64,000 bases of DNA, taken from assembly GCA_963712535.1 (NCBI GenBank), contig CAVQIK010000008.1, positions 34,798-98,797 of the forward strand, read 5' to 3'. The position numbers and the translations under genes are program-made. The number at the start of each line of letters is the position of its first letter. Positions within the stretch are counted from its first letter, which is position 1. The DNA is from an uncultured delta proteobacterium (lineage in GTDB: Bacteria; Desulfobacterota; SM23-61). Below, piece by piece: positions 1 to 64,000 of this stretch. The notes below the pieces were generated by a model that saw only the letters and a program-made list of their open reading frames with translations, ran no database searches and was not told the DNA's origin.

Positions 1-174
1 GACGATCCATACATTATCGAGGCGGGGAACTTGGTCTCGAAGCACTTTTCCGCCCTTGACCGTTTGGGTATGATCCGATTGAGGGAAAGCCGCTACTATA
101 GGCCCGAATTGCAGCTCGCTGAATTCATGTCAGCCTTGCAGGAGGTTTTTCCGGGTAAAGGCGAAACCTCTTAA
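1..174 (+). CDS. 3' end of hypothetical protein (partial, runs off window)
   Basis: Frame 1 is open from base 1 to TAA 172-174 (DDPYIIEAGNLVSKHFSALDRLGMIRL...EVFPGKGETS) and is followed by a GAGGA RBS for the next gene. Confidence 0.55.
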   Translation, partial: DDPYIIEAGNLVSKHFSALDRLGMIRLRESRYYRPELQLAEFMSALQEVFPGKGETS

Positions 175-189
175 GAGGACAATTGACTG

Positions 190-366
190 ATGGGTATCGT
201 CTCGGGATACCTTTTCAATCTGATCGCCAAGCAGGTCGACGACAACGGGGTCGTGGTCTGGTACGACCCTGACGGCGTTTATGCCGAGGCCGTTGATGAG
301 CTGGACCTACCTGTAGGCACGGGGTCGGGCCACGTAAGCAGCGGATATTTTTCCGAAGTATCTTGA
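190..366 (+). pseudogene. Truncated N-terminus of a PglZ-domain (BREX-type) protein
   Basis: MGIVSGYLFNLIAKQVDDNGVVVWYDPDGVYAEAVDELDLP resembles PglZ-family N-termini as recalled, not searched. Similarity stops at ~312-320 where an IR-bounded element begins, and the frame stops at 364-366. Confidence 0.6.
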
Positions 367-596
367 AATATCCTCCCCAAATGGCTCTATACTGAGTTTT
401 TCGGGGCTAAAAAAGCCGTTTTGATACCGAAAATGGAAGTCGAGAGCCAACGCCATACATCAACTCGTATTCCTGGCATATCACCTGCTCCCTATAATTC
501 CCTTTTTGGCCCCAAAAAAGAGGAGATAGACGCCCAAACCGCCTGTTTCTGAAAAGTTAACTCCTACTAATCAAGCACATAGCGTGGCCCGACCCC
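321..596. mobile_element. MITE-like / internally deleted IS (276 bp)
   Basis: Perfect 14-bp terminal inverted repeats GGGGTCGGGCCACG (321-334) and CGTGGCCCGACCCC (583-596). Internal frame 425-529 (YRKWKSRANAIHQLVFLAYHLL...) resembles a DDE transposase C-terminus. No clear target duplication. Confidence 0.6.
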
Positions 597-743
597 AGCC
601 ACCCAGCCACCAGCGATAAACAATTTCAAGCGCTCACTGGCGTCAGAGCAAAAACTCGGGAGAGTTTTGAGGCTCTGGCAATGTCCCCGCTACGAAGAGC
701 CTCTCGAACTTCGTCGAGTTTGTAAGCATCACCGAGAGTTAGA

Positions 744-890
744 ACGGTGCGCTTCGAGGACGCGATCTACGTGCTTCATGCTTTCCAGAAGAAGTCCAAG
801 AGGGGCGTATCAACACCCAAAAAGGAAATCGACTTGATAAAACAGCGGCTTGCGGCCGCTGAACAGGATTACAGAGAAAGGCACAACTAA
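744..890 (+). pseudogene. C-terminal half of RelE/HigB (Gp49-like) toxin
   Basis: TVRFEDAIYVLHAFQKKSKRGVSTPKKEIDLIKQRL carries the YVLHAFQKK motif. In-frame stop at 723-725 and no start codon, so the 5' half is missing. Confidence 0.8.
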
Positions 891-891
891 A

Positions 892-1221
892 ATGAAACGA
901 AACGCCAAGATTCGGGTCAAGGAAGGGAACGGCAACATCTTTGCCGACCTCGGCTTTGCCAATCCCGAGCGCGAGGAGCTCAAAGCCCGCCTCACCCTGC
1001 AAATTTATCGCCTTATCAAAGGACGCGGGCTCACCCAGGCCCAGGCCGGGGAAGTTTTGGGCATCAAGCAGCCGCACGTCTCGAGCCTCATGCGTGGCCA
1101 ATCTGGGGCTTTCTCCGTTGAACGGTTGATGAACTTTCTCGTAGCCCTGGGCCAGGATGTTCAGATCACCGTCAAGTCTACGCGCAAACCCCGTGGGGAA
1201 GTATCCGTTATCGTCGCATGA
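892..1221 (+). CDS. XRE-family HTH antitoxin (HigA-like)
   Basis: GNGNIFADLG N-terminal motif and HTH (LTQAQAGEVLGIKQPHVSSLMRG...FSVERLMNFL). Starts 1 nt after the toxin stop. Confidence 0.85.
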   Translation: MKRNAKIRVKEGNGNIFADLGFANPEREELKARLTLQIYRLIKGRGLTQAQAGEVLGIKQPHVSSLMRGQSGAFSVERLMNFLVALGQDVQITVKSTRKPRGEVSVIVA

Positions 1222-1248
1222 TCCGTTCCCATCAACACGCGGCCAAAT

Positions 1249-1395
1249 TCACTCCGGTCCTTTCCGGTCAGGAGGATCCCGCCGATCACCGCTTCCTGAT
1301 ACCTCCCAACCAGAACCAATGTCGATCAGCTCGATTTCCACTTCTGCCACGTAGGCACCTTCGTGAACGATTTTGGTATGCTTTCTCTTTTTCAT
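1249..1395 (-). pseudogene. N-terminal fragment of a small putative antitoxin
   Basis: MKKRKHTKIVHEGAYVAEVEIELID...GW matches a small family recalled as lying downstream of DUF4258-like genes. It diverges after GW. ATGA overlap with the upstream remnant. Confidence 0.5.
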
Positions 1396-1457
1396 CTTCT
1401 TCTCCTCAGGAAATCCGCGGACCGGAGTTCCGGATCCGGTCTATAGGCAGTAACCAA
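1392..1457 (-). pseudogene. C-terminal remnant of DUF4258-like putative toxin
   Basis: LVTAYRPDPELRSADFLRRRR* is the typical DUF4258 C-terminal motif. The upstream part has been replaced by the MFS gene 3' end. Confidence 0.55.
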
Positions 1458-1504
1458 GTCGCTGGATACATTCCGGCCTCTTCAACCTACTCTTCCCGAA
1501 ATTG

Positions 1505-2665
1505 CTATTGATTAGATGGGTCCGATCCGGCCTTGCGGCGGGTTAAGCCCATTTCCACCAGGACCGCCGCGGCCACGAGGCCCATGCATAGGAGGTACGG
1601 GGCCCGCAGGCCCGCGGATTGGGCGGCGATCCCCCCGAGGAGGGGGCCAAGGACCACCCCGCTCCCAAGGATCGATTCATGCAGGCCGGTCCCCTTCCCT
1701 TTCTTTTTCAGCAGGAGAACCACGTAGTAGAGGCTCGAATAGTAGCTCAGGCTGATGCCCAGGCCGATCAGCATGAACGCGGGGATGACCAGGAGAGGAT
1801 GGCTGGCCACCCCGAGCAGGAAGAGGGCAACGGCGGCCAGGAGCTGGGAGCCGAGCAGGTAAGCCCGTTTGAAATGCCAGCGTTCGTCCCGGCGGAGGAG
1901 AAAGAATCCCAGGAACAAGGCGAACCCAAGGCAGCTCATGAGGAGGCCGATGGTGTGGGGTGCCCAGCCGAGGTCCCGGGCGAGCTTGGGGAACTGGTAC
2001 CGCAGGTTTCCCAGGATGAACCAGGAGGCGAAGTTGGCGACCCAGATGGCGTAAAGAAAGCTCATCTGAGCCCTTGGTTGCTCGGCCGCCGCGGAGAGGG
2101 GTGCGCTCTTTTTTTCCGGCCGAGGCTGGCCCTCGCCCACGGAAGCCCTCAGGAAAAAGAAAAGCGAGAATGAAAGGACCCCGGCCAGGAGGAAAGGGAC
2201 ACGGGAATGGAGGCCGAAGAGGACCCCCGCCAGCCCGGGCCCGATGATGTTCCCCGCGGTCCAGGACATGTTGAAAGTTCCAATGTTGCGGGCCAGCCCC
2301 GGACCGCTCTGCAGGTCGGCGATCCAGGCCTGGAAGGAAGGCCAGAAGATCGAAAATGCGAACCCGTTGAGAGCCGCGAGGACCAGGACCCATCTCACCT
2401 GCCCGACCCGGATCATGAGAAAACACGAGGCGCTGAAGATTACCGGGGCGGCCACGATGAGGGCTCGCCTTCCGAAGCGGTCCGAAAGGCGCCCCCCCAG
2501 ATGGGCAAAGGTCATGTGGAAGAAGGCGGTGAGAGTGCCGATGAGCCCCAGCTCAACGGGGCTTCCCCCCATTTCTATGACCGCGAGCGGGGCGGCCAGG
2601 TAGAAGATGCTGCTGCTCAGGTCCATCCAGAGAGGGACGGCAAGCACGATCCTGTTTTCATTCAT
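1505..2665 (-). CDS. MFS transporter
   Basis: About 12 hydrophobic segments with motif A (GRLSDRFGRR). Start could be 2695. Confidence 0.9.
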   Translation of the reverse strand: MNENRIVLAVPLWMDLSSSIFYLAAPLAVIEMGGSPVELGLIGTLTAFFHMTFAHLGGRLSDRFGRRALIVAAPVIFSASCFLMIRVGQVRWVLVLAALNGFAFSIFWPSFQAWIADLQSGPGLARNIGTFNMSWTAGNIIGPGLAGVLFGLHSRVPFLLAGVLSFSLFFFLRASVGEGQPRPEKKSAPLSAAAEQPRAQMSFLYAIWVANFASWFILGNLRYQFPKLARDLGWAPHTIGLLMSCLGFALFLGFFLLRRDERWHFKRAYLLGSQLLAAVALFLLGVASHPLLVIPAFMLIGLGISLSYYSSLYYVVLLLKKKGKGTGLHESILGSGVVLGPLLGGIAAQSAGLRAPYLLCMGLVAAAVLVEMGLTRRKAGSDPSNQ

Positions 2666-2761
2666 GCTGATCTTCAAGGGACTTGTTCTTCCCAACAGTT
2701 TCTCACTTCACCCCCGGTCCCCTTCTGCCCCTGTCGGCATTATTTCTCCTCCCAATATCAA

Positions 2762-2864
2762 TCTAGCGGTTTGAAAAGTATTCCCAGAAATCCCTCCCAA
2801 CCTCCCTTTTCCAAAGGGAGGAGATATTGTTCCCCCTTTCAAAAAGGGGGATTAAGGGGGATTT
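2762..2864. repeat. REP-like palindromic element, copy 1
   Basis: Two hairpins CTCCCTTTTCCAAAGGGAG and CCCCCTTTCAAAAAGGGGG. Bases 2782-2824 are the exact reverse complement of 28531-28573. Confidence 0.8.
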
Positions 2865-2896
2865 CTGAGTTTTCCCGGCAAATTCTGGAACACTTT

Positions 2897-4004
2897 TTAT
2901 AGGGCCAAAGAGTTACCCTCCCGGTAGCAATTCTCCAGCTCCTCTGAAATCGCGGCCGCTACCGCCTTCGCCCCGCCCTCTGCCTGGCCCGCGGCTGAAA
3001 TCCGGAACCGCTCTTTTTCCAGCGCCCGCCAGACGGCCCTTTCCAGGAGGGCCGCGTCCTTCTTCCTCCCGAGATAATCCAGCATCATGGCCCCGGCAAG
3101 GATCTGGGAGAGAGGGTTGGCCAGGTTTTTGCCGATCAAGTCGGGAGCCGAGCCGTGGATGGGCTCGAAGTAGGCGCGGTCATCCCCCACGTTGGAAGAG
3201 GGGCACATCCCGAGACCCCCGACGGTGGCGCCCCCGAGGTCGCTGAGAATATCCCCGAACATGTTCTCGGTGACAATCACGTGAAAGTGCCCGGGCCGCA
3301 TAACCAACGCCGCCGCCGCGGCATCCACGTAGAGGGTCTCCGCCTCCACCGCCGGAAACTGGCGGGCAACCTCCGCGAAGATCTCCCGGAAGAAATGGAA
3401 GCTTCTCAGCACATTGCTCTTCTCCACCAGGGTGACCCTTCTCCGGCCGTCCTGCGGCGCGCCTTCGGCTTTCCTCGAGGCCATCTCGAAAGCGCGACGG
3501 CAGATCCTCTCGCACCCCTTGCGGGTGAGCAGAAGGGTGTCGGAAGCCGCCTGCTCCAGGACCAGGCCCCTTGCGCGGGATGCGTAAAGGCCTTCGGTAT
3601 TCTCACGGACGACCACGTAGTCGATACTTCCCGGGGGTTTGTCCCGGAGGGGGCGTCGCTACCCCGGGGAACAGCTTGAGGGGACGGATGTTCGCGTACA
3701 GGTCGAACCCGCTCCGCAAAATCCCCCCCAGCACTCCGGCTTCCGTGCCATCCGGCCGGCGCACTCCGGGGAGGCCCACGGGGCCTTTCAGGGTCGCGTC
3801 GGCCCGGCGGATCGCTTCGATGGCCTCGGCGGAGATGCTCTCCCCGTGCTTGACATGGTACGCCGCTCCGGCCTGGCGGAAGTCAAAGGAGAGCTGGAAA
3901 TCCCGGGACAGCTCCTGAACCTTCTCCAGGACGGCCACGGCGGCATCCACGATTTCAGGTCCGATGCCGTCGCCCGGGATCACCACAATTCGATAAGTTT
4001 TCAT
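2897..4004 (-). CDS. Isocitrate/isopropylmalate dehydrogenase family protein (one frameshift)
   Basis: IVVIPGDGIGPE, DLYANIRP, VVRENTEGLY, ENMFGDILSD and FEPIHGSAPD are split over two ORFs. One extra base in the G/C run at ~3650 joins them. Confidence 0.9.
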
Positions 4005-4165
4005 TTCTTCTTCCTCCTTATTTTCAAACCGGCGGATATGTCCCTTCTGAATCCATCATCCACCGTCGACCTACCCGGATATTCCAAAAAAATGGGGAGA
4101 AAACCTTATTTCTTCCATTTCTTCCATCCCGTAGAATGAAACCACGAAGTCGGGAAGGAGGCAAG

Positions 4166-4585
4166 ATGAAAAGAGCTGGCATGGCCATTTTTTTGAGCGC
4201 TTTCGCTTTTTGGGCCGTAACTTCCCTGGCCCAGGATCGCGTGCCGAGAATAAGCAAGGAGGAGCTGAGGGCGATGCTTGGGAGGCCTGACCTCGTTGTG
4301 CTCGACGTCCGAGTCGGCGAGGAATGGTCGGGAAGCGATAAAAAAATCCAAGGGGCAGTGCGCGAGAACCCCGCCGATCTTGCCTCCTGGATAAACAAGT
4401 ACCCAAAGGACAAGACCCTGGTCTTCTACTGCTCCTGACCCGCTGAACAGACTAGTGCCTGGGTGGCACAGCAGCTGATCAGGGAAGGGTATCAAAAAGT
4501 TTACGCGCTGAAAGGCGGGTTTCAAGAATGGGAAGAAGCCAACTTCCCCATGGAGGATAAATCAGTTCGGAATATCGTAATCTGA
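4166..4585 (+). CDS. Exported rhodanese-like selenoprotein (in-frame UGA = Sec91)
   Basis: Signal peptide and rhodanese N-half end in VFYCS-TGA (4436-4438). The same frame continues PAEQTSAWVAQQLIREGYQKVYALKGGFQEWEEANFPME, the canonical rhodanese C-half. Confidence 0.85.
4455..4469 (+). promoter_or_regulatory. Putative bacterial SECIS hairpin
   Basis: GTGCC-TGGGT-GGCAC with the loop starting 21 nt after the UGA. Confidence 0.6.
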
Positions 4586-4669
4586 GACCTGTTCGCCCGG
4601 ATGCCGCCGTCGCGGGCCTGGCGTATTTAGCACAGCATCCCAAGGGGGGAGGTACTTTACGGATGAAAA

Positions 4670-5227
4670 CTAAACACCGGCACCTCCCCGGCTGACAAAC
4701 GGGTTTCCGGGAATAAAAAACCGCCACTCCAGCTCCACCGCCCGCGAAAGGCCGATCCGCCGCGATGTTTCGATCCTGGCGGGTTCGGCGGCAGGATAGA
4801 TTTTGAGTTCCCCTCCCACGGGTTTCCCGAGCAGCTCCAGGCCGATTCCGAAGGCCTCGCAGACTTTCCCCGGCCCGTTGGTCAGGTGGGCGACCGCCCG
4901 CGTTTTCCTGCGCCGCTCCATGATCTCCAGGCCGCGGGTGGGCTCCACCGCCCGGATGAGGACGGCCCCCGCGCCATCCCGCTCGGTGGTGAAGTTGAGG
5001 CAGTAATGCCGGCCGTAAATGAAATAAACATAAATATGGCCGAAGGTATCCAGAAGTAGACGGGCGCTTCGCGGCTTTCGCACCCAGTGCGAGGCCGGGT
5101 CGTCCCGATAGGCTTCGGTCTCGACCAGGATGCCCGCGCATCCCTTGTACTCCATCTTCTTTCCCAGGAGATCCCGGGCTACTTCAAGCGTATTCCGGGC
5201 AAAGAAGTCCAATCCGATCCCCGTCAT
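4670..5227 (-). CDS. mpg: DNA-3-methyladenine glycosylase (MPG family)
   Basis: LEVARDLLGK, ILVETEAY, YVYFIYGRHYCLN, GAVLIRAVEP, LTNGPGK, RIGL and WRF motifs. Confidence 0.93.
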   Translation of the reverse strand: MTGIGLDFFARNTLEVARDLLGKKMEYKGCAGILVETEAYRDDPASHWVRKPRSARLLLDTFGHIYVYFIYGRHYCLNFTTERDGAGAVLIRAVEPTRGLEIMERRRKTRAVAHLTNGPGKVCEAFGIGLELLGKPVGGELKIYPAAEPARIETSRRIGLSRAVELEWRFFIPGNPFVSRGGAGV

Positions 5228-5498
5228 GTTCCTCGCGAGTCCCGTCGGTGCCTTCAAGCTGCCTCATAGTAAAAGAAAAGGAGGGAGCCCGTCAATGCGG
5301 CCTTTGGAATCCTGGATGCCGGCGGCGACGGCCTGAGAATGGCCCCGGTAGAAAGAATACCCCTTTCCCCTGGCCAAAATACTGGTTTCCCCGTATTTAC
5401 ACGGCTGGGCAGGTTCCATACGATAGGAACAGCTGAGAGATCTCGTCCCAGCCCCGATATTCCGGTCGGAACGCTTCTTTTCAAAGTTCGGAGGGTCC

Positions 5499-6281
5499 AT
5501 GGCCAGCTCGAAAAAATTCCCCCACTTCCGGCAAAGACTCCTGGAGCGGCGAATCCGGATTTTTGAAACCCATGAAGAAATCCACGAACAGCGGCTGAGC
5601 CTCCATGAACCGGAGATCGAAAGGGTGGAGAAGGCACAAAAAGAGAAGATGGCCCAAATCATGGGCCAGCTGGATCGAAGAGAGAAAGACGAGCTCGAAG
5701 CCATTGACCAGGCCTTGGCCCGAATCGAAGCAGGGGGGTACGGGATCTGCGAATCCTGCGGGAAAAGAATAGGTATAAAACGCATGGAATCGGTCCCCTG
5801 GACAAAGCTGTGTAACCGGTGTGGAAAGGACCGGGAGGCACAGGCCCCTTCGGAAACTCCTGAAAGAGCGATCGTCCGGCCTTCTCCGCTCCCGCCCGAT
5901 TACCAAGGCCTGAGCGATGAGGAGATCGTGGAAGGCGTTATGGACACGCTGCAAACGGATGGCCGGGTGGAGACCGACGAGCTTCAGATCCGCTGCCGGG
6001 ACGGCATCCTGTACCTCGCCGGCTTTCTGCTCAGCGAAAAAAAGCGCCAGATTCTGCTCCAGATTATTCACGACACGCTGGGGTTCCAGGACGTAGTCGA
6101 CGAGCTCTCGGTCGATCCCGTGCTTTGGGAAAGGGAGGACCGGACGCCCGACGAGAAGCTGAAAGGCCAAATTGAGGATGAACGATTACCGGTCCCGCCG
6201 GCGCAGCAATCGGACTTCGCGGCCGACGACGCGCCCATGGTCCCCCCCGACGAGCTGATCCCCGAAGACACCGACCGTTAA
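5499..6281 (+). CDS. TraR/DksA C4 zinc-finger protein fused to a BON domain
   Basis: Coiled coil followed by ALARIEAGGYGICESCGKRIGIKRMESVPWTKLCNRC, then a BON-like segment (LQTDGRVETDELQIRCRDGILYLAG...GFQDVVDEL) and an acidic tail. Confidence 0.8.
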   Translation: MASSKKFPHFRQRLLERRIRIFETHEEIHEQRLSLHEPEIERVEKAQKEKMAQIMGQLDRREKDELEAIDQALARIEAGGYGICESCGKRIGIKRMESVPWTKLCNRCGKDREAQAPSETPERAIVRPSPLPPDYQGLSDEEIVEGVMDTLQTDGRVETDELQIRCRDGILYLAGFLLSEKKRQILLQIIHDTLGFQDVVDELSVDPVLWEREDRTPDEKLKGQIEDERLPVPPAQQSDFAADDAPMVPPDELIPEDTDR

Positions 6282-6507
6282 GGCCGCAGAAACGCCCCCG
6301 CCATTGACAATCCGGGACCCTCCGTCTAGAATGATTTCAAAACGGAAGCCGGCGGTTTCGGCTTCCGTTTATTTATGTCGGAGCGGATCTCCCGGGGAGG
6401 CAAGCTCACCGAGCGATCGGATTCCCGATCGCTTCCGCCGCCGTTATTCAGGAAGCCAACGCGGCGTGCCCGCTCCTTGCAAGCAACCTCGGAGAGAGAC
6501 GGAAGAA

Positions 6508-7041
6508 ATGCCCTCCATGTTCACCCATGCCGCCGTGGGCGCGGCGGCAGCCGTGGCCTTCGCCCCGGCAGGAGCGCCCGTTCAATTCTGGCCGGTGGCC
6601 GTCCTCAGCGCGACGATCGCCGACGCCGACGCGCTCTCGTTTGTAATCCAGGGTTCTTACAGCGACCTGTGGAGACACCGCGGTTTTTTTCACTCCCTCT
6701 TCTTCGGTCTGGTCTTAACTTTCTTTTGGCTGCTCTTCTTCCCGGACATAGAGGCTTTTTCCGGCAGGTGGTTCTCCTATTTCCTCTTCTTCTTTCTTAC
6801 CTTCGCGAGCCACGGCTTCCTCGACGCTCTCACCAACGGGGGCAGGGGCGTCACCTTCTTTGCCCCGTTCGACAACACCCGCTATTTTCTCCCCTGGTCG
6901 CCCATCATGGCTTCGCCCATTCGCCTCCGCTCCTTTTTCGGCAAGTGGGGATACGCGGTCCTGCAAAACGAAATGCGATGGATCTGGCTCCCCTGCTTCT
7001 CCGCCGCGGCTTTCTCCAGGCTCATTCGCCTGCTGGCCTGA
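6508..7041 (+). CDS. Inner-membrane metal-dependent hydrolase (YdjM/DUF457 family)
   Basis: FTHAAVG, IADAD, HRGFFHSL and ASHGFLDALTNGGRGV motifs. Confidence 0.88.
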   Translation: MPSMFTHAAVGAAAAVAFAPAGAPVQFWPVAVLSATIADADALSFVIQGSYSDLWRHRGFFHSLFFGLVLTFFWLLFFPDIEAFSGRWFSYFLFFFLTFASHGFLDALTNGGRGVTFFAPFDNTRYFLPWSPIMASPIRLRSFFGKWGYAVLQNEMRWIWLPCFSAAAFSRLIRLLA

Positions 7042-7149
7042 AAAGCGTCGGGGCCGCCGCCCCGAGGGAAAATCCCCGCCTCACTTTACATCTTCCGCCC
7101 TCACCATTATATTTTCAAAATTCACGCGAGCCGAAATCAAACAGGATTT

Positions 7150-7216
7150 GTAGGGGCGGCCCTCCCGCCCGTGCGGGACCGCCCGCAACACGGCAACCAT
7201 AGGGGCTTGCCCTGCA
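7150..7216. repeat. GTAG-type REP pair (BIME-like)
   Basis: GTAGGGGCGGCCC...CCGCCC followed by GGCAACCATAGGGGCTTGCCCTGC. Related single REPs lie at 39322 and 48047. Confidence 0.55.
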
Positions 7217-7284
7217 ATTCTGATTCTTTCGCGGCCGATTGAACGGATAGCGCTTGGGATTATTCAAGGCGGGGGGAGAGGGAA

Positions 7285-7750
7285 ATGTCCAGAGTCGTTA
7301 TTACGAGGAATGAAGATATCGAGCGCGCCATCGAAGAGGCGTTGGGATACATAGAGGAGAGAGAAAAGCTTTTCAGGGGAAAAAGGGTTGCCGTCAAGCC
7401 CAACGATACGTGGGCTTCTTCCGAGGACAGGAGCGCAATTACCCAGCCGGACACCCTCCGGGCGGTTCTCCGCCACCTGAAAAAATGCGCTCCGTCTAGT
7501 CTGGTCGTCTCTGGCGGATCGGGCGGGCTTGGTCATCGCCAGCACCGACGCTCTCGCTGCCGACACCGTGGGCGCGCGCCTTCTGGGCTTTGAAGTTCAG
7601 GGGGTGCAGCACATCTATGAAGCCGGGAAGCTGGGCTGCGGCGAAACCGATGTCTCTAAAATGGAATTCCCGGCCATGGGCCTGGAGGAGGCGACGGAGT
7701 TTTTCAGCGAGAGGGCCTACGGGAAAAAGATCAGCCTGGAACATCCGTAA
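7285..7750 (+). pseudogene. DUF362-family protein with large internal deletion
   Basis: N-terminal part (RVAVKPN...TQPDTLRAVL...SGGSG) joins out of frame at ~7520 to the C-terminal part (LVIASTDALAADTVGARLLG...VQHI). The central region is absent. Confidence 0.7.
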
Positions 7751-7889
7751 ATGAAAAATCAAAAGGCAAAAATAAGGCGCAAAGCCCCAATAAACGTCAG
7801 GCATTCCTCCCCGATAAACCCATTTTTGCCCTTTGCCTTTTGACCTTTGCCCTTTGATTTCTTGTTCCTTTCTGCCCTTTGATCTATTC

Positions 7890-10004
7890 TTATTCCTCCC
7901 TCGAGAGCAGGACCAAAGACCGGGAATCGACAACCACTTTATCTCCCGCGGAAAAGACCTCTTCCTGATCGGCGAACTTCATTTCACTGGTTGCCAGGAT
8001 CTTCTTCCATTTCCGGCCCCAGCGGGGTTCGGGAAGGGTGAAGGGAATGGGTTCATGGTGGGCGTTGAAGAGGAGGTAAAAACTCTTGTCCGTGATTCTC
8101 TCACCCCGCGCGTCCAGGTTCGGGATCGCGTCGCCGTTCAGGAAAGCGGCCATCGATTTCGCGAACCCTTCTCCCCAGTGTTCTTCCGTCATCTCCGTCC
8201 CGTCGGGGGCAAACCAGCCGATGTCGGTAATATCCGTTCCGTGAATCGGCCGCCCCTGAAACCATCGGGGCCGCCGGAAGATCGAATGTTCCCGTCGAAA
8301 TTTGATAAGCTTGTGGGTAAATTCAAGAAGATCCTTGTCCGCGGCGGCCCAATCGTACCAGGAGATCTCATTGTCCTGGCAGTAGGTGTTGTTGTTCCCC
8401 TTTTTCGTCCGGCCGATTTCATCCCCCGCCAGGAGCATGGGCACGCCCTGGGAGAGAAACAGGGTTGCCAGAAAGTTCCTCTTCTGCTTGGCCCGCAGGT
8501 TCAGAATTTCCGGATTGTCGGTCGGTCCCTCAGCCCCACAGTTCCAGGACCGGTTATGGCTCTCCCCGTCCCGGTTCTCTTCCCCGTTGGCCTCATTGTG
8601 TTTCTCGTTGTAGGAGACGAGGTCATGAAGAGTGAAGCCGTCGTGCGCGGTGATGAAATTGATGCTGGAGAAAGGGCGGCGCCCGGTGGCTTCGTACAGA
8701 TCCGAGCTCCCCGTCAGCCGGTAGGCGAACTCCCCCAGGTTCCGGTCCTCCCCCCGCCAGAAGTCCCGGGCGCAGTCCCTGTATTTGCCGTTCCATTCCG
8801 ACCAGAGAGGCGGAAAATTGCCCACCTGGTACCCTCCTTCCCCCACGTCCCACGGCTCGGCGATGAGTTTCACCTGGTTCACCACCGGGTCCTGCTGGAT
8901 CAGGTCGAAGAAAGCGGCCAGTCGGTCCACGGCGTGGAGCTCCCGGGCCAGGGTGGCTGCCAGGTCGAAACGAAACCCGTCGACGTGCATGTCCAGCACC
9001 CAGTACCGGAGGGAGTCCATGATGAGTTGGAGGACGTGAGGATGGCGCATGTTGAGGCTGTTCCCGGTCCCGGTGTAATCCTGGTAATACTGCCGCTTGT
9101 CGGAGACCAGGTGGTAGTACGCGGCGTTATCGATGCCTTTGAAGCAAAGCTGCGGGCCCAGGTGATTTCCTTCCGCCGTGTGGTTGTACACCACATCCAG
9201 AATGACCTCGATTCCGGCGTTGTGCAGATCCTTCACCATCTGCTTGAACTCCTGGACCTGCTGCCCTTTCTGGCCCCGGCCTGAGTATTCGTTATGCGGG
9301 GCGAAGTACCCGATGGAATTGTACCCCCAGTGGTTGCGCAGCCCTCGCTTAATCAGGTGAGGATCATGAATGAACTGGTGAACGGGCATGAGCTCCACGG
9401 CTGTGATCCCCAGGTTCAGCAGGTACTCGATCATCGCCGGATGGGCCAGGCCCTCGTACTTGCCCCGCACTTCAGGGGGAACATCGGGATGCCGCATAGT
9501 GAAATCTTTGACGTGAGCCTCGTAAATCATCGTTTCATTCAAAGGGACTCGAGGAGACTGGTCCCGTTCCCAATCAAAGTACGGGTTGATGACGACGGAT
9601 TTGGGGACAAAGGGCGCGTTGTCATCCGTGTTCGGCGGTCCCTCGGGCTCCTTGAAGGAGTATGGGAAAACCGCTTCGTTCCACTGGACCTCCCCTTCAA
9701 TCGCCTTGGCGTACGGGTCCAGGAGGACTTTCGCCGGGTTGCACCGGTGCCCCTGGTCGGGGGCCCACGGCCCGTGTACCCGGAACCCGTACTGCTGTCC
9801 GGGTCCCAGCCCCGGGATGTAGCCATGGCGGCAAAAGGCGGTGACTTCCGGCAGATCCACGCGGGTCTGGTTCCCGTTTTCGTCAAAAAGGCAGAGTTCC
9901 ACTTTCTCCGCCACTTCGGAAAAAAGGGAGAAGTTCGTGCCCGACCCGTCGTAGGTTGCTCCCAGGGGATAAGGCTTTCCCGGCCAGACCTTGCTGGTAG
10001 GCAT
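7890..10004 (-). CDS. glgX: Glycogen debranching enzyme GlgX (GH13 isoamylase)
   Basis: VWPGKPYPLGAT, NHWGYNSIGYFAP, DVVYNHTAEG, VDGFRFDLA, LIAEPWD, FITAHDGFTL. RBS GAGGAG before ATG 10004. Confidence 0.97.
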   Translation of the reverse strand: MPTSKVWPGKPYPLGATYDGSGTNFSLFSEVAEKVELCLFDENGNQTRVDLPEVTAFCRHGYIPGLGPGQQYGFRVHGPWAPDQGHRCNPAKVLLDPYAKAIEGEVQWNEAVFPYSFKEPEGPPNTDDNAPFVPKSVVINPYFDWERDQSPRVPLNETMIYEAHVKDFTMRHPDVPPEVRGKYEGLAHPAMIEYLLNLGITAVELMPVHQFIHDPHLIKRGLRNHWGYNSIGYFAPHNEYSGRGQKGQQVQEFKQMVKDLHNAGIEVILDVVYNHTAEGNHLGPQLCFKGIDNAAYYHLVSDKRQYYQDYTGTGNSLNMRHPHVLQLIMDSLRYWVLDMHVDGFRFDLAATLARELHAVDRLAAFFDLIQQDPVVNQVKLIAEPWDVGEGGYQVGNFPPLWSEWNGKYRDCARDFWRGEDRNLGEFAYRLTGSSDLYEATGRRPFSSINFITAHDGFTLHDLVSYNEKHNEANGEENRDGESHNRSWNCGAEGPTDNPEILNLRAKQKRNFLATLFLSQGVPMLLAGDEIGRTKKGNNNTYCQDNEISWYDWAAADKDLLEFTHKLIKFRREHSIFRRPRWFQGRPIHGTDITDIGWFAPDGTEMTEEHWGEGFAKSMAAFLNGDAIPNLDARGERITDKSFYLLFNAHHEPIPFTLPEPRWGRKWKKILATSEMKFADQEEVFSAGDKVVVDSRSLVLLSREE

Positions 10005-10162
10005 AAGGTTACTCCTCACCGAATGATTTCCGCGCAGAGACGCGGGGCCGCAGAGAATTCATCGGAGACCTCGTTGAAGAATAATCGTCTCCATCCCAGC
10101 GGCGCTGCGGAACAGGTTATGAGCTCTGAAGTTTCTGCCTCGACGGCCGGGGACTCCGCGCG

Positions 10163-11038
10163 TTATTTCGCCTGCGAGGAATTTAACTCTTTCTCCCCCT
10201 TTGATTTCCCCTCGGGGTGATAGTGCTCGATGACCGCGTTGATTTCCGAACCGATCAGAATGACCACCCCGGCCATGTAAAGCCACATGAGCAAGATGAT
10301 CACCGCCCCGAGGCTGCCGTAGGTTGCGCCGTAGTTTCCGAAATTAGAGACATAGTAGCGAAAGCCCAGGGAAGCCAGAACGAGAAGAACCGCCCCGACG
10401 ACGCTCCCCGGGCTGATGAACCGGAATTCCTGTTCCACATCCGGGCCGTAGTAATAGATAACGGCAAACCCCAGCAGCAGAAAAAACCCGATGATCACCC
10501 ATCTCAGGGTCGCGAAAACAGTGAGCAGGAGATCGCTCGTTCCGATGACGTTGCCGATCCGGTCCTGGATCACGCCCCCGAAGACCACCAGGGCGAACGC
10601 GCCAATGACCAAAATGAAAAAAAGGAGGGTAAGCAGGACGGCGATGCCGCGGGATTTCCAGAACGGGCGGCCCTCCTTCACGTCGTAGGTGATGTTGAGT
10701 TGCTGCATGACGGCGTATAACCCGCTCGACGCCGACCACAGGGTAAGCAAAAACCCGAAGGTGAGGACCCCTCCCCCTTTTTTCTGGGAGGTGATGTCCG
10801 TTACCGTTCCCTCGAAAAGGCCGGCAGCCTGCTCCGGCAATACCTGGTGCAGAAGGTCCATGATGGCCTGCTCCAGGTTGGCGACAGGGAGGTAGGGAAG
10901 GAGCGAGAGCAGAAAAATGGTTGCCGGGAAAATCGCGAGCAGGAGATAGAACGATAACGCCGCGGCCCCGGTAAACACATTGTCCTCGTCGATTTCGTTC
11001 CACAATTCCGCCAGGAATTGCTTCCCGCCCACTCTCAT
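10163..11038 (-). CDS. YihY/virulence factor BrkB family membrane protein
   Basis: AAALSFYLLLAIFP, LWSASSG, YVSNFGNYGATYGSLGAVIILLMWLY and GSEINA motifs. Confidence 0.92.
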   Translation of the reverse strand: MRVGGKQFLAELWNEIDEDNVFTGAAALSFYLLLAIFPATIFLLSLLPYLPVANLEQAIMDLLHQVLPEQAAGLFEGTVTDITSQKKGGGVLTFGFLLTLWSASSGLYAVMQQLNITYDVKEGRPFWKSRGIAVLLTLLFFILVIGAFALVVFGGVIQDRIGNVIGTSDLLLTVFATLRWVIIGFFLLLGFAVIYYYGPDVEQEFRFISPGSVVGAVLLVLASLGFRYYVSNFGNYGATYGSLGAVIILLMWLYMAGVVILIGSEINAVIEHYHPEGKSKGEKELNSSQAK

Positions 11039-11321
11039 GATTTGTCGCCCTTTTCTGGTACCGGCAGGCGGAGGCATTTCGGAGTCCTGCAATTCTTAGG
11101 GTAATAGGGATGCATCCGGAAGAAAATAAGGTCAAGTCGTTATTTTCGTCGGAAAAGGCATGCAGGGAAATTATTTTTCCCCTGCAAATATCCGTGTTTT
11201 GCACCTTCGGGGTCCAATTGGACAGGAAGGGGAAAAGGAGGGCCGTCCAGCCCGGAAGACCCCCCTCTCCGTCGCAGGAGAGGGGGGTTGAGGCCGACTC
11301 ATGGGGATGTGTCCGTATTTC

Positions 11322-12443
11322 TCAGTTCAGCTTTCTTCCCTGATCGGTTACGGTCTCCAGAAACCCGGCGATTTCCCGGTTGAGAAACTCCACGTCGGCC
11401 GGGATAACGCCACCCGCGGCGAGGTGCCCCGTGACGGAGGACGGGTTAATGGTCACGCAGCGCACGTCCCGGATGTACCTCGCCGCCTCAATCGGTTCCC
11501 ACTCCGGATTCAGAAGATCATTCACCCCGGTCATGATCAGCGTTTTGGCTTTAATCGACTGGAGCGCTTTTACCATGTCGCCCCCCATGCCCGGGGTCGT
11601 GCTGAGGTCGTGGGCGTCATAGGCCCAGGTCTGGTAGATGTAATCGTTTGGGTCGAAATTCTTTAACATGGGTTCTTCGGTTTTTTTGAGCCAGGGCAGC
11701 ACGTCAAGCCCGGTCGCGAAGAGCGGCCGGTAGGCGGTCGGGTTCCGGGACATTACGAAGACCTGGAGTTCGCGCCACAGGCGGAGATTCCCCTCGGAGA
11801 GGCTGGTGTAGTTCCCGTTGTTCCAGGCCGGGTCCAGCATGAGCGCCTTGCGCGTGGTCTCCAGCATCAGGACGGTCCAGGCGGGCGTTTTCGCGAGGGG
11901 CACGAGGGCGACGAGGCTGTCCATGAAGTCGGGGTAGCTCACTCCCCACTGCAGGGCCTGCATCCCCCCCATGGAGGGGCCGACCACGGCAACCGCCCGG
12001 CTGATCCCGAGATGGTCCTTCATTAAGCGGTACTGGGATTGCACCATGTCGCGAATGGTGAAACGGGGGAACTGCATCCGCGGCTGGGTCTTGCTGTTGG
12101 AGGGCGAAGTGGTGAGCCCGTTCCCGATGGCGTCGGTCGCCACAACAAAGTACTTGCTTGTGTCCAGCGCTTTTCCCGGCCCGATGAGGAAATCCAGCCG
12201 GTGGTGGTTCCCGCTGATCGCCGTGACCATAAGGATGGCATTCGATTTTTTGGCATTGAGGACTCCGTGGGTGACATAAGAGATGGCGAAATCCCGGATC
12301 ACCTCTCCGCTCTCCAGCTTGAAATCCCCCATCTGAAAAAACTGGTGAGGCGCGGCCGAGGGCCCATGGGCCAGGGCGAGCGCGGAAAGAGTCAGGATGA
12401 AAGATCCCACCGCCAGAATGATTGCCCCTTTTCTCTTGACCAT
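11322..12443 (-). CDS. Exported alpha/beta hydrolase, homoserine O-acetyltransferase-like
   Basis: Signal peptide (KRK...LSALALA), MetX-like N-terminus, GPSMGG nucleophile elbow, D...H triad (GVNDLL, VTGHLA). Confidence 0.8.
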   Translation of the reverse strand: MVKRKGAIILAVGSFILTLSALALAHGPSAAPHQFFQMGDFKLESGEVIRDFAISYVTHGVLNAKKSNAILMVTAISGNHHRLDFLIGPGKALDTSKYFVVATDAIGNGLTTSPSNSKTQPRMQFPRFTIRDMVQSQYRLMKDHLGISRAVAVVGPSMGGMQALQWGVSYPDFMDSLVALVPLAKTPAWTVLMLETTRKALMLDPAWNNGNYTSLSEGNLRLWRELQVFVMSRNPTAYRPLFATGLDVLPWLKKTEEPMLKNFDPNDYIYQTWAYDAHDLSTTPGMGGDMVKALQSIKAKTLIMTGVNDLLNPEWEPIEAARYIRDVRCVTINPSSVTGHLAAGGVIPADVEFLNREIAGFLETVTDQGRKLN

Positions 12444-12586
12444 GTTTCCCTCCTTGGAGATAGATTTGTTGAGGATCTGCTCCCAAATGATTCAATATCT
12501 TAACATTTTCCTGTAAACCGATTCCACCTTTGTACGTTAAAATAATCAGGAAAAGATGTGAGCTTGCATCCCGTGCGGGGAAGAAT

Positions 12587-13138
12587 GTGGCAGCCGCGAA
12601 TTCGAAAGAAACGATGACTGAATTTCTGTCCGGCGTCGAGCGGCGGGCGTTCGCCGTAGCGAAGTTCGCCTCGCGCAACACCGATGAAGCCCTGGACCTG
12701 GTGCAGGAAACGATGTTCGAGTTCGTGCGGCGCTATTCGGATGAGCCCCGGGAGAAATGGAAATCTCTTTTTTACCGGATTCTGCAAAGCCGGATTACGG
12801 ACTGGCACCGCCGGAAATCCGTGCGAACCCGAATTCTCTCCTGGCTGGGGCGGGCCGAGGGGGAAGAAGACCAAGAAGACCCCCTCCAAAGACTCCCGGA
12901 TCCCGGAGGCGCAAATCCCGAGAGAGACCTGGAGCGCCAGGAGTTGCGGGTTGCGTTGGAGCGGGCGGTGCGCCGGCTCCCGCTGCGGCAGCAGCAGGCA
13001 TTTTTGCTTAGGGCCTGGGAAGGGATGGACGTGGCCCAGGCCGCGTTTGCCATGGGATGCTCGGAGGGGACGATCAAGACTCACTACTCCCGCGCGGTCC
13101 ATACCCTGCGCGGCCTGCTGGAGGATATCCGTCCATGA
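12587..13138 (+). CDS. ECF RNA polymerase sigma factor
   Basis: DEALDLVQETM, LFYRILQSRITDWHRR, RLPLRQQQAFLLR...EG...TAFAMGCSEGTIKTHYSRA (regions 2 and 4). Start is uncertain (12530-12613). Confidence 0.92.
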   Translation: MAAANSKETMTEFLSGVERRAFAVAKFASRNTDEALDLVQETMFEFVRRYSDEPREKWKSLFYRILQSRITDWHRRKSVRTRILSWLGRAEGEEDQEDPLQRLPDPGGANPERDLERQELRVALERAVRRLPLRQQQAFLLRAWEGMDVAQAAFAMGCSEGTIKTHYSRAVHTLRGLLEDIRP

Positions 13139-13512
13139 ACCCGAATGAAGAGGAAAGAATTTTAGGAATGGTCAAAGATCTTCTGGACGACAAGGTGGAA
13201 AACCTGGACGCCCGGACGAAGAGGCGGTTGGAGCAGGCCCGGATGGACGCGCTGGACGCGGCCGGGGAAAGCCGTTGGGGATCGTTCATGCGCCGGCGCT
13301 GGCTGATGTTCGGCAGTTTCGCCACTGCGGCGACGGCGGCGGCTGCCGTTTTCATGTGGCTGCACGCCTCCCCCGGGGTTTTGCCCGCCGGACCGATCGA
13401 GGATTTCGAAATCATCACTTCGCAGGAGAGAATAGATTTTTACCAGGATCTGGATTTCTACCGCTGGCTGGCGGCAACTGAAAAAGACAGGGCGGAAGGG
13501 AAATCCTCGTGA
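13135..13512 (+). CDS. Putative anti-sigma factor (DUF3619-like)
   Basis: Overlaps the sigma stop (ATGA). RLEQARMDAL, a single TM helix, and DLDFYRWL at the C-terminus. Confidence 0.75.
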   Translation: MNPNEEERILGMVKDLLDDKVENLDARTKRRLEQARMDALDAAGESRWGSFMRRRWLMFGSFATAATAAAAVFMWLHASPGVLPAGPIEDFEIITSQERIDFYQDLDFYRWLAATEKDRAEGKSS

Positions 13513-13564
13513 GGATGACCGGGTTCCTTCACGGCTTGCATGGACGATCGCCGGGGGGCGGAAA

Positions 13565-14083
13565 ATGATCAGTTTCTCATTCGGGGCGGCGTTCCTGATG
13601 CTTTTGATGTTCGGAACTCTTCAAGGAGAAAGCTTGGCCGTCTCCTGGAACGAGCTGAGCAAACAGGAACAGGAGATCTTGAAGCATCACCAGGAGGAAT
13701 GGAACCGGCTGCCCCCGGAACGCCAGGAACGGCTTCGGAGGGGGGCGGAACGCTGGCAGCGCATGACCCCGGAGGAACGGAAGGAGGCGCAGGAGCGCTT
13801 TAAAAGGTGGCATGACATGCCCCCCGAGCAGAGGGAGATGATCCGTAAGAAGTACCGGGATTTCCACAGGCTCCCCTCTGAAGAGCAGGAAAGGATCCGG
13901 CGTGAGTCGCAGGCTTTTTGGGAACTGCCGGCAGAGCAGCGGCAGGAGCTCCTGGACAGGTGGCACAAGATGTCAGAAGAAGAGCGCAATGAGGCCCGGG
14001 CCAGGTGGAAATCGATGACCGTCGAGCAGCAGCGTGAGCTTCTGAAAAAGGAACTCGAAAAAGGGAAAGGGAACAAACCTTAA
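13565..14083 (+). CDS. DUF3106-like exported helical-repeat protein
   Basis: Signal peptide followed by repeated W/F-x-x-L/M-P/S-P/E-E-R/Q units. Confidence 0.8.
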   Translation: MISFSFGAAFLMLLMFGTLQGESLAVSWNELSKQEQEILKHHQEEWNRLPPERQERLRRGAERWQRMTPEERKEAQERFKRWHDMPPEQREMIRKKYRDFHRLPSEEQERIRRESQAFWELPAEQRQELLDRWHKMSEEERNEARARWKSMTVEQQRELLKKELEKGKGNKP

Positions 14084-14296
14084 TCTTTAATGGGACGCAG
14101 ATTTTCGCAGATTTGCGCAGATCATGTAATCAAAATCAAGAATTTCAGAACAATAGCCCGAAGGAGGGTAAACGGAAACCCGGCGTGGTGCGTTAGGTAG
14201 ATTAGGAGCAAAATAGCCTCGCATGGGACGGGGCGGAAGGGCGTGAGACAAGGATTCAGATCGGGCCGGCTGTGGTGGACCCTTTCGTCGGGGGGA

Positions 14297-15755
14297 ATGA
14301 AAATGAAAACCAGAAGATTCTTTCTATTGACGATGGCAATCAGCGCTCTGGTCTTTTTCCCGCCGGTGCTTTACGGGCAGGAAGAGGGCGGAACAGTTGT
14401 CCAGAGTGCGTCAAATTCCCCGGTGGTTGCCCCGCCTCTTGTGCCCGAAGGTCTGCTGGCGGTCGAGCTGGCCAAGGCTCTGAATCTCGGGCAGGTTCAA
14501 AACGAGGCTGAGGCTGAAAACCTGCTGAGCGCGGCCGGCATCGAACCCAGGAATGGGTGGATCGGCGATTACCCGGTGACCCCGGACATCCTGGTTGAAA
14601 TCAATCAGGGCATTGCGGCGGCGGCCGATGCTCGGAAGCTGAATCTGGACAGGGACGCGGCTCTCAGGGCGGCAGACGAAACAGCGGCCAAGCTGGGGTT
14701 GATGAGCGCGGACGCCGGCGGGCCGGTTCCGCCGGATGCTGCGGGCACCTACTACGCGGAAACGCCGCCCCCGAACGGCTATTCCGCCGATCCCTACGCC
14801 ACCTATCCGGCCCCGCTACCCCCCAATGAGCAGGTCGTGAACAATTATTACTACAATAATGGGCCGCCGGTGGTTACGTATTATCCGCCCCCGGAGGCGT
14901 ATTCATACCTGTATGCCTGGGTTCCGTATCCGTTCTGGTATTCCTCGTTTCATTTTTCGGGGTTCTTCATCCTTCACGATTTTCACCGGACGGTGACCTT
15001 CCACCACCGGCCGTTCGTTATCAGCAACCATGCCGTCCATCCCCGGACGCGCACCGTGTTCCGGGTAGACCCGGTGACGAGAGGCCGCTTCGGGAGAGGA
15101 GCGGTTCCCCAGGTGTCCCCTCCGCGTCATTTCCAGACTCCTTCCGCGCAAGCCGGCGCACGCTCCATTGTCACTCAGAGCCGCCAGGGGGCCCAGCCGG
15201 TGAACCCCTCAACCGCGCCGGGCGGAAGAAACGGCTGGGTTCGAAACTCGACCGCTGGCAATAGGGGCGCACAGCAGCAGATACGCCCGATTCAGCCGGT
15301 AAATCCTCGGTTCTCAGGCGGATCGAACATCAACCGAGCGCCAAATACCACTCCGCGCGCCTCCGGCCCCAGCGTCGTGACAGTGAAACCGATCCAGCCC
15401 AGTGTGACCGAAAGGCAGAACGCAGCCGCGCAGACGGGTCCTTCGGCCCGGGGAGCCCCGCCCTTCCGGGCAGGTCTTCCAGCCCCCCGCAAACCTTCCA
15501 CAAACTTCTGCCGGCACAGGTAACTGGGCCGGGAGGACCTCCGTTCCGAACCGCGGAACCCAACCCGGAGCCTTCACGGCCAGCCGCGGAGGAGAAAGTC
15601 CCAATTCCGCCTCTCGCGGCCGGGCTTTCAGCCCGCCTTCCGCCTCGCGGATTCAGGGTTCCAGTGCGCCAGCGGGAAGATCGTCAGGTTTTTTTGGCGG
15701 GCAGCGTGGCGCCGGCGGCGGCATGAGCGTTCATGGATTTTCCGGGATGCGATAA
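14297..15755 (+). CDS. Exported hypothetical protein with Pro/Tyr-rich core and disordered tail (probable frameshift ~15.46-15.50 kb)
   Basis: Signal peptide, helical domain, YYYNNGPPVVTYYPPP...YAWVPYPFWY core. A second frame continues the Ser/Gly/Arg-rich tail to TAA 15753-15755. Confidence 0.6.
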
Positions 15756-15806
15756 AACCGCGACATTCTCGCCAAGATTGCCCCACGTCCCCCGCCCTTT
15801 AGCCCC

Positions 15807-16364
15807 TCATTTCCCCTTTTTCTTAAGGAGGCTTTCGGCGGTCCGGCTTACGGCAGGGGGTACATCCTTGCCCCGGGAAAGGACCTTCAGGTCTTTTTCG
15901 AGTAGATGAGGAAGGAAATTAAGGGAGATAGACACCGGGGTCTTGGGATTGGAGGCGAGGGCGAATCGGACCGGGTAACTTTTTCGCCACTTCTGATCTT
16001 TGGCGATTCCCAGGATGATCTCCTGGGACAGGTTTTTCCTCTGGACGTATTGCAGAACTTCTGTTTCGTTTAGCTTCTGGTTCCTGAGCACAGCGGCGGA
16101 GATGATCTTGTTCGGGTCGTGGATGAGAAGATTCCTCGCTTCCCGATTTCCCAGGACCGCAAGACGAAATTTTTCCGGAGCCCCCATCGCCAGGATTTTA
16201 CGACCCAGTTTCTCCCGTTCTTCCGCCGTGTAATCTTCCTGGGGTTCACGGACGAATTCAAGCGGAAGGCTTCCGGCGTCCTCCTCCGTGACCTCGACTG
16301 CCTCGGGGAACGCCTCATCTCTTATGGGCAGGAGCTGCCACGAATCTTCCTTTTCATCACCCAT
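15807..16364 (-). CDS. Conserved hypothetical protein (helical repeat)
   Basis: 185-aa ORF with EKFRLAVLGNREARNLLI.DPNKII..AVL.N and VRFALASNPKTP, a domain recalled from deltaproteobacteria. Confidence 0.7.
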   Translation of the reverse strand: MGDEKEDSWQLLPIRDEAFPEAVEVTEEDAGSLPLEFVREPQEDYTAEEREKLGRKILAMGAPEKFRLAVLGNREARNLLIHDPNKIISAAVLRNQKLNETEVLQYVQRKNLSQEIILGIAKDQKWRKSYPVRFALASNPKTPVSISLNFLPHLLEKDLKVLSRGKDVPPAVSRTAESLLKKKGK

Positions 16365-16515
16365 TCGATCCTCGCCTGTCTTCTTCTACTTGAAATTCTG
16401 ACCTGCCGGTGAGCCGCCCACTACTCAGGGTCGGGGGACCTTTTGGTGAGCGCGGGAGCAGGTCAAAGCCCGGGGCCCCGCCACCCCATCGAAGGCCTTT
16501 CACCTTTCAAGGCCA

Positions 16516-17208
16516 TCAGTATTCGAAATAAAGGGGTAAGGCAACGGGCATCGTGAAAGGCAAACGAACCTCCTGGTACGGGAGAACCGGCATGCAGGTG
16601 GAACTCCGGGGACGGCATTCCCGGCCCCCTCCCCAGTCCGGCGCCGAAACCGAGCGGATATCTTTGCACTCCGACTCCGCATCTTCAGGCCGGAGATACG
16701 CCAGCCCGGATCTCACGATCTGGTAGCGCAAATTCGTGTCCACGTAGGAATTCCCCGTGCAACCTTCCCCCTCAAAATACAGGTACACCGAGGGAAAGAA
16801 CGGGTCCAGATCTCCTGTGTTCGAGGATATGGTGATGAACCGGGAAAGCGAGGGAATGAATACGGAAAGATACCCCTCCAGGTCGTTTGGCAGAATTCCA
16901 AGAAACTGTCCTTTTGCGTCGTACACCCGGGGTCCCTGCACAACTTTCACGCTGCTCGAGGAGCTGGACCCGGCCGGCCCTTGAGGTCCTGCCGGTCCCA
17001 TGGGCCCCTGGGGACCCTGCGGGCCTGTTTTATTCCAGAAGATCGGGTTCTCGGAGGATCGGCAGGCGCCCGGGCTGCTTACGATTCTTAGTTGCCCGTC
17101 ATTCTTCTGGAAGCACCCATGAATCCCATTTCCCTGGCCGTAACTCGGCATTCCCGACGCTATGAGAAATGCAAAAATCGCTCCAAGGAAAAAAATCGCA
17201 ATTTTCAT
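16516..17208 (-). CDS. Exported protein with short collagen-like repeat
   Basis: RBS GAGGAGG, signal peptide, IHGCFQKNDGQLRIV...C, GPQGPQGPMGPAGPQGPAG, and a Cys-containing C-terminal domain. Confidence 0.75.
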   Translation of the reverse strand: MKIAIFFLGAIFAFLIASGMPSYGQGNGIHGCFQKNDGQLRIVSSPGACRSSENPIFWNKTGPQGPQGPMGPAGPQGPAGSSSSSSVKVVQGPRVYDAKGQFLGILPNDLEGYLSVFIPSLSRFITISSNTGDLDPFFPSVYLYFEGEGCTGNSYVDTNLRYQIVRSGLAYLRPEDAESECKDIRSVSAPDWGGGRECRPRSSTCMPVLPYQEVRLPFTMPVALPLYFEY

Positions 17209-17643
17209 ATGACCTCCTCTCGATGATGGATCCATTCCATGTCCATGCTCGACTGCATCGACCTGAAAACTGCGCCTTGGGAACAGCAAGAAAAAGGCCA
17301 AGGAGCAGCATCCGCAGAACTCGGAAATTATTTGGTTTTATCTGAAATCAAGGGTCTAGGGCGGGTTCGAAATTGAGATTTTGTAGTTCATATATGTACA
17401 TCGTCAAATCATCAGGTAAATTTTTCTGATGCCCGTTAAGCCTGCCAATTCGCGGCTGAACGAATCATGACGGTTGGCGCAGGATTCCCTGAAAACCATT
17501 TCCCGGAAATTGGCATCAAAAAATAGGAAACGAGGGAGGGCCTATGGAGGGTGAGTCGTCCGCACGTAGCGGGTAGGCGGCAGGGGCGAAGGCAGTTGCA
17601 TTGAGGGTCAAATCTTACAAATCGAGCTTTTGTGAGGTAAAAA

Positions 17644-17826
17644 ATGGCCAAGCTATTAAACTGCGGGGATGTGGATCTCGAGTGTGATTACATCTGCGCG
17701 GAAACGGAAGAGGATCTCCTCAACAGGGCCGGCCAGTACGCGAGAGTGGATCAGACCGGGGTCGAGATCCCGAGTGAATTTCAGGACAGGGTTCGTTCCC
17801 TCATGCGTACCCTTGATCATTGCTAG
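17644..17826 (+). CDS. DUF1059-like small protein
   Basis: MAKLLNCGDVDLECDYICAETEEDLL pattern with RBS GAGG. Confidence 0.7.
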   Translation: MAKLLNCGDVDLECDYICAETEEDLLNRAGQYARVDQTGVEIPSEFQDRVRSLMRTLDHC

Positions 17827-17934
17827 CCGTCTGGGAATAACGGAGAGGCATTTGAGCGCGCTCCGCGAGGATATGTCCGGGGGATGGGAGGGGCGCGGTA
17901 ACCGCGCCCCAGGAAAAGAGGGAGGGCAGCCCCC

Positions 17935-20391
17935 CTATTTTTTATCCCTCTCCGCGTCAAATTCCTTCATTCGGCTTGCGAGGTCATGCAGCTTTTCATC
18001 GACGAGATAATTCACCGTTCCTGCAGGGTATTTTCCGTCGCTCCCCTTTTCCCCCGCGGCGAGCCCGGTTAGGATTTCGATTCCCTGGTCGATGGTCTGC
18101 ACCGGGTAGATGTGAAATTTCCCCGCCGCTACCGCTTCCACAACATCTTTCCGGAGCATGAGGTCTCCGATGTTCTGGTGGGGGATCATCACCCCCTGGT
18201 TCCCGGTCAACCCCCGGGCGCGGCAGACGTCGAAGAAACCCTCGATCTTCTGGTTGACTCCCCCGATCGGCTGGATTTCGCCGTTCTGGTTGACCGATCC
18301 GGTAACGGCAATATCCTGGCGCAGGGGAACCCCGACCAGGCTGGAGAGGATGGCATACACCTCCGTGCGAAGAAGCGCTGTCCCCGTCCACCCCGCTGTA
18401 GGACTGTTCGAAGGCCAGGCTGGCCGTGAGCGTCATGGGCTTGTCCTGGGCGTATTTCCCCCGCAGGTACCCGCCCAGGATGAGCACCCCCTTATTGTGG
18501 GTCCGCCCCGACAGGTCGGCCTCCCGCTCGATGTTGATGATCCCCGATTTGCCCATGGAGGTCTTGGCCGTGATCCGGGAGGGTTTGCCGAAGGCGTATT
18601 CCCCCATGATCGTAGACCGAAAGGCCGTTGACCTGGCCCACCTTGGCCCCGTCGGAGTCGATCAGGATGATCCCGTCTTCGATCATCTCCTGGATCTTGT
18701 CCTCGATCATCTTGTTGCGGTAGATCTTCTCGGCGATGGCCTGGTCCACGTGCTTTTCCGTAGACCTTGTCGCTTCCCATCCTTCCTGGCCCAGTAACTC
18801 GCCTCCCGCAGGATGTCGCGTGATGCGGTGAAATTCCGTGGAAAGCTTCTTCTGCCGTCCCGCCAGCCGCACCCCGTATTCGATGACCGCGGCCACCCCG
18901 CTGCGGTCGAAGGGCAGGAGCTTCTCATCCTGGCAGATCTTGCGGATGAAAGCGGCGTACTGCACCTGGTTCTTCCTTGCGCTCCATCACCGTGTCGAAG
19001 TCGGCCTTGATCTTGAAGATCTTCTTGAAATCCTCATCCGCGTAATAGAGGGTCTCGTATAGGTAGGCAGTCGCCGATCATGACCACTTTCACCCGGACG
19101 TCGATCGGCTCGGGCTTCAGCGCCGAGCTGGCGAAGAGGTAAAAGGGATCGAAGGACTGCATCTCCATGCGAGCGGTTCCGCAGGGTCCGCTTCAGGGCG
19201 ATCCAGACCCCCGGCTCGATGAAAACATCGAGGGCGTTGAGGACCAGGTACCCCCCGTTCGCCCGGAGGAACGACCCGCTCTTGATCTTGGTGAAATCGG
19301 TCTTCCAGCATCCCGCCCATCCCCATGCTCCGTTCGATCGTTCCGAAGAGGTTGCGGTAGGTGGGGGAAGTCTCGATGATCACCGGCGCCCCTTTGGTTT
19401 CGGAGTTATCCACCAGGACATTGACCTGGAATTCGCTGAAGGTATCCACCGGCGGCGGGCATCATCAGGCCGGGGATGGGAAGCTGGGGAGTCTCGGCCT
19501 TGGGCTGAAATCGGGCCGGGTTTTCCAGGATGTTCTCTTTGACTTCATCCAGGTAGGCGTGGATCTTGGGCTGTTTGTATTTCTCCCGGATGTCGCCGAT
19601 CGCGCCTTCCACGAGGTGGGAGATGGCGGATTTATCCAGGGCGGACAGCTCCTCCTGGATGGTCTTTTCCACTTTGCGCGTTTCCTTCAGCACCTGCTCC
19701 ATCTCGGTGCTTAGAGCTGGCTGTATTTGGTTTTCAGCTCTTCGAAGGTCTCCTTCGGGAACTGTCCCTGGTCCACCAGGTTCTCCAGCTGATCCAGGGG
19801 CATGGCGTTGCCGGCCACCATGGGGACGACGTCCGGACGGGTGAAAGGACCCATCTGGACCTGCACCACGGCAAATCCTTCCTTCTTGGCCCGGGCTTCA
19901 AAGTCCTTGACCATCCCCTTCTCCCGCTCCCGGTGCTTTTCCACCAGTTCCCTTCTCTGTCTTCTGGTATTCTTCGCTCTCGAAGATGAGCGGGATCTTC
20001 TTCTTCAGGGATTCGATCAGATCGTCCATGTCTTTCTTGAAGACCTTCCCCTGGCCCGCGGGCAGGCAGATGCATTTGGGCTGATCCGGGTCTTTGAAGT
20101 TATTCACGTAGCAGAGGTCGTCGGGGATCTTGCCCGCTTTGTCGATCTCCTCCAAAAGGCATTTGATCGTCGTGTTGCGCCCGGTCCCCACCAGCCCCAC
20201 GACAAAGATGTTGTAGCCCAGGCTGTCCATCTCCAGGCCCAGGCGGATGGCTTTCAGCGCCCGCTCCTGGCCGATGATATCCGAGACAGGGCTGAACTTC
20301 GTTCGTCGTCTCGAAGGGCAGCGATTCGGGAGGGCAGCGCCACCGCAATTTTTCAACCGGAACTTCCTGCGTATTTTATAAGATCCGCCAT
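17935..20391 (-). CDS. Lon-family ATP-dependent protease (AAA plus Lon C domain; multiple frameshifts)
   Basis: Fragments LRWRC, DIIGQERALKAIRLGLEM...NIFVVG..GTGRNT, EQSYSGVDGDSAS, IAVTGSVNQNGEIQPIGGVNQKIEGFFDVC. RBS AGGAG before ATG 20391. Confidence 0.85.
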
Positions 20392-20498
20392 GGAGCTCCT
20401 CCCGAAACATGAAATTTTGAACCGTTACAGAATTCGACAGTTTTATTATACCCTTATTGGGCCAGATAGGGAGCAAGAAACAGGCCGATTGCCGGGCG

Positions 20499-20530
20499 AA
20501 AAAAAAGAGTGGGGCCGATGAGCCCCACTC
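20499..20530 (-). terminator. Rho-independent terminator of the ArsA-like operon
   Basis: 9-bp stem GAGTGGGGC/GCCCCACTC followed by a T-run on the minus strand, just after the stop at 20567. Confidence 0.8.
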
Positions 20531-20566
20531 CCGAGGAGTTCAGGTCGGCCTATTAATGGTTGTCTT

Positions 20567-21551
20567 TCAGACGAAGAGATGATCCGCCAGCTTCCGCAGC
20601 ATGACCGGCCCTTGAATCTCGGTTTCGAAGAGGGGAACGATGGAACGGACTCCATCGCCGAAGGCCTGCCAGATCTCCTCCATGTGCTCGTCCTGCATCT
20701 TCACCCGGTTGCGCACGAATTCCGGAGAATCGGCCTTGACCGTCTCCTTCTGGATCAGGCCGTTGACGATGACTCCGCCCACCGGAATTCCGAAATCGTG
20801 GAACCACTGGATGAACCGGGTGATGACCGCGATGGGGAGGGCTCTCCGGCAGGGTCACGAAGAAGAAGGAGGTCATCGCGGGATCGGTCAGGAGGACTTT
20901 CGCATTGGCCATCCGGTCCTTGAACTGGAGCAGGTAGTCCATCAAGGGGTCCTTCTCCTCCTTCTTGGTGTAGGAAAGGGCCTTGCGCAGGACCTTGGCC
21001 TCATCCCGGCTCTTGAGCATCTTATCCACCCAGAGGGAGTAAACCTTGGACATACCCAGCAGCCGCCGGGCATTGGCGGTGGGCGCCGTGTCAAAGACGT
21101 AGATTTCGTATTCGTCCTTGAACATCAGGTCGATCATGTTCTCAAACATGGCCGACTCTTCAAAAGCCGGGTTCATCGTGGCCGACTCGACGAATTCCTC
21201 GGCCTTGATGGTAATGTCGGCGAATTTGAGGAACCAGGCGATCTTTTCCCGGATCTGCCTGTTTGGACCGCTCGATGGATTCCTTGGTGTCGATCTCGAA
21301 GGCATAACATTGTTTCTCGTCGCAGATCAGACACCGGTTTGCCGAAAACGTCCTGGTTCAGCAGGTTGCTCAGGCTGTGGACCGGGTTGGTGGAAGCCAG
21401 GAGGGTCTTCTTCCCCTGTTTGGCAAACCACAGGGCCGCGGCCCCGGCCATGATGGTCTTGCCCACTCCGCCCTTTGCCCCCGAAAAAGACGTACTTGAG
21501 CTTGGGGTTGGCTTTCATATAGTCGGTCATGCTGGTGGTGATTCCGCTCAT
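20567..21551 (-). CDS. ArsA/GET3/TRC40-family ATPase, subunit 2 (frameshifted)
   Basis: KYVFFGGKG(G.)GKTI, LLASTNPVHSLSNL, MNPAFEESAMF, FDTAPTANARRLL, FFFVTLPE, GGVIVNGLI. ATG overlaps the stop of subunit 1. Confidence 0.85.
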
Positions 21552-22542
21552 GTTTTCCCTCCGTTGCCGAACATGGCCTTGGCCATCTTTTCGATCATCG
21601 GCAGACCGGTGACATCCCGTTCCATCTCGGGGACCGAAGCCAGGATCTCGTTCTTGAAAGTCTCATCGATGAGCTTCAGGTATTTGTCCTGCATGGTGAT
21701 CCGGTGGCGCAGATACTCGGGGATGTCCTGGTTCTTCAGCTCCGGGGGAAGGACCCGGTTGATGATGTACCCGCTCAGGGGGACGTCGAACTTGGCGAAG
21801 AGCTGAGCGGCCTTCTGGGTGTCTTTGATGATCATCTCCTCGGGCACGATGACAAAGAAGAAGGCCGTCTTCTGCTTGTCCGTGAGGATGCTCGAGGATT
21901 TGTTGATCCGGTCTTTGATCCACAAGCAGCTCGGTGAGGATCTTGTCCTCCTCCGTTTCCTTCTCCCTCTTCACGATGGCCGCTACCTTGTCGTATTCGG
22001 CCATCTCGCCCCGGAGGTGGGTAATTTTATCGATCCAGGCGTCATACACCGAGGCCATGGAGAGGTAGTAGAGGGCATGACCCAGGGGAACGAGGTCGTA
22101 GATGTAGTAGTCATAGCCGCCTTTGACCACGATGTCCACGACTTCGTCGAAGATCGCGCTCTCTTCCATCGCCGGCTCGGCGGCCGCGGCCTGGATGTAG
22201 CCTTCGATCTCCTCGGGAACTTTCGGCAGCCCGTACATATCCAGGATCTTCTTGCGAATCTCGTCCTGGTATTCCTTGATCCGGCGGTCGGCGTCGATCT
22301 CCTGGGCGTAGAGGTTGGGCATGATCTCCACCGCGCCCTTTGCCGAAGATGTCCCGCTTGAAGATGTCGCTCAGCGAGGCCTGGGGGTCCACGGAAAAGA
22401 CCAGGACCTTGTGTCCCTTGCTTGGCCAGGTAATAGGCCGTAGCCGCGGAGAAGGTGGTCTTTCCCAGTCCTCCTTTTCCGCCGAACATGATGTACCGCC
22501 GGTCGGGAAACTTTTCAAAAATGTCTGCGAGTGGAATGGCAC
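21548..22542 (-). CDS. ArsA/GET3/TRC40-family ATPase, subunit 1 (frameshifted)
   Basis: RBS AAGGAGGT plus [73 protein letters not shown]. Confidence 0.85.
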
Positions 22543-22643
22543 ACCTCCTTCTATGGGTGAAGACATACGCTGGCTGCCTAAGAATTTATATTGGGCGATT
22601 CATGAGACCGGGCTCGAATTCCCGCCCGCTTTGGCTGGATCCC

Positions 22644-22938
22644 TTACGCCAGGGCGTCCGTCAGATCCCGCTCCCGGAGCATCCTCCGCTTCCAGGTGGA
22701 AATCTGGGGGACCACATAGGGCAGAATACGCAGGGAATAATAAGGAGGCAGAATGGGGACCCCCAGCAGGTCACCCATGGTGATCAGGATGAAGAGGTGC
22801 TCCATGCTCCCCCGGGTTTTCAGGGCGAACCGGGCGGTGTCGTGGGCCGCCATGCCGTAGATCATCTCCTTGGCGGCTTTTCCAAACCTGCTCGAAGATG
22901 CCTTTCTTGTTCCTCGATTTTTCTTCCTCTTTGGCCAT
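22644..22938 (-). CDS. Small hypothetical protein with one hydrophobic segment (cory-CC-star-like; one frameshift)
   Basis: RBS GGAGAAGG plus ATG 22938. MAKEEEK...GIFEQVWK joins AAKEMIYG...LFILITMGDLLGVPILPPYYSLRILPYVVPQISTWKRRMLRE after removing one base from the A-run. Confidence 0.7.
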
Positions 22939-23339
22939 TGACCCTTCTCCTGTGAGCGTCTTGATTTGCCGAATTTTCCATCGGATGCCATTATATTCCC
23001 ACGGCAGAAGAATGTCAAATAAAAAAATCCGGAATAGTCGGGAACGGGTCCTGAATGCGGGTCCTGAGCCACGGGTCAGCGGGCGGGGGCTTTGGAAGGA
23101 TGATCTACATCATTGTCCGCGTTCTTCCGAACAAAAATAATGTTGACATCCTACCCGTATTGTGCCAGAAATAGCCCCAAATAGGTCTGAGCCGAAAATT
23201 TTTCTGTGAAAGGAGGTGATCGAAGGTTCACGCGTCTCCCTGAAAAGGTTCGTGTCTTCGAACGTGTCCGGCCTCTCCCGATGGCTTGGGGAGAGCAAGA
23301 ATAAGGTCCCTCAAGACTTAACTCGAAGGAGGGAGAAAG

Positions 23340-25116
23340 ATGACGTCGTTATATGCTTTGATCTTGGGCATCGTCTGGATTGTTCTGGTCTACAAATTCT
23401 ACGCCAAATACATAGACCGGAAAATTATCATGGCCGACTCCAAGAAAGCGACTCCCGCCGTCATGTACATGGACGGGGTGGAGTTCATGCCCGCCAACAA
23501 AAACGTCCTCTTTGGTTTCCAATACAAATCCATCTGCGGCATAGGACCTGTCGCCGGGGCGATCTTCGCCTCGAACTGGGGCTGGCTGCCGGCCATGCTC
23601 TACCTCCTGCTGGGCGTGGCTTTGCTCGGGTGGGTCCATGACTACACCTCCACCATGGTCGGCGTCCGCAGGGAGGGAATGAGCCTGGGAGGCATGAGTT
23701 ACACCCTGATCTCTCCCCGGGCCAGAACCCTGATCAGCATCTTCATCTATTTCAACCTCATGCTCAGCTTCGGCGCCTTTGCGGTGATGATCGCCTCCAA
23801 CTTCACCGTCCCCACCGGTCCCCTGGGAATCATCATCTGGGTCCTGATGGGCCTCCTGGCCGGCCAGATGATTTACAAATGGAAGCAATCCATTGTGACC
23901 ACCACTCTGGTGACCGTGGTCATCACCTTCTTCGGGATCTTCTACCTGACCAGCCTGCCCTCGGTGACGGCATTTTTCAAAGCGATCAGCGGCGGCGACA
24001 AGCCCCCCATCATCTTCGGGGTCACCAACCAGGCCCAGTTCATCTGGACGATCGCGGTTCTGATCTTCTGTTATTTCGGGGCCATCCTGCCCATCTGGCG
24101 CTGGGCCCAGCCCATCAACTACCTGGGGTTCTGGGTGGTTTTCATCGGCATGGTTTGCATTTCGCTGGGAATCATCTTCTGGAATCCCTCCTTCGCCAAC
24201 TTCCCCGCTTACAAAGGATGGTGGTGGGGGACCAATCCTCTCTGGCCGATCCTTTTCGTGACCCTCATGTGCGGGGCGGTCTCGGGCTGGCATTCCCTGG
24301 TGGGCAGCTCGGGAACCGCCCGAATGCTGGAGAAGGAAACCGACACCCTGCCGGTGGCCGGCGGCGCCATGCTCCTGGAGATGATCATGGGCATGCTGGC
24401 CCTGATCATCGCCGTATCGGCCTTCGGGAGTTTTGATGGGTTTGCCGCCGCTATGAAGGGAGGAGGACCGCCCGCGGTCTTCACTGCCGGGGGCGCAAAA
24501 TTCTTCGCGGCCATCGGAATTCCGATCGCGCAGTGCCCTTGTCTTCGGCAACATCATGTTTGCCGTCATCGCCATGACCCTCATCCACCTGGGGGTGAGG
24601 TTCATGCGCCTCTACGGGGCTGATGTGCTCGGGGAACACTGGCCGATCTTCAAGAACGTCCAGTTTTCCACCATCTTCACCCTGATCATCTTCGGCGTCT
24701 TCTGCTTCACCGGGGTTCTGTCCACCCTCTGGTTCCTGGGAGGGGCGTTCAACCAGATGCTGGCCGCCATGGCCTTGCTCATCGCCACCTGCTGGCTGGC
24801 CTACGAGAAGAAGGCGTACGGGTTTACCCTCTACCCGTCCATCTTCCTCTTCGTGACCACCATCTCGGCGGCCATCTGGATCTCCTACAAGACGATCAGA
24901 CATTTCTTCATCACGCCGAATATCACCACGGACCGGGCCGTCGGCGACTGGCTCACGGGCCTGATCGCCCTCTTCCTGGTTTACTGTGCGGCGGTCTTGA
25001 TCAAAGACGGCTTTGCGGCCATAAGGAAATTCACCAGCGAAAAGCGAGCACCGGGCAAACCGGCTGCGGTGCCCGGCATCGGCGGAAGTGCAAGTAGGGA
25101 ATCAGGAAAGCAGTAA
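23340..25116 (+). CDS. cstA: Carbon starvation CstA-family transporter (one frameshift ~24540)
   Basis: TPAVMYMDGVEFMPA, LFGFQYKSICGIGPVAGAI, WGWLPA, GWVHDY, PILFVTLMCGAVSGWHSLVGSSGTARML, GGAMLLE. A second ORF supplies the remaining TM helices. Confidence 0.88.
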
Positions 25117-25225
25117 TTGAGTTCGGAGATCGGAGTTCGGAGAAAAGGAGGCAGTTCCTCCGAACTCCGAACTCCGTTCCTTCTTTTTGATCATTCGTCT
25201 TCCAAAAGCCTCATCGGGTAAAAGA

Positions 25226-25600
25226 ATGAAACCGATTATCCTCGAAGTCATTTCCCTGATCCCCGGCCTTTTCGCCAGCTGAACTCACTGTGAGTATGTC
25301 ACAGACCAGGTGGGTCTGAAGGAACAAGCGGGATAACCAGGACCTCAACGATTATCCCGAAGGACCTGAAGGAGGACTACCTGTTTCTCTCCGGATGGAT
25401 CAGGGAGTTATCCCAAAAATACCGGGAGAAATATCTTGATCCGGATTACCGACGCCCAATCCCTCCAGGGGTTTTATAAATCCATCCGCTACCGGGCCTT
25501 CCGCTACCCGGCCTTCATCATCAATAAGAAGAAGAAATACACGGGAAAGGACAAAGTCCGGCTCGACAGCCTCCTCCGGGAAGAACTGGGCAATGCCTGA
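25226..25600 (+). CDS. Thioredoxin-like selenoprotein with UxxC motif (not in ORF track; apparent +1 errors downstream)
   Basis: MKPIILEVISLIPGLFAS-TGA(25280-82)-THCEY. After correcting three single-base insertions (~25328, ~25361, ~25430) it reads DLKEDYLFLSGWIRELSQKY...IRITDAQSLQGFYKSIRYRAFRYPAFIIN...LREELGNA*. Confidence 0.7.
25302..25318 (+). promoter_or_regulatory. Putative bacterial SECIS hairpin
   Basis: CAGACC-AGGTG-GGTCTG with the loop starting 25 nt after the UGA. Confidence 0.6.
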
Positions 25601-26115
25601 CCTCCCGCCGTCCGCACCGCCCTCTGAGCGAAAAAAGCAGATCGTCGCCGCCAAGAACCTTCTATTCGGGACCGGCTATTTCCTGATCCTGTCCCTCCCC
25701 GAAGGCTGGGGGATTATCCGGAGTTATTTGGAGCCGGACGTTCATTCCACCGTGACGCGGGGGCGGATGACCTGGGTGGAGGCCGGCCAGGCGGATCAGA
25801 TCGTATTCAACCGCCACCGGAGGATTGCCCTCGATTTCATGATCCAGATCAAACGGGGAAAACACGATACCCTGGATCTGAAAGGGGTGCAGGTCTCTTC
25901 CCAGGGCTCGGGGATCGTGGGCGGCCATCCCGCTTCTTACTGTTTCGGAGAGGTGAAACAAGGTTTCATCAAGAAAGAAATCCTACAAGACCCTTCGCCT
26001 CTGCTTCTACTGCCCGGAGCTGCAGCACACCCTCTTTTTGCACTTCACCGGAAAATGCGAGGAGTCGGATCTGCAGGAAATTTTCGACTCCCTTGCCAGC
26101 CTGGAATGCCACTGA
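25593..26115 (+). CDS. Hypothetical protein ending in LECH (one frameshift ~25976)
   Basis: Start overlaps the upstream stop. After the shift it reads KKKSYKTLRLCFYCPELQHTLFLHFTGKC...LASLECH*. Confidence 0.6.
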
Positions 26116-26257
26116 AAACAAGTTTCAGGTTTCAGGTTGCAGGTCTCAGGTCACAGCCTCCATGCGGTTTTCCAGCGGCCGATCTATATTCTTGACATCT
26201 TCTTCTTTCTATCAATTAAGATTACCGAAACTCATAATTTTCCGCGGGAGATTCAGG

Positions 26258-27283
26258 ATGAAAGGCAAATCGTACGCAGTGGCCGTGGCCGGAGCCACGG
26301 GGGCCGTCGGCCTGGAGATGATCAAAACCCTGGAGCAGCGGAAATTTCCCGTCGGCTCCATCAAACTTCTGGCCTCGGAACGTTCCGTCGGAAAAGAGCT
26401 GCGCTTCAGAGGGAAAGCCAGTCAAGGTCGAAAAGCTGACCAAGGACTCTTTCCAGGGAATACAGATCGCCCTCTTTTCCGCCGGGGCCTCCCGCAGCCT
26501 GGAATTTGGCCCCGCAGCGGCCTCTTCCGGCGCCGTGGTCGTCGACAACAGCAGCGCCTTCCGCATGGACCCGGAAATCCCGCTGGTCGTGCCGGAAGTC
26601 AACCCCCATGCCATCGCCCAGTACAAAAAGCGGGGAATCATCGCCAATCCCAATTGCTCCACCATTCAGATGGTGGTGGCCCTGAAGCCCATCCACGACG
26701 TCGCCCGGATCAAACGGATCGTCGTTTCCACCTACCAGGCCGTTTCCGGGACCGGCCTCAAGGCCATCGATGAGCTCCTGACCCAGACCCGGGCATATCC
26801 TGAATTCGCAGGAAATCCAGAAGAAGGTTTACCCTCATCAGATCGCCTTCAACTGCCTGCCCGCATATCGATTCCTTCCTGGAGAACGGGTACACCAAGG
26901 AAGAGATGAAGATGGTCAACGAGACCCGCAAAATCATGGAGGATCCCACCATCCGGGTCACCGCCACCACCGTGCGGGTTCCCGTTCTTCACAGCCATTC
27001 CGAGTCGGTCAACATCGAGACGGAAAAGAAGATCACGGCCCAGCAGGTACGAGAAATCCTCTCCAAGGCGCCCGGTGTTCAGGTGGTCGACAACCCCGCC
27101 CTGAATGAATACCCCCTGGCCATCCATGCCGCCGGCCGGGACGAAACCTTTGTGGGCCGAATCCGGGAAGACGAATCGATCCCCAACGGGATCAATATGT
27201 GGATCGTCTCCGACAATATCCGCAAGGGCGCGGCCCTGAACGCGGTTCAGATCGCCGAGATCCTGATCGAAAAATACCTCTGA
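26258..27283 (+). CDS. asd: Aspartate-semialdehyde dehydrogenase (frameshifted)
   Basis: VAVAGATGAVG, VVDNSSAFRMDP..PLVVPEVN, IIANPNCSTIQM, VSTYQAVSG, ATTVRVPV..SHSE, WIVSDNIRKGAALNAVQIAE. Confidence 0.93.
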
Positions 27284-28088
27284 TGAAGTTCCTGCAGGAC
27301 ATCACCCTCGGGCAGTATCATGCCCGGGGATTCCTTTCTTCATCGCCTGGACCCCCGGACCAAGTTCCTCTCCCTGATCGTTGCTCATGATCGTCACTTT
27401 TCTGATCCAGTCCTACCCGGCTCTGGTCTTGCTCTGGGCCTTCTTCTTCCTGGCGCTGACGCTTTCCGGCCTCTCCTGGGGTTACGTTTTCCGCGGCGTC
27501 CGGTCCTTCCTCTGGCTCTTCCTGTTCACCGCCGCGGTCCATCTCTTCTTTACCCCCGGCCCTTCCCTGCCCTTTTTTCCCCTGGGATTCATCGATGTCA
27601 CCTGGCCGGGCCTGGCCAAAGGGCGTCTTTGTGGCCGCCCAGCTCTCCTGGCGATTCTCTTCTCCTCCCTCATGACCCTGACCACGTCCCCCCTGCAGCT
27701 GGCCCACGGCCTGGAGAAACTCCTCTCCCCCTTGAAACGTTTTCGTGTGCCCGTAGGGGATTTTTCCCTGATGACCATGCTGGCCATCAAGTTCATTCCG
27801 ATTCTCCTGGGAGAAACCCAGCGGATCATCAAGGCCCAGAGCGCCCGGGGAGTGGATTTTGAATCCGGCAACTTCTTTCGCCGGGCCAGAAACCTCCTTC
27901 CGATCCTGACTCCTCTTTTTCACAGTGTCTTCAAGCGGGCCGACGACCTGGCCGTCGCCCTGCTTGCCCGCGGATACGTCAGCGGCGCCAAACGGACCTA
28001 CCTCCATGAACTTAAGATGAAGAAGAAAGATTATGGGGTGCTGGCGGCAGTAATCGGGATTCTGATTTTGGCGTTGAAAATGGGCTAG
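27283..28088 (+). CDS. ecfT: ECF transporter transmembrane component T (frameshifted)
   Basis: QDITLGQY.PGDSFLHRLDPRTK, LTTSPLQLAHGLE, LAIKFIPIL, AQSARG and ALLARGY (two ARG motifs). Confidence 0.88.
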
Positions 28089-28242
28089 TACAAGAATTCC
28101 TAAATCCCGAACTCCAAATTGTGTAAGTGTTTAGCCCCATGAAAAAGCGTTCCAAAATTAACTGGAAGCCTCAGAAATCCCCCCAAATCCCCATTGAAGC
28201 TGTGAAAAAATCCGAGGGAATGGAAATTGGCGGGCGGTACCA

Positions 28243-28459
28243 TGTCCAGGAGACGGCAAAAATTTGCCGGCCAAAAGAGGCACAGGTTCCTTCTTTGCCC
28301 GGGGGGTACTGAACTTTTGCAACGGCAAATGGAAATCATGTTGTAATTACCCGGGTTACCCCGAATTTGCCGGCATTCCTTTGCGGAACTCAGGTGAACC
28401 CATTGGAGATAAGAACATCCCGCCGATTTTGGCCGGCAAATTTTTGCCGTCCCCTGGAC
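28243..28459. mobile_element. MITE-like element (217 bp) with TG...CA ends
   Basis: Terminal IR TGTCCAGG(A)GACGGCAAAAATTTGCCGGCCAAAA (28243-28276) versus 28427-28459, identical except for one indel. No internal transposase. Confidence 0.7.
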
Positions 28460-28502
28460 AACAAGAGAGGCTGTATGTATCCTCGGTTTAATTTTTTCAC
28501 AC

Positions 28503-28592
28503 CTTCCCTTTTTCAAAGGGGGAGACTGCATCTCCTCCCTTTGGAAAAGGGAGGTTGGGAGGGATTTCTGGGAGCACCTTTCAAACCGTTAA
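28503..28592. repeat. REP-like palindromic element, copy 2
   Basis: Reverse-complement copy of 2762-2864 with a 43-bp identical core. Confidence 0.8.
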
Positions 28593-28650
28593 ACGGATAC
28601 CAAATTTCAAACAGATCCCAGCCGCGAGGCTCCTCAAGAGCGAGGTTGGC

Positions 28651-29190
28651 ATGAGAAACCGTAAATTCCCAAAGGGTCTGATCCAGGTCTACACCGGGAA
28701 CGGGAAAGGCAAGACCACCGCCGCCCTCGGGCTTGCGCTGAGAGCCGCCGGGCACCGGTTCAAGGTTCTAGTGATCCAGTTTCTGAAGGGGGGCATCGCC
28801 TACGGGGAGCTGAAATCGGCCGGGAAGCTGTCGCCCTACCTCACCATCCTTCCCGTAGGGCGAGAATGTTTCGTCGATCGGAGAAACCCTCATCCGGTGG
28901 ACCGGCGGTGCGCTCGAGACGGCTGGAAGCTGGCTCAGGAATCCGTAAAGGGGCAAAAGTATCAGCTGGTGATACTGGATGAAATCAATGTTGCGGTAAA
29001 GTACGGGCTGGTCCCCCTGGAAGAGCTCCTGGCTTTGATGAAAAATAAGCCGGAAGATGTGGAGCTGGTCCTCACGGGAAGATGGGCCAAACCGGAAGTT
29101 CTCCGGCAGGCTGACCTGGTGACGGAAATGAAAGAGGTCAAGCATTATTACAGGAAGGGGATCGATAGCAGGGTGGGGATCGAAAGATAA
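28651..29190 (+). CDS. cobO: Cob(I)alamin adenosyltransferase
   Basis: GLIQVYTGNGKGKTTAALGLALRAAG, IQFLKG, ILDEIN, ELVLTGR, ADLVTEM..VKHYY. Confidence 0.95.
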   Translation: MRNRKFPKGLIQVYTGNGKGKTTAALGLALRAAGHRFKVLVIQFLKGGIAYGELKSAGKLSPYLTILPVGRECFVDRRNPHPVDRRCARDGWKLAQESVKGQKYQLVILDEINVAVKYGLVPLEELLALMKNKPEDVELVLTGRWAKPEVLRQADLVTEMKEVKHYYRKGIDSRVGIER

Positions 29191-29442
29191 CAAAGGCCGC
29201 AAGTCGCAAGGCGCGAGAGCGCAAGGGGTAAAAACCCGCCGCACGACACCAAAGATCAATTACGCTGCATTAACAATAAAGGGGCACAAGCCCTAGGTGA
29301 GGGGCATGTCCTTACGCCTCGCGCTCTCGCGCCCTCGCGCCTCCGGTTTTTGCGGTTTTTCCCTTCTTTGTTGCGGTATTTCAAAACCTCATGCTAGAAT
29401 CAATTCCGCTCCAATCGACGATCGCGGAGGGATGATTCTCCT

Positions 29443-29991
29443 TTGCGGGTCATCAGCGGGAAATTGAAAGGGAAGAGGCTCTTTACCCCCAAAGGCCTCG
29501 AGCTCCGGCCGACTTCCGACCGGGTGAAAGAAGCGATCTTTAACATCCTGCAGAACTCGATCGAGAATCGGGTGGTGTTGGACCTTTTTGCCGGGACCGG
29601 CGCTCTGGGCATCGAAGCGTTAAGCCGGGGGGCGAAAAGCGCTGTTTTCCTGGAAGCAAGTTCCCGGTCACTGGCCGTCCTCCGCAAGAATATCGAGGCA
29701 TGCAAGCTAGAGGCGCAGGCCGAAGTGCTGGCCCTGGAGGTCCCCCGAGGAATTCAAGCGCTGTCCCGGAGGGGGGACTCGTTCCATCTCGTTTTTCTGG
29801 ACCCTCCTTACGCAAGAGGGTTGGCCCGGATTGCGCTGGAAGCGCTCTCGGAAGGTGAGATTCTGGCCCCCGGCGCCCGAATTATCGCGGAACACTCCCC
29901 CGCCGAGGACCTGGATTCCATCTCCCATCTGGAGCAGGTGGACCGCCGGAAATACGGAAGCACGCTGGTTTCGTTCTTTATTAATCCCTAA
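29443..29991 (+). CDS. rsmD: 16S rRNA m2G966 methyltransferase
   Basis: MRVISG..KG, LRPTSDRVKEAIFNIL, LDLFAGTGALGIEALSRGA, FLDPPY, YG. Confidence 0.95.
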   Translation: MRVISGKLKGKRLFTPKGLELRPTSDRVKEAIFNILQNSIENRVVLDLFAGTGALGIEALSRGAKSAVFLEASSRSLAVLRKNIEACKLEAQAEVLALEVPRGIQALSRRGDSFHLVFLDPPYARGLARIALEALSEGEILAPGARIIAEHSPAEDLDSISHLEQVDRRKYGSTLVSFFINP

Positions 29992-30142
29992 AAGAGGAAC
30001 CAAGATTGATTTTTATTGGGACGCAGATTTCCGCAGATAGGCGCAGATTATCGTAAAGCACGAGGAATAAGGATCTTGAAATCCTGCAAATCTGCGTTCA
30101 TCTGCGTCCAAATTTTGCCGTTGACCACCCGCGGAGGTTTCG

Positions 30143-30643
30143 ATGAACGATAAAATTGCCGTATACCCGGGGTCCTTCGACCCCATCACCAACGGCCACG
30201 TGAACCTGATTGAGCGGGCGCTCCAGATTTTTGACAAGCTCATCGTCGCTGTGGCTTACAACCCCAACAAGACCGCCCTCTTCTCCGTCGAGGAGCGGCT
30301 GGAGATGATCCAGATCGCCCTGAAAAACGACCCCCGCCTGACGGTGGCCTCGTTCAGCGGACTCCTCGTGGAATTCGTCTCATCGCAGGGGGCGAATGTC
30401 ATCATCCGCGGGCTGCGCGCCCTCTCGGATTTCGAGTACGAATTCCAGATGACCCTGATGAACCGCAAGCTCAACCGGAAAGTAGACACCATGTTTCTGA
30501 TGACCGGATACAAATGGTTTTACACCAGTTCCAAGATTATCAAGGAAGCGGCTTCGCTCGGCGGATCTGTCCGAGGGCTGGTTCCGGAGATCGTGCATCA
30601 AAGGCTGAAAGATAAGCTTCCTGCCTACAGGGATGTCCATTGA
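30143..30643 (+). CDS. coaD: Phosphopantetheine adenylyltransferase
   Basis: AVYPGSFDPITNGH, IIRGLRALSDFEYEFQM, SS..IKE. Confidence 0.97.
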   Translation: MNDKIAVYPGSFDPITNGHVNLIERALQIFDKLIVAVAYNPNKTALFSVEERLEMIQIALKNDPRLTVASFSGLLVEFVSSQGANVIIRGLRALSDFEYEFQMTLMNRKLNRKVDTMFLMTGYKWFYTSSKIIKEAASLGGSVRGLVPEIVHQRLKDKLPAYRDVH

Positions 30644-30763
30644 AAGAAAAGGGGGAAAAGCGGAAAAGGGGAAATGGCGAAATGGACTGCGTATTCTTCA
30701 TTCCCGTTTCGCCTTTTGCCCTTTTCGCCCTTTCGCCCGTTTTATTTTTGAAAGGAGTCAAAG

Positions 30764-31963
30764 ATGAAATTTGCCGAACGCGTCAACCGCATCAAACCGT
30801 CGCCGACCTTTGCGGCAGCCGCCAAAGCCGCGGCCATGCGGGCCAAAGGGATCGAGGTCATCAGTTTTGCCCAGGGCGAGCCGGACTTTGACACCCCGGA
30901 CAACATCAAGGAGGCGGCCTACAAGGCCATACGAGACGGCTTCACGAAGTACACCCCGGCGTCCGGGTTCCCCGAGCTGAAGGATGCCATTATTCAGAAA
31001 TTCAAACGGGACAACAATCTGACCTACGACCGGTCCCAGGTCTTCGCTTCGGCCGGCGCCAAGCTGATCCTCTACAACCTGGCCCAGGCGCTCTTCCAGG
31101 CGGGCGATGAGGTCATCGTTCCCGCCCCTTACTGGGTCTCCTACACGGATATCGTCCTCCTGATGGACGCCACTCCGATCGTGATCCCCACCTCCGAGGA
31201 GCAGGGGTTCAAAATTTCCGCGCAGCAGCTCAAGTCCGCCATCACCCCGCGCACCAAGGCGATCATTCTCAACAGCCCCTGCAACCCCACCGGGGCGACG
31301 TACACGGCCGCGGAGCTGAAGTCCCTCGCGGAGGTGCTCCTGCCCAAAAAGATCCTCATCATCGCCGACGACATTTACGAAAAGTTCGTCTACGACGGAA
31401 CCGTCTTCACCTGCATTGCCTCACTCGGGAAAGAGGTCCAGGACCAGACCGTCGTCGTGAACGGGGTCTCCAAGACCTACTCCATGACCGGCTGGCGGAT
31501 GGGATACGCGGCCGGCTCGGCGGAGATCATGGCGGCCATGGACAAGATCCAGACTCAGAACGTCTCCAACCCGGTCTCGTTCTGCCAGAAAGCCGCCGTG
31601 GAAGCCCTGGCCGGGCCCCAGGATTCCGTGCAGAAGATGATCACCGAGTTTGACCGGCGGCGGAAGGTCATCGTCCAGCGCCTGAACGCGATGCCGGGGG
31701 TCCGGTGCCAGCTTCCGAAAGGCGCGTTCTATGTCTTCCCCAACATCTCCGGGCTTTTCGGCAAAAAATGGGGCGACCGCGACCGGACTCTATCCAATTC
31801 ATGGGACGTGGCCGATTTCATCCTGGAAGAGGCGCATGTCGCGCTGGTGGCGGGGGCGGCGTTCGGAAACGACCAGTACATCCGGTTCTCCTATGCGACT
31901 TCCATGGCGAACATCGAAAAAGGAATGGACCGGATGCAGGAAGCTTTGAAAAAGCTGAAATAA
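30764..31963 (+). CDS. PLP-dependent aminotransferase class I (aspartate aminotransferase-like)
   Basis: GEPDFDTP, PAPYWVSY, ILNSPCNPTG, DDIYE, NGVSKTYSMTGWRMGY, GAFY. Confidence 0.93.
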   Translation: MKFAERVNRIKPSPTFAAAAKAAAMRAKGIEVISFAQGEPDFDTPDNIKEAAYKAIRDGFTKYTPASGFPELKDAIIQKFKRDNNLTYDRSQVFASAGAKLILYNLAQALFQAGDEVIVPAPYWVSYTDIVLLMDATPIVIPTSEEQGFKISAQQLKSAITPRTKAIILNSPCNPTGATYTAAELKSLAEVLLPKKILIIADDIYEKFVYDGTVFTCIASLGKEVQDQTVVVNGVSKTYSMTGWRMGYAAGSAEIMAAMDKIQTQNVSNPVSFCQKAAVEALAGPQDSVQKMITEFDRRRKVIVQRLNAMPGVRCQLPKGAFYVFPNISGLFGKKWGDRDRTLSNSWDVADFILEEAHVALVAGAAFGNDQYIRFSYATSMANIEKGMDRMQEALKKLK

Positions 31964-31977
31964 GAATCGACAGTAGA

Positions 31978-32035
31978 GAGCGGAGGAGGTCATTCAAGAG
32001 CCGCGATAATTATTGAAGGACGCCCTCCTCCGCTC
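31978..32035. repeat. Long imperfect hairpin at the island left border
   Basis: 12-bp IR GAGCGGAGGAGG/CCTCCTCCGCTC enclosing TTCAA/TTGAA. Confidence 0.55.
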
Positions 32036-32050
32036 CGGCGCGGTTTAAAT

Positions 32051-32285
32051 CTAGCAGTTGTATCGTTGCCCCACATATAGGTCCTCACTGACAATCTTCG
32101 AGCATCCGGCCCGCTTCGCTGCGGCGATGATCATCGCATCCCAATAGGAAGTCCGGTAACGGTGGTGAATGTCGAATTGCCTGGGTGACCCCGGGACCGA
32201 TCGATCTCCGCTACCGCCAAATGGCTGAAAGAGGTCGATAAGCTTCTTAGCTTCTTTGTGGGCGATGGAACTTTCAATGGTTGAA
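32051..32285 (-). pseudogene. PIN-domain (VapC) toxin fragment
   Basis: DIHHRYRTSYWDAMIIAAAKRAGCSKIVSEDL is the PIN C-terminal motif. The N-terminus is absent. Confidence 0.7.
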
Positions 32286-32299
32286 TAGAAAAACAAACA

Positions 32300-33466
32300 A
32301 TGACGGTCCCAAAACTTTTAAGCCGTGCTTTCTTTCTCAGCTTCCTCGCTCAATTCACTTTTTCATTTGTCTTTTGCATCCTGATTCCTACCCTTCCCAT
32401 TTATCTCTTACGATTCGGAGCCAAAGAGGGGGAGATTGGATTTATTATCGGAATTTTCAGTGTCTCCTCGTTGATCCTTCGTCCTTTCGTAGGGAAGGCT
32501 CTTTTGAGTATCCCCGAAAGAGACTTCATGATTGCCGGGACGATTCTGTATGTGCTCTCCTGCCTTGCCTATCTTGTCGCCCCTCCGTTCTGGCCGCTCC
32601 TGATCGTGCGGGTCGTTCATGGGATTGGCCTGGCCTTTTTTGCGACTGCCTCCTTCACCTTGTTAGCGAGTATGTTACCGGAGGCTAATCGTGGCCGGCT
32701 GATCAGTTATTACTATTTATCTTTCAACCTGGCTTTTGCCCTTGGGCCGTATCTCGGCATGCTCCTCATCAACAACTTTCATTTTTCTATTCTTTTCCTG
32801 GTTTGTACGGGGTTGTCTTTATGCTCCTTTTATCTCACATCGAAATTGGGAAAGAGGGAATCCGTCGTCCCCAACCAGAAATCCGGAAAGTCCCAATCCT
32901 TCCTGAGCCGGGCAGCGCTTCCGCCGGCCGTTGTGGCTTTTATGCTTAACTTCATATGGGGAAGTTTAGCCGCTTTTTTCCCCTTGTATGCCCTGAAGCA
33001 CGGGGTTTCAAATCCGGGAATTTTCTTTATTTTCCTCGCCGCCACCCTCATGGTCGGCCGAGTCTTGGGGGGAAAAATGCTGGATGTCTATGACCGCAAG
33101 AAGGTAGGTACTTTTTGCCTGTCCGTCATCATCATCGGCCTGGTCATTCTGCCCCTGGCTAACAGCCTTGGAATTTTCATCCTGATCGCCGTCATTTTGG
33201 GAACAGGATGGGCTTTTCTTTATCCCCTCCTGACTATCCAGGTCATTGAGAAGGCCGGCCTGGAAAGAGGCCCGGCCATGGGCACGTTCACCGCCCTGGC
33301 TGATCTGGGGGCTGGTCTGGGGCCGATGCTTATGGGGACGGTTCTCGAAAAGTTCAGTTATCCATCGATGTTTGCCTGTCTCATCCTCACCGCGATCTTA
33401 AACTTCTTCTATTTTTACTGGACTATTGTGAAGAGGAAAGAATTCGTCTTGAAGGAATCGAGATGA
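32300..33466 (+). CDS. MFS transporter
   Basis: About 12 TM helices. Visibly more AT-rich than flanking core genes. Confidence 0.9.
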   Translation: MTVPKLLSRAFFLSFLAQFTFSFVFCILIPTLPIYLLRFGAKEGEIGFIIGIFSVSSLILRPFVGKALLSIPERDFMIAGTILYVLSCLAYLVAPPFWPLLIVRVVHGIGLAFFATASFTLLASMLPEANRGRLISYYYLSFNLAFALGPYLGMLLINNFHFSILFLVCTGLSLCSFYLTSKLGKRESVVPNQKSGKSQSFLSRAALPPAVVAFMLNFIWGSLAAFFPLYALKHGVSNPGIFFIFLAATLMVGRVLGGKMLDVYDRKKVGTFCLSVIIIGLVILPLANSLGIFILIAVILGTGWAFLYPLLTIQVIEKAGLERGPAMGTFTALADLGAGLGPMLMGTVLEKFSYPSMFACLILTAILNFFYFYWTIVKRKEFVLKESR

Positions 33467-33681
33467 AACCTCCGAAGAACTGAGGAAGGGGTCATTGGCC
33501 GGACGGCAAACCTGAATTGGTTCTATCTGCGGATCAGGATCTAAGCTCGACGCTCTAAAAACAAGGATCAGAATAATTTTAGGATTATCGCCAGGTCACG
33601 GGGGTGAGCTAACTACCAGATCGTAGGGCCAGGAAAAGGGTAAAAAAGGGTGACACTCTCTTGAGAGAGAAAGGGAGTGTC

Positions 33682-33957
33682 ATGATGGAAAATGTAGAGG
33701 AAGTCAAGAGGAAGTGTAAGGGGAAAGAGAGTCGGTTTGGGAAGCGGTATGGATTTGAGTTGAAACTTCGTTGTGTGAAGTTGCAGTTGGAAGAGGGTTT
33801 GCCGGTTTCTTTGTTAAGCAAGGAAGTGGGAGTCAGTAAAGACGTAATTTATCGGTGGGTGAAGGCGTATCAGGAACGGGGAGAAGCGGGGTTACGGAAT
33901 CAAGTTAGGTCCTCGGGGAGCCGGCGGAAACTCCCTGGTCCGGTACGCGAGAAGATG
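33682..33957 (+). mobile_element. Truncated IS481-like transposase (HTH region only)
   Basis: YGFELKLRCVKLQLEEG...VGVSKDVIYRWVKAYQERGEAGLRN...PGPVREK with no DDE domain. The sequence switches to the antisense of the cyclase at ~33958. Confidence 0.65.
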
Positions 33958-35225
33958 GGGCTCATCGAAATCCGGTCGATTCCGCTATCCTTAACCGAAA
34001 GAACCTCAAGAACAAACGGCAGGGACGACGCCGGGTCGATTTTCATGAATTTGAGACCGGTTTGGACCTTCTCTTTTACCTCCTCATCACGATCTCCCTC
34101 CCGAACGCCAAAGGAGGACTTCAGGGCATCGATGATAGGATGATAGGCAGCCCCCCCGGCCGTAGGAAAGGCACCTCCCTTCGAAGAAGGTCACATTCTC
34201 GTTGGCTACCGCCTTGCGGAATTCATAAAGGAGCCTTGATTTTCCAACCCCGGCATCGGAGACAATCGAGAAAGCCTGCCCCCGGCCTTCCTTCGCCCGC
34301 CCTAATCCGTCCAGCAGAAGCTCAACTTCCCGCTCCCGGCCTACGAAGGGGGTCAATCCCCTCTCGGCACTCACATCAAAGCGGGTGCGCCGTGAACTGG
34401 GGGCAATTACCTGGTAGACCCGGACCGGCTCCCCCGGGCCCTTCACCTGTCGCTCCCCCAGGGACTCGAAACGGAAGAGCCCCTCCGTTAATTTGAATGT
34501 TTCTCCCGTTACGTAGACCGTGCCTGCTCCCGCCAGATTCTGAAGCCGCGAAGCTAAATTGACCGTATCTCCAATCGCCGTGAACTCAAGGCGCAAATCG
34601 TCGCCCAGCGTCCCTACTACGACCGGGCCCGTGTGGATGCCGATGCGCATCCGAATCGGAGGAATGCCCTTTTCTTTGTTCATACGTTCGCTGAACCGGG
34701 CGATCTCCTGGTGGATGGCCAATCCGGAGCGGATTGCCCTTTGAGGCGCATCCTCCAAGGCAATTGGAGCCCCGAACAGAGCCATGATCCCGTCTCCGGT
34801 CATCTCATTTACCGTTCCCTCATAGTTATGGACCTTGTGGATCAGGATCTCGTACACCTGATCCATTATGGAGTAAGCTTCCTCGGACCCAAGCTTCTCT
34901 ACCAGCGGAGTAAACCCCTCCATGTCCGTGAACATCACCGTGACCTGCTTCCGTTCGCCTTCAATCTTCCCCCTCTGGGCCAGGATTTTCTCTGTTAATC
35001 CGCCGGGAAGGTATTTCTGGATCTTGGCCAGCTTCTCATCGAAGGAGAGTTCTTTCGGTGCTGGTCTTGAGGCAACGGCCAACGGGTGCCCGCATTCGCC
35101 GCAGAACTATCTGCAGGAAAGACTTCGCAAGTGCACTTCGGGCAGGTTTTCAAAAGCTTTGCTCCGCACTCGGTGCAGAACTTCTTCGTTTCGGGATTTT
35201 CCGCCTGGCACTTCGGGCAATTCAT
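33958..35225 (-). pseudogene. Double zinc ribbon + class III adenylate/guanylate cyclase + AAA protein, 3'-truncated
   Basis: MNCPKC..EN....KFCTECG, EGERKQVTVMFTDMEG, GDGIMALFG, RIGIHTGPVVVG, AIGDTVNLASRL, FVGRERE, DAGVGKSRL. Breaks off at the IS fragment. Frameshifts at ~35108 and ~34150. Confidence 0.85.
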
Positions 35226-35518
35226 GACTGCTCTCCCGGCTTTGATTTGCCTTACCAATTTAGGTGTTTGAAGAAGATGGACGAAAAAGGTTTGTTAGGC
35301 CTCATCATTCCTGCGGAAGCCTTTGGCGTGAGCTCAGTCGAATCGAGTTTTTTACTTCCTGGGTTCCGGCTTGTAGGCGACACCGGATTTCGACAGTCTC
35401 CGCCGAGCCCCCGTCGGCCATGGGTGGGGCCCATTTCCGTTATCACAGTGGGTCACTTTTCCGTTGTCATTCCCACAGGAATAGGACAAATTTACGGTGG
35501 AAGTCCGAAAGCAATGGC

Positions 35519-35971
35519 CTACTTTGGTTCGTGAAAATCTTCGCCTTTTCTGGAAAGAGCGTCAGAAATTGCTTTGACGTATTGCGGATACAAGTTCAGG
35601 GATGTGCCGACGGCTTTTAGAATCGTTTCATGATCGAGACCGTTGTATTCATGAACAAGCCTGTTCCTCAGTCCGGCGGATGGAGCCAGCTTCTCGGCCA
35701 ACTCGGGAGGGATAATGCCAATTTCGCCCGCTAAAATGAAACTATGATAATAATCATCCGGGGCAGCATGGCCGGTCTCCACGATCATATAAGTATTAAT
35801 GTCGATGGCTGCCTCAATCAACTCCTGAAGGAGCCTTTCCGTTGCTTTTCTCCTGTATATATCGCGGAAATATTCCTCTTTCTTCATCTCTTGAATCGCT
35901 TCAAGGGCCTTGAGGTTTTCCAGAATGACCGCGAGTTTCCTTTGAATAATCTCTATGTCGAGAGGGCTCAT
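35519..35971 (-). CDS. hepT: HEPN/DUF86 (HepT-like) ribonuclease toxin
   Basis: GLRNRLVHEY Rx4H motif. Overlaps the MNT gene stop. Confidence 0.88.
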   Translation of the reverse strand: MSPLDIEIIQRKLAVILENLKALEAIQEMKKEEYFRDIYRRKATERLLQELIEAAIDINTYMIVETGHAAPDDYYHSFILAGEIGIIPPELAEKLAPSAGLRNRLVHEYNGLDHETILKAVGTSLNLYPQYVKAISDALSRKGEDFHEPK

Positions 35972-36387
35972 GGAAGCTCCCTTCCCTCAAGAAAATTCTG
36001 AATGGCCCTTTTCTGGGCATCCCGCAATTTTTTGGTATCAATATACCTTCGGAAGCTTAGAGAATAGAACTCGTTGAATAGACCCGCAGACCGCTCATAA
36101 AGAAGATGGCCTTTACAGACAGCCGCGAAAGCCAGGAGAGGGCTTGCCCGCCTGAGATCAACCAGATCAACCCGGTCGGTGCGCAAAAGACCGGTTACTC
36201 GATTGGCGATTCCGACTACGTCCGCAGGGCGGTCAAACAAAACCCCAAGGTCAATATCGCTCGTCGAGTGAACTCTCCCCGAAACCTGAGACCCAAAGAG
36301 CAGAACGATCTTCAACCCGGGCTCTTGGAAGAGGGGTAAGAGCGTTTGTTTTATCTCGGAGAGGGAGAAATTTATCGAAGAATTCAT
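35968..36387 (-). CDS. mntA: Minimal nucleotidyltransferase antitoxin (MntA-like)
   Basis: LFGSQVSG......SDIDLGV and VDLVDL motifs. Confidence 0.88.
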   Translation of the reverse strand: MNSSINFSLSEIKQTLLPLFQEPGLKIVLLFGSQVSGRVHSTSDIDLGVLFDRPADVVGIANRVTGLLRTDRVDLVDLRRASPLLAFAAVCKGHLLYERSAGLFNEFYSLSFRRYIDTKKLRDAQKRAIQNFLEGRELP

Positions 36388-36640
36388 GGCCTTATTTTCT
36401 CATAAAGGATCCACAATTCGCACTAACTATCCTGCATCGGATTGACACTCCTTTATTAAGGCGTTACCGCCCTTATATCCCCTTTGACGCAGGGATTATA
36501 GGGCTTATTATCGGATTATTTCCAGGGATGTCTTTATCCTGGCGATGCCGCAAAAAAGATAGTGAAGAATATCTGGGAATAGTAAGATAAAACAATTAGG
36601 TCTGAACTCCCCCCACCCCCTTCTTAAGTCCATGGTGTTA

Positions 36641-37030
36641 TCACCTACTTCCCGGCGCCGGCAGGCTTGTGTTCCAGATATCCCGGTGGAGCTTCCATTC
36701 TCCCCCCTGCCTCTTCCAGATGACAATGTACTTCCCCTGATCCATAATCTGCCCGCCCGCTCCGCTCAGGGTATACTTCCCAACCTCATAGGCAGAGTCG
36801 CCATGCTCTTCCAGATCGATGGTCTCCAGCTTCGCGGCCTTGATGCCCATGTCCATGGCGCCCTTCCAGAAGTCCTGGATGGCCTTCCTGCCGGTGATAA
36901 AATCACTGTTCGTCGGAAGGAGCTGCCCGTTTTCCGTGTAGAGGGCGCCCATTCCAGCCGCATCACCTCTCGCGAAAGTACTCATGAAAATTTCGTTGGC
37001 TGCCTGAATGCTTCCCGCTTTTGGTGCCAT
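36641..37030 (-). CDS. DUF4440/SnoaL-like (NTF2 fold) protein
   Basis: FARGDAAGMGALYTE, AYEVGKY, GKYIVIWKRQ.GEWKLHRDIWN. Confidence 0.85.
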   Translation of the reverse strand: MAPKAGSIQAANEIFMSTFARGDAAGMGALYTENGQLLPTNSDFITGRKAIQDFWKGAMDMGIKAAKLETIDLEEHGDSAYEVGKYTLSGAGGQIMDQGKYIVIWKRQGGEWKLHRDIWNTSLPAPGSR

Positions 37031-37335
37031 AATCTCTTCCTTCATCACATCGTCATCAGATATTTCACGCATTTTCGAAACGTATTGATCCCTCGAGAAA
37101 GCCAATATGCCTTTATAGTGAAGAATGCTTTTGGGGGCCTGTTCGGAAATTCCTCACGGACACCGTTTGGAAATTCCTTCTCATGCCTTCCTCCAGAAGG
37201 TTAGAGGTTATGCTGGTGGGTTTACTTAGCTACGGATGGGAAAATCCCCTAACAAATACTCCTAACCTTATTCGGAGTCAAGAACGGATTTATTTTTGCA
37301 GGGGAATGGGTGTGTGGAAAAGAGGATCTTCCATA

Positions 37336-37977
37336 TTATTTCCGGAGGCCGGAAAAAGATTTCACCCAGGTTTGAACGGTACTCTTGATGGATTTCCAGT
37401 CGACTTGCCACAACATCACGGGCATTCTTTCTTTTTCGGCATCGTCAAAATAGGTGAGGGCTGATAAGACATGTCCAATGTCTTTGACTCCGAACTTCTT
37501 CTGATAAGAAGTGAGCATCTGCTTCAGGGGGAAAGATCTTGTACCCAGGGCATAGATGTCAACAAAATCCTTTTTTTGTCCCCTTTGGGCAAGGGCGGAA
37601 AGCTTCATGCAGGCGATGTCTGGAAGGGAAGCCAGGCGGCAACCAAACTCCGGCCAGGGTATTTCCTTCTGCAACAGGGGATAGCGGTATTCAAAGAAGG
37701 AAATCCGTACTTTCGAAATCGACCCGTTCAGCGTTCCTTTTTCAATCGTGCCGGTAATGAAGGGAAGGCCTTCTTCGCGGATCGACGCCGCGAGATCGAG
37801 AGCGTCAGGAATAGAGAAAGATGTAAACCAATCAAAATCCTGGGAACGGCGATGACCGAGATAGATGGCCAGGGCGGTCCCGCCCGCCAGGTAAAAGCTG
37901 TGGCGGGAAGTGAAAGGCGCTAGCCGCTGCAAAATCCTCTTCTGGACTACAGTCAGTGTCTCAGGATGAAAGCGCAT
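37336..37977 (-). CDS. AbiEii/AbiGii-family nucleotidyltransferase toxin
   Basis: FYLAGGTALAIYLGHRRSQDFDWF, IACMKLSAL.QRG.KKDFVDIY. Confidence 0.88.
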   Translation of the reverse strand: MRFHPETLTVVQKRILQRLAPFTSRHSFYLAGGTALAIYLGHRRSQDFDWFTSFSIPDALDLAASIREEGLPFITGTIEKGTLNGSISKVRISFFEYRYPLLQKEIPWPEFGCRLASLPDIACMKLSALAQRGQKKDFVDIYALGTRSFPLKQMLTSYQKKFGVKDIGHVLSALTYFDDAEKERMPVMLWQVDWKSIKSTVQTWVKSFSGLRK

Positions 37978-38312
37978 TACATGGCTCTCCTCTCCCAGGT
38001 CATTCTCCGTTTATTTTCTAACCATTTGTTCACTTCCTGGTGAGGCAGTTCCAAAATCAGCTCCCAGAACCGCAACTGGCGAGCGCTTAACCCGGCTCCT
38101 CTTCTGGTCAAAATCCATTCCCGCAGCCCTTCGTTTTTCATATGGGCGTGCAGCCATCGGAGTGCTTTCCAATCCCCATGAGAGAGCAGGCGGGCAACCA
38201 CCACCTCCCGATCTTCATCCCAGCTCAGCCGGTGAAATTCGTAATCCCAGAAAAATGGCTTTAGCCCGGCAGGAAGGTTCCCCAACTTTTTATTTTTCCT
38301 GTTCTGATCCAT
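37977..38312 (-). CDS. DUF6922-like partner (putative antitoxin)
   Basis: LKPFFWDY......W......VVARLLSHGDW. Stop overlaps the toxin start. Confidence 0.75.
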   Translation of the reverse strand: MDQNRKNKKLGNLPAGLKPFFWDYEFHRLSWDEDREVVVARLLSHGDWKALRWLHAHMKNEGLREWILTRRGAGLSARQLRFWELILELPHQEVNKWLENKRRMTWERRAM

Positions 38313-38381
38313 GGTTGTCTTTTGATCGGGCCCTTTGTGACGTTATCAGGGATTTTAAAGACCTGCAAGAAGGATTCACCT

Positions 38382-38559
38382 TGATCCCCGGAGAGCCAAG
38401 AGAACTTCGGCCTGGATGGCAGGGCGGAGGAACTGCAGGTGAGATGGACAATTCGTCGGTTCGGAGAGATGTTTCGATACACACCCCCCGTTGGCGGGAG
38501 CTATCGCGGGTTCGGTAATGAACAACAAGTTCACTCCCGCCGCGGCACCACGGGGATCA
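38382..38559. ncRNA. Possible structured non-coding RNA (178 nt)
   Basis: Intergenic, closed by a 9-bp IR TGATCCCCG/CGGGGATCA with an internal GGCGGGAG/CTCCCGCC stem. Family not established. Confidence 0.25.
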
Positions 38560-38567
38560 TTCCGCTT

Positions 38568-38690
38568 CGCTCCACGATAGCGTAAAGGGCAATAAACCCC
38601 ATGAGGACCCAGACGGCCCGCTCTAGCTTCCATTCCCTGTGGTGATAGTCCAGGTGCTGATCAATCTCCAAATCGCCGACCGCTTAAGGG
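38568..38690 (-). pseudogene. N-terminal remnant of a membrane protein
   Basis: GDLEIDQHLDYHHREWKLERAVWVLMGFIALY resembles a recalled family start and then breaks off. Confidence 0.35.
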
Positions 38691-38711
38691 GTTTTCCTGG
38701 GTGATGGATTT

Positions 38712-39200
38712 TTAATTTTTCGCTGGTATCTCTGCGGCCCAAATCCTCTTGGCCTCCGAAAAATAATCTTTCAAAATCCGGGCATGATCAAAGGCCAGCG
38801 GGGACGGGAGAGTTTCTTCGGTAAAGATTTCCGCTTTTTCCGCGTCGTCTCCGGGGTGCGGCGTCCCCCGGGCTTTGGCGGCGAAAACGGTGGAAATGCT
38901 GTGCCGCCGCGGGTCCCGCTGCGGGTCCGAGTAGGTGTGAAACTGGCGCACGGATTCGATCTCAAGCCCGGTTTCCTCCCTGGCCTCCCTCGCCGCGGCC
39001 TCCTCAACCGTTTCCCCGTAATCCACGAACCCTCCGGGTATGGCCCAAGCCCGGGGTTCCTGTTGCCGGTGGATGAGAACGATGCCTTTCTTCCGGCCGT
39101 CCGCCTCGATTTCGATGATGATATCCACCGTCGGGACGGGGTTTTCATAACGGAATACCTCGCTTCCGCATCTGGGACATAATACTTTTTTGCCTTTCAT
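38712..39200 (-). CDS. NUDIX hydrolase
   Basis: Nudix box [28 protein letters not shown], plus LAFDH. Confidence 0.92.
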
Positions 39201-39321
39201 GCAATTCCCTCCCATTTCATACCCCGCATTTAAGCTCGACACGCATGAACACAGAATAATTTCTGAGAAATGTAACCCAGCATCGACAATATCAGGGCCA
39301 GAGCGAACCGGGGGGGCCTTC

Positions 39322-39348
39322 GTAGGGGCGGAGGAGCCCCGCCCCTGC
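39322..39348. repeat. GTAG-type REP hairpin
   Basis: GTAGGGGCGGAGGAGCCCCGCCCCTGC. Confidence 0.65.
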
Positions 39349-39536
39349 AAAATCAATGGAAAGACCTTGTTTATTTCCATCATAATGGATGTTTTGCTCT
39401 GTGCAAAAGCCAATTTTGTTACCACAGGTGAGCCAATTTTCTTCCAGCTCCTGTTCCCGCAGAAATCCACAACTTCCTTGACATCGCTGGATTTTCTTGC
39501 AATAGTAGAACAAATTCAAGAAGGGAGAGCCCAAAA

Positions 39537-39996
39537 ATGCGCAAAAGAGCCAGCCTGATTGTCCTCCTTTTTTTCGCCTCGAGCAGCCCTCTTCGCTTGT
39601 GCAACCACCAAAAAAGAGGGGGCGCCCTCTTCCCCCGAGATGAAATCGCGGGCCAGTTATTATGATTTCGAAGACGTCATTATTCCCGCGGAGATGAAAT
39701 TGGACAGCAAAGATTCCTTCATTTACAGCACCACCCGTTACAAGGCGGGAGTCCTTACTTTCAACGGCCGGGTGGAAAACGAATCCCTTGCTTTGTTCTT
39801 CCAGAACAACATGCCCAAAGACGGGTGGCGCCCGATCAGCGTCATGAAGTTCCGGGGAACCATGCTCGTTTTTCTCAAAGAGGACCGCGCGTGCGTAATA
39901 ACCATCCGGGAAGGGACGTTCAGCACCGCCCTGGAGGTACGGGTGGGCCCCATCGAACCGGGAGCGACGCCCGCCAGAGGGAGTTCGCCCCGTTAA
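39537..39996 (+). CDS. Conserved lipoprotein (frameshift in the signal peptide)
   Basis: MRKRASLIVLL...ALFAC lipobox, YYDFEDVIIP, FFQNNMPKDGW. Confidence 0.7.
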
Positions 39997-40015
39997 TCCC
40001 GGAGAATCGGGGATC

Positions 40016-41206
40016 ATGTTGAAGGGCAAGAAGATCGTCTTGGGAGTCACCGGGGGCATCGCCGCTTACAAAGCGGCGGAACTCGTGCGCGAGCTCGTGC
40101 GCGCGGAAGCGGAAGTCCACGTGGTGATGACCAGGTCCGCCCAGGCTTTCGTCACTCCCCTCACTTTCCAGACGCTTTCCGGGAACAAGGTTGTAACCGA
40201 GCTCTTCAGCCTCATTGAAGAATCGGAGATCGGGCATATCTCCCTGGCGGACCGGGCGGAAGTGCTGGTGATCGCCCCGGCCACGGCCAATATCATCGGC
40301 AAGATCGCTTCCGGAATCGCCGACGACATGCTTACGACCATTGTCATGGCTACCCAGGCGCCCGTCCTCCTTGCCCCGGCGATGAACGTTCACATGTGGG
40401 AGAACCCGCTCTGCCAGGAGAATATCGGCAGGCTTCGTTCCCGCGGTTATCATTTCATCGATCCCGAATCCGGCGAGCTGGCCTGCGGGTACGAAGGGAA
40501 AGGCCGCCTGGCCGAAATCCCGGCCATCGTCGAGAGGATCCGGGGCCTCCTCTCCTCCCAGGACCTGAAGGGAGAAACCGTGCTCGTCACCGCGGGTCCC
40601 ACGGAAGAGCCGATCGACCCGGTCCGATTTATCAGCAATCGTTCTTCGGGAAAGATGGGATTCTCCGTGGCGCGCGCGGCAGCCCGCCGCGGAGCGGAGG
40701 TCTTGCTCGTAGCCGGTCCATGCGCCCTCCCCTTTCCTGCCGGGGTGAAGGGCATCCGCGTGCAAACGGCGGCGGAGATGCGCGAGGCGGTCCTCGGGAA
40801 CCTGGAGAGGTCCTCAATCCTGATCATGGCGGCGGCGGTTTCCGACTACCGGCCGAAAGAGAGGTTCCCGGAAAAGATCAAAAAAAATTCGGGGAGCCTG
40901 GTTGTGGACCTGGAACTAAACCCTGATATCCTGGGAGAGGCCGGCAAGCGCAAAGGAAAGTGTTTCCTCGTCGGCTTCGCCGCGGAAACGGAAAACCTGC
41001 TCCAGAATGCCCGGCGCAAGCTGGCGGAAAAAAACCTGGACCTCATTGTGGCCAACGACGTCTCTCAACCCGGTGCGGGTTTTCAGGTGGACACGAACAT
41101 CGCCAAATTCATCGAACCCGGCGGCCTGATCGACGAGCTCCCTTTGATGAGCAAGGAAGAGCTGGCCGACCGCCTTTTCGACCGCATTCTTCAGCTGAGG
41201 AAATGA
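40016..41206 (+). CDS. coaBC: Bifunctional phosphopantothenoylcysteine decarboxylase/ligase
   Basis: LGVTGGIAAYKA, PATANIIGK, APAMN, LVTAGPTEEPIDPVRFISNRSSGKMG, GFAAET. Confidence 0.97.
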   Translation: MLKGKKIVLGVTGGIAAYKAAELVRELVRAEAEVHVVMTRSAQAFVTPLTFQTLSGNKVVTELFSLIEESEIGHISLADRAEVLVIAPATANIIGKIASGIADDMLTTIVMATQAPVLLAPAMNVHMWENPLCQENIGRLRSRGYHFIDPESGELACGYEGKGRLAEIPAIVERIRGLLSSQDLKGETVLVTAGPTEEPIDPVRFISNRSSGKMGFSVARAAARRGAEVLLVAGPCALPFPAGVKGIRVQTAAEMREAVLGNLERSSILIMAAAVSDYRPKERFPEKIKKNSGSLVVDLELNPDILGEAGKRKGKCFLVGFAAETENLLQNARRKLAEKNLDLIVANDVSQPGAGFQVDTNIAKFIEPGGLIDELPLMSKEELADRLFDRILQLRK

Positions 41207-41952
41207 TGAATTCGAAATCCCACCCGGTAAGTCTCGGGCCTGCGGCACTGCAGTCGGAGCTGCGGGACCTCGTGGCCGGCCTCCGCCGCCACCTGGAAAA
41301 CGAAAAGGCCCTGGGGCTGGAAGGATGGCCGCTTCGACATTCTTCCGGGCGGCAGGAGCCTCCAGCCGTTTCCACCCCCGCCCCCTTTTCGCCCCGCGCG
41401 CTGGACACTCTGAAGGCCGTCCGGGAGGAACTGGGAGACTGCCGGAGATGCAAGCTGCACTCTTCGCGAACCCAGATCGTCTTCGGGTGCGGCGATCCGA
41501 ACGCCAAGCTGGTGTTCGTGGGAGAGGGGCCGGGACGGGACGAAGACCTGCAGGGAGAGCCCTTTGTCGGCCTTGCCGGGCAGCTCTTGACCAAGATCAT
41601 CCAGGCGATCCAGCTCACCCGGCAGGAGGTTTACATCGCCAACATCGTCAAGTGCCGTCCTCCGGGGAACCGGAACCCGGAGCCGGACGAGATCAGCGCT
41701 TGTGAGCCTTTTCTCGTAAAGCAGCTGGAGGTCATCCGGCCCAAACTGATCTGCGCGCTGGGGACCTTCGCTGCCCAGACCCTTCTCAAGACCCAGGAAA
41801 GAATTTCATCCCTTCGGGGAAGGTTTCACTCCTACCGGGGCATCCAGCTCATGCCCACCTTCCACCCCGCTTACCTCCTCCGGAACCCCCACAACAAGCG
41901 GGAGGTCTGGGAGGACATGAAGAAAATAAGACGCGAGTATGATCAGCTTTGA
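41203..41952 (+). CDS. Uracil-DNA glycosylase family 4
   Basis: CRRCKL, VFVGEGPG, PFVGLAG, NIVKCRPP.NR.P, TFHPAYLLR. Confidence 0.93.
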   Translation: MMNSKSHPVSLGPAALQSELRDLVAGLRRHLENEKALGLEGWPLRHSSGRQEPPAVSTPAPFSPRALDTLKAVREELGDCRRCKLHSSRTQIVFGCGDPNAKLVFVGEGPGRDEDLQGEPFVGLAGQLLTKIIQAIQLTRQEVYIANIVKCRPPGNRNPEPDEISACEPFLVKQLEVIRPKLICALGTFAAQTLLKTQERISSLRGRFHSYRGIQLMPTFHPAYLLRNPHNKREVWEDMKKIRREYDQL

Positions 41953-41994
41953 TTTATCTCCGCTCTCAGGCACGGGCGGATGCAGGGAGTTCCG

Positions 41995-43305
41995 ATGAAT
42001 GGGAAACGTTTTTTCTTCGCTTTGATTTTCCTGGGCCTTTCTCTCCTGGTCCTCCCCTCGGCCAGGACCGCTCAGGAAAAGACAGGCCAGGCCAAGCAGG
42101 TTGACTTCATCAAGATCAACGACGCCATCACTCCGGCGGTGGCCGACTACATCCAGAAATCCATCGAGGAATCGGTCAGGAACGGGGCCGAGTGTCTCGT
42201 CATCCAGATGGACACCCCGGGGGGATTGGACCTTTCGATGCGGGACATCATCAAGGACATGATGAACGCCGACATCCCGATCGTCGTTTTCGTGGGCCCC
42301 AGCGGCGCCCGCGCGGCTTCGGCGGGGGTTTTCATCACCATTGCCGCGGACGTCGCGGCCATGGCCCCCGGCACCAACATCGGAGCCGCCCATCCCGTGG
42401 CCATGGGGGGGCAAGATGGACCGGACCATGTCCGAGAAGGTGGTGAACGACGCCGTGGCCTACATCGAGTCCATCGCCGCCAAGAAGGGACGGAACGTCA
42501 AATGGGCCGCCCAGGCCGTGCAGGGAGAGCGTCTCCATCACCGAGACCGAAGCGCTGCAGATTAAAATCATCGACCTCATCGCCAAGAACCTGGACGATC
42601 TGCTGGTCAAGATCGACGGGAAGACGGTGGAAAAAGCCAAGCGCACATTCAAGCTGGCCACCAAGGGCGCCAAGGTCAACGAGATCGAGATGGGCTTTCG
42701 CGAGCGTTTCCTGGCGACGGTCAGCAACCCGAATATCGCCTACATCCTGATGATGATCGGGCTGGTGGGATTGTATTTTGAGCTCTCCAACCCGGGAGCC
42801 ATCTTCCCGGGGATCATCGGCGGGATCTGTCTGATCCTGGCCTTCTTCGCCTTCCGCACCCTGCCGGTCAATTATGCCGGGGTCCTGCTGATCCTGCTCG
42901 GGCGTCTTTCTCTTCATTGCCGAAATCAAAATTGCCAGTTACGGGCTCCTCACCGTCGGGGGAGTCGTATCTCTCGCCCTGGGGTCCATCATGCTCTTTG
43001 AATCTCCTCTCCCCTATTTGCGGGCATCTTTGGCCGTCATTCTTCCCACCGTGATCGTGACCGCCGCTTTCTTTATCTTCGCGGTAACGATGACCGTCAA
43101 GGCCCACATGGCCAAGCCCGCCACGGGAGCCGAAGGCCTGCCGGGAGAGACCGGGACGGCCGTGACCCCTCTCGCCCTCGAGGGGAAGGTTTTCGTCCAC
43201 GGCGAATTCTGGAACGCCTACGCGGAACGGCCCATCGAAAAAGGGGAGAAGATCCGGGTCGTCAGGACGGAAGGGCTCAGGCTCAAGGTCGAAAAGCTGC
43301 CCTGA
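41995..43305 (+). CDS. nfeD: NfeD membrane-bound serine protease (frameshifted)
   Basis: IQMDTPGGL, RAASAG, AMAPGTNIGAAHPV, NPNIAYILMMIG, EGL.GETG, VFVHGEFWNA. Confidence 0.9.
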
Positions 43306-43450
43306 TCGGGGCCGCAATTTCTCGAAACGTCGGTTTCGGGAAAACTGTTTGAAACGATCTCCGCACCCACTCCGGATTTGAAAAATGAAGGGCGTCTACC
43401 TTATCCGCCGGCGCCACAAAGAATTCACTAAATCATAGGAGGAAAAAACG

Positions 43451-44289
43451 ATGCAATTGATTTCTTTTGCGGTACTGCTGATCCTGATCCTGATGATTCT
43501 GGCGCAGCGCCCTGCGGATCCTCAACGAATATGAACGGGGGGTCATCTTCCGCCTGGGCCGGGTGCGCACGGTCGGAGGGAAACCCCAGGCCAAGGGACC
43601 CGGCTTGATCTTTCTCATCCCGGTCGTCGATAAACTGGTCAAAGTCAGCCTCCGGACCGTGACCATGGATGTTCCCCCCCAGGATGTCATCACCCGGGAC
43701 AACATCTCCCTCAAGGTGAACGCGGTCATCTACTTCCGGGTCATGGACCCCATCAAGGCGATCATCGAGATTGAAAACTATCTCTACGGAACTTCCCAGC
43801 TCGTCCCAGACGACCCTTCGTTCGGTCTGCGGCCAGGTGGAGCTCGACGACATCCTCTACCAGCGGGATAAGATCAACCTCCAGATCCAGGAAATTCTGG
43901 ACAAGCACACCGAACCCTGGGGAGTGAAGGTCACCGCCGTGGAGGTGAAGGCCATCGACCTGCCCGAAGAGATGCGCCGGGCCATGGCCAAACAGGCCGA
44001 AGCCGAGCGTGAGCGGCGGTCCAAGGTCATCCGCGCCGAAGGCGAGTTCCAGGCCGCGGAGAGGTTGAAGGACGCCGCCGTGATCATCGCCGATCATCCC
44101 ATGGCCCTGACCCTGCGGTACCTTCAGACCCTGACCGAAGTGGCCTCGGATAAGAATTCCACCACCATCTTCCCGATCCCCATCGACCTGATCAAGCCAT
44201 TCTTAAGATTGGCGGAGCGGGCGGAGATGAGCTCGGAGCGAGCGGAAATGAGTGCCCAGCGGGAGGAGAAAGGCAAGCAAACGAGCTGA
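43451..44289 (+). CDS. SPFH/stomatin-like (slipin) protein (frameshifted)
   Basis: [64 protein letters not shown]. Confidence 0.92.
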
Positions 44290-44313
44290 TCCATTCTCCC
44301 CGATCGTGCAAGG

Positions 44314-44352
44314 AATAGGATGGGGTCTTTAAGAGCCCCATCCTATTTTTTT
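44314..44352 (+). terminator. Rho-independent terminator
   Basis: 12-bp stem AATAGGATGGGG/CCCCATCCTATT followed by a T-run. Confidence 0.8.
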
Positions 44353-44558
44353 CGTCCACGTTTTTTTAACCGCAGAGGGCGCAGAGAACGCAGAGACCAA
44401 TCAGTGATAAGACTACTGGGGGTTCGGTTACGCGCTGACCTCATGAATTTGGGAACACTCCGCAAAGGGCTCCTTTGCCCCCATGTGGGGGCGGAGTAAT
44501 GCTGCCCTTTCGAGGCCATCTCCGCGGCCTCTGCGTCCTCCGCGGTGAAAGTATTTTC

Positions 44559-45746
44559 GTGGAACCCTGGAAACGCAACCTTTATAGCCTCTGGACCACG
44601 GAGTTTCTGGCCGTTCTCGGCATGGCCCTCGTCCTTCCCTTTCTCCCCTTTTACATCCGGGAACTGGGCGTGACGGAACCCGAAGCCGTCAAGCGGTGGA
44701 GCGGGCTTGTGTACGCCGCCCCCTTTTTCCTGGCCACTTTTACCGGGCCTCTCTGGGGCTGGCTGGGAGACCGGTACGGCCGGCGGATTATGCTTATCCG
44801 TGCCGTCTTCGGTTTTGCGGTCACTTCGTTCCTGATGGCCTTCGCCAGGGACGTGGTTCAGCTATTCATCCTACGCCTGGTCATGGGAGGGGTGGCCGGG
44901 TTTATCGCCGCCACCCTGGCCATCGTCGCCACGACGACGCCCCGGGAACATATGGGCTATGCCATGGGCGTCCTTCAGACTTCCATGATCACGGGTGGGG
45001 TGATCGGTCCTTTCATCGGGGGATTTCTGGCCGACCAGATCGGCTACCGCAACATTTTTTTCCTGACCGGCGGGTTCGGATTCTTAGCGGGCATGCTGGT
45101 CATCTTTCTGGTCCGGGAAACCCAGAGGCCGAAGGAGGAGAGCCAGGCCCCCGGCCTGTTCTCCAACTACCGCTTTGTATTCACCTCCCCCATTTTGTCC
45201 TCCATTTTCGCCTGCGGCCTGGTTGTGCAGCTGGCCATCATGGCCGTCCAGCCGGTCCTTTCCCTGTTCGTGGAAAGGCTCTGGTCCAGCCCCGAAAACC
45301 TGGCCACCATGGCCGGAGCGGTTTTCGCCGTCACCGGTTTCTCCAGCCTGCTCGCCGCCCCATACTGGGGGAGACGGGGGGATCGGCTCGGGTACAGAAA
45401 AATACTAGCCTTCACTCTGCTGGGAACGGGAATCTCGTACGCCCCCCAGGGTCTGGCCACCGGGGTTTACCAGCTGATTATCCTGCGATTCGTCCAGGGC
45501 TTGTTCGTGGGAGGAATTTTCCCGGCGCTCTACACCCTGACCTCGCTTCACACGCCGGAAGAACGGCGCGGGGGGGTTCTCGGGATTACCCGCAGCGGAC
45601 TGCTTATCGGAAATGTCCTCGGGCCCATCTCGGGAGGGTTCCTGGCGGCGTTCGTCGGGATGAGACCCCTCTTCTTCTTCACCGCGGCCCTCCTGATCGC
45701 CTTGACCTTTTTCGCCCGGCGAGTCATTCGGGAGCGCACGACGTAA
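44559..45746 (+). CDS. MFS transporter (MdtG/DHA1-like)
   Basis: WKRNLY.LW, PFLPFYI, WGWLGDRYGRR, WGRRGDRLGYR. Confidence 0.9.
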   Translation: MEPWKRNLYSLWTTEFLAVLGMALVLPFLPFYIRELGVTEPEAVKRWSGLVYAAPFFLATFTGPLWGWLGDRYGRRIMLIRAVFGFAVTSFLMAFARDVVQLFILRLVMGGVAGFIAATLAIVATTTPREHMGYAMGVLQTSMITGGVIGPFIGGFLADQIGYRNIFFLTGGFGFLAGMLVIFLVRETQRPKEESQAPGLFSNYRFVFTSPILSSIFACGLVVQLAIMAVQPVLSLFVERLWSSPENLATMAGAVFAVTGFSSLLAAPYWGRRGDRLGYRKILAFTLLGTGISYAPQGLATGVYQLIILRFVQGLFVGGIFPALYTLTSLHTPEERRGGVLGITRSGLLIGNVLGPISGGFLAAFVGMRPLFFFTAALLIALTFFARRVIRERTT

Positions 45747-45902
45747 AACCGCGAGAGCGCCAGGCGCGGGGGGAAGAAGACCGCAAGTCGCGAGAGCGCG
45801 AGAGCGCGAGGGCGTAAACGGATTGTAGGCCCCCCTTGCGACTTGTGACTGGCCACTTGGGTGTTTCGCCTTGCGCCTTGCGACTTGCGCTCTCGCGGTT
45901 TT
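45746..45902. repeat. Inverted array of degenerate heptamers (CGCAAGT/CGCGAGA)
   Basis: CGCAAGT CGCGAGA GCGCGAGA... mirrored by ...TTGCGCC TTGCGAC TTGCGCT CTCGCGG. Related array at 29196-29345. Confidence 0.65.
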
Positions 45903-45944
45903 TTTCAAGTAGATTTTTCCATCTTTTCTGATTAATATCAACTT

Positions 45945-46844
45945 GTGATTGACCTGCACATCCACACCAACGCGTCCTCGGACGGCCAGCATTCCCCCAG
46001 CGAAATTTTCGCGATGGCCCGGGAGAAAAATCTTCGGGCGATCTCTTTTGCCGATCACAACTCGGTGAAAAATGTCGAAGAAGGTTTTCAGCTCGCCGCG
46101 GAATGGGGGATTGAATTCTTCTCCTGCATCGAGCTGAACACGCTCCACGGGGGCCTCGACCTCCACCTTCTAGCCTACTTCATCGACCCCCGCAGCCCGG
46201 AGTTGCGGACGTGGCTCGAGGAGATCCGCCGCAAAAAAATGGAGCAGGCGAAGGAAAGGGTGGAAAACCTGAACAGGCTCGGCTTCGTCTTCACCGAAGA
46301 CGACCTGCGCAAGTATGCGGACGGCCGTATTCCAACGGGCAGGTCCTATCTCCAGGCCATTCTCAGCCGCCCGGAAAACCAGGGCGACCCCCGCCTGCGC
46401 CCTTATATCGACGGGGATCGATCCCGCTCCCCCTATGTTAATTTTTACCGCGACTATCTCCGGGGAGGAAAACCCGCCTTTGCGGCCATGGAAGATGTCT
46501 CGACCCTGGACGCCATCCGCAAGGTTAAGAGGATGGGAGGGATCCCGGTCCTTGCCCACCCTTCCGACACCGCCGAGGAAACGATTCTGGGACTGGTGGA
46601 AAACGGCCTCGAGGGCCTCGAGGTTTACTCTTCCTATCATTCGCCCGGGGAAGAAAAGTCCTTCCGGGCTCTTGCCCAAGACCGCGGTCTCCTCGTGACT
46701 GCGGGTTCCGATTTCCACGGGAAGGAAATCAAGCCCGACGTGGCCCTCGGCCGGGTGTTCGCCGAGCAGGGCGATTTGCTGCGGAAGTTCAAGGAAAAGG
46801 GAAAGGAAAGCGGATGGGAGAGGCTCGGAAAGTCGCCGGGGTGA
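45945..46844 (+). CDS. PHP-domain metallophosphoesterase
   Basis: DLHIHTNASSDG, DHN, HLLAY, VLAHP, GLEVY, TAGSDFHG. Confidence 0.92.
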   Translation: MIDLHIHTNASSDGQHSPSEIFAMAREKNLRAISFADHNSVKNVEEGFQLAAEWGIEFFSCIELNTLHGGLDLHLLAYFIDPRSPELRTWLEEIRRKKMEQAKERVENLNRLGFVFTEDDLRKYADGRIPTGRSYLQAILSRPENQGDPRLRPYIDGDRSRSPYVNFYRDYLRGGKPAFAAMEDVSTLDAIRKVKRMGGIPVLAHPSDTAEETILGLVENGLEGLEVYSSYHSPGEEKSFRALAQDRGLLVTAGSDFHGKEIKPDVALGRVFAEQGDLLRKFKEKGKESGWERLGKSPG

Positions 46845-47464
46845 TCTTCGACCTTGACGGGACGCTCATCGACTCGTACCAGGCTATTTATCTTTCTTTC
46901 AAATACCTGTATGAAAAGATGGGGCTATCTCCTTTGTCCATCGAGGAGGTCAAAAAGGCCATTGGATTGGGGCTGGGCCGTACGTTCCAGGAGCTCCTGG
47001 GCCAGGAGAAGGTCGATCGGGCTCTTTCTCTCTTCTGCCAGAGATATGCGGAGGTCTTCCGGACGAATACGGTCCTCCTGCCGGACGTTCCCGAGGTGTT
47101 GGAGAACCTCCATGCTCGTGGGATTCGGATGGCCGTAGCCACCAACAAGCTCGGCCATCTCTCCCGGGCCATCTTCGAGCACTTTTCCCTGCAGAACTTC
47201 TTCGTAGCGATCATCGGAGACGGGGATGTTTCGGAAAACAAACCCAATCCGGAAATGATCTACTACGCCATCCGCAAAATGGGCGTCCCCAAGGAAGACA
47301 CGGCTTTCGTGGGCGACTCGGTGATCGACATCCAGACCGCCAGGAACGCCGGCCTGCGAGTCTTCGCCGTTCCCACCGGGAACACCGCCCGCGAAGAATT
47401 AGAAGAAGCCCGTCCGACCGCGATGCTGAACCGGCTGCTGGATCTCCTGGAATATGTCCCCTGA
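46814..47464 (+). CDS. HAD-family phosphatase (Gph-like)
   Basis: FDLDGTLIDS, VATNK, KPNPE, FVGDS..DI. Confidence 0.92.
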   Translation: MGEARKVAGVIFDLDGTLIDSYQAIYLSFKYLYEKMGLSPLSIEEVKKAIGLGLGRTFQELLGQEKVDRALSLFCQRYAEVFRTNTVLLPDVPEVLENLHARGIRMAVATNKLGHLSRAIFEHFSLQNFFVAIIGDGDVSENKPNPEMIYYAIRKMGVPKEDTAFVGDSVIDIQTARNAGLRVFAVPTGNTAREELEEARPTAMLNRLLDLLEYVP

Positions 47465-47489
47465 CTTTTTGTAGCCCGAGGCGGAAAGC

Positions 47490-47996
47490 ATGGCTTTTTG
47501 GGAACAGATCAAGGATAAGACCCAGGCGCTGCAAGTGAAGCTGCGCATGGTATTTCTGGAAAACCAGATCGAAACCTTCCTGCTGCGCCTGGGAAGCCGG
47601 ACCTACGAGCTCAGCAAGAAGGAACTCCCTTTCGCGGAAGACGGGGAAGCCCGATCTCTCTTTCAGGAGATTTCCTCCAGGAAACAGGAACTGACCCGGT
47701 TGAAAGAAGAATTTCAGCGAAGCTGGCGGGAAGAGTCCCGGGAATTGAAATCCAACCTGGAGAAAGGAAACGGGGCGCTGGAGCGGGTCGAGGTTTCTTT
47801 CCTGTCTCCCGCCGCCGGGAAGAAGATCAAGGAAATCCAGCTCCCCCGCGAGGTCCTCCTGGGCCCGGTTCTCCGGGGAACGGAACTGATCATCCCGGAC
47901 GGGGAAACGGAGATCCTGGCGGGCGACCAGGTCACCCTCATGGGAAAAAGGAAAGACGTGGAAAAGACCGCAAGGCTCTTAAAAGGATTGCCTTGA
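47490..47996 (+). CDS. Coiled-coil protein with C-terminal TrkA-C (RCK_C) domain
   Basis: SPAAGKKIKEIQLP...LLG.V.RG.E.IIPDGETEILAGDQV. Confidence 0.75.
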   Translation: MAFWEQIKDKTQALQVKLRMVFLENQIETFLLRLGSRTYELSKKELPFAEDGEARSLFQEISSRKQELTRLKEEFQRSWREESRELKSNLEKGNGALERVEVSFLSPAAGKKIKEIQLPREVLLGPVLRGTELIIPDGETEILAGDQVTLMGKRKDVEKTARLLKGLP

Positions 47997-48046
47997 GAGA
48001 GCCGGGGACTTAAATCTCGTTCCCGGCCCGCCGGGTCTTTTCCACT

Positions 48047-48073
48047 GTAGGGGCGGGGTGACCCCGCCCCTGC
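48047..48073. repeat. GTAG-type REP hairpin
   Basis: GTAGGGGCGGGGTGACCCCGCCCCTGC. Confidence 0.65.
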
Positions 48074-48153
48074 GAGAACCTGACCAGGTGTCCGGTCCAC
48101 CCCGAATAGGTTTGTTTCATTCCCATTGCCGGATATAATGGAGCCGCTCAAAA

Positions 48154-48519
48154 ATGGATAAGAAATCTCGATTCCTCCTGGCCTTAAGCATTCTTCTGCC
48201 ATTGTCCCTCCTGCTGGGCGCATGCTCGTACTCGCTCAACTCAACGCAAGGAGTCAAGGTAAGCTCCGGTCAAATTGAGAACATCAAGCTCGGCCGGACA
48301 ACGGAGATGGAACTGTTAACTCTCCTCGGGCCCCCCACGAAAAAGGAACGCGTGCTCGGGGGCGGCCAGAGGCTCCTCTACGAGTCCACGGACATCAACA
48401 GTCTGACTTTCCCGGGAGGATACCAGGCGAGCGGTTTTCTCGACCGGGAGAAGGAAGAGATTTTTGAAGTGATCCTCAAGGATGGAATCGTCCAAAACTA
48501 TCAGTATTTAAAACCTTAG
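48154..48519 (+). CDS. Lipoprotein, BamE/SmpA-like
   Basis: LLGAC lipobox, IENIKLGRTT..ELL.LLGPP. Confidence 0.7.
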   Translation: MDKKSRFLLALSILLPLSLLLGACSYSLNSTQGVKVSSGQIENIKLGRTTEMELLTLLGPPTKKERVLGGGQRLLYESTDINSLTFPGGYQASGFLDREKEEIFEVILKDGIVQNYQYLKP

Positions 48520-48529
48520 GGGGGATCCG

Positions 48530-49195
48530 ATGAAAAAGGAAACAGGCTTTTGTTTCGCAGTCATCCTCATCCTTTCCGGGCTTATATTCATGGCCGGCTG
48601 CGCCGGGAGCAGAACGTACCTGCTTCACCTCTCCTACGACGCCTCGCGCACTCCCCCGTTCTGGGGAGGCGGGGCGCGGCCGATGACCGTGGCGCTGTAC
48701 CAGTTTCAGGACGTCCGGCCCGATCGTCTTTACCTGGGCCGCAGGGTGTACCGGGACGGCAAGGCGGATTTTTTCAAACCCGACGAGGGAACGGTCGAGC
48801 AGGTGATCACGCGATCGGTGGTGAAGATCATGGAGAGAGCCGGCTTCAAAGTGGCCGTGGTGAATCGCGCTTTAAACCCGGACAAGGAAAATTTCCAGGA
48901 GATCCCCGGGGACCTTGCCCTTGGGGGGAAGATTGAGGCCCTGTGGGTGGAGGCCAAGAGCGGGTACACCACAACGGACACCGATGCCCGCCTTCGTCTC
49001 CAGGTGATCTGGGGGCTGCCGCAGGAGCGAAGCTGGATGACGAAGACCATCGAGGGTAGCGCCTCGGAGACCGACCGACCCCTCTACGGGCCGAAATACG
49101 CCGAGACGAAGATCAACCAGGTCCTCCAGGACGGGCTGGACAAACTGCTGAAGGATGAAACCATGCTCCGGGAAAAACTGATGAAGCAGAGGTAG
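48530..49195 (+). CDS. Lipoprotein (YajG-like fold possible)
   Basis: MAGC lipobox, FQDVRP, 221-aa ORF with RBS. Confidence 0.65.
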   Translation: MKKETGFCFAVILILSGLIFMAGCAGSRTYLLHLSYDASRTPPFWGGGARPMTVALYQFQDVRPDRLYLGRRVYRDGKADFFKPDEGTVEQVITRSVVKIMERAGFKVAVVNRALNPDKENFQEIPGDLALGGKIEALWVEAKSGYTTTDTDARLRLQVIWGLPQERSWMTKTIEGSASETDRPLYGPKYAETKINQVLQDGLDKLLKDETMLREKLMKQR

Positions 49196-49219
49196 AATTT
49201 CGGGGCATTGCGGATGATG

Positions 49220-49246
49220 AGAAGGCCGGGTTTTCCCCGGCCTTCT
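49220..49246. terminator. Hairpin between convergent genes
   Basis: 11-bp stem AGAAGGCCGGG/CCCGGCCTTCT with a 5-nt loop. Confidence 0.65.
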
Positions 49247-49284
49247 TGTTGTCGGGCCGCCCACGGCGGCGATTCCGCTCACCT

Positions 49285-49497
49285 TCAGGTGAATCGCCCC
49301 GGCCGGGAAGCACATGCGGAATTCGTTCCGCTTTCGCCGGCCTTGGATTCCCCGCAGGAGAAGGAGGAAATAATCACCCGCTGGGGGTCGGCGGCCCCGC
49401 ACTTGGGGCAAACGATCTTCAAATCCTTCTCCGACGCCCCATGGATCATCTCGAACCGGTTGGGACACTTGCAACATTGATACTCATAAATAGGCAC
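49285..49497 (-). CDS. FmdB-family zinc-ribbon protein (possible C-terminal Sec, extension to 49279)
   Basis: MPIYEYQCCKC...FE...CPKCG. Ends RFT-TGA-AGG-TGA. Confidence 0.85.
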   Translation of the reverse strand: MPIYEYQCCKCPNRFEMIHGASEKDLKIVCPKCGAADPQRVIISSFSCGESKAGESGTNSACASRPGRFT

Positions 49498-49583
49498 AGA
49501 TTACCTCCATAAAAAAATGTGAGTTGGGAGTTGGGAGTGATAGGACCGATCCATCCGATCAACTCCCTTTCATTATTTTGGCT

Positions 49584-49745
49584 TTACCCTAAAGCCATCA
49601 GCAACCCGATCAACGCCCCGAAAATCACGGTGAGATACGGGTTGCAGGTGAGGCCTCAAGCGCTTCCGGTTTTCGCGGAAACGAGGCTCAAGCCGTATCC
49701 CACCGCGGCTCCAATCGCCAGCCCGGCAATAATTTTTAAACTCAT
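49584..49745 (-). CDS. Small two-helix membrane selenoprotein candidate, DUF6132-like (not in ORF track)
   Basis: MSLKIIAGLAIGAAVGYGLSLVSAKTGSA-TGA(49658-56)-GLTCNPYLTVIFGALIGLLMALG*, directly downstream of trxA. Confidence 0.7.
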
Positions 49746-49761
49746 GAGTTTCTCGCCGTCC

Positions 49762-50094
49762 TTATAAGGCCTTTTTGACAATGTTTTCAAGCTGGCTCTT
49801 GGGAACCGCCCCCACCACCTGGTCAAAGATCTTTCCGTCCTTGAACATGATCAGCGTGGGAATCCCCCTCACGCCGTAACTGGCCGGGGTTTTCGGGTTC
49901 TCATCGACGTTGACCTTCGCGAACTTGATCTTGTCTGAATACTGGGTGCAGAGCTCTTCAAAGATGGGTCCGATCATCCGGCACGGCCCGCACCAGGACG
50001 CCCAGAAATCGACGATGGTGGGTTGTCCCGACTCCAGGACTTCTTTTTGGAATGAAGCGTCGGTTACGGCGATAGGCCCGGTTCCCTCCCCCAT
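49762..50094 (-). CDS. trxA: Thioredoxin
   Basis: VDFWASWCGPC, KVNVDE, VRGIPTL. Confidence 0.96.
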   Translation of the reverse strand: MGEGTGPIAVTDASFQKEVLESGQPTIVDFWASWCGPCRMIGPIFEELCTQYSDKIKFAKVNVDENPKTPASYGVRGIPTLIMFKDGKIFDQVVGAVPKSQLENIVKKAL

Positions 50095-50295
50095 AGTGTC
50101 CTCCTTCGTGCAATTTCTCTAACAAAAAATTACTCTTTAGGTGCCCCGATTCCAGAAAAGATTCACCCAAAGAAAATTTCTTATGCTCAGATCAATTTTA
50201 TCAAACACTCTCCGTTATAAGAAGAAAAAAGGCCCGTGGCCGCACGGCTGCGTTCGGCTCTTTTTCGTGCCCTTCTTCTCAATTTCATGGCTTTC

Positions 50296-51246
50296 TTAAG
50301 TTGGCGGACCCTTCCCTCCGCCGAAGAGCTGGGGCATCCTCGACAGGATCTTCATGTCTCCCTTCACCTTGTACAGGCCGTCCATGAGCGCCTTGGGCCG
50401 GTCAATTTCTCCCCGCGCGATCTTCACCCAGACGTCTGCGGGGCATTCGATCGTGAGTGCAGGGGAAACTGACTCCCCCGCGGAGACTGCGCAGCGCCCT
50501 TCCGCTATGGAGAGGACCCACTTCCCGCCGCCCTCCCCCGAAATGTCGAACTGGATTTCGGCCCGCAGGTCTCCGGCGGCGGCAGGGTTGAAAGAATCGG
50601 GCATCCCCTCGATCAGCTTATCCGCCGAGGCGGGAACTCTGGCCGCAGCTTCCGGGCTGACCCGGTATTTTCTTTTCAGATAGAAGGGAGGATATATTCT
50701 GGAAAATACGACCCCGATTCCGATGCACAGGGCGAAGGGGATCACGATGGAGTAAAGAGGCCTTCCGCGACCCAGGGAACTCGAAAGAAAGCAGGCAAAA
50801 AAGATTCCGGCCCAGACATAGCTGATGCGGTAGTTGATCAGCCGGAAATCGGGCGCACCCCAGACCGATGGAGGATACCACTGCCGCGCGACCGCATAGG
50901 TGAACGGCTCATAACCCAGCAACTGGGGCAAAAGGCTCATCAGGAAAAGGGTGAAATAAAGAAAGGCCACCGAGTTGTCGACGAAAACGCGGGCGACGTT
51001 TTCCGGGAAACCATAAACCCAGACGGTTCCCGCAAGGAGAAAGCCCAGGAATGCTTTTTCGAGGTAGGTGTTGTATTTCAGGATCCTTCGCGCGCCCACG
51101 TATTGAAACAAAGCCAGGAAGAGCCCGATGACGACCGCAGCCTTGGCCTGTCCCCAGGTGGCGTCTCCCACCCGGGCGATGATCTTAAAAGCCGCGACGG
51201 GCAGGAAAGAAGTCACAAATAGCACCTTTTCCAAGTTCCGCGGCAT
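50296..51246 (-). CDS. Membrane protein with C-terminal SCP2 sterol-binding domain
   Basis: About 6 TM helices with EPFT...AR, then MPDSFNP.AAG.L.AEIQF.ISGEGGG.W...G...K.AL.M.G..KV.GD. Confidence 0.8.
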   Translation of the reverse strand: MPRNLEKVLFVTSFLPVAAFKIIARVGDATWGQAKAAVVIGLFLALFQYVGARRILKYNTYLEKAFLGFLLAGTVWVYGFPENVARVFVDNSVAFLYFTLFLMSLLPQLLGYEPFTYAVARQWYPPSVWGAPDFRLINYRISYVWAGIFFACFLSSSLGRGRPLYSIVIPFALCIGIGVVFSRIYPPFYLKRKYRVSPEAAARVPASADKLIEGMPDSFNPAAAGDLRAEIQFDISGEGGGKWVLSIAEGRCAVSAGESVSPALTIECPADVWVKIARGEIDRPKALMDGLYKVKGDMKILSRMPQLFGGGKGPPT

Positions 51247-51333
51247 CTCCCCCTCCTGGGTTGAGGGTTTGAACCCTTTTTCCTGTTAGGATCATCCAAC
51301 CTTAACAAAAACCGGGGAAGGAAACTAGTCAAA

Positions 51334-51528
51334 ATGGAGAAAAGCGGCCGGAAAGATCTTGAAGAAGAACTGGCAAAGCTGAAGGCCGAGTTGAAGGAGC
51401 GGGAGTTAAGCCTCCCGGCTCATTCGATCCGCCCGCATCAGCTGTCAGCCATCGAAGAGCTCGAGAACCAAATCCGCAGCCTGCAGGATCAGCTAAGTCT
51501 CCTTCCCCCGCACAATTCCGGCGATTGA
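51334..51528 (+). CDS. Small coiled-coil hypothetical protein
   Basis: 64-aa ORF with LPAHSIRPHQ between two heptad helices. Confidence 0.65.
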   Translation: MEKSGRKDLEEELAKLKAELKERELSLPAHSIRPHQLSAIEELENQIRSLQDQLSLLPPHNSGD

Positions 51529-51535
51529 AAGACAG

Positions 51536-51700
51536 ATGAACTGCATCCGCCACCCGGATCGACCCGCCTTTTCCGTTTGCCTGAAACACAACCGGGGTTA
51601 CTGTCAGGAATGCTGCGCCTGCGCGGACCCCAAAGGGCACTGTAAATTCCGTACCCGGTGCATCGCCTGGCAGATCTGCCGGAAAAAAAGAAAAAATTGA
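51536..51700 (+). CDS. Small Cys-rich (B-box-like) protein, not in ORF track
   Basis: MNCIRHPDRPAFSVCLKHNRGYCQECCACADPKGHCKFRTRCIAWQICRKKRKN, 9 Cys and 3 His, starting 7 nt after the upstream stop. Confidence 0.65.
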   Translation: MNCIRHPDRPAFSVCLKHNRGYCQECCACADPKGHCKFRTRCIAWQICRKKRKN

Positions 51701-51881
51701 CCGGAGAGAACAATATCAGGGAATAGCTCCACACGCAAGAGCGCAGAGGAAAAAGGTTAGAAAATCCTTCCCCCATTGCGGCTTGCGACTTCGCCCTCAC
51801 AACGCCACCCCCGCGCCGGAAAGGCCTCGTTCCTTGCCCGGGGAGCCTCAACCACAAGACAAAATCGCCTTCGGATTTCTC

Positions 51882-51918
51882 TTGACAAGGTTTTACCTAA
51901 AGCATATATGTCTAGACA
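51882..51918 (+). promoter_or_regulatory. Sigma70-type promoter with overlapping palindromic GntR/HutC-type operator
   Basis: TTGACA at 51882-87, TATATG 17 nt later, and TGTCTAGACA palindrome at 51909-51918. Confidence 0.55.
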
Positions 51919-52169
51919 ACTGATCCCCGCCGGGGGCCTCTCGGGACCTCGACGATCTTCCGAGAGGCAGCAAGCATCAGGGATGCGGCCACAAGAAGAA
52001 AGCTGCAAGAGGGGACATGGATCAAAATGGCCGGCTGGAATTTTCTTCCGAGTGGCGCGGGGGCCGTGAACGATTCAAACCTGGACAAGGATGCCAAGAA
52101 GGGAGGTGATCGAAGGAGCAGTTTTTTTTCATAGCGTAGGAAGCAGCAGCACTCATGAGGAGGCGAGAT

Positions 52170-53264
52170 ATGGAAGGAAAACAGGCTAAAATTCCTTTTT
52201 TTGAGCAGACGGCCGTAGGCAAGCTGAAGCAAAAAATTTACGCAATGTCGGACGCGCAAATCGATCAGCTCTTGAAAGAATACGCCATCCCATCCCCCGG
52301 CGAAATGGAAAAACCGGGGAGTTACATTCAGAACACCACCCGAAAAGAACTCGTAGAGTCTCGCCGCAGGAACGACGTCGTCATTGTCCCCGTAGGATCG
52401 ACGGAAAATCACGGCCCCCATTCGGTGAGCGGCCACGATACCCTGCAGGTCTGCCGTATCGCCGAAGCGGTTCGGAGGAAAACCGGAAAATCGGGGGCTC
52501 CCATTCATATCGCCTATCCCCTTAACTATGGCTGTCATCCGCCGTGGCATCAGGGGATGTTCGGGACGGTCATGGTCAACGATGAAGCCTTCGAACAATC
52601 CATCATGCAGGTCATGTACGGCCTTTGGAACGACGGCTTCCGGAAACAGATCTGGATCAATAACCACGCTCACCAGAACGAATTGGAGAAGGCCGTCAAA
52701 CGGTTCCTGAATACATACCAGCTTCCGGGCTTCTACCTCGCTCTGGAGTGGACCCGTGCCGTCCGGGAATTCTTCGAAACGGAGGAATTTGGCGGGAAAT
52801 TCGCCACCCGTTTCGTCCACGCGGACGAGGCCGAAACCGCCTTCGCCCTCCTGCTTTTCCCGGAAATGATCAAGATGGAGTACGTGGTGGATACGGGAAC
52901 CCTGGCCGATTTCAAATACCTTCCTGCGGGCCATTTCGACCTCTCGGCGGAAGACTTGAACCGTCCCAACACTTACAAAACCCGGGCCGGAGACCTTCCT
53001 CTCGAGGTGGTGGCCACTCCGGAAGGAGTGGTGGGAAAAGCCTCCATCGCGACGGCCGACAAAGCCAAGAGGGTGATTGCGGCCATCTGCGAATATCTCG
53101 TCCTCCTGCAGGACGAGATATTAAAAACCTGGCCGGTGGGCAGCGTTCCTGATCCGGAAAAGACCACCTTCCGAACCAATGCGGAAATGGCGCCGTACCT
53201 GAAAGAGCCCGGCACCAAGGGATGGAAATCGGCCTATTCCTTGCCGCGGATCGGTCCCTATTAG
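52170..53264 (+). CDS. Creatininase-family hydrolase, IolN (3-dehydro-scyllo-inosose hydrolase)-like
   Basis: IVPVGSTENHGP, GTVMVNDEAF, WNDGFRKQI, HADEAET, EVVATPEGVVGKA...A.KAK, KEP...GW recall Thermotoga IolN across its length. Confidence 0.8.
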   Translation: MEGKQAKIPFFEQTAVGKLKQKIYAMSDAQIDQLLKEYAIPSPGEMEKPGSYIQNTTRKELVESRRRNDVVIVPVGSTENHGPHSVSGHDTLQVCRIAEAVRRKTGKSGAPIHIAYPLNYGCHPPWHQGMFGTVMVNDEAFEQSIMQVMYGLWNDGFRKQIWINNHAHQNELEKAVKRFLNTYQLPGFYLALEWTRAVREFFETEEFGGKFATRFVHADEAETAFALLLFPEMIKMEYVVDTGTLADFKYLPAGHFDLSAEDLNRPNTYKTRAGDLPLEVVATPEGVVGKASIATADKAKRVIAAICEYLVLLQDEILKTWPVGSVPDPEKTTFRTNAEMAPYLKEPGTKGWKSAYSLPRIGPY

Positions 53265-53380
53265 AAAAACAGCGCCGTTCCATTTCCGCAAGCCTGCTCA
53301 AATCGAATCTGGAAATCCGAAGAAAAAAGATCTGACCGGCATTCGGAAAACCGGAAATTCAAAACTACAGGAGGGTAGCG

Positions 53381-54457
53381 ATGAAAAGAAAGGCGACTAG
53401 GGCGTTTTTCGTGGGGGCAACATTCGTAGCCTTCGTTTTCGTTCTGGGGACTTTTGCAATGGCCCAGCAACCGGTCAAACTCAAGATGACGTCCTTCCTT
53501 CCTCCTCCAGAGGTTTCCATGCTGGCCGAGATTGCCAAGATATGGCAGGAGGAAGTGACCAAACAGACCAAAGGCGGCATCACCTTTGAGAACTACTGGG
53601 GAGGGGCCATGGCCAGCCCGGCCGAGCACATCGAGCTCGTCAAAAAGGGGACGGTGCAGTTGGCCCAGACTCACCAGTGGTACACCCCGGGCAAGTTCCC
53701 CATCGGGCATTTTGAGTATGTGTTCCCTTTCGGACCGATCGATTATGAGGTGGTGGCCAAGTCCATGCGGCAGATGCGCACGGAATTTCCGGAGTTTGCC
53801 CGAGACGAGGCCAAGGAGAACGTCATCATCCTCAGCACGCCTCCGGGCGGTGTGTACACCATGCTCGCCAAGAAGCCCATCAACACGGTGGACGGATTTA
53901 AGGGAGAAAAAGTGGCCCTGATCGGGCGATTCTTCGGAAAATGGCTTCCCCCCGGGGCGCAGGCCGTCGTCCGTCCGGGCGGGGAACGGTACGACCTTCT
54001 TCAAGGCGGGGTGACGTCGGTAAACATCGACCCATTCGATCTGATGTATGCCTTCAAGCTGGCCGAACAGGCGAAATACCACCTGGGCATTAATCTGACG
54101 ACGGCCTGCTGGGCCCACACGATGATGAATCTGGATACCTTCAAGAAGCTTTCTCCGGAATACCAGAAGATCCTCGTCGAAACGGGGAAAGAGATGGAAG
54201 TGAAGTCGGCCAAAGAGATCGTCCCCAAATGGTGGGACCGGGTCCAGAAGGAATGGAAAGCCAAGGGGGTTACCGAGGTCGATTTCCCCAATTCGGAGAT
54301 CATGAAATGGGCCGCGACTTTGGAGGATGTGCCGGCTCAATTTGCCGCCGAGATCGAGGGCAAAGGGTACCCGGGGTTCAAGATGATGGAGCGTTGGCAG
54401 GAAATCACCGCCAGCCATGGATTTAAATGGGCCCGGAAATGGGCGGTTAAGAAATAG
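53381..54457 (+). CDS. dctP: TRAP transporter substrate-binding protein
   Basis: Signal peptide, ITFENYWGGAM, ELVKKGTVQL, PF, DGFKG.K, YDLLQGG. Confidence 0.88.
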   Translation: MKRKATRAFFVGATFVAFVFVLGTFAMAQQPVKLKMTSFLPPPEVSMLAEIAKIWQEEVTKQTKGGITFENYWGGAMASPAEHIELVKKGTVQLAQTHQWYTPGKFPIGHFEYVFPFGPIDYEVVAKSMRQMRTEFPEFARDEAKENVIILSTPPGGVYTMLAKKPINTVDGFKGEKVALIGRFFGKWLPPGAQAVVRPGGERYDLLQGGVTSVNIDPFDLMYAFKLAEQAKYHLGINLTTACWAHTMMNLDTFKKLSPEYQKILVETGKEMEVKSAKEIVPKWWDRVQKEWKAKGVTEVDFPNSEIMKWAATLEDVPAQFAAEIEGKGYPGFKMMERWQEITASHGFKWARKWAVKK

Positions 54458-54530
54458 ACGAGATGGCCTCCTCTTGCGAAGGGGGACGATTCATTTCGCC
54501 CCCCTTCCCGGAGGCCCCAAGGAGATCCCC

Positions 54531-55049
54531 ATGACTTTGAATCAATTTGACCGAGGGATCATAAAAATCGAGAAGGCCCTCACTGCCGTTTCCTGGATCG
54601 TGACCATCGCCGTTACGGTCATGATCGTTACCGATATCGTGATGCGGTTCTTTTTCGACCATCCTCTCCCGGCGACGTGGGAGATCAGCGAAGTATGCAT
54701 GCCGGCCATCGTGTTCATGGCCTTCGCCTATACGTTGACCATGGACCAGCACGTGAAGATGTCCCTGGTCAAGGAACGAGTTCCCCCCAAAGTTCAGGTG
54801 ATATTTGAGATGATCACCAATCTAATTTCCTTCGCCCTGTGCGCCCTCATCACCTACTGGTCCTGGCTGCGGTTCAAAACTTCATTCGCGACCGGCGAGG
54901 AAATCCTTGCGGCGATTTACGTTCCCTGGTGGCCGGGGAAAATCATGATGCCCATCGGCATGGGATTCCTGACCCTGCGCTACCTGATGAAATTTGTCAA
55001 TAATTTCGCCCACCAGGACGTTGAAAAAAATCCGCTGGTGGGGGGATGA
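54531..55049 (+). CDS. dctQ: TRAP transporter small permease
   Basis: 4 TM helices, DIVMRFFF..PL..TWEI, HVKM.L. Confidence 0.88.
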   Translation: MTLNQFDRGIIKIEKALTAVSWIVTIAVTVMIVTDIVMRFFFDHPLPATWEISEVCMPAIVFMAFAYTLTMDQHVKMSLVKERVPPKVQVIFEMITNLISFALCALITYWSWLRFKTSFATGEEILAAIYVPWWPGKIMMPIGMGFLTLRYLMKFVNNFAHQDVEKNPLVGG

Positions 55050-56392
55050 ACATGGATCCATTCACGATTGGTTTACTGGGAGCGCTTCTCTTATTCGCGC
55101 TGCTGGCCATCGGCACCCACATCGGTATCGCCCTCGCCCTCTCGGGGTTTCTGGGGGTGGTCTTCATGTCCGGGTTCGAGCAGGCTATCACCATGAGCGT
55201 GAGCGCCATCTACCACAAGGTTTCCGGCCCGGCGCTGATCACCCTTCCCCTGTTTATCCTGATGGGGTACCTGGCCAGCGGGGGCGGAATCAGCGGGGCC
55301 CTGTATGACAGCCTCGCCCTCTGGCTGGGAAAATTTCGGGGAGGGCTGGGAATCGCCACGGTTTGGGCCTGCACGGCCTTCGGGACCGTCTGCGGGTCCT
55401 CCATCGTCACCACGGCCGTTTTCGGCAAAACCTGCGCCCCCGAGATGCGCCGCCACGGGTATTCCAAAGCGATGTCCTATGCCATCTGCGCCTCCGCGGG
55501 ATCGATCGGAATGCTGATCCCGCCGAGCATCCTGGCCATCGTTTACGGGATGCTCAGCGGCATTTCCATCGGCAAAGTACTGATGGCCGGGGTGATGCCC
55601 GGGCTCATATGGGCGGTCCTCTTCAGCCTCGCCGTCCTGATCATGCCTAAAATAAAGCCCAAATTCATCGAGAGAGATCCCTATCTTCAGAACGCGACCT
55701 GGCGCCAGCGGATCGTCAGTCTGAAGACCTGGTGGCCCATCGCCCTGGTCGCCGGAGCGATGTTCGGGGGGATTTACGGAGGGATCTTCACTCCCAGTGA
55801 AGCGGCGTCCGTGGCCGCCTTCGTGATGATTGTCTATTACGTGTTCATCAAGATCCTGCCCAGCCGGGGGGCCAAGCGGAAGGAAAGCCTGCGGGATTTC
55901 AAAACCATCATGACCGATACGGCCACCACATCCGCCCTGGTCTTCCTGATCCTGGGGGCGGCGACCATCTTTTCCAATTTTACCGTGTTGACCGGCATGA
56001 CCAATTCGATTTCCCGGTTGGTAAAAGAGTGGGGGCTTTCTCCGATGACCCTGATTTTGCTGTTCAGCGTCATTTATTTGATTCTGGGCTGTTTCCTGGA
56101 CAGCATCTCCATGCTCTGCATCACCATCCCGGTGTTCAATCCCATCATCCAGCAGGCCGGGATCGACCCGATCTGGTATGCCACCATCGTCATCGTCTCG
56201 GTGGAGATCGGTCTCATTACTCCCCCTGTAGGGATGAATCTCTATGCTGCGAAAGGGGTAGCGGAACCGGACGTCAGCCTGGAGGATATCATCAGCGGCA
56301 TCATTCCTTTCCTGGTCGCGGAGGTCGTAAGCCTGATTCTTTTCCTGTGTTTCCCCATTCTGAGCACCTACCTTCCCAGTTTCGTGGGGTGA
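55046..56392 (+). CDS. dctM: TRAP transporter large permease
   Basis: LITLPLFILMG, CGSS, GSIGMLIPPS, GIFTPSEA, IGLITPPVGMNL. Confidence 0.95.
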   Translation: MNMDPFTIGLLGALLLFALLAIGTHIGIALALSGFLGVVFMSGFEQAITMSVSAIYHKVSGPALITLPLFILMGYLASGGGISGALYDSLALWLGKFRGGLGIATVWACTAFGTVCGSSIVTTAVFGKTCAPEMRRHGYSKAMSYAICASAGSIGMLIPPSILAIVYGMLSGISIGKVLMAGVMPGLIWAVLFSLAVLIMPKIKPKFIERDPYLQNATWRQRIVSLKTWWPIALVAGAMFGGIYGGIFTPSEAASVAAFVMIVYYVFIKILPSRGAKRKESLRDFKTIMTDTATTSALVFLILGAATIFSNFTVLTGMTNSISRLVKEWGLSPMTLILLFSVIYLILGCFLDSISMLCITIPVFNPIIQQAGIDPIWYATIVIVSVEIGLITPPVGMNLYAAKGVAEPDVSLEDIISGIIPFLVAEVVSLILFLCFPILSTYLPSFVG

Positions 56393-56436
56393 GGCCGGAT
56401 GAAAAAAAGCCCCCCTTGGGACCAGGTTGAGAAGAA

Positions 56437-57258
56437 ATGAGGATTCCGGAAAAATTTGACGTTCGCAGCGGGGTTCGGGCCAGCATGGCGCAAGCAAGGG
56501 GTTCTCGCATGATGCACAAAAACCTGGGGGAGATCGTCAAGGGGATCCCCATTCCTCTCTATTATCAGATCACTGACCTTATCCTGCGCAGCATCGAGAA
56601 GGGAAAATATCGGCCCCATCAGCAGATCCCCACGGAAGAACAGCTTACCGCGAATTTTCAGGTGAGCCGGATGACCGTCCGCCAGGCAATCAATAAGCTG
56701 GTGAGCGACGGCGTGCTCTACCGCCGGCGGGGGCGGGGGACTTTTGTGGGGGACCCGAAGATCGAACGCAAGGTGGCCAAATTATCGAGCGTGGCCGAAG
56801 ACATGAGGAGGGCGGGGTTAAAGCCGGGTTCGATCATCCTGGAAAGGAAAATTGTTCATCCCACGGAAGAAGAACGGAATGTTCTGAATCTGAAACCGGA
56901 AGAAACGGTGTTGGAGATCAAACGTCTGCGCACGGCCAACGACCAGCCCATCGCCATCGGCCGCACCCTGATCCCGGTGAGCCTTTATCCCGGACTGGTG
57001 AAAGAAACATTTTTGGGGGTCGTGTCCTTGACCCAGCTTTTGAAGAAGAAGTACGGCCTCAAAATCGATTATGCTTATCAGAAAATCCAGGCGGTGAATG
57101 CCACCGAAAACCAGGCCCGGATTTTAAAAATCAAAAAAGGCACATCCCTTCTTCACATGAACCGAGTGTTTGTCAATCCCAACCAGACCCCGATCGGGAT
57201 CTTTGAAACATACTATCGCGGCGATCGATACATCTTCACGTCCACCTTGTATCCGTGA
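56437..57258 (+). CDS. GntR-family regulator, HutC subfamily (UTRA domain)
   Basis: PLYYQI, IPTEEQL...FQVSRMTVRQAI, RRRGRGTFV, and a UTRA-type C-terminus. Alternative start at 56509. Confidence 0.92.
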   Translation: MRIPEKFDVRSGVRASMAQARGSRMMHKNLGEIVKGIPIPLYYQITDLILRSIEKGKYRPHQQIPTEEQLTANFQVSRMTVRQAINKLVSDGVLYRRRGRGTFVGDPKIERKVAKLSSVAEDMRRAGLKPGSIILERKIVHPTEEERNVLNLKPEETVLEIKRLRTANDQPIAIGRTLIPVSLYPGLVKETFLGVVSLTQLLKKKYGLKIDYAYQKIQAVNATENQARILKIKKGTSLLHMNRVFVNPNQTPIGIFETYYRGDRYIFTSTLYP

Positions 57259-57343
57259 AAGGCGGAGCGACACCGCGGTTTTTCAGCCCAGAATGCGAGC
57301 CGGAAACAAGGATCGCACATTAAAAAACCGAAAGGAGAAAAAA

Positions 57344-58202
57344 ATGAGTCAGACCAAACCGAACAACCTCATCGATTGCAGCCAGGTGGATGTCAAGGAT
57401 TGGCTGAAAGAGACCGACATCTGTCTGGTCCCCATCGGCAGCTGCGAGCAGCACGGCAACCATCTTCCCTTGCGGACCGACACCATTACCGCCGAGGTGA
57501 TCGCGGGCCGGGCGGCCAAAAAGGCCAACGTCCCCCATACGCCCGTGGTCTGGTGCGGCTATTCCCCCCAGCACATGCGACCCGTGGGCAGCGGCGCCGG
57601 AACCATTACCTTCCGTTCGGCGACCTTCCAGGCCCTCCTCTATGACATCGGCCGGAGCCTGATCCACCACGGCTTCAACAAGATCATCTACGTCACCGGG
57701 CACGGGTCGAACATCAAAGTCCTCGACCCCATGCTCCGCAACCTCCGCTACGAAACCGGCGCCTTTATCGCCATGTACAAGGCCTATTCGGAACGGGACC
57801 TCTCCCTGGTGCAGGATATCATCGAAAACCCCAAGGAAGAAACCCCGGGCTGGCACTGCAGCGAGATGGAAACCGCCCAGGACATGGCTTTTAACATGAA
57901 ACTGGTGCGCATGGACCGGGCGGTGGATCAGACGGACCCATGCGCCCACCTGGATGGGGCAGGCTTTCTCCAAGCAGGACGGCTCGTCGGGGGTCACCTT
58001 TCAAAGGCAGGAATACATCGTCATCCCCATGGAGCATCATGAGTACAGCGATGTCGGGGTCGTGGGAAATCCCTTCCGGGCCACGGCGGAAAAGGGAGAG
58101 AAACTGTTCGAGCGGTTCTCCAACTACCTGGTGGATTTCCTCGCCGAGGTCCGCAAAATCAAGGTGGAGGTTAAGAACCGGGAATTTACCAGCCGGGGAT
58201 AA
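57344..58202 (+). CDS. Creatininase-family protein (one frameshift ~57940)
   Basis: LVPIGSCEQHGNHLPLRTD, GTIT, VTGHGSN, WHCSEMET, GVVGNPFRATAEKGE. Confidence 0.88.
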
Positions 58203-58328
58203 AGATCAGCACGGTTCAATTCATCTCCCGATGCCCTGCGAACCCGTGACGGTCCGGGACCATTCATCCCCTCAGGAGCCGATCGCTCCTGGGGGTCATC
58301 TTGTCGATCAGCAGCGGAAAGGATTTTC

Positions 58329-59096
58329 ATGAAAATTTTGGATAAATTCAATCTGGATGGAAAAGTGGCGCTGGTCACCGGGGCCAGCCGGGGACTCGGC
58401 CAGGGGATGGCTCTCGCCCTGGGAGAGGCGGGGGCGAAGGTCGCCCTGGTCGCCCGGACGAAATCCTCCCTGGAAGAGACGGGCCGAATGATCTCCCAAG
58501 CGGGGAGCAAGGCTCACATCATTCCGGCCGACCTGTCCCAAATTGAGGAACTTCAGCGAGTGGTCGGGGAAACCGTCGCCCAATTCGGAAAAGTGGACAT
58601 TCTCATCAACGCAGTGGGCACGCAAGTCCGTAAGCCGGCCGTCGAGATTGTCGAACAGGAATGGGAACACTTGATCGGAGTGAACCTGAAATCTGTTTAT
58701 TTTCTTACCCAGGCCGCGGCGAAGGAGATGATCAAGGCCAAGAAAGGGAAGATCATCAACATTACGTCGCTGACCAGCTTTATCGGCCTGTCCAACGTCA
58801 GCATCTACGGGGCGAGCAAGGGGGGAATCCTCACCCTCACCCGGCAGTGGGCCGTCGAGTGGGCCAAGTACAACATCAATGTCAACGCCATCGGTCCTGG
58901 GTATTTCAAGACCGCCCTCACCGCCGATTTGTTCAAGGATCCCGAAAGATCGAAATGGGTGTTGAACAAGATCCCGCTGGGAAGGACCGGCTTGCCCGAA
59001 GATTTGGCGGGGACAGCGGTATTCCTCGCTTCCGAGGCTTCGGATTACATCACCGGGCAGATTATCAACGTAGACGGCGGCTGGCTGGCCAGTTAA
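58329..59096 (+). CDS. SDR oxidoreductase (KduD/gluconate 5-dehydrogenase-like)
   Basis: TGASRGLG, VNLKSVYFL, YGASKGG, NVNAIGPGYFKT, IP.GR.G.PEDL.G.AVFLAS. Confidence 0.9.
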   Translation: MKILDKFNLDGKVALVTGASRGLGQGMALALGEAGAKVALVARTKSSLEETGRMISQAGSKAHIIPADLSQIEELQRVVGETVAQFGKVDILINAVGTQVRKPAVEIVEQEWEHLIGVNLKSVYFLTQAAAKEMIKAKKGKIINITSLTSFIGLSNVSIYGASKGGILTLTRQWAVEWAKYNINVNAIGPGYFKTALTADLFKDPERSKWVLNKIPLGRTGLPEDLAGTAVFLASEASDYITGQIINVDGGWLAS

Positions 59097-59114
59097 ATAA
59101 ACCAGGAGGTTGAA

Positions 59115-60656
59115 ATGGAGAAGTTTGAAGCCCCCTACTTGTTGGGGATCGATGTGGGTACCACAGGTTGCAAAACGGAATTGATGGACGTCAAGGGGAG
59201 CTCGGCGGCCCGGGCCTACCGGGAGTATCCCCTCATTTTCCCGAAAGTTTCCTGGGTGGAGCACGATGGGGAAGCCGGATGGTGGAAGGCGACGGTGGAT
59301 ACCGTTCAGGAGGTGCTCCAAAAAAGTAAAATCGATCCAAAGGATATCAAAGGCATATCCATCAGCTGCACCAACGCCCTCGTCGCGGTGGACAAGGAGG
59401 GGAATCAGCTCCGTCCGGCCATCATGCAGTTCGACAAGCGGACCATCGATCAGGTGCAGGGCATTAAAACCAAGCTGGGAGACAAGGTCATCAAGATCAC
59501 CGGGAACCAGCCTTCCGCCAGCGGCACGAGCGCTCCGATCATCCTGTGGATGAAGGAGAACGAGCCGGAGATTTTCAAGAGGACCCATTATTTTCTCTGG
59601 CCGGGCGGTTTCGTCAATTACAAGCTCACCGGCGAATTCAACATGGAGTGGTCCCGCGCGAGCTGGACGTGCCTCTTTGAAACCGGTGGAAACAAGAGCT
59701 GGTCCAAGGAAATCTGCAACACCCTGGATATTCCCATGGAAAAACTTCCTCCCCTGGTCCCCTCCTGGAAGATCATCGGAGGGATCACGGAGAAAGCCGC
59801 TAAGATCACCGGCTTGGCCAAAGGGACCCCGGTCGTCGGCGGAATGGCCGACACCCCGGCAGCTGGCATCGGCACGGGCTGCGTGGCTCCGGGCAGGACC
59901 TGCCAGATCATCGGGACGACGGCCCGGCCGTCGGTGACCCTGGACAAGCCCATCTTCGACCCCCGATTCATTAACTGTTGCCATGGGGTCCCCGACTGCT
60001 GGTTCTCGCTCGGAGCGGTGGACAACGCGGGTCTTTCGATCAAGTGGTTCCGGGACCAGTTCGGCCAGCAGGAAGTCAGCATGGCCAACTTGATGAAGCG
60101 GAACGCCTTCGACCTTCTGGACGAGGAAGCCGCCCTTTCTCCCGCCGGGGCCAACGGGATTATCTTTCTCCCCTATCTTGCGGGAGAACGCTCCCCCATT
60201 TGGGACCCCTATGCCCGCGGGGTGTTGTTCGGGTTGTCCGTGACCCATACCCGGGCGGACATCATCCGGGCGGTCCTGGAAGGCGTGGCCTACACTTTCG
60301 CCCACAACCTGGAGATCTTCGAGGGCGACATGGGGATGAAGATGGACGAGGTCTTCCTGAGCGGCGGCGGATCGAAGAGCCTTATGTGGCAGCAGATGCA
60401 CGCCGATGTCTCCGGAAAAGTGGTCAAAGTGGTCAAGGTGAAGGAGAGCGAGGCGATCGGCAACAGCATCCTCGCCGGGTTCGGGGTCGGCATCTACAAA
60501 AACATGGTCGAAGCGGCCGACCGCGTGATCAAGATCGAAAAAGTCGTGGAGCCGATCCGGGAGAATGTGGATCGGTACAAGAAGTTCTTCCAGCTTTATA
60601 AGAAACTGTATGCCCACCTTAAGGACGACTTCTTGGAATTGGCCCGTTTGAGGTAA
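59115..60656 (+). CDS. FGGY-family carbohydrate kinase (xylulokinase-like)
   Basis: LGIDVGTTGCK, GGMAD, LPYLAGERSP.WDP.ARG, RAVLEGVA, SGGGSKS. Confidence 0.92.
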   Translation: MEKFEAPYLLGIDVGTTGCKTELMDVKGSSAARAYREYPLIFPKVSWVEHDGEAGWWKATVDTVQEVLQKSKIDPKDIKGISISCTNALVAVDKEGNQLRPAIMQFDKRTIDQVQGIKTKLGDKVIKITGNQPSASGTSAPIILWMKENEPEIFKRTHYFLWPGGFVNYKLTGEFNMEWSRASWTCLFETGGNKSWSKEICNTLDIPMEKLPPLVPSWKIIGGITEKAAKITGLAKGTPVVGGMADTPAAGIGTGCVAPGRTCQIIGTTARPSVTLDKPIFDPRFINCCHGVPDCWFSLGAVDNAGLSIKWFRDQFGQQEVSMANLMKRNAFDLLDEEAALSPAGANGIIFLPYLAGERSPIWDPYARGVLFGLSVTHTRADIIRAVLEGVAYTFAHNLEIFEGDMGMKMDEVFLSGGGSKSLMWQQMHADVSGKVVKVVKVKESEAIGNSILAGFGVGIYKNMVEAADRVIKIEKVVEPIRENVDRYKKFFQLYKKLYAHLKDDFLELARLR

Positions 60657-60726
60657 GCTCGGGGGCGGGCCTCAGGCCTCCCCCTTCTTGGACGCTTAAC
60701 GCTTCGCAAAATTCAGAACTCCATGA

Positions 60727-60849
60727 ATGCCACGGACCGGGGAATCCAGGACAATTTCCTGGATTCCCGCCCTGGCGGAAATGATGGGCGTGTCGGGGGC
60801 CGTGTTGCTGATCATCGGCGTCCGGCTGATGTTCTACCGGCTGCCGTAA
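60727..60849 (+). CDS. Possible 40-aa single-TM peptide
   Basis: MPRTGESRTISWIPALAEMMGVSGAVLLIIGVRLMFYRLP fills the gap between the kinase and HAD genes. Confidence 0.3.
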   Translation: MPRTGESRTISWIPALAEMMGVSGAVLLIIGVRLMFYRLP

Positions 60850-60876
60850 GACCCGGGCAAAGAGGATGGAAGCGGA

Positions 60877-61515
60877 ATGATGAAAGGTGCGCTCTTCGAT
60901 TGGGACGGGACCCTGCTCAACTCCGAGCCCTGGCTGTTTCGGATTTGGGAAAAGGCGCTCGAATCGCTGGGCCGCACCATCGATGAATCCACCTTCCGGG
61001 GGCTCGTCGGGCTGGTCGCGCGCGATATCGCCGTTACGCTTTATCCCGAAGATTCCCCCGAGACGACTGATTTGATCCTGCGCCGCCGGCTCGAAGCGTA
61101 TGAAGAATTCTACAACCAGGCAAAGCCGTATCCGGATGCGGAAGAATGCCTCGAGGGCCTCTTCCGCCGGGGTTACGCCATGGCCGTTATGACTTCCAAT
61201 TCCGCCGCCCGGGTCCGTGGCTGGCTCGAGAAATTCAAGTGGGATAAATTCTTTCAGGGGGTGGTCGGAGAAGGAATGGTCGCCGAGGCAAAGCCCAGCC
61301 CGCAAATCGTCCAGGCGGCGGCCCGAATGATATCCCTTTCCCCCCAGGAATGTTATGTGATTGGCGATGCTAAATGGGATATCGTCGCCGGCATTCGGGC
61401 GGGCGCAACTACCGTCCTGATCTGCCGGGAAGAGACCAAAGCGAAGGAGCTGATGGCCTTTCATCCTCATTACTGCATAAAAGACTTTCGGGAACTGCTG
61501 GGAATAATCAATTGA
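60877..61515 (+). CDS. HAD-family phosphatase
   Basis: FDWDGTLLNS, MTSN, KPSP, IGDAKWDI.AG..AG. Confidence 0.92.
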   Translation: MMKGALFDWDGTLLNSEPWLFRIWEKALESLGRTIDESTFRGLVGLVARDIAVTLYPEDSPETTDLILRRRLEAYEEFYNQAKPYPDAEECLEGLFRRGYAMAVMTSNSAARVRGWLEKFKWDKFFQGVVGEGMVAEAKPSPQIVQAAARMISLSPQECYVIGDAKWDIVAGIRAGATTVLICREETKAKELMAFHPHYCIKDFRELLGIIN

Positions 61516-61534
61516 ATTCTCTGTGGACCACGAA

Positions 61535-61654
61535 ATGCCGGATCAAAATGCAAAGAACACCGTCCTGATTATCATCACCTTGGACACCAAGAGTGAGGAG
61601 GCGAAATACCTCAAGGAATGGATTATGGAGGACCCTTTCCTCCGATCCCGATGA
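61535..61654 (+). pseudogene. N-terminal remnant of UPF0261 (Tm-1-like) protein
   Basis: VLIIITLDTKSEEAKYLKE matches the TLDTK.EE..YL motif and stops after 39 codons. Confidence 0.6.
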
Positions 61655-61827
61655 GAGGATAGGCTCGCCGGGGCCCTCGGGCTTGAGCTGAAAAACATAG
61701 CCGAGTTGGTGGCCGAAATGATTTGAGGCAAGGCAAGATCGTCGCCCGTTGTCAACCTGAGGCCATAGGATGATGAATTTACCCTTCCATACCAAGCCGA
61801 GGCAAGGCAAGCTTTAGGAGAAGGATC

Positions 61828-62628
61828 ATGAGAAAATGGGTCGAGCTGTCGCAAAAATGCAAGGAAATACTTTGCCTGGAAGGCTCTCCCGTTGCGGTCA
61901 GTCTTCGTAGGGAGCCCTTAACCGGAGTGGAGACCCCGAAAAAGGAGTTTACTTTTTGCCAGTTTACCCAGCAGGCCCGGGTGAAAAGGAAAGTTCTCCA
62001 GGGTACGGCGGAGAATTTGATCTGCTGCAAGGGCGCCAGTGCGCTCGGATTGTATGCGACCCCTCCTGGCGTGATGAGCGGGAAGCGGGACGCCGGCCGG
62101 AAGGTGAAAGACCTCCAGGCGGCCGAAACCCTGCAGAAGGAAATTCCGAAGATTTCGCCGGGAAAATTCCAGACCGTTATCGTCGCGCCCCTGGAAAAAA
62201 CCCCGGTGGACCCTGATGTCGTCCTGATCTTCGGCTATCCGGCCCAGATCTGGCGAGTGGCCCAGTCCGCCACCTGGAAGGACGGAAAAAGGCTAACCTT
62301 TACCACCAGCACGAGCCAGGGGGTATGCGCGGACGGGGTCGTTGTACCGTTTCTGAATGAGGGACTGAACGTAACCCTGGGCTGCACGGGGATGAGGGTG
62401 TTTGCCGGGGCCAGCGAACACCACCTCGTGGCCGGCCTGGCCCGGAAGAAATTTCTTGAGATGATGGAAGGATTGGAAGCAACAAGCTCCCGCGATTATA
62501 CTTACCCGATCCCTTACGAAACGTATGAGGCAACTCCGCAGCTTCCCCGGGCATGGACGATCATGCGGCGGATACCGCCGGAAGTGTTAGCCAACCTGCC
62601 CAAAGAGATTCAGGACATCCTAAAATAG
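61828..62628 (+). CDS. DUF169 family protein
   Basis: L.LEGSPVAV, FCQ, C.GA..LG, C.D...P, TLGC.G.R, and YPIP. Confidence 0.85.
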   Translation: MRKWVELSQKCKEILCLEGSPVAVSLRREPLTGVETPKKEFTFCQFTQQARVKRKVLQGTAENLICCKGASALGLYATPPGVMSGKRDAGRKVKDLQAAETLQKEIPKISPGKFQTVIVAPLEKTPVDPDVVLIFGYPAQIWRVAQSATWKDGKRLTFTTSTSQGVCADGVVVPFLNEGLNVTLGCTGMRVFAGASEHHLVAGLARKKFLEMMEGLEATSSRDYTYPIPYETYEATPQLPRAWTIMRRIPPEVLANLPKEIQDILK

Positions 62629-62644
62629 AAAACAAGGCGCTTTT

Positions 62645-64000
62645 ATGCCGGATCTGGTTTGTCCCGTGTGCGGCCAACCTTCTCTTTCTTCCGAATTGCA
62701 TAAAAGGCTTATCGCCGCGGCCGGCCGAAAAGGGATCGCGGACACCTCCTTTCTGCTTGTTTGTCGGGACTGCAAACTGAAATCCTTCAGCCGGAATCTG
62801 GTGGGGAGAGAACTTCGGAAGGTCCCCCGGGCAAAACCCCTCGCGGTGCGGCGAAAGGAAAGACTTGAGCCCGTCAAGCAGGACTCCCGCCTGGGCACGA
62901 CGGTTTATAAATCCGAGTGCTTCAGCTGCAACCAGGGATGCGACGCCGTGGTCCATGTGAAGGAAGGGAGAGTGGTCCGGGTGGAAGGGGACGCAAGCTC
63001 CCATGTCACCCAAGGGATCCTTTGTACCAAGGGCCTCGCTTCTCCGGAGCACATCCACCACCGCGATAGAATCCTGTACCCGCTGAAGAGGGTGGGGGCG
63101 AGGGGCCAAAACCGTTGGGAGCGCATCTCCTGGGAGGAAGCCCTCGACGCCATCGTGGCCCGGCTGAACGAGACCGAGAAGAAGTACGGCAAAGACGGGA
63201 TTATGCTCGCCACGGGGACTTCCCGCGGTTGGCTCCTGCCCTTTTACCGCTTTGCCAATGCCTACGGAGTTCAATATACGGCCCCGGGCACAGCCCAGTG
63301 TGCCCTGCCCCGCTTCACCGCCAGCACTCTGGTGGGCGGCACGAGATTTTTGGAGAACCCCGATTACGCCCATACGGAGTGCATGCTCATCTGGGGAGCG
63401 AATCCCACCTCCACCTTCCCCGCCAAGGGCCGGGGCATGATGGAGGCTTGGACCCGGGGAGCGGCGCTGATCGTGGTCGATCCCATGTTGACCGAGGCCT
63501 CCTCCAAGGCGGACCTCTGGCTCAACCTTCGGCCGGGGACGGATGCAGCCCTCGCCTTGGGCATGATCAACCTCATCATCGAAGAAGAATTATATGACCG
63601 GACGTTTGTAGAAAAGTGGTGCCATGGTTTTGAAGGATTGAAGAAAAGGGCGGCGGAGTTCCCCCTGGAGAAAGTCTCGGAAATCACCTGGGTCCCCAAG
63701 GAGAAGATCGCCGAAGCCGCCCGGCTCTACGCAACCCGCAAGCCTTCCTCCATCACGATCGTAGTCGCGATCGAGCAGAACGCCGACTCTCTTTCCACGT
63801 GCCGGGCCATCGCCATGCTGGCAGGGCTTACCGGGAACATCGATGTTCCCGGCGGAAACCTCATCCAAATGCCCGTCCCGGTGGGTCTCTGGTTGAAAGG
63901 GGACCTGGCCCTCAACAACATTCTTACGGAGGATCAGCACGAGCGGCGGCTCGGAAGCGGGAAGTACCCTCTCCTTTCGGGAAAACACAGCGTTTCTTTT
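62645..64000 (+). CDS. Molybdopterin oxidoreductase (acetylene hydratase-like), partial, with N-terminal CxxC...CxxC extension
   Basis: Single open frame from ATG 62645 to the window end: CFSCNQGC...LCTKG [4Fe-4S] motif, RILYPLKR, WERISWEEALD, WGANP, VVDP..T, LRPGTD.ALALG, TGNIDVPGG. Confidence 0.88.
   Translation, partial: MPDLVCPVCGQPSLSSELHKRLIAAAGRKGIADTSFLLVCRDCKLKSFSRNLVGRELRKVPRAKPLAVRRKERLEPVKQDSRLGTTVYKSECFSCNQGCDAVVHVKEGRVVRVEGDASSHVTQGILCTKGLASPEHIHHRDRILYPLKRVGARGQNRWERISWEEALDAIVARLNETEKKYGKDGIMLATGTSRGWLLPFYRFANAYGVQYTAPGTAQCALPRFTASTLVGGTRFLENPDYAHTECMLIWGANPTSTFPAKGRGMMEAWTRGAALIVVDPMLTEASSKADLWLNLRPGTDAALALGMINLIIEEELYDRTFVEKWCHGFEGLKKRAAEFPLEKVSEITWVPKEKIAEAARLYATRKPSSITIVVAIEQNADSLSTCRAIAMLAGLTGNIDVPGGNLIQMPVPVGLWLKGDLALNNILTEDQHERRLGSGKYPLLSGKHSVSF

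Follow-up and report, generated by a model that had tools for sequence, protein, structure and literature searches.

Prokaryotic selenoproteins are currently sorted into 119 families in a 2026 review (PMC13188914) and into 111 in BSepDB, and several of the catalogued families are membrane proteins. The MerT-like proteins (C/SxxU), the SO_0444 Cu/Zn efflux proteins (UxC), YeeE/YedE and SaoP (PMC13188914 Table 1) carry selenocysteine (Sec, U) in or near transmembrane segments, with a nearby Cys partner and a SECIS element inside the coding region. Bacterial SECIS elements are described as stem-loops that begin ~11 nt after the UGA and whose apical loop contains a G and lies 16-37 nt downstream. 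According to its catalogue entry, TsoA (NF045695, LULAXC motif) has U-x3-C spacing and occurs in a multi-selenoprotein neighbourhood with a Trx/DsbD-like partner. A selenoprotein form of FmdB, a zinc ribbon of the TIGR02605 type, was reported by Zhang & Gladyshev (2008) from GOS sequences and has CxxU or UxxU inside the ribbon, and the proteins that Haft named 'UXX-star' have Sec near the C-terminus followed by a hairpin in the 3'-UTR. Neither DUF6132 (PF19628) nor an FmdB form with a C-terminal Sec is included in the 2026 table of 119 families.

The locus described here lies in a stretch of 64,000 nucleotides from an uncultured delta proteobacterium (the window), and its features are collected in Table 1. 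Between trxA and an FmdB-like gene, the reading of 49745..49584 on the minus strand is MSLKIIAGLAIGAAVGYGLSLVSAKTGSA-U-GLTCNPYLTVIFGALIGLLMALG, closed by TAA, if the in-frame UGA is translated as Sec. The loop between the two helices of the small protein has the motif G-S-A-U30-G-L-T-C34-N-P-Y (U-x3-C). It is very likely that the locus encodes a genuine selenoprotein of 53 residues with two transmembrane helices and a Sec30/Cys34 loop, although support from expression, proteomics or 75Se labelling is lacking. Gene callers end the gene at the UGA, and public protein collections hold merely a 29-aa stump (P0002). Annotation pipelines only find families for which a model exists, and the small gene is invisible to them.

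Table 1. Coordinates of the features discussed, given as positions within the window
Feature	Position	Strand	Remarks
Terminator-like site	50234..50247	-	follows the SCP2-domain gene upstream; a new unit begins with trxA
trxA	49762..50094	-	110 aa, WCGPC; first gene of the unit; TIGR01068 129.6 bits (cut-off 96.8), PF00085
Small gene for a two-TM selenoprotein (very likely)	49584..49745	-	53 aa, TAA stop included; distant DUF6132 branch
In-frame UGA, codon 30, read as Sec	49658-49656	-	conserved column; Cys in homologues elsewhere
SECIS-like hairpin inside the coding region	49601..49645	-	nt ~14-58 from the U of the UGA; from MFE folds and covariation
Second conserved hairpin, GGCTTTA-GGG-TAAAGCC	49579..49597	-	directly 3' of the SECIS-like hairpin, spans the stop codon; role unassigned
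FmdB-family zinc-ribbon gene, probable selenoprotein	49279..49497	-	ends ...SRPGRFT-U-R-stop, with a penultimate Sec; TIGR02605/PF09723; first TGA 49287-49285, AGG 49284-49282, second TGA 49281-49279
GC-rich hairpin GCCGCC-GUG-GGCGGC	49256..49270	-	at nt 17-32 downstream of the FmdB UGA; may be the SECIS of the C-terminal Sec
Terminator-like hairpin GGCCGGG-GAAAA-CCCGGCC	49224..49242	-	read directly; closes the three-gene unit

The small protein shares with the catalogued membrane selenoproteins the placement of Sec, the Cys partner and the hairpin within the gene, but it has no Pfam or NCBIfam match to those families and is far shorter, with U-x3-C and a SECIS-like hairpin that fills most of the remaining reading frame. 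Its spacing and its neighbourhood are similar to those given for TsoA. The models NF045695, NF049953, NF041197 and NF041211 and the other NCBIfam selenoprotein models gave no match at E<=1 to the Sec clade or to the FmdB-like proteins, and no NCBIfam model matched the small protein. The families of Haft & Tolstoy (2025) were compared via NCBIfam models only. The texts of BSepDB and deep-Sep mention neither DUF6132 nor the C-terminal-Sec form of FmdB, and nothing relevant to DUF6132 was returned from the full-text literature that was searched. Within the 2026 review catalogue, the BSepDB and deep-Sep texts and NCBIfam, the small protein thus represents a previously unlisted selenoprotein family, and the FmdB-like protein with the Sec tail (FmdB-U) probably represents a second.

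Homologues of the small gene were identified by profile search in 46 of 401 genomes spread over the phylum Thermodesulfobacteriota (~11%, 28 genera). All 49 matches have an in-frame TGA, and no Cys form was found among the 401 genomes of the phylum. In each of the 36 distinct sequences that were read out, the TGA is at the same column and is followed by 23 open codons, and the motif G-x-x-U-x-[LI]-x-C-x-P is shared by all of them; in one family (f13), the frame continues for a few polar residues beyond the 23 codons. In a six-frame search that tolerates stops, 15 of 16 genomes in the window's own family and one genome from another family yielded an orthologue with a single in-frame TGA. The TGA is present in four independent metagenome assemblies, reached via identical TrxA proteins, and two of these assemblies differ from the window at 7 and 9 other bases inside the small gene.

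The codons after the UGA vary mainly at third positions, with entropies of 0.64, 0.26 and 1.11 bits at the three codon positions (23 sequences), and the same sequences have a pN/pS of 0.36 after the UGA versus 0.46 before it. The C-terminus and the C-N-P motif are kept at the protein level while the DNA varies synonymously and with compensation. Clear Shine-Dalgarno sequences precede the ATG in the relatives. Many neighbouring genes end in an ordinary TGA stop and the genome is therefore not one with a reassigned code; genome-wide reassignment of TGA (code 4 or 25) was rejected on this ground. An independent downstream ORF was also considered and rejected, as it has neither a start nor an RBS and conservation starts right at the UGA.

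The lower stem of the SECIS-like hairpin, GCAACCCG/CGGGTTGC, pairs nt 14-21 with nt 51-58 (numbered from the U of the UGA), and its apical loop is ~33-39 nt from the UGA. MFE folds place a hairpin between nt ~14/15 and 57/58 after the UGA in each of the 36 distinct sequences. In the gap-free alignment of these sequences 76.5% of cells are paired, versus 31-45% when the 3' arm is slid, and compensatory double changes occur at 12 of the 17 hairpin pairs. Covariation scores 0.276, compared with 0.177+/-0.011 in shuffles (0/500) and at most 0.145 in slid registers. In large part, the covarying positions are the Asn/Ser/His codon of the C-N-P motif and, 11 residues further on, the G-L codons, where the changes are synonymous, such that CAACCC/GGGUUG is replaced by CAAUCC/GGAUUG or by UAGCCC/GGGCUG. 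A consensus loop, GGCCUG, starts ~33 nt from the UGA. The window copy of the hairpin has an atypical tip, where the apical part is unlike that of the relatives and the smallest MFE loop is UUU, without the usual G. Distance and shape probably fit the published descriptions of bacterial SECIS elements, with the reservations that no dedicated SECIS predictor or Rfam model of the element was applied and that the loop in the window deviates. An Rfam scan of the locus gave sub-threshold chance matches alone, and Rfam has no bacterial SECIS model. Readthrough of the UGA by way of the hairpin is supported by this comparison, without expression or selenium evidence. An outer stem that would close the SECIS (nt 4-7 with 63-66) is not claimed, as only 64% of it is paired and it hardly covaries.

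With C in place of U, the small protein matches Pfam DUF6132 (PF19628) with E=3e-4 and 20.8 bits, just below the gathering cut-off of 23.2 bits. Sixteen of 24 aligned relatives match this model (best 2.7e-13), and more distant members of the Sec clade score no more than 10.4 bits. A six-frame search of the source genome with PF19628 returned nothing, because the stop breaks the short match. In an hhalign comparison, 18 Sec-clade sequences aligned with 13 PF19628-bearing proteins over 54 columns (98.9% probability, E 2.2e-17), and U is placed on the invariant Cys of G-x-C-P-L-T-x-N-P in DUF6132. Because of this placement, we place the small protein in DUF6132 as a distant, sub-threshold branch whose key Cys is replaced by Sec. 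The two groups have in common their length, the two-helix architecture, Gly-rich helices, the invariant Cys column (Sec in the small protein) followed by x-[LI]-T-x-N-P, and the occurrence next to thioredoxin, to which some DUF6132 proteins are also fused. They differ in the residue after the key position, where the Sec clade has Gly, Ala, Thr or Met in place of Pro, and in the second Cys, which in canonical DUF6132 is 5 residues before the invariant Cys, whereas the Sec clade, like the Cys relatives nearest to it, has it 4 residues after the key column.

An exhaustive HMMER search of 1.84 billion representative sequences identified 21 relatives, which are either ~50-60 aa long or longer fusions. 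Cys occupies the U column in 20 of them (G-G-x-C-P-L-T-C-N-P-Y), and the remaining one has W, probably as the result of a code-4 gene call. A pattern scan of contigs that required Cys at the U column found two Cys-form loci; it was not a census outside the phylum.

The AlphaFold2 model of the small protein, built from a 24-row alignment, consists of a helix (residues 2-25), a loop (26-35) and a second helix (36-52), with a mean pLDDT of 79. The helices are rich in Gly (GxxxG-like). Foldseek searches with this model returned generic transmembrane hairpins alone (E>=3), and we claim no structural homologue; a sequence-profile search of the PDB likewise gave nothing meaningful. The distribution of charge does not decide which face of the membrane holds the Sec/Cys loop.

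The source genome encodes a tRNA-Sec with anticodon UCA (C14:180340-180438), selB and selD, and the N-terminus of SelD itself reads AAG-U-AAK. The selB and selD genes each need one frameshift to be read through in this assembly; these frameshifts have the appearance of assembly indels, which is unproven. No selA was found in the source assembly, which is 75.6% complete, by HMM search or by tblastn with SelA from two relatives, not even as fragments. Among the 46 carrier genomes, selA is present in 43.

Much of this had been put forward in an earlier, sequence-only reading of the locus. The ORF that it gave held exactly, and lies on the minus strand with the TGA as codon 30; its 8-bp stem, which is preceded by a 10-nt spacer after the UGA, held as well. 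Its idea that the stem is of the SECIS type is borne out by a hairpin that is conserved and covaries, and its DUF6132-like pattern with UGA at the Cys column by both the alignment and hhalign. Among the findings that had been named as refuting it, homologues without Cys at position 30 are the exception outside the Sec clade (1 of 21); a lack of Sec machinery is three-quarters answered, since tRNA-Sec, selB and selD were found and selA was not.

The gene downstream of the small gene is probably a second selenoprotein gene, with Sec as the penultimate residue, although this is inferred from sequence alone. Its N-terminal CxxC...CxxC region matches TIGR02605 (49.9 bits, cut-off 31.3) and PF09723 (49.7 bits, cut-off 34.4). 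All 15 relatives that have the FmdB-like gene end in P-G-(S)-R-F-[S/T/K]-TGA, one codon (for Gly, Arg or Glu) and a second stop, which can be TGA, TAA or TAG. In all 15 a GC-rich hairpin follows 13-17 nt after the first TGA, with stems that differ between lineages (CCCCGCC/GGCGGGG, GCUGC/GCAGC, GGCCACC/GGUGGC and CCGC/GCGG). More than half of the genomes sampled from the phylum have FmdB-like genes, and the same type of tail was seen in nearly all of the ~30 FmdB-family genes across the phylum whose ends were read (e.g. CGSGRFT-U-GT, CGSGAFT-U-AA and SSGHG-U-K, with the TGA 1-2 codons before the final stop). The annotation of every close database homologue stops at the TGA, giving proteins of 68-70 aa. 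The FmdB selenoprotein of Zhang & Gladyshev (2008) is of the same zinc-ribbon type but differs in the location of Sec: the FmdB-like proteins described here keep all four ribbon Cys, and their Sec is the penultimate or antepenultimate residue. In having a Sec near the C-terminus and a hairpin in the 3'-UTR, the FmdB-like protein resembles the UXX-star proteins, yet the NCBIfam selenoprotein models, UXX-star included, did not match the FmdB-like tails.

The three genes are closely spaced, with 16 nt between trxA and the small gene and 86 nt between the small gene and the FmdB-like gene. The terminator-like site on the 5' side and the hairpin on the 3' side bracket them as one putative unit, again judged from sequence alone. 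The 3' hairpin is common to this unit and a convergent lipoprotein gene, and it was not called by the terminator pattern scan because its T-run is weak. Among 16 relatives in the window's family, 15 have trxA upstream of the small gene (the sixteenth locus is cut by a contig end), and 14 have the FmdB-like gene downstream.

Family f13 has a different arrangement, in which genes for an ECF sigma factor and a zf-HC2 anti-sigma factor precede the small Sec gene, trxB and FmdB-U; the f13 genomes are in 5-10 contigs each and could come from isolates. The trxB product matches TIGR01292 above its cut-off (381.7 bits), and the best NCBIfam similarity of the anti-sigma factor is to RsrA (29.4 bits, below cut-off). 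In actinomycetes, the SigR-RsrA disulfide-stress regulon controls trxBA. The f13 arrangement is similar to that system in that the sigma/anti-sigma pair stands ahead of a thioredoxin system gene; it differs in that it belongs to another phylum and has no experimental evidence, and the window's own family is without such a pair at the locus.

Thioredoxin also accompanies the Cys forms found elsewhere. One of them follows a thioredoxin gene and another precedes one, and three representative clusters (P0014, P0023 and P0004) are DUF6132-Trx fusions. The synteny with trxA and FmdB is confined to two families and is not universal; the neighbours in other families include MFS, WrbA-like, EamA, GalT and methyltransferase-like genes. 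Two unrelated lineages have ferritin or rubrerythrin-like genes as neighbours, ECF sigma factors adjoin some Cys forms, and two Cys forms are located beside metal-efflux genes. The recurrent genetic link is with the thioredoxin system, and a role in metal handling remains a live rival.

As regards genomic context, the sequence-only reading is again supported. The order trxA, small gene and FmdB-like gene held in the window and wherever the flanks of relatives in the window's family could be read, and the suggestion of up to two Sec proteins is backed by the FmdB-like tail with its own covarying hairpin. A thioredoxin-fed module, the third proposal, finds support in trxB of the f13 operon and in Cys forms that adjoin or are fused to Trx. 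Every testable element of that reading was thus supported, and the redox function itself remains an inference.

We hypothesize that the hairpin, lying within the remaining 69 nt of the reading frame, serves SelB and Sec-tRNA(Sec) as a bacterial SECIS, allowing the UGA to be passed. At the membrane interface, Sec30 and Cys34 would make up a redox-active selenol/thiol pair with a selenenylsulfide as the intermediate of its cycle, and the neighbouring thioredoxin system (TrxA in the window, TrxB in f13) would return the pair to its reduced state. The small protein may work together with the putatively co-transcribed zinc-ribbon protein of the FmdB type that ends in -Sec-X. The substrate or oxidant could be a soft metal, a disulfide relay or an oxidant of the lipid or quinone type. 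Because the f13 genes sit behind an ECF sigma/zf-HC2 anti-sigma pair, the module could be part of a response to thiol-oxidative or membrane stress in that family. The proposal that the small protein is a thioredoxin-coupled redox protein is inferred from genomic associations and from general selenoprotein chemistry, and we regard it as no better supported than its negation. Taken as a whole, a Sec protein engaged in Trx-coupled membrane redox chemistry is probably the best explanation, with the biochemical function inferred. A bolder reading is that two uncatalogued selenoprotein families form a thioredoxin-driven membrane redox module that is widespread in Thermodesulfobacteriota and, in some lineages, under the control of ECF-sigma/ZAS anti-sigma pairs; we lean slightly against this version.

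The alternative that survives best accepts the selenoprotein and assigns it to the binding or handing over of soft metals or metalloids (Hg, Cu, Cd, Zn or As), in the manner of the two-helix Mer transport proteins. Thioredoxin would then merely keep the Sec/Cys ligands reduced, and FmdB-U would be a metal-binding partner. In its favour, Cys-form DUF6132 genes adjoin a CDF transporter, and one Cys form is found in a cluster of genes for an ECF sigma factor, an anti-sigma factor, DUF6132, a YgaP-like TM protein, OEP, a CzcB-like protein and RND. The catalogued MerT-like protein, the SO_0444 Cu/Zn efflux protein and MbdU use Sec as a ligand (PMC13188914), and the partner in the window is a zinc ribbon with Cys/Sec tails. 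However, no metal transporter and no mer, ars or cop gene was seen beside the Sec-clade gene in ~25 loci inspected, and the recurrent partners are of the redox type (TrxA, TrxB, fused Trx, rubrerythrin-like and WrbA-like proteins). We consider the metal role unlikely.

A second alternative, which is very unlikely, is that the protein is a minimal transmembrane thiol relay, a kind of mini-CcdA/DsbD that passes reducing equivalents from cytoplasmic thioredoxin to an extracytoplasmic partner. Lipobox-like sequences, L-S-G-C and S-A-G-C, close the helix that leads into the Trx domain in the fusions P0014 and P0023; in P0023 the Cys loop contains two Arg and the linker is acidic, from which an external Trx domain and an internal loop would follow. 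The Gly-rich helices with GxxxG also suggest oligomers. Against this, a single Sec/Cys loop at one face of the membrane cannot alone span the bilayer, TrxA of the window has no signal peptide, no periplasmic Trx-like client is encoded nearby, and the topology argument is based on two sequences.

The remaining two alternatives deny that the UGA is read as Sec, and both are all but excluded. The UGA could be an ordinary stop that leaves the 29-aa peptide alone, with the downstream conservation due to RNA structure or a separate element; gene callers do halt there and protein-level data are lacking, but the open codons that follow it in every distinct sequence, the third-position variation with a pN/pS below the pre-UGA value, the protein-level retention of the C-terminus and C-N-P under synonymous change and the Cys at this column in homologues all speak against it. 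Decoding as Trp, Cys or Gly by a near-cognate or suppressor tRNA, or an assembly error or pseudogene lesion, could be argued from the missing selA and the indel errors of the source assembly, but the TGA is identical in the four independent assemblies and present in all 46 genomes, the genome has tRNA-Sec, selB and a Sec-type selD (with selA in most carriers), TGA terminates many normal genes and a SECIS-type hairpin lies at the right distance.

The bolder reading would make the small protein one of the shortest natural selenoproteins, with a SECIS that takes up most of the ORF after the UGA, and the FmdB-U tail, if genuine, would add a selenoprotein to roughly half of the genomes of the phylum. 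The position of Sec may mark the catalytically essential residue of DUF6132, an inference, and the trxA, trxB and fused-Trx contexts name the likely reductant. The locus also offers a compact case for the coexistence of SECIS and coding constraints and for selenol chemistry at a membrane interface. The second conserved hairpin (Table 1) occurs in all 36 sequences and shows compensatory changes; it is kept in family f13, in which the ORF runs past it.

The small selenocysteine (Sec) gene, which encodes a two-helix membrane protein distantly related to DUF6132, carries a second conserved hairpin directly 3' of its SECIS-like hairpin, and besides the window, 35 related loci have this element at the corresponding site. 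In most families the stop codon of the gene lies inside it (GGCCTTA-GGN-TAAGGCC), and the paired codons covary, TTA/TAA exchanging with TCA/TGA. The hairpin imposes a rare TTA leucine codon in a genome of 57% GC. Family f13 retains it, although the open reading frame runs on there.

The operon in f13, read from loci L099-L102 (genomes G283, G256, G138 and G069), comprises an ECF sigma factor, a zf-HC2 anti-sigma factor that is weakly RsrA-like, the small gene, trxB, and FmdB-U, an FmdB-family zinc-ribbon gene. This arrangement resembles a SigR/RsrA-type disulfide-stress regulon.

FmdB-like tails were read in a phylum sample (loci L070-L098) and at window positions 49279-49497. Throughout the sampled Thermodesulfobacteriota these genes end in F-[ST]-TGA, one or two codons and a second stop, with tails such as CGSGAFT-U-AA and SSGHG-U-K. 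Judged from sequence alone, they probably represent a phylum-wide subfamily with near-C-terminal Sec, which differs from the catalogued UxxU form of FmdB selenoproteins and has no match among the NCBIfam selenoprotein models.

For the Sec machinery, selB and selD were located in the window's own assembly, and selA was not found anywhere in it. Single-base indel errors likely affect this assembly, also lowering its completeness estimate.

Coordinates of the hairpin, Sec machinery genes and DUF6132-type gene contexts
Feature	Location	Strand	Remark
Second conserved hairpin	window 49579-49597	(-)	
selB	G000 C20:59213-61298		one frameshift needed for read-through
selD	G000 C5:580098-581019		one frameshift needed for read-through
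DUF6132-type gene between ferritin and rubrerythrin-like genes	L034 202-1392		uncultured Elusimicrobia
DUF6132-type gene between ferritin and rubrerythrin-like genes	L050 1696-2220		

Three proteins (P0014, P0023 and P0004; L060, L062) are fusions of DUF6132 with thioredoxin. In two of them a lipobox-like S-A-G-C or L-S-G-C closes the second helix just ahead of the thioredoxin domain, and because of this hint, itself only a sequence inference, the domain could possibly be extracytoplasmic. Separately, an in-frame TAG breaks the thioredoxin gene adjoining a Cys-form DUF6132 gene (L065:3213-3542); either the gene is a pseudogene or the TAG arose from an error in sequencing. DUF6132-type genes in two unrelated lineages (L034 and L050) are flanked by ferritin and rubrerythrin-like genes, neighbours that lend these contexts an oxidative-stress flavour.

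Follow-up and report, generated by a model that had tools for sequence, protein, structure and literature searches.

Organization of the locus and its conservation in relatives

The window analysed here, a 64-kb stretch of DNA from an anaerobic sediment bacterium, contains a real cluster of genes for sugar-type breakdown. Ten genes follow one another on the forward strand, and Pfam and NCBIfam profiles recovered in all of them the domains named in an initial annotation of the sequence. They encode, in order, an IolN-like hydrolase, the three subunits of a TRAP transporter, a GntR-family regulator, a second hydrolase (Cre2), an SDR, an FGGY carbohydrate kinase, a HAD phosphatase and a DUF169 protein. 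Intergenic gaps do not exceed 123 bp from the IolN-like gene through the FGGY gene; downstream they widen to 220 bp ahead of the HAD gene and 312 bp ahead of the DUF169 gene. The clustering goes beyond chance, because the order Cre2-SDR-FGGY is conserved, the IolN-like and Cre2 genes adjoin each other in relatives, and TRAP genes recur beside Cre2-like genes.

Cre2, SDR and FGGY are kept together in one relative (G364) at 80-87% identity, with the FGGY orthologue (83% identical) placed after Cre2 and SDR. Three others (G340, G233 and G316) still carry scars of the SDR gene, and these deletion scars show Cre2-SDR-FGGY to be the ancestral order. The IolN-like and Cre2 genes are adjacent in G233 and G316, an arrangement seen only within one bacterial family. 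Each of the five nearest genomes has a different subset and order of genes. Close relatives retain the IolN-like and Cre2 genes without TRAP, SDR or FGGY, and therefore parts of the cluster can work separately.

Upstream of the cluster, a candidate promoter/operator (51882-51918, forward strand) was read from the sequence as TTGACA at 51882-51887 followed by the perfect 10-bp palindrome TGTCTAGACA at 51909-51918. The palindrome has its only exact copy in the window here, does not occur at related loci without the GntR gene, and resembles HutC/NagR-type operators, which makes it a candidate binding site for the regulator. Promoter and terminator scans of the region gave nothing better than shuffled sequence. 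The regulator (56509-57258) is of HutC type, with a GntR helix-turn-helix domain (PF00392) and a UTRA domain (PF07702), and its best NCBIfam matches all fall under their cut-offs. Its reading frame is open over 56437-57258, and the later start at 56509 is the likely one.

At the downstream end, the HAD-IA phosphatase (60877-61515; PF13419) has every equivalog match under its cut-off. Relatives do not share it, with no counterpart following the FGGY gene in G364, and it is probably peripheral to the cluster. The DUF169 gene (61828-62628; PF02596) ends 16 bp before the start of a neighbouring molybdopterin oxidoreductase gene (62645-64000, forward strand; PF00384 and PF04879), which runs off the window and encodes 776 aa on the contig. 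The same DUF169-Mo/W oxidoreductase pair occurs in G316, and DUF169 directly follows Cre2 in both G233 and G316. The initial annotation had listed HAD and DUF169 in the gene set, which is not supported given the coupling of DUF169 to the Mo/W enzyme and the lack of conservation of HAD.

Two creatininase-fold hydrolases of different subfamilies

The first gene (52170-53264) starts with an ATG at 52170 preceded by AGGAGG and encodes a long-form creatininase-fold hydrolase of 364 aa (PF02633). The initial annotation had made its reading depend on this protein clustering with IolN, and the reading stands on this point because the protein does group with IolN: it scores 301.7 bits on the NCBIfam IolN equivalog NF041098 (cut-off 245), falls inside the IolN clade of the tree with 100% SH-aLRT on a divergent long-form branch, and has the clade motifs TENHG, HADEAET and EGVVGKAS. 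Canonical forms reach 524-558 bits on the IolN model, long forms that retain iol-type neighbours 324-326, and the clade of the window protein 297-310. On the creatininase equivalog this protein and Cre2 score 62-87 bits, far under the cut-off of 235.

In other genomes, a Zn-alcohol dehydrogenase (Zn-ADH) gene directly adjoins the IolN-like gene in 23 of 48 cases, and a gene for an IolO-like TIM-barrel protein lies within 5 kb in 16 of 48. Zn-ADHs also adjoin members of the divergent long-form branch, where one sub-branch has IolO-like epimerase neighbours and the sub-branch of the window protein has transketolase neighbours. The window encodes no Zn-ADH, IolO-like epimerase or transketolase, and the genome yielded no clear orthologue. 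The window likewise lacks IolG, IolM and IolO, relies on TRAP uptake and has two hydrolases, as the initial annotation had stated. The search for iolG and iolM elsewhere that the annotation had proposed yielded only IolM-like Zn-ADHs (40-45% identical) on other contigs. No Bacillus-type IolG in the genome exceeds the cut-off (best 133 against 355 bits) and no IolO-like protein exceeds about 30% identity, absences to be read against an estimated genome completeness of 75.6%.

Cre2 (57344-58202; PF02633) is broken in this assembly by a +1 frameshift, with one extra base at about 57927-57930 relative to three orthologues; each half still has 75-87% identity to undamaged orthologues. On the models for creatininase, MftE and IolN, Cre2 reaches 68-87 bits, in each case under the cut-off. 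In the tree it belongs to a separate clade with its own family motifs, so that the two hydrolases, whose phylogeny the initial annotation had proposed as a check, are placed apart. Cre2 is not an IolN duplicate; its subfamily, which is unnamed, is a different one and has conserved partners of its own.

Elsewhere, members of the Cre2 family usually occur together with a dehydrogenase and a UPF0261 kinase. Neighbours of Cre2-like genes include UPF0261, Zn-ADH, class II aldolase, LacI and sugar ABC transporter genes, as well as an FAD oxidase with a CCG-domain protein. Cre2 is about 50% identical to hydrolases of the oxidase-UPF0261-hydrolase module, among them those of two such modules on contigs C14 and C19 of its own genome. 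Neither UPF0261 nor the oxidase lies beside Cre2 in the window. Kinase activity of UPF0261 has been demonstrated in one case, and the substrates of this sole characterised enzyme are phenolic ketones (PMC12624787).

Transporter, SDR and FGGY kinase

The TRAP transporter consists of the solute-binding protein DctP with a signal peptide (53381-54457; PF03480), the small membrane subunit DctQ (54532-55049; PF04290) and the large membrane subunit DctM (55046-56392; PF06808, 298 bits; TIGR00786, 288 bits against a cut-off of 268). The longest open reading frame of dctQ opens at 54417, and the AGGAGA ribosome-binding site before 54532 suggests that the true start is probably this later one. A hairpin (54469-54486) lies between dctP and dctQ. 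The best equivalog matches of DctQ and DctM, both weak, are YiaM (20 bits, cut-off 260) and YiaN (151 bits, cut-off 800) of the 2,3-diketo-L-gulonate transporter.

Substrates of TRAP transporters are almost always organic acids, and the canonical arginine (Arg-147) is present in 96.8% of such binding proteins; those without it bind atypical ligands (PMC4646407). Alignment with solved structures and with the paralogues of this genome places Ala179 of DctP at this position. The arginine is missing, and replaced by Ala, Ser or Gly, in all 78 examined members of the small subfamily to which DctP belongs. Four positions further on, where the following helix begins, Arg183 is invariant in the subfamily, and this residue may still clamp a carboxylate as a relocated clamp. 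Csal_0678, which binds ethanolamine, and Tp0957 also lack Arg-147 (PMC4646407); DctP shares this lack, but belongs to another subfamily, the one with the invariant downstream arginine. The AF2 model of DctP (pLDDT 93.3) has a typical TRAP fold (Z 33.8), and the closest solved binding proteins are aromatic-acid binders only about 20-23% identical to it. Orthologous TRAP systems (binding protein 45-61% identical) adjoin Cre2-like, UPF0261 and oxidase genes in G173 and several metagenome contigs. This linkage of TRAP and Cre2-like genes recurs across distant, unrelated contigs, where the Cre2-like genes represent two different Cre2 sub-clades. The neighbourhoods of orthologous TRAP systems are mixed, with genes for creatinase-like M24, LarA-like, CoA ligase, AOR and aminotransferase proteins.

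The SDR (58329-59096; PF13561 and PF00106) is of the KduD/Gno (5-keto-gluconate reductase) type. It scores 292 bits on the KduD model TIGR01832 (cut-off 339) and 267 on the gluconate 5-dehydrogenase model NF006070 (PRK08213; cut-off 279), and among solved structures KduD and Gno are the nearest to it. The FGGY kinase (59115-60656; FGGY_N and FGGY_C) is xylulokinase-like, with 385.9 bits on XylB TIGR01312 (cut-off 380.25) and only 266 bits as an FGGY-type gluconokinase (cut-off 648). Elsewhere, its orthologues lie between Zn-ADH and class II aldolase/epimerase genes, a setting typical of polyol or ketose use.

Possible substrates and related pathways

Our preferred reading, which we hold tentatively, is that the cluster imports, oxidoreduces, ring-opens and phosphorylates a cyclitol- or inosose-like compound of polyol type. 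The gene content, family placements, conserved linkages, missing arginine and frameshift are observed; the class of substrate, the order of steps and the regulation we infer as follows. The genes would form a single catabolic cluster, probably one regulon under the HutC-type GntR repressor. The TRAP transporter would import the ring compound by way of a binding protein without the usual carboxylate-clamping arginine, the SDR would perform the NAD(P)-dependent oxidoreduction steps, and the two metal hydrolases, the divergent IolN-clade member and Cre2, would hydrolytically open the oxidised rings. The FGGY kinase would phosphorylate the linear keto-acid or ketose product, and the phosphorylated intermediate would probably free the repressor from the TGTCTAGACA operator at the promoter.

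The overall scheme of this reading is a variant of known logic. It would be a non-orthologous variant of the Thermotoga oxidative inositol route and of the widespread oxidase-UPF0261 kinase-creatininase-like hydrolase module, in which the SDR replaces the Zn-ADH or the GlcD/F oxidase and the FGGY kinase replaces UPF0261. The oxidative myo-inositol pathway of Thermotoga maritima, as summarised in PMC3750489 and PMC12632266 (Rodionova et al. 2013), uses IolG, IolM, IolN and IolO. The window shares with it an IolN-clade protein and oxidation followed by creatininase-fold hydrolytic ring opening, but lacks IolG, an IolM-type Zn-ADH and IolO, has a TRAP rather than an ABC transporter, and adds a hydrolase of a second subfamily, an SDR and an FGGY kinase; its IolN homologue is a divergent long form that scores 302 bits, where canonical forms reach about 550. 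The initial annotation had the IolN product directly reduced and phosphorylated in Thermotoga, which needs correction, as 5-keto-L-gluconate is epimerised by IolO to D-tagaturonate (PMC12632266). With the module of GlcD/GlcF-like oxidase, UPF0261 (MarK-family) kinase and hydrolase, the window shares the dehydrogenase/kinase/hydrolase triad, whereas its kinase is FGGY, its redox enzyme is an SDR, UPF0261 and the FAD oxidase are not adjacent, and an IolN-clade hydrolase and a TRAP transporter are added.

Against a cyclitol stand the lack of an IolG/IolM-type dehydrogenase and of IolO in the cluster, with no clear orthologue in the genome, and the nearest SDR relatives, which act on sugar acids and not cyclitols. 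Arg183, the aromatic acids bound in DctP-related structures, the mixed TRAP neighbours, the Cre2 frameshift, the retention of IolN-like and Cre2 genes without TRAP, SDR and FGGY, and their adjacency in one family only are further points on that side. Of the inositol or keto-sugar-acid pathway in the initial annotation, the IolN-clade hydrolase, the TRAP transporter and the two hydrolases hold, and a specific link to inositol is not supported.

A route for acid sugars is a possible, if doubtful, alternative. The TRAP transporter would import a keto-aldonate or aldonate (of 5-keto-gluconate, idonate or gulonate type), which the SDR would reduce and the FGGY kinase phosphorylate. The hydrolases would supply 5-keto-L-gluconate to the same reductase or else take lactone-like, lactam-like or cyclic precursors as substrates. 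Such a route would resemble the yiaK-S system of Escherichia coli, with the TRAP transporter YiaMNO, a reductase and the FGGY kinase LyxK, and the idn system, with IdnD, IdnO and IdnK. Kinases of the FGGY family that act on keto-aldonates are known, LyxK among them, and the SDR lies near the gluconate 5-dehydrogenase and KduD models and structures. The weak YiaM/YiaN matches, the possible binding of a carboxylate by the invariant Arg183 and the acid preference of TRAP transporters (PMC4646407) point the same way, as does the LgnH/LgnI route of Paracoccus 43P, in which 5-keto-L-gluconate is reduced to D-idonate (PMC12632266). As in these keto-aldonate systems, the combination of TRAP transporter, Gno/IdnO-type reductase and kinase would be suited to importing or forming a 5-keto-hexonate and then reducing and phosphorylating it. 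However, the window shows no orthology with them and has no dehydratase, decarboxylase or aldolase gene, and its two ring-opening-type hydrolases have no counterpart there and are left without a clear role. The canonical arginine is missing from the whole binding-protein subfamily, and the kinase scores far better as a xylulokinase than as an FGGY-type gluconokinase and has orthologues in a polyol/ketose setting.

A non-sugar ring substrate for the TRAP transporter and hydrolases, either a creatinine-like nitrogen heterocycle or lactam or else a phenolic or aromatic compound, is quite improbable; the SDR and FGGY kinase would then be only accessories. The closest orthologous TRAP systems (56-61%) do lie beside creatinase-like M24, IclR, alpha/beta hydrolase, CoA ligase and LarA-like genes, an M24 gene adjoins Cre2 in G340 and G316, and the aromatic-acid-binding structures and the phenolic ketones of the UPF0261 kinase fit such a substrate. 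Yet both hydrolases are far from creatininase by equivalog score, the genes conserved beside Cre2 in this bacterial family are of sugar type (SDR, FGGY), and Cre2-like paralogues occur with LacI, sugar ABC transporter, aldolase and Zn-ADH genes. An absence of any common pathway is also unlikely: small units for different substrates would have become neighbours in a plastic region, namely an orphaned IolN-like gene, a TRAP-GntR cassette, Cre2 from a UPF0261 module, an SDR-FGGY polyol pair, HAD, and DUF169 with its Mo/W enzyme. The differing gene subsets and orders in the five nearest genomes, the absence of the genes that normally accompany IolN (Zn-ADH, IolO or transketolase) and Cre2 (UPF0261, oxidase), the long gaps ahead of HAD and DUF169, and the promoter and terminator scans agree with such a mosaic. 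The single strand and short gaps from the IolN-like gene through FGGY argue against it, the deletions that left scars in relatives suggest an ancestral joint arrangement, and the TRAP/Cre2-like link recurs in unrelated contigs across two Cre2 sub-clades.

Gene content and upstream region

ORF listing and domain scans bear out the gene set given in the initial annotation for 52170-62628, ten genes in one direction. All on the forward strand, they encode an IolN-like creatininase-fold hydrolase (52170-53264, its ATG preceded by AGGAGG), the TRAP binding protein DctP with a signal peptide (53381-54457), DctQ (likely start 54532), DctM (55046-56392), a GntR regulator with a UTRA domain (likely start 56509), a second creatininase-family protein, here called Cre2 (57344-58202), a KduD/Gno-like short-chain dehydrogenase (SDR; 58329-59096), an FGGY kinase (59115-60656), a HAD phosphatase (60877-61515) and a DUF169 protein (61828-62628). 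Intergenic gaps do not exceed 123 bp as far as the FGGY gene and are 220 bp and 312 bp thereafter; GC content is even throughout. Divergent SCP2-domain and thioredoxin genes are the upstream neighbours, a molybdopterin oxidoreductase gene begins 16 bp past the end of DUF169, and the contig stops 2.2 kb past the window.

Tentatively, we suspect that these genes form a single catabolic cluster for import, oxidoreduction, hydrolytic ring opening and phosphorylation, which is the best supported of the readings considered here. In this scenario, the cluster would be a variant both of the oxidative inositol route of Thermotoga and of a module that combines a GlcD/GlcF-like FAD oxidase, a kinase of the UPF0261 family and a creatininase-like hydrolase. 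Sequence alone does not identify the substrate.

The perfect palindrome TGTCTAGACA closely follows a TTGACA at about 260 bp ahead of the first gene; it is unique within the window and was not found in relatives that lack the GntR gene. We take it to resemble operators of the HutC/NagR type, and infer that it is a candidate operator. The GntR regulator has the HutC subfamily architecture, a winged helix (PF00392, 75.8 bits) and a UTRA domain (PF07702, 119.2 bits), and passes no specific equivalog model. Scans for sigma-70 promoters and terminators gave counts no better than those in shuffled sequence, and the roughly 900 bp that precede the IolN-like gene (51247-52169) hold no convincing gene. 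Some 260 nt separate the promoter-like site from the first start codon; no Rfam family was detected in 49000-64000, this leader included. Between dctP and dctQ, a GC-rich hairpin at 54469-54486 is followed by T-rich sequence, and might favour the binding protein over the membrane subunits in expression.

The IolN-like hydrolase and its usual partners

The first hydrolase scores 301.7 bits against the NCBIfam equivalog NF041098 (cut-off 245), and a whole-genome profile search found it to be the sole copy over that cut-off among six creatininase-family genes. Across 55 related genome loci, scores with the IolN model are 524-558 bits for canonical proteins, which are about 320 aa long, and 297-326 for all long forms; within the latter, the group keeping LacI, Zn-dependent alcohol dehydrogenase (Zn-ADH) and IolO-like neighbours reaches 324-326 bits, and the clade of the window protein 297-310. 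In a quick maximum-likelihood IQ-TREE analysis of 66 proteins, none of them experimentally characterised, the protein falls on a long branch within a 50-row IolN clade (100% SH-aLRT), where a 22-row long-form sub-clade unites it with Atribacterota and KSB3 proteins that have Zn-ADH and IolO-like neighbours. Its E-x-H-G, D-T, N-H and H-A-D-E-x-E-T motifs align with creatininase residues, and it has TENHG, HADEAET and EGVVGKAS in common with canonical IolN-type proteins, from which Cre2 differs. By equivalog cut-off, score gradient, tree and motifs, the protein clusters with IolN, as had been proposed, and so escapes the first of the refuting outcomes named in the initial annotation; judged by these features it is a member of the IolN clade and a predicted 3-dehydro-scyllo-inosose hydrolase. 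An ESM Atlas search returned nothing beyond generic creatininase-family clusters.

In the oxidative inositol pathway of Thermotoga, IolN acts with IolG, IolM and IolO, whereas the window cluster is without all three; the earlier remark that none is visible holds, as none is encoded beside the IolN-like gene. Elsewhere the IolN-like gene directly adjoins a Zn-ADH gene in 23 of 48 loci, and in 16 of 48 it has an AP_endonuc_2 (IolO-like) gene no more than 5 kb away. IolN-like genes at 69-77% identity in Desulfobacterales, Rhodospirillales and related bacteria are flanked by an XRE-cupin regulator, a full-length transketolase, a Zn-ADH and a beta-hydroxyacid dehydrogenase (loci L010, L011, L013-L016 and L028, most of them with the IolN-like gene near 10001-11092). 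This context could reflect transketolase-dependent use of 5-keto-L-gluconate, a route of which no published account was met in the literature examined. None of these four flanking genes occurs in the window, and there is no Zn-ADH gene anywhere on its contig.

Genome-wide absences are framed by an estimated completeness of 75.6%. The best IolM-like Zn-ADHs, 40-45% identical, are on C14 and C19, two other contigs of the same genome, and were all that a search for iolG and iolM outside the cluster yielded; no Bacillus-type IolG passed its cut-off (best 133 against 355 bits). Against an IolO-like neighbour protein, the closest match in the genome reaches 27-30% identity over part of the length, local tblastn of the genome gave no IolO-like match at E <=1e-15, and no orthologue of the transketolase seen in the window protein's own clade was found in the genome.

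Cre2 and its modules in related genomes

The Cre2 reading frame ends in unrelated residues, with the conserved C-terminus in a second frame; in a genome-wide search the match breaks in two at residue 196, and DNA alignment with three orthologues places one extra base at about 57927-57930. Given that both halves are well conserved (each 75-87% identical to intact orthologues), the extra base probably stems from an assembly error, with a recent mutation as the alternative. The window copy lies below the cut-offs for creatininase (TIGR04448, 87 against 235 bits) and MftE (TIGR03964, 79 against 172 bits), for which an intact orthologue scores 106 and 94 bits; overall, Cre2 reaches 68-106 bits with the three models for creatininase, MftE and IolN, without passing any. 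Phylogeny of both hydrolases, which the initial annotation had put forward as a check, places the first within the IolN clade and Cre2-type proteins in a clade of their own, apart from IolN in the 66-protein tree. Cre2 itself groups, at 97% support, with hydrolases that adjoin UPF0261 in a clade of 14 rows.

The family is small, with 75 matches to Cre2 at E <=1e-30 among 1.84 billion representative proteins searched. Among 401 sampled genomes of the phylum, 19 have Cre2-like genes, usually beside UPF0261, and the pair is accompanied by Zn-ADH, class II aldolase, LacI and sugar ABC genes, or by an FAD-linked oxidase and a CCG-domain protein. One activity has been demonstrated for UPF0261, that of an ATP-dependent kinase (PMC12624787). 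The window's own genome has two further Cre2-like copies, about 50% identical to the window Cre2. One lies in a series of Zn-ADH, CCG protein, FAD oxidase, Cre2-like, UPF0261 and radical SAM genes (C14:210143-216320), so that the full oxidase-UPF0261-hydrolase module is present on C14, and the other in a series of Cre2-like, Zn-ADH, GHMP kinase, UPF0261 and SDR genes (C19:79354-84576). Neither module has a TRAP system of its own of the type without the carboxylate arginine. The oxidase-kinase-hydrolase module uses the same hydrolase subfamily as the window but differs in its adjacent UPF0261 and FAD-linked oxidase with CCG-domain protein, neither of which is in the window. If the proposed cluster is real, it would offer the first functional handle on this unnamed creatininase-fold subfamily of about 75 representative clusters, which recurs across phyla in kinase-dehydrogenase-hydrolase modules. 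The acetovanillone pathway phosphatase HpeD/AcvF was considered as a creatininase-family protein and ruled out; it is of the NagD-like HAD type and therefore has no link to the family.

The taxonomic order of the window's genome comprises 17 genomes, all of one family, of which four have the IolN-like gene. Their DNA is GC-rich, and ORFs of relatives were called with weighting on third-codon-position GC, together with tblastn. G364 has Cre2, the SDR (80% identical), the FGGY kinase (83%) and UPF0261; G233 has IolN-like, Cre2, DUF169 and UPF0261 genes; G340 has Cre2 and then UPF0261. UPF0261 thus follows the orthologous cluster in all three. G316 has a different SDR, then Cre2, DUF169 and a Mo/W enzyme. 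DNA comparison located 93 bp of the 3' end of the SDR gene downstream of Cre2 in G340 (L116:3260-3502), and 37 bp of the SDR gene start in the Cre2-DUF169 spacer of G233 (L008:2713-2877) and G316 (L115:2538-2702). Because these scars remain, Cre2-SDR-FGGY is the deduced ancestral order, with the other arrangements produced by deletion; the lineages of G340, G233 and G316 evidently lost SDR-FGGY and retained Cre2. The HAD gene is not conserved in relatives. What looked like a GntR remnant in L008 (32 aa, 53%) was dropped, as DNA-level comparison did not bear it out. The pair of DUF169 and Mo/W oxidoreductase (window 61828-64000) is kept in G316 straight after Cre2 (L115:1115-2537); in G233, UPF0261 and not the Mo/W oxidoreductase comes after DUF169.

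The TRAP transporter and competing readings

DctP matches PF03480 (SBP_bac_7) at 92.8 bits (cut-off 23.4), and its AF2 model (pLDDT 93.3) has a normal TRAP binding-protein fold. The best structural match has Z 33.8 and an rmsd of 2.2 Å over 308 residues; as Z stays within 31-34 over the top 50 matches, the structure search gives no pointer to the ligand. Of DctP-type proteins, 96.8% have a carboxylate-clamping arginine, and the exceptions bind atypical ligands (PMC4646407). Alignments with three solved proteins and with own-genome paralogues place Ala179 of DctP at the position of SiaP Arg-147, where three of the four alignable paralogues have Arg and the fourth Lys. The subfamily is small, at 80 proteins; the 78 members examined all lack Arg here and have Ser, Ala, Gly or Thr, with another residue in rare cases. 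Four residues on, an Arg is almost invariant (Arg183 in the window); in the model Ala179 is in a strand and Arg183 opens the next helix, so that DctP may still bind a carboxylate.

A keto-aldonate route, in which the SDR and kinase would process a keto sugar acid, is a somewhat unlikely alternative. The initial annotation had the Thermotoga IolN product reduced and then phosphorylated, which is inexact, because Thermotoga IolO epimerises 5-keto-L-gluconate to D-tagaturonate (PMC12632266); the reduction itself has a precedent in Paracoccus 43P, where 5-keto-L-gluconate is converted to D-idonate (PMC12632266). The SDR, called KduD/Gno-like (Gno being the 5-keto-gluconate reductase type), is a classical SDR whose nearest relatives are indeed KduD and gluconate 5-dehydrogenases, but it falls just below both cut-offs (KduD TIGR01832, 292 against 339 bits; gluconate 5-dehydrogenase NF006070/PRK08213, 267 against 279 bits). 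The FGGY kinase exceeds the XylB model TIGR01312 by a slim margin (385.9 against 380.25 bits) and scores 205 against 912 bits with the E. coli-type XylB model; its orthologues (43-49% identical) lie between Zn-ADH and class II aldolase/epimerase genes.

That the region is a mosaic of unrelated units seems less probable again, with the wider gaps before the HAD and DUF169 genes to be set beside the co-directional layout and the deletion scars in relatives. We are more doubtful still that the TRAP system, its binding protein having lost the carboxylate arginine, imports a neutral cyclitol or inosose, and not an organic acid, into a new anaerobic ring-opening pathway with Cre2 as a second carbon-carbon ring hydrolase beside IolN. 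A nitrogen heterocycle or aromatic substrate is improbable. The cluster would be ordinary if it were a mosaic or served a plain keto-aldonate route. A single catabolic cluster, if true, would extend oxidative IolN-type ring opening past thermophilic fermenters to anaerobic Thermodesulfobacteriota, with differing partner enzymes, and would provide a TRAP binding-protein subfamily without the near-universal carboxylate arginine, usable to probe the organic-acid restriction of TRAP systems.

DctP is rare in the phylum, with matches in 7 of 401 genomes including the window's own, two of these matches being at least 46% identical. Orthologous TRAP systems neighbour Cre2-like, UPF0261 and FAD oxidase/CCG genes (in genome G173 and several metagenome contigs), Zn-ADH and a cupin protein (six loci), an SDR (five loci), or AOR, HIBADH and Fe-ADH genes (three loci). 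In these neighbourhoods, the recurrent partners are Cre2-type hydrolases, of two different sub-clades. Metagenomic IolN-like and DctP homologues occur on contigs of matching length (4160 bp in one case and 6732 bp in another), an indirect sign that the genes may adjoin there, and an Atribacteria preprint describes TRAP genes amid inositol catabolism genes (10.1101/536078). The four closest orthologous TRAP loci (56-61%; L131:5111-7977, L132, L130 and L133) have Creatinase_N/M24, LarA-like (lactate racemase N-terminal), IclR and esterase genes, and these M24/LarA-like surroundings are unlike those in the window.
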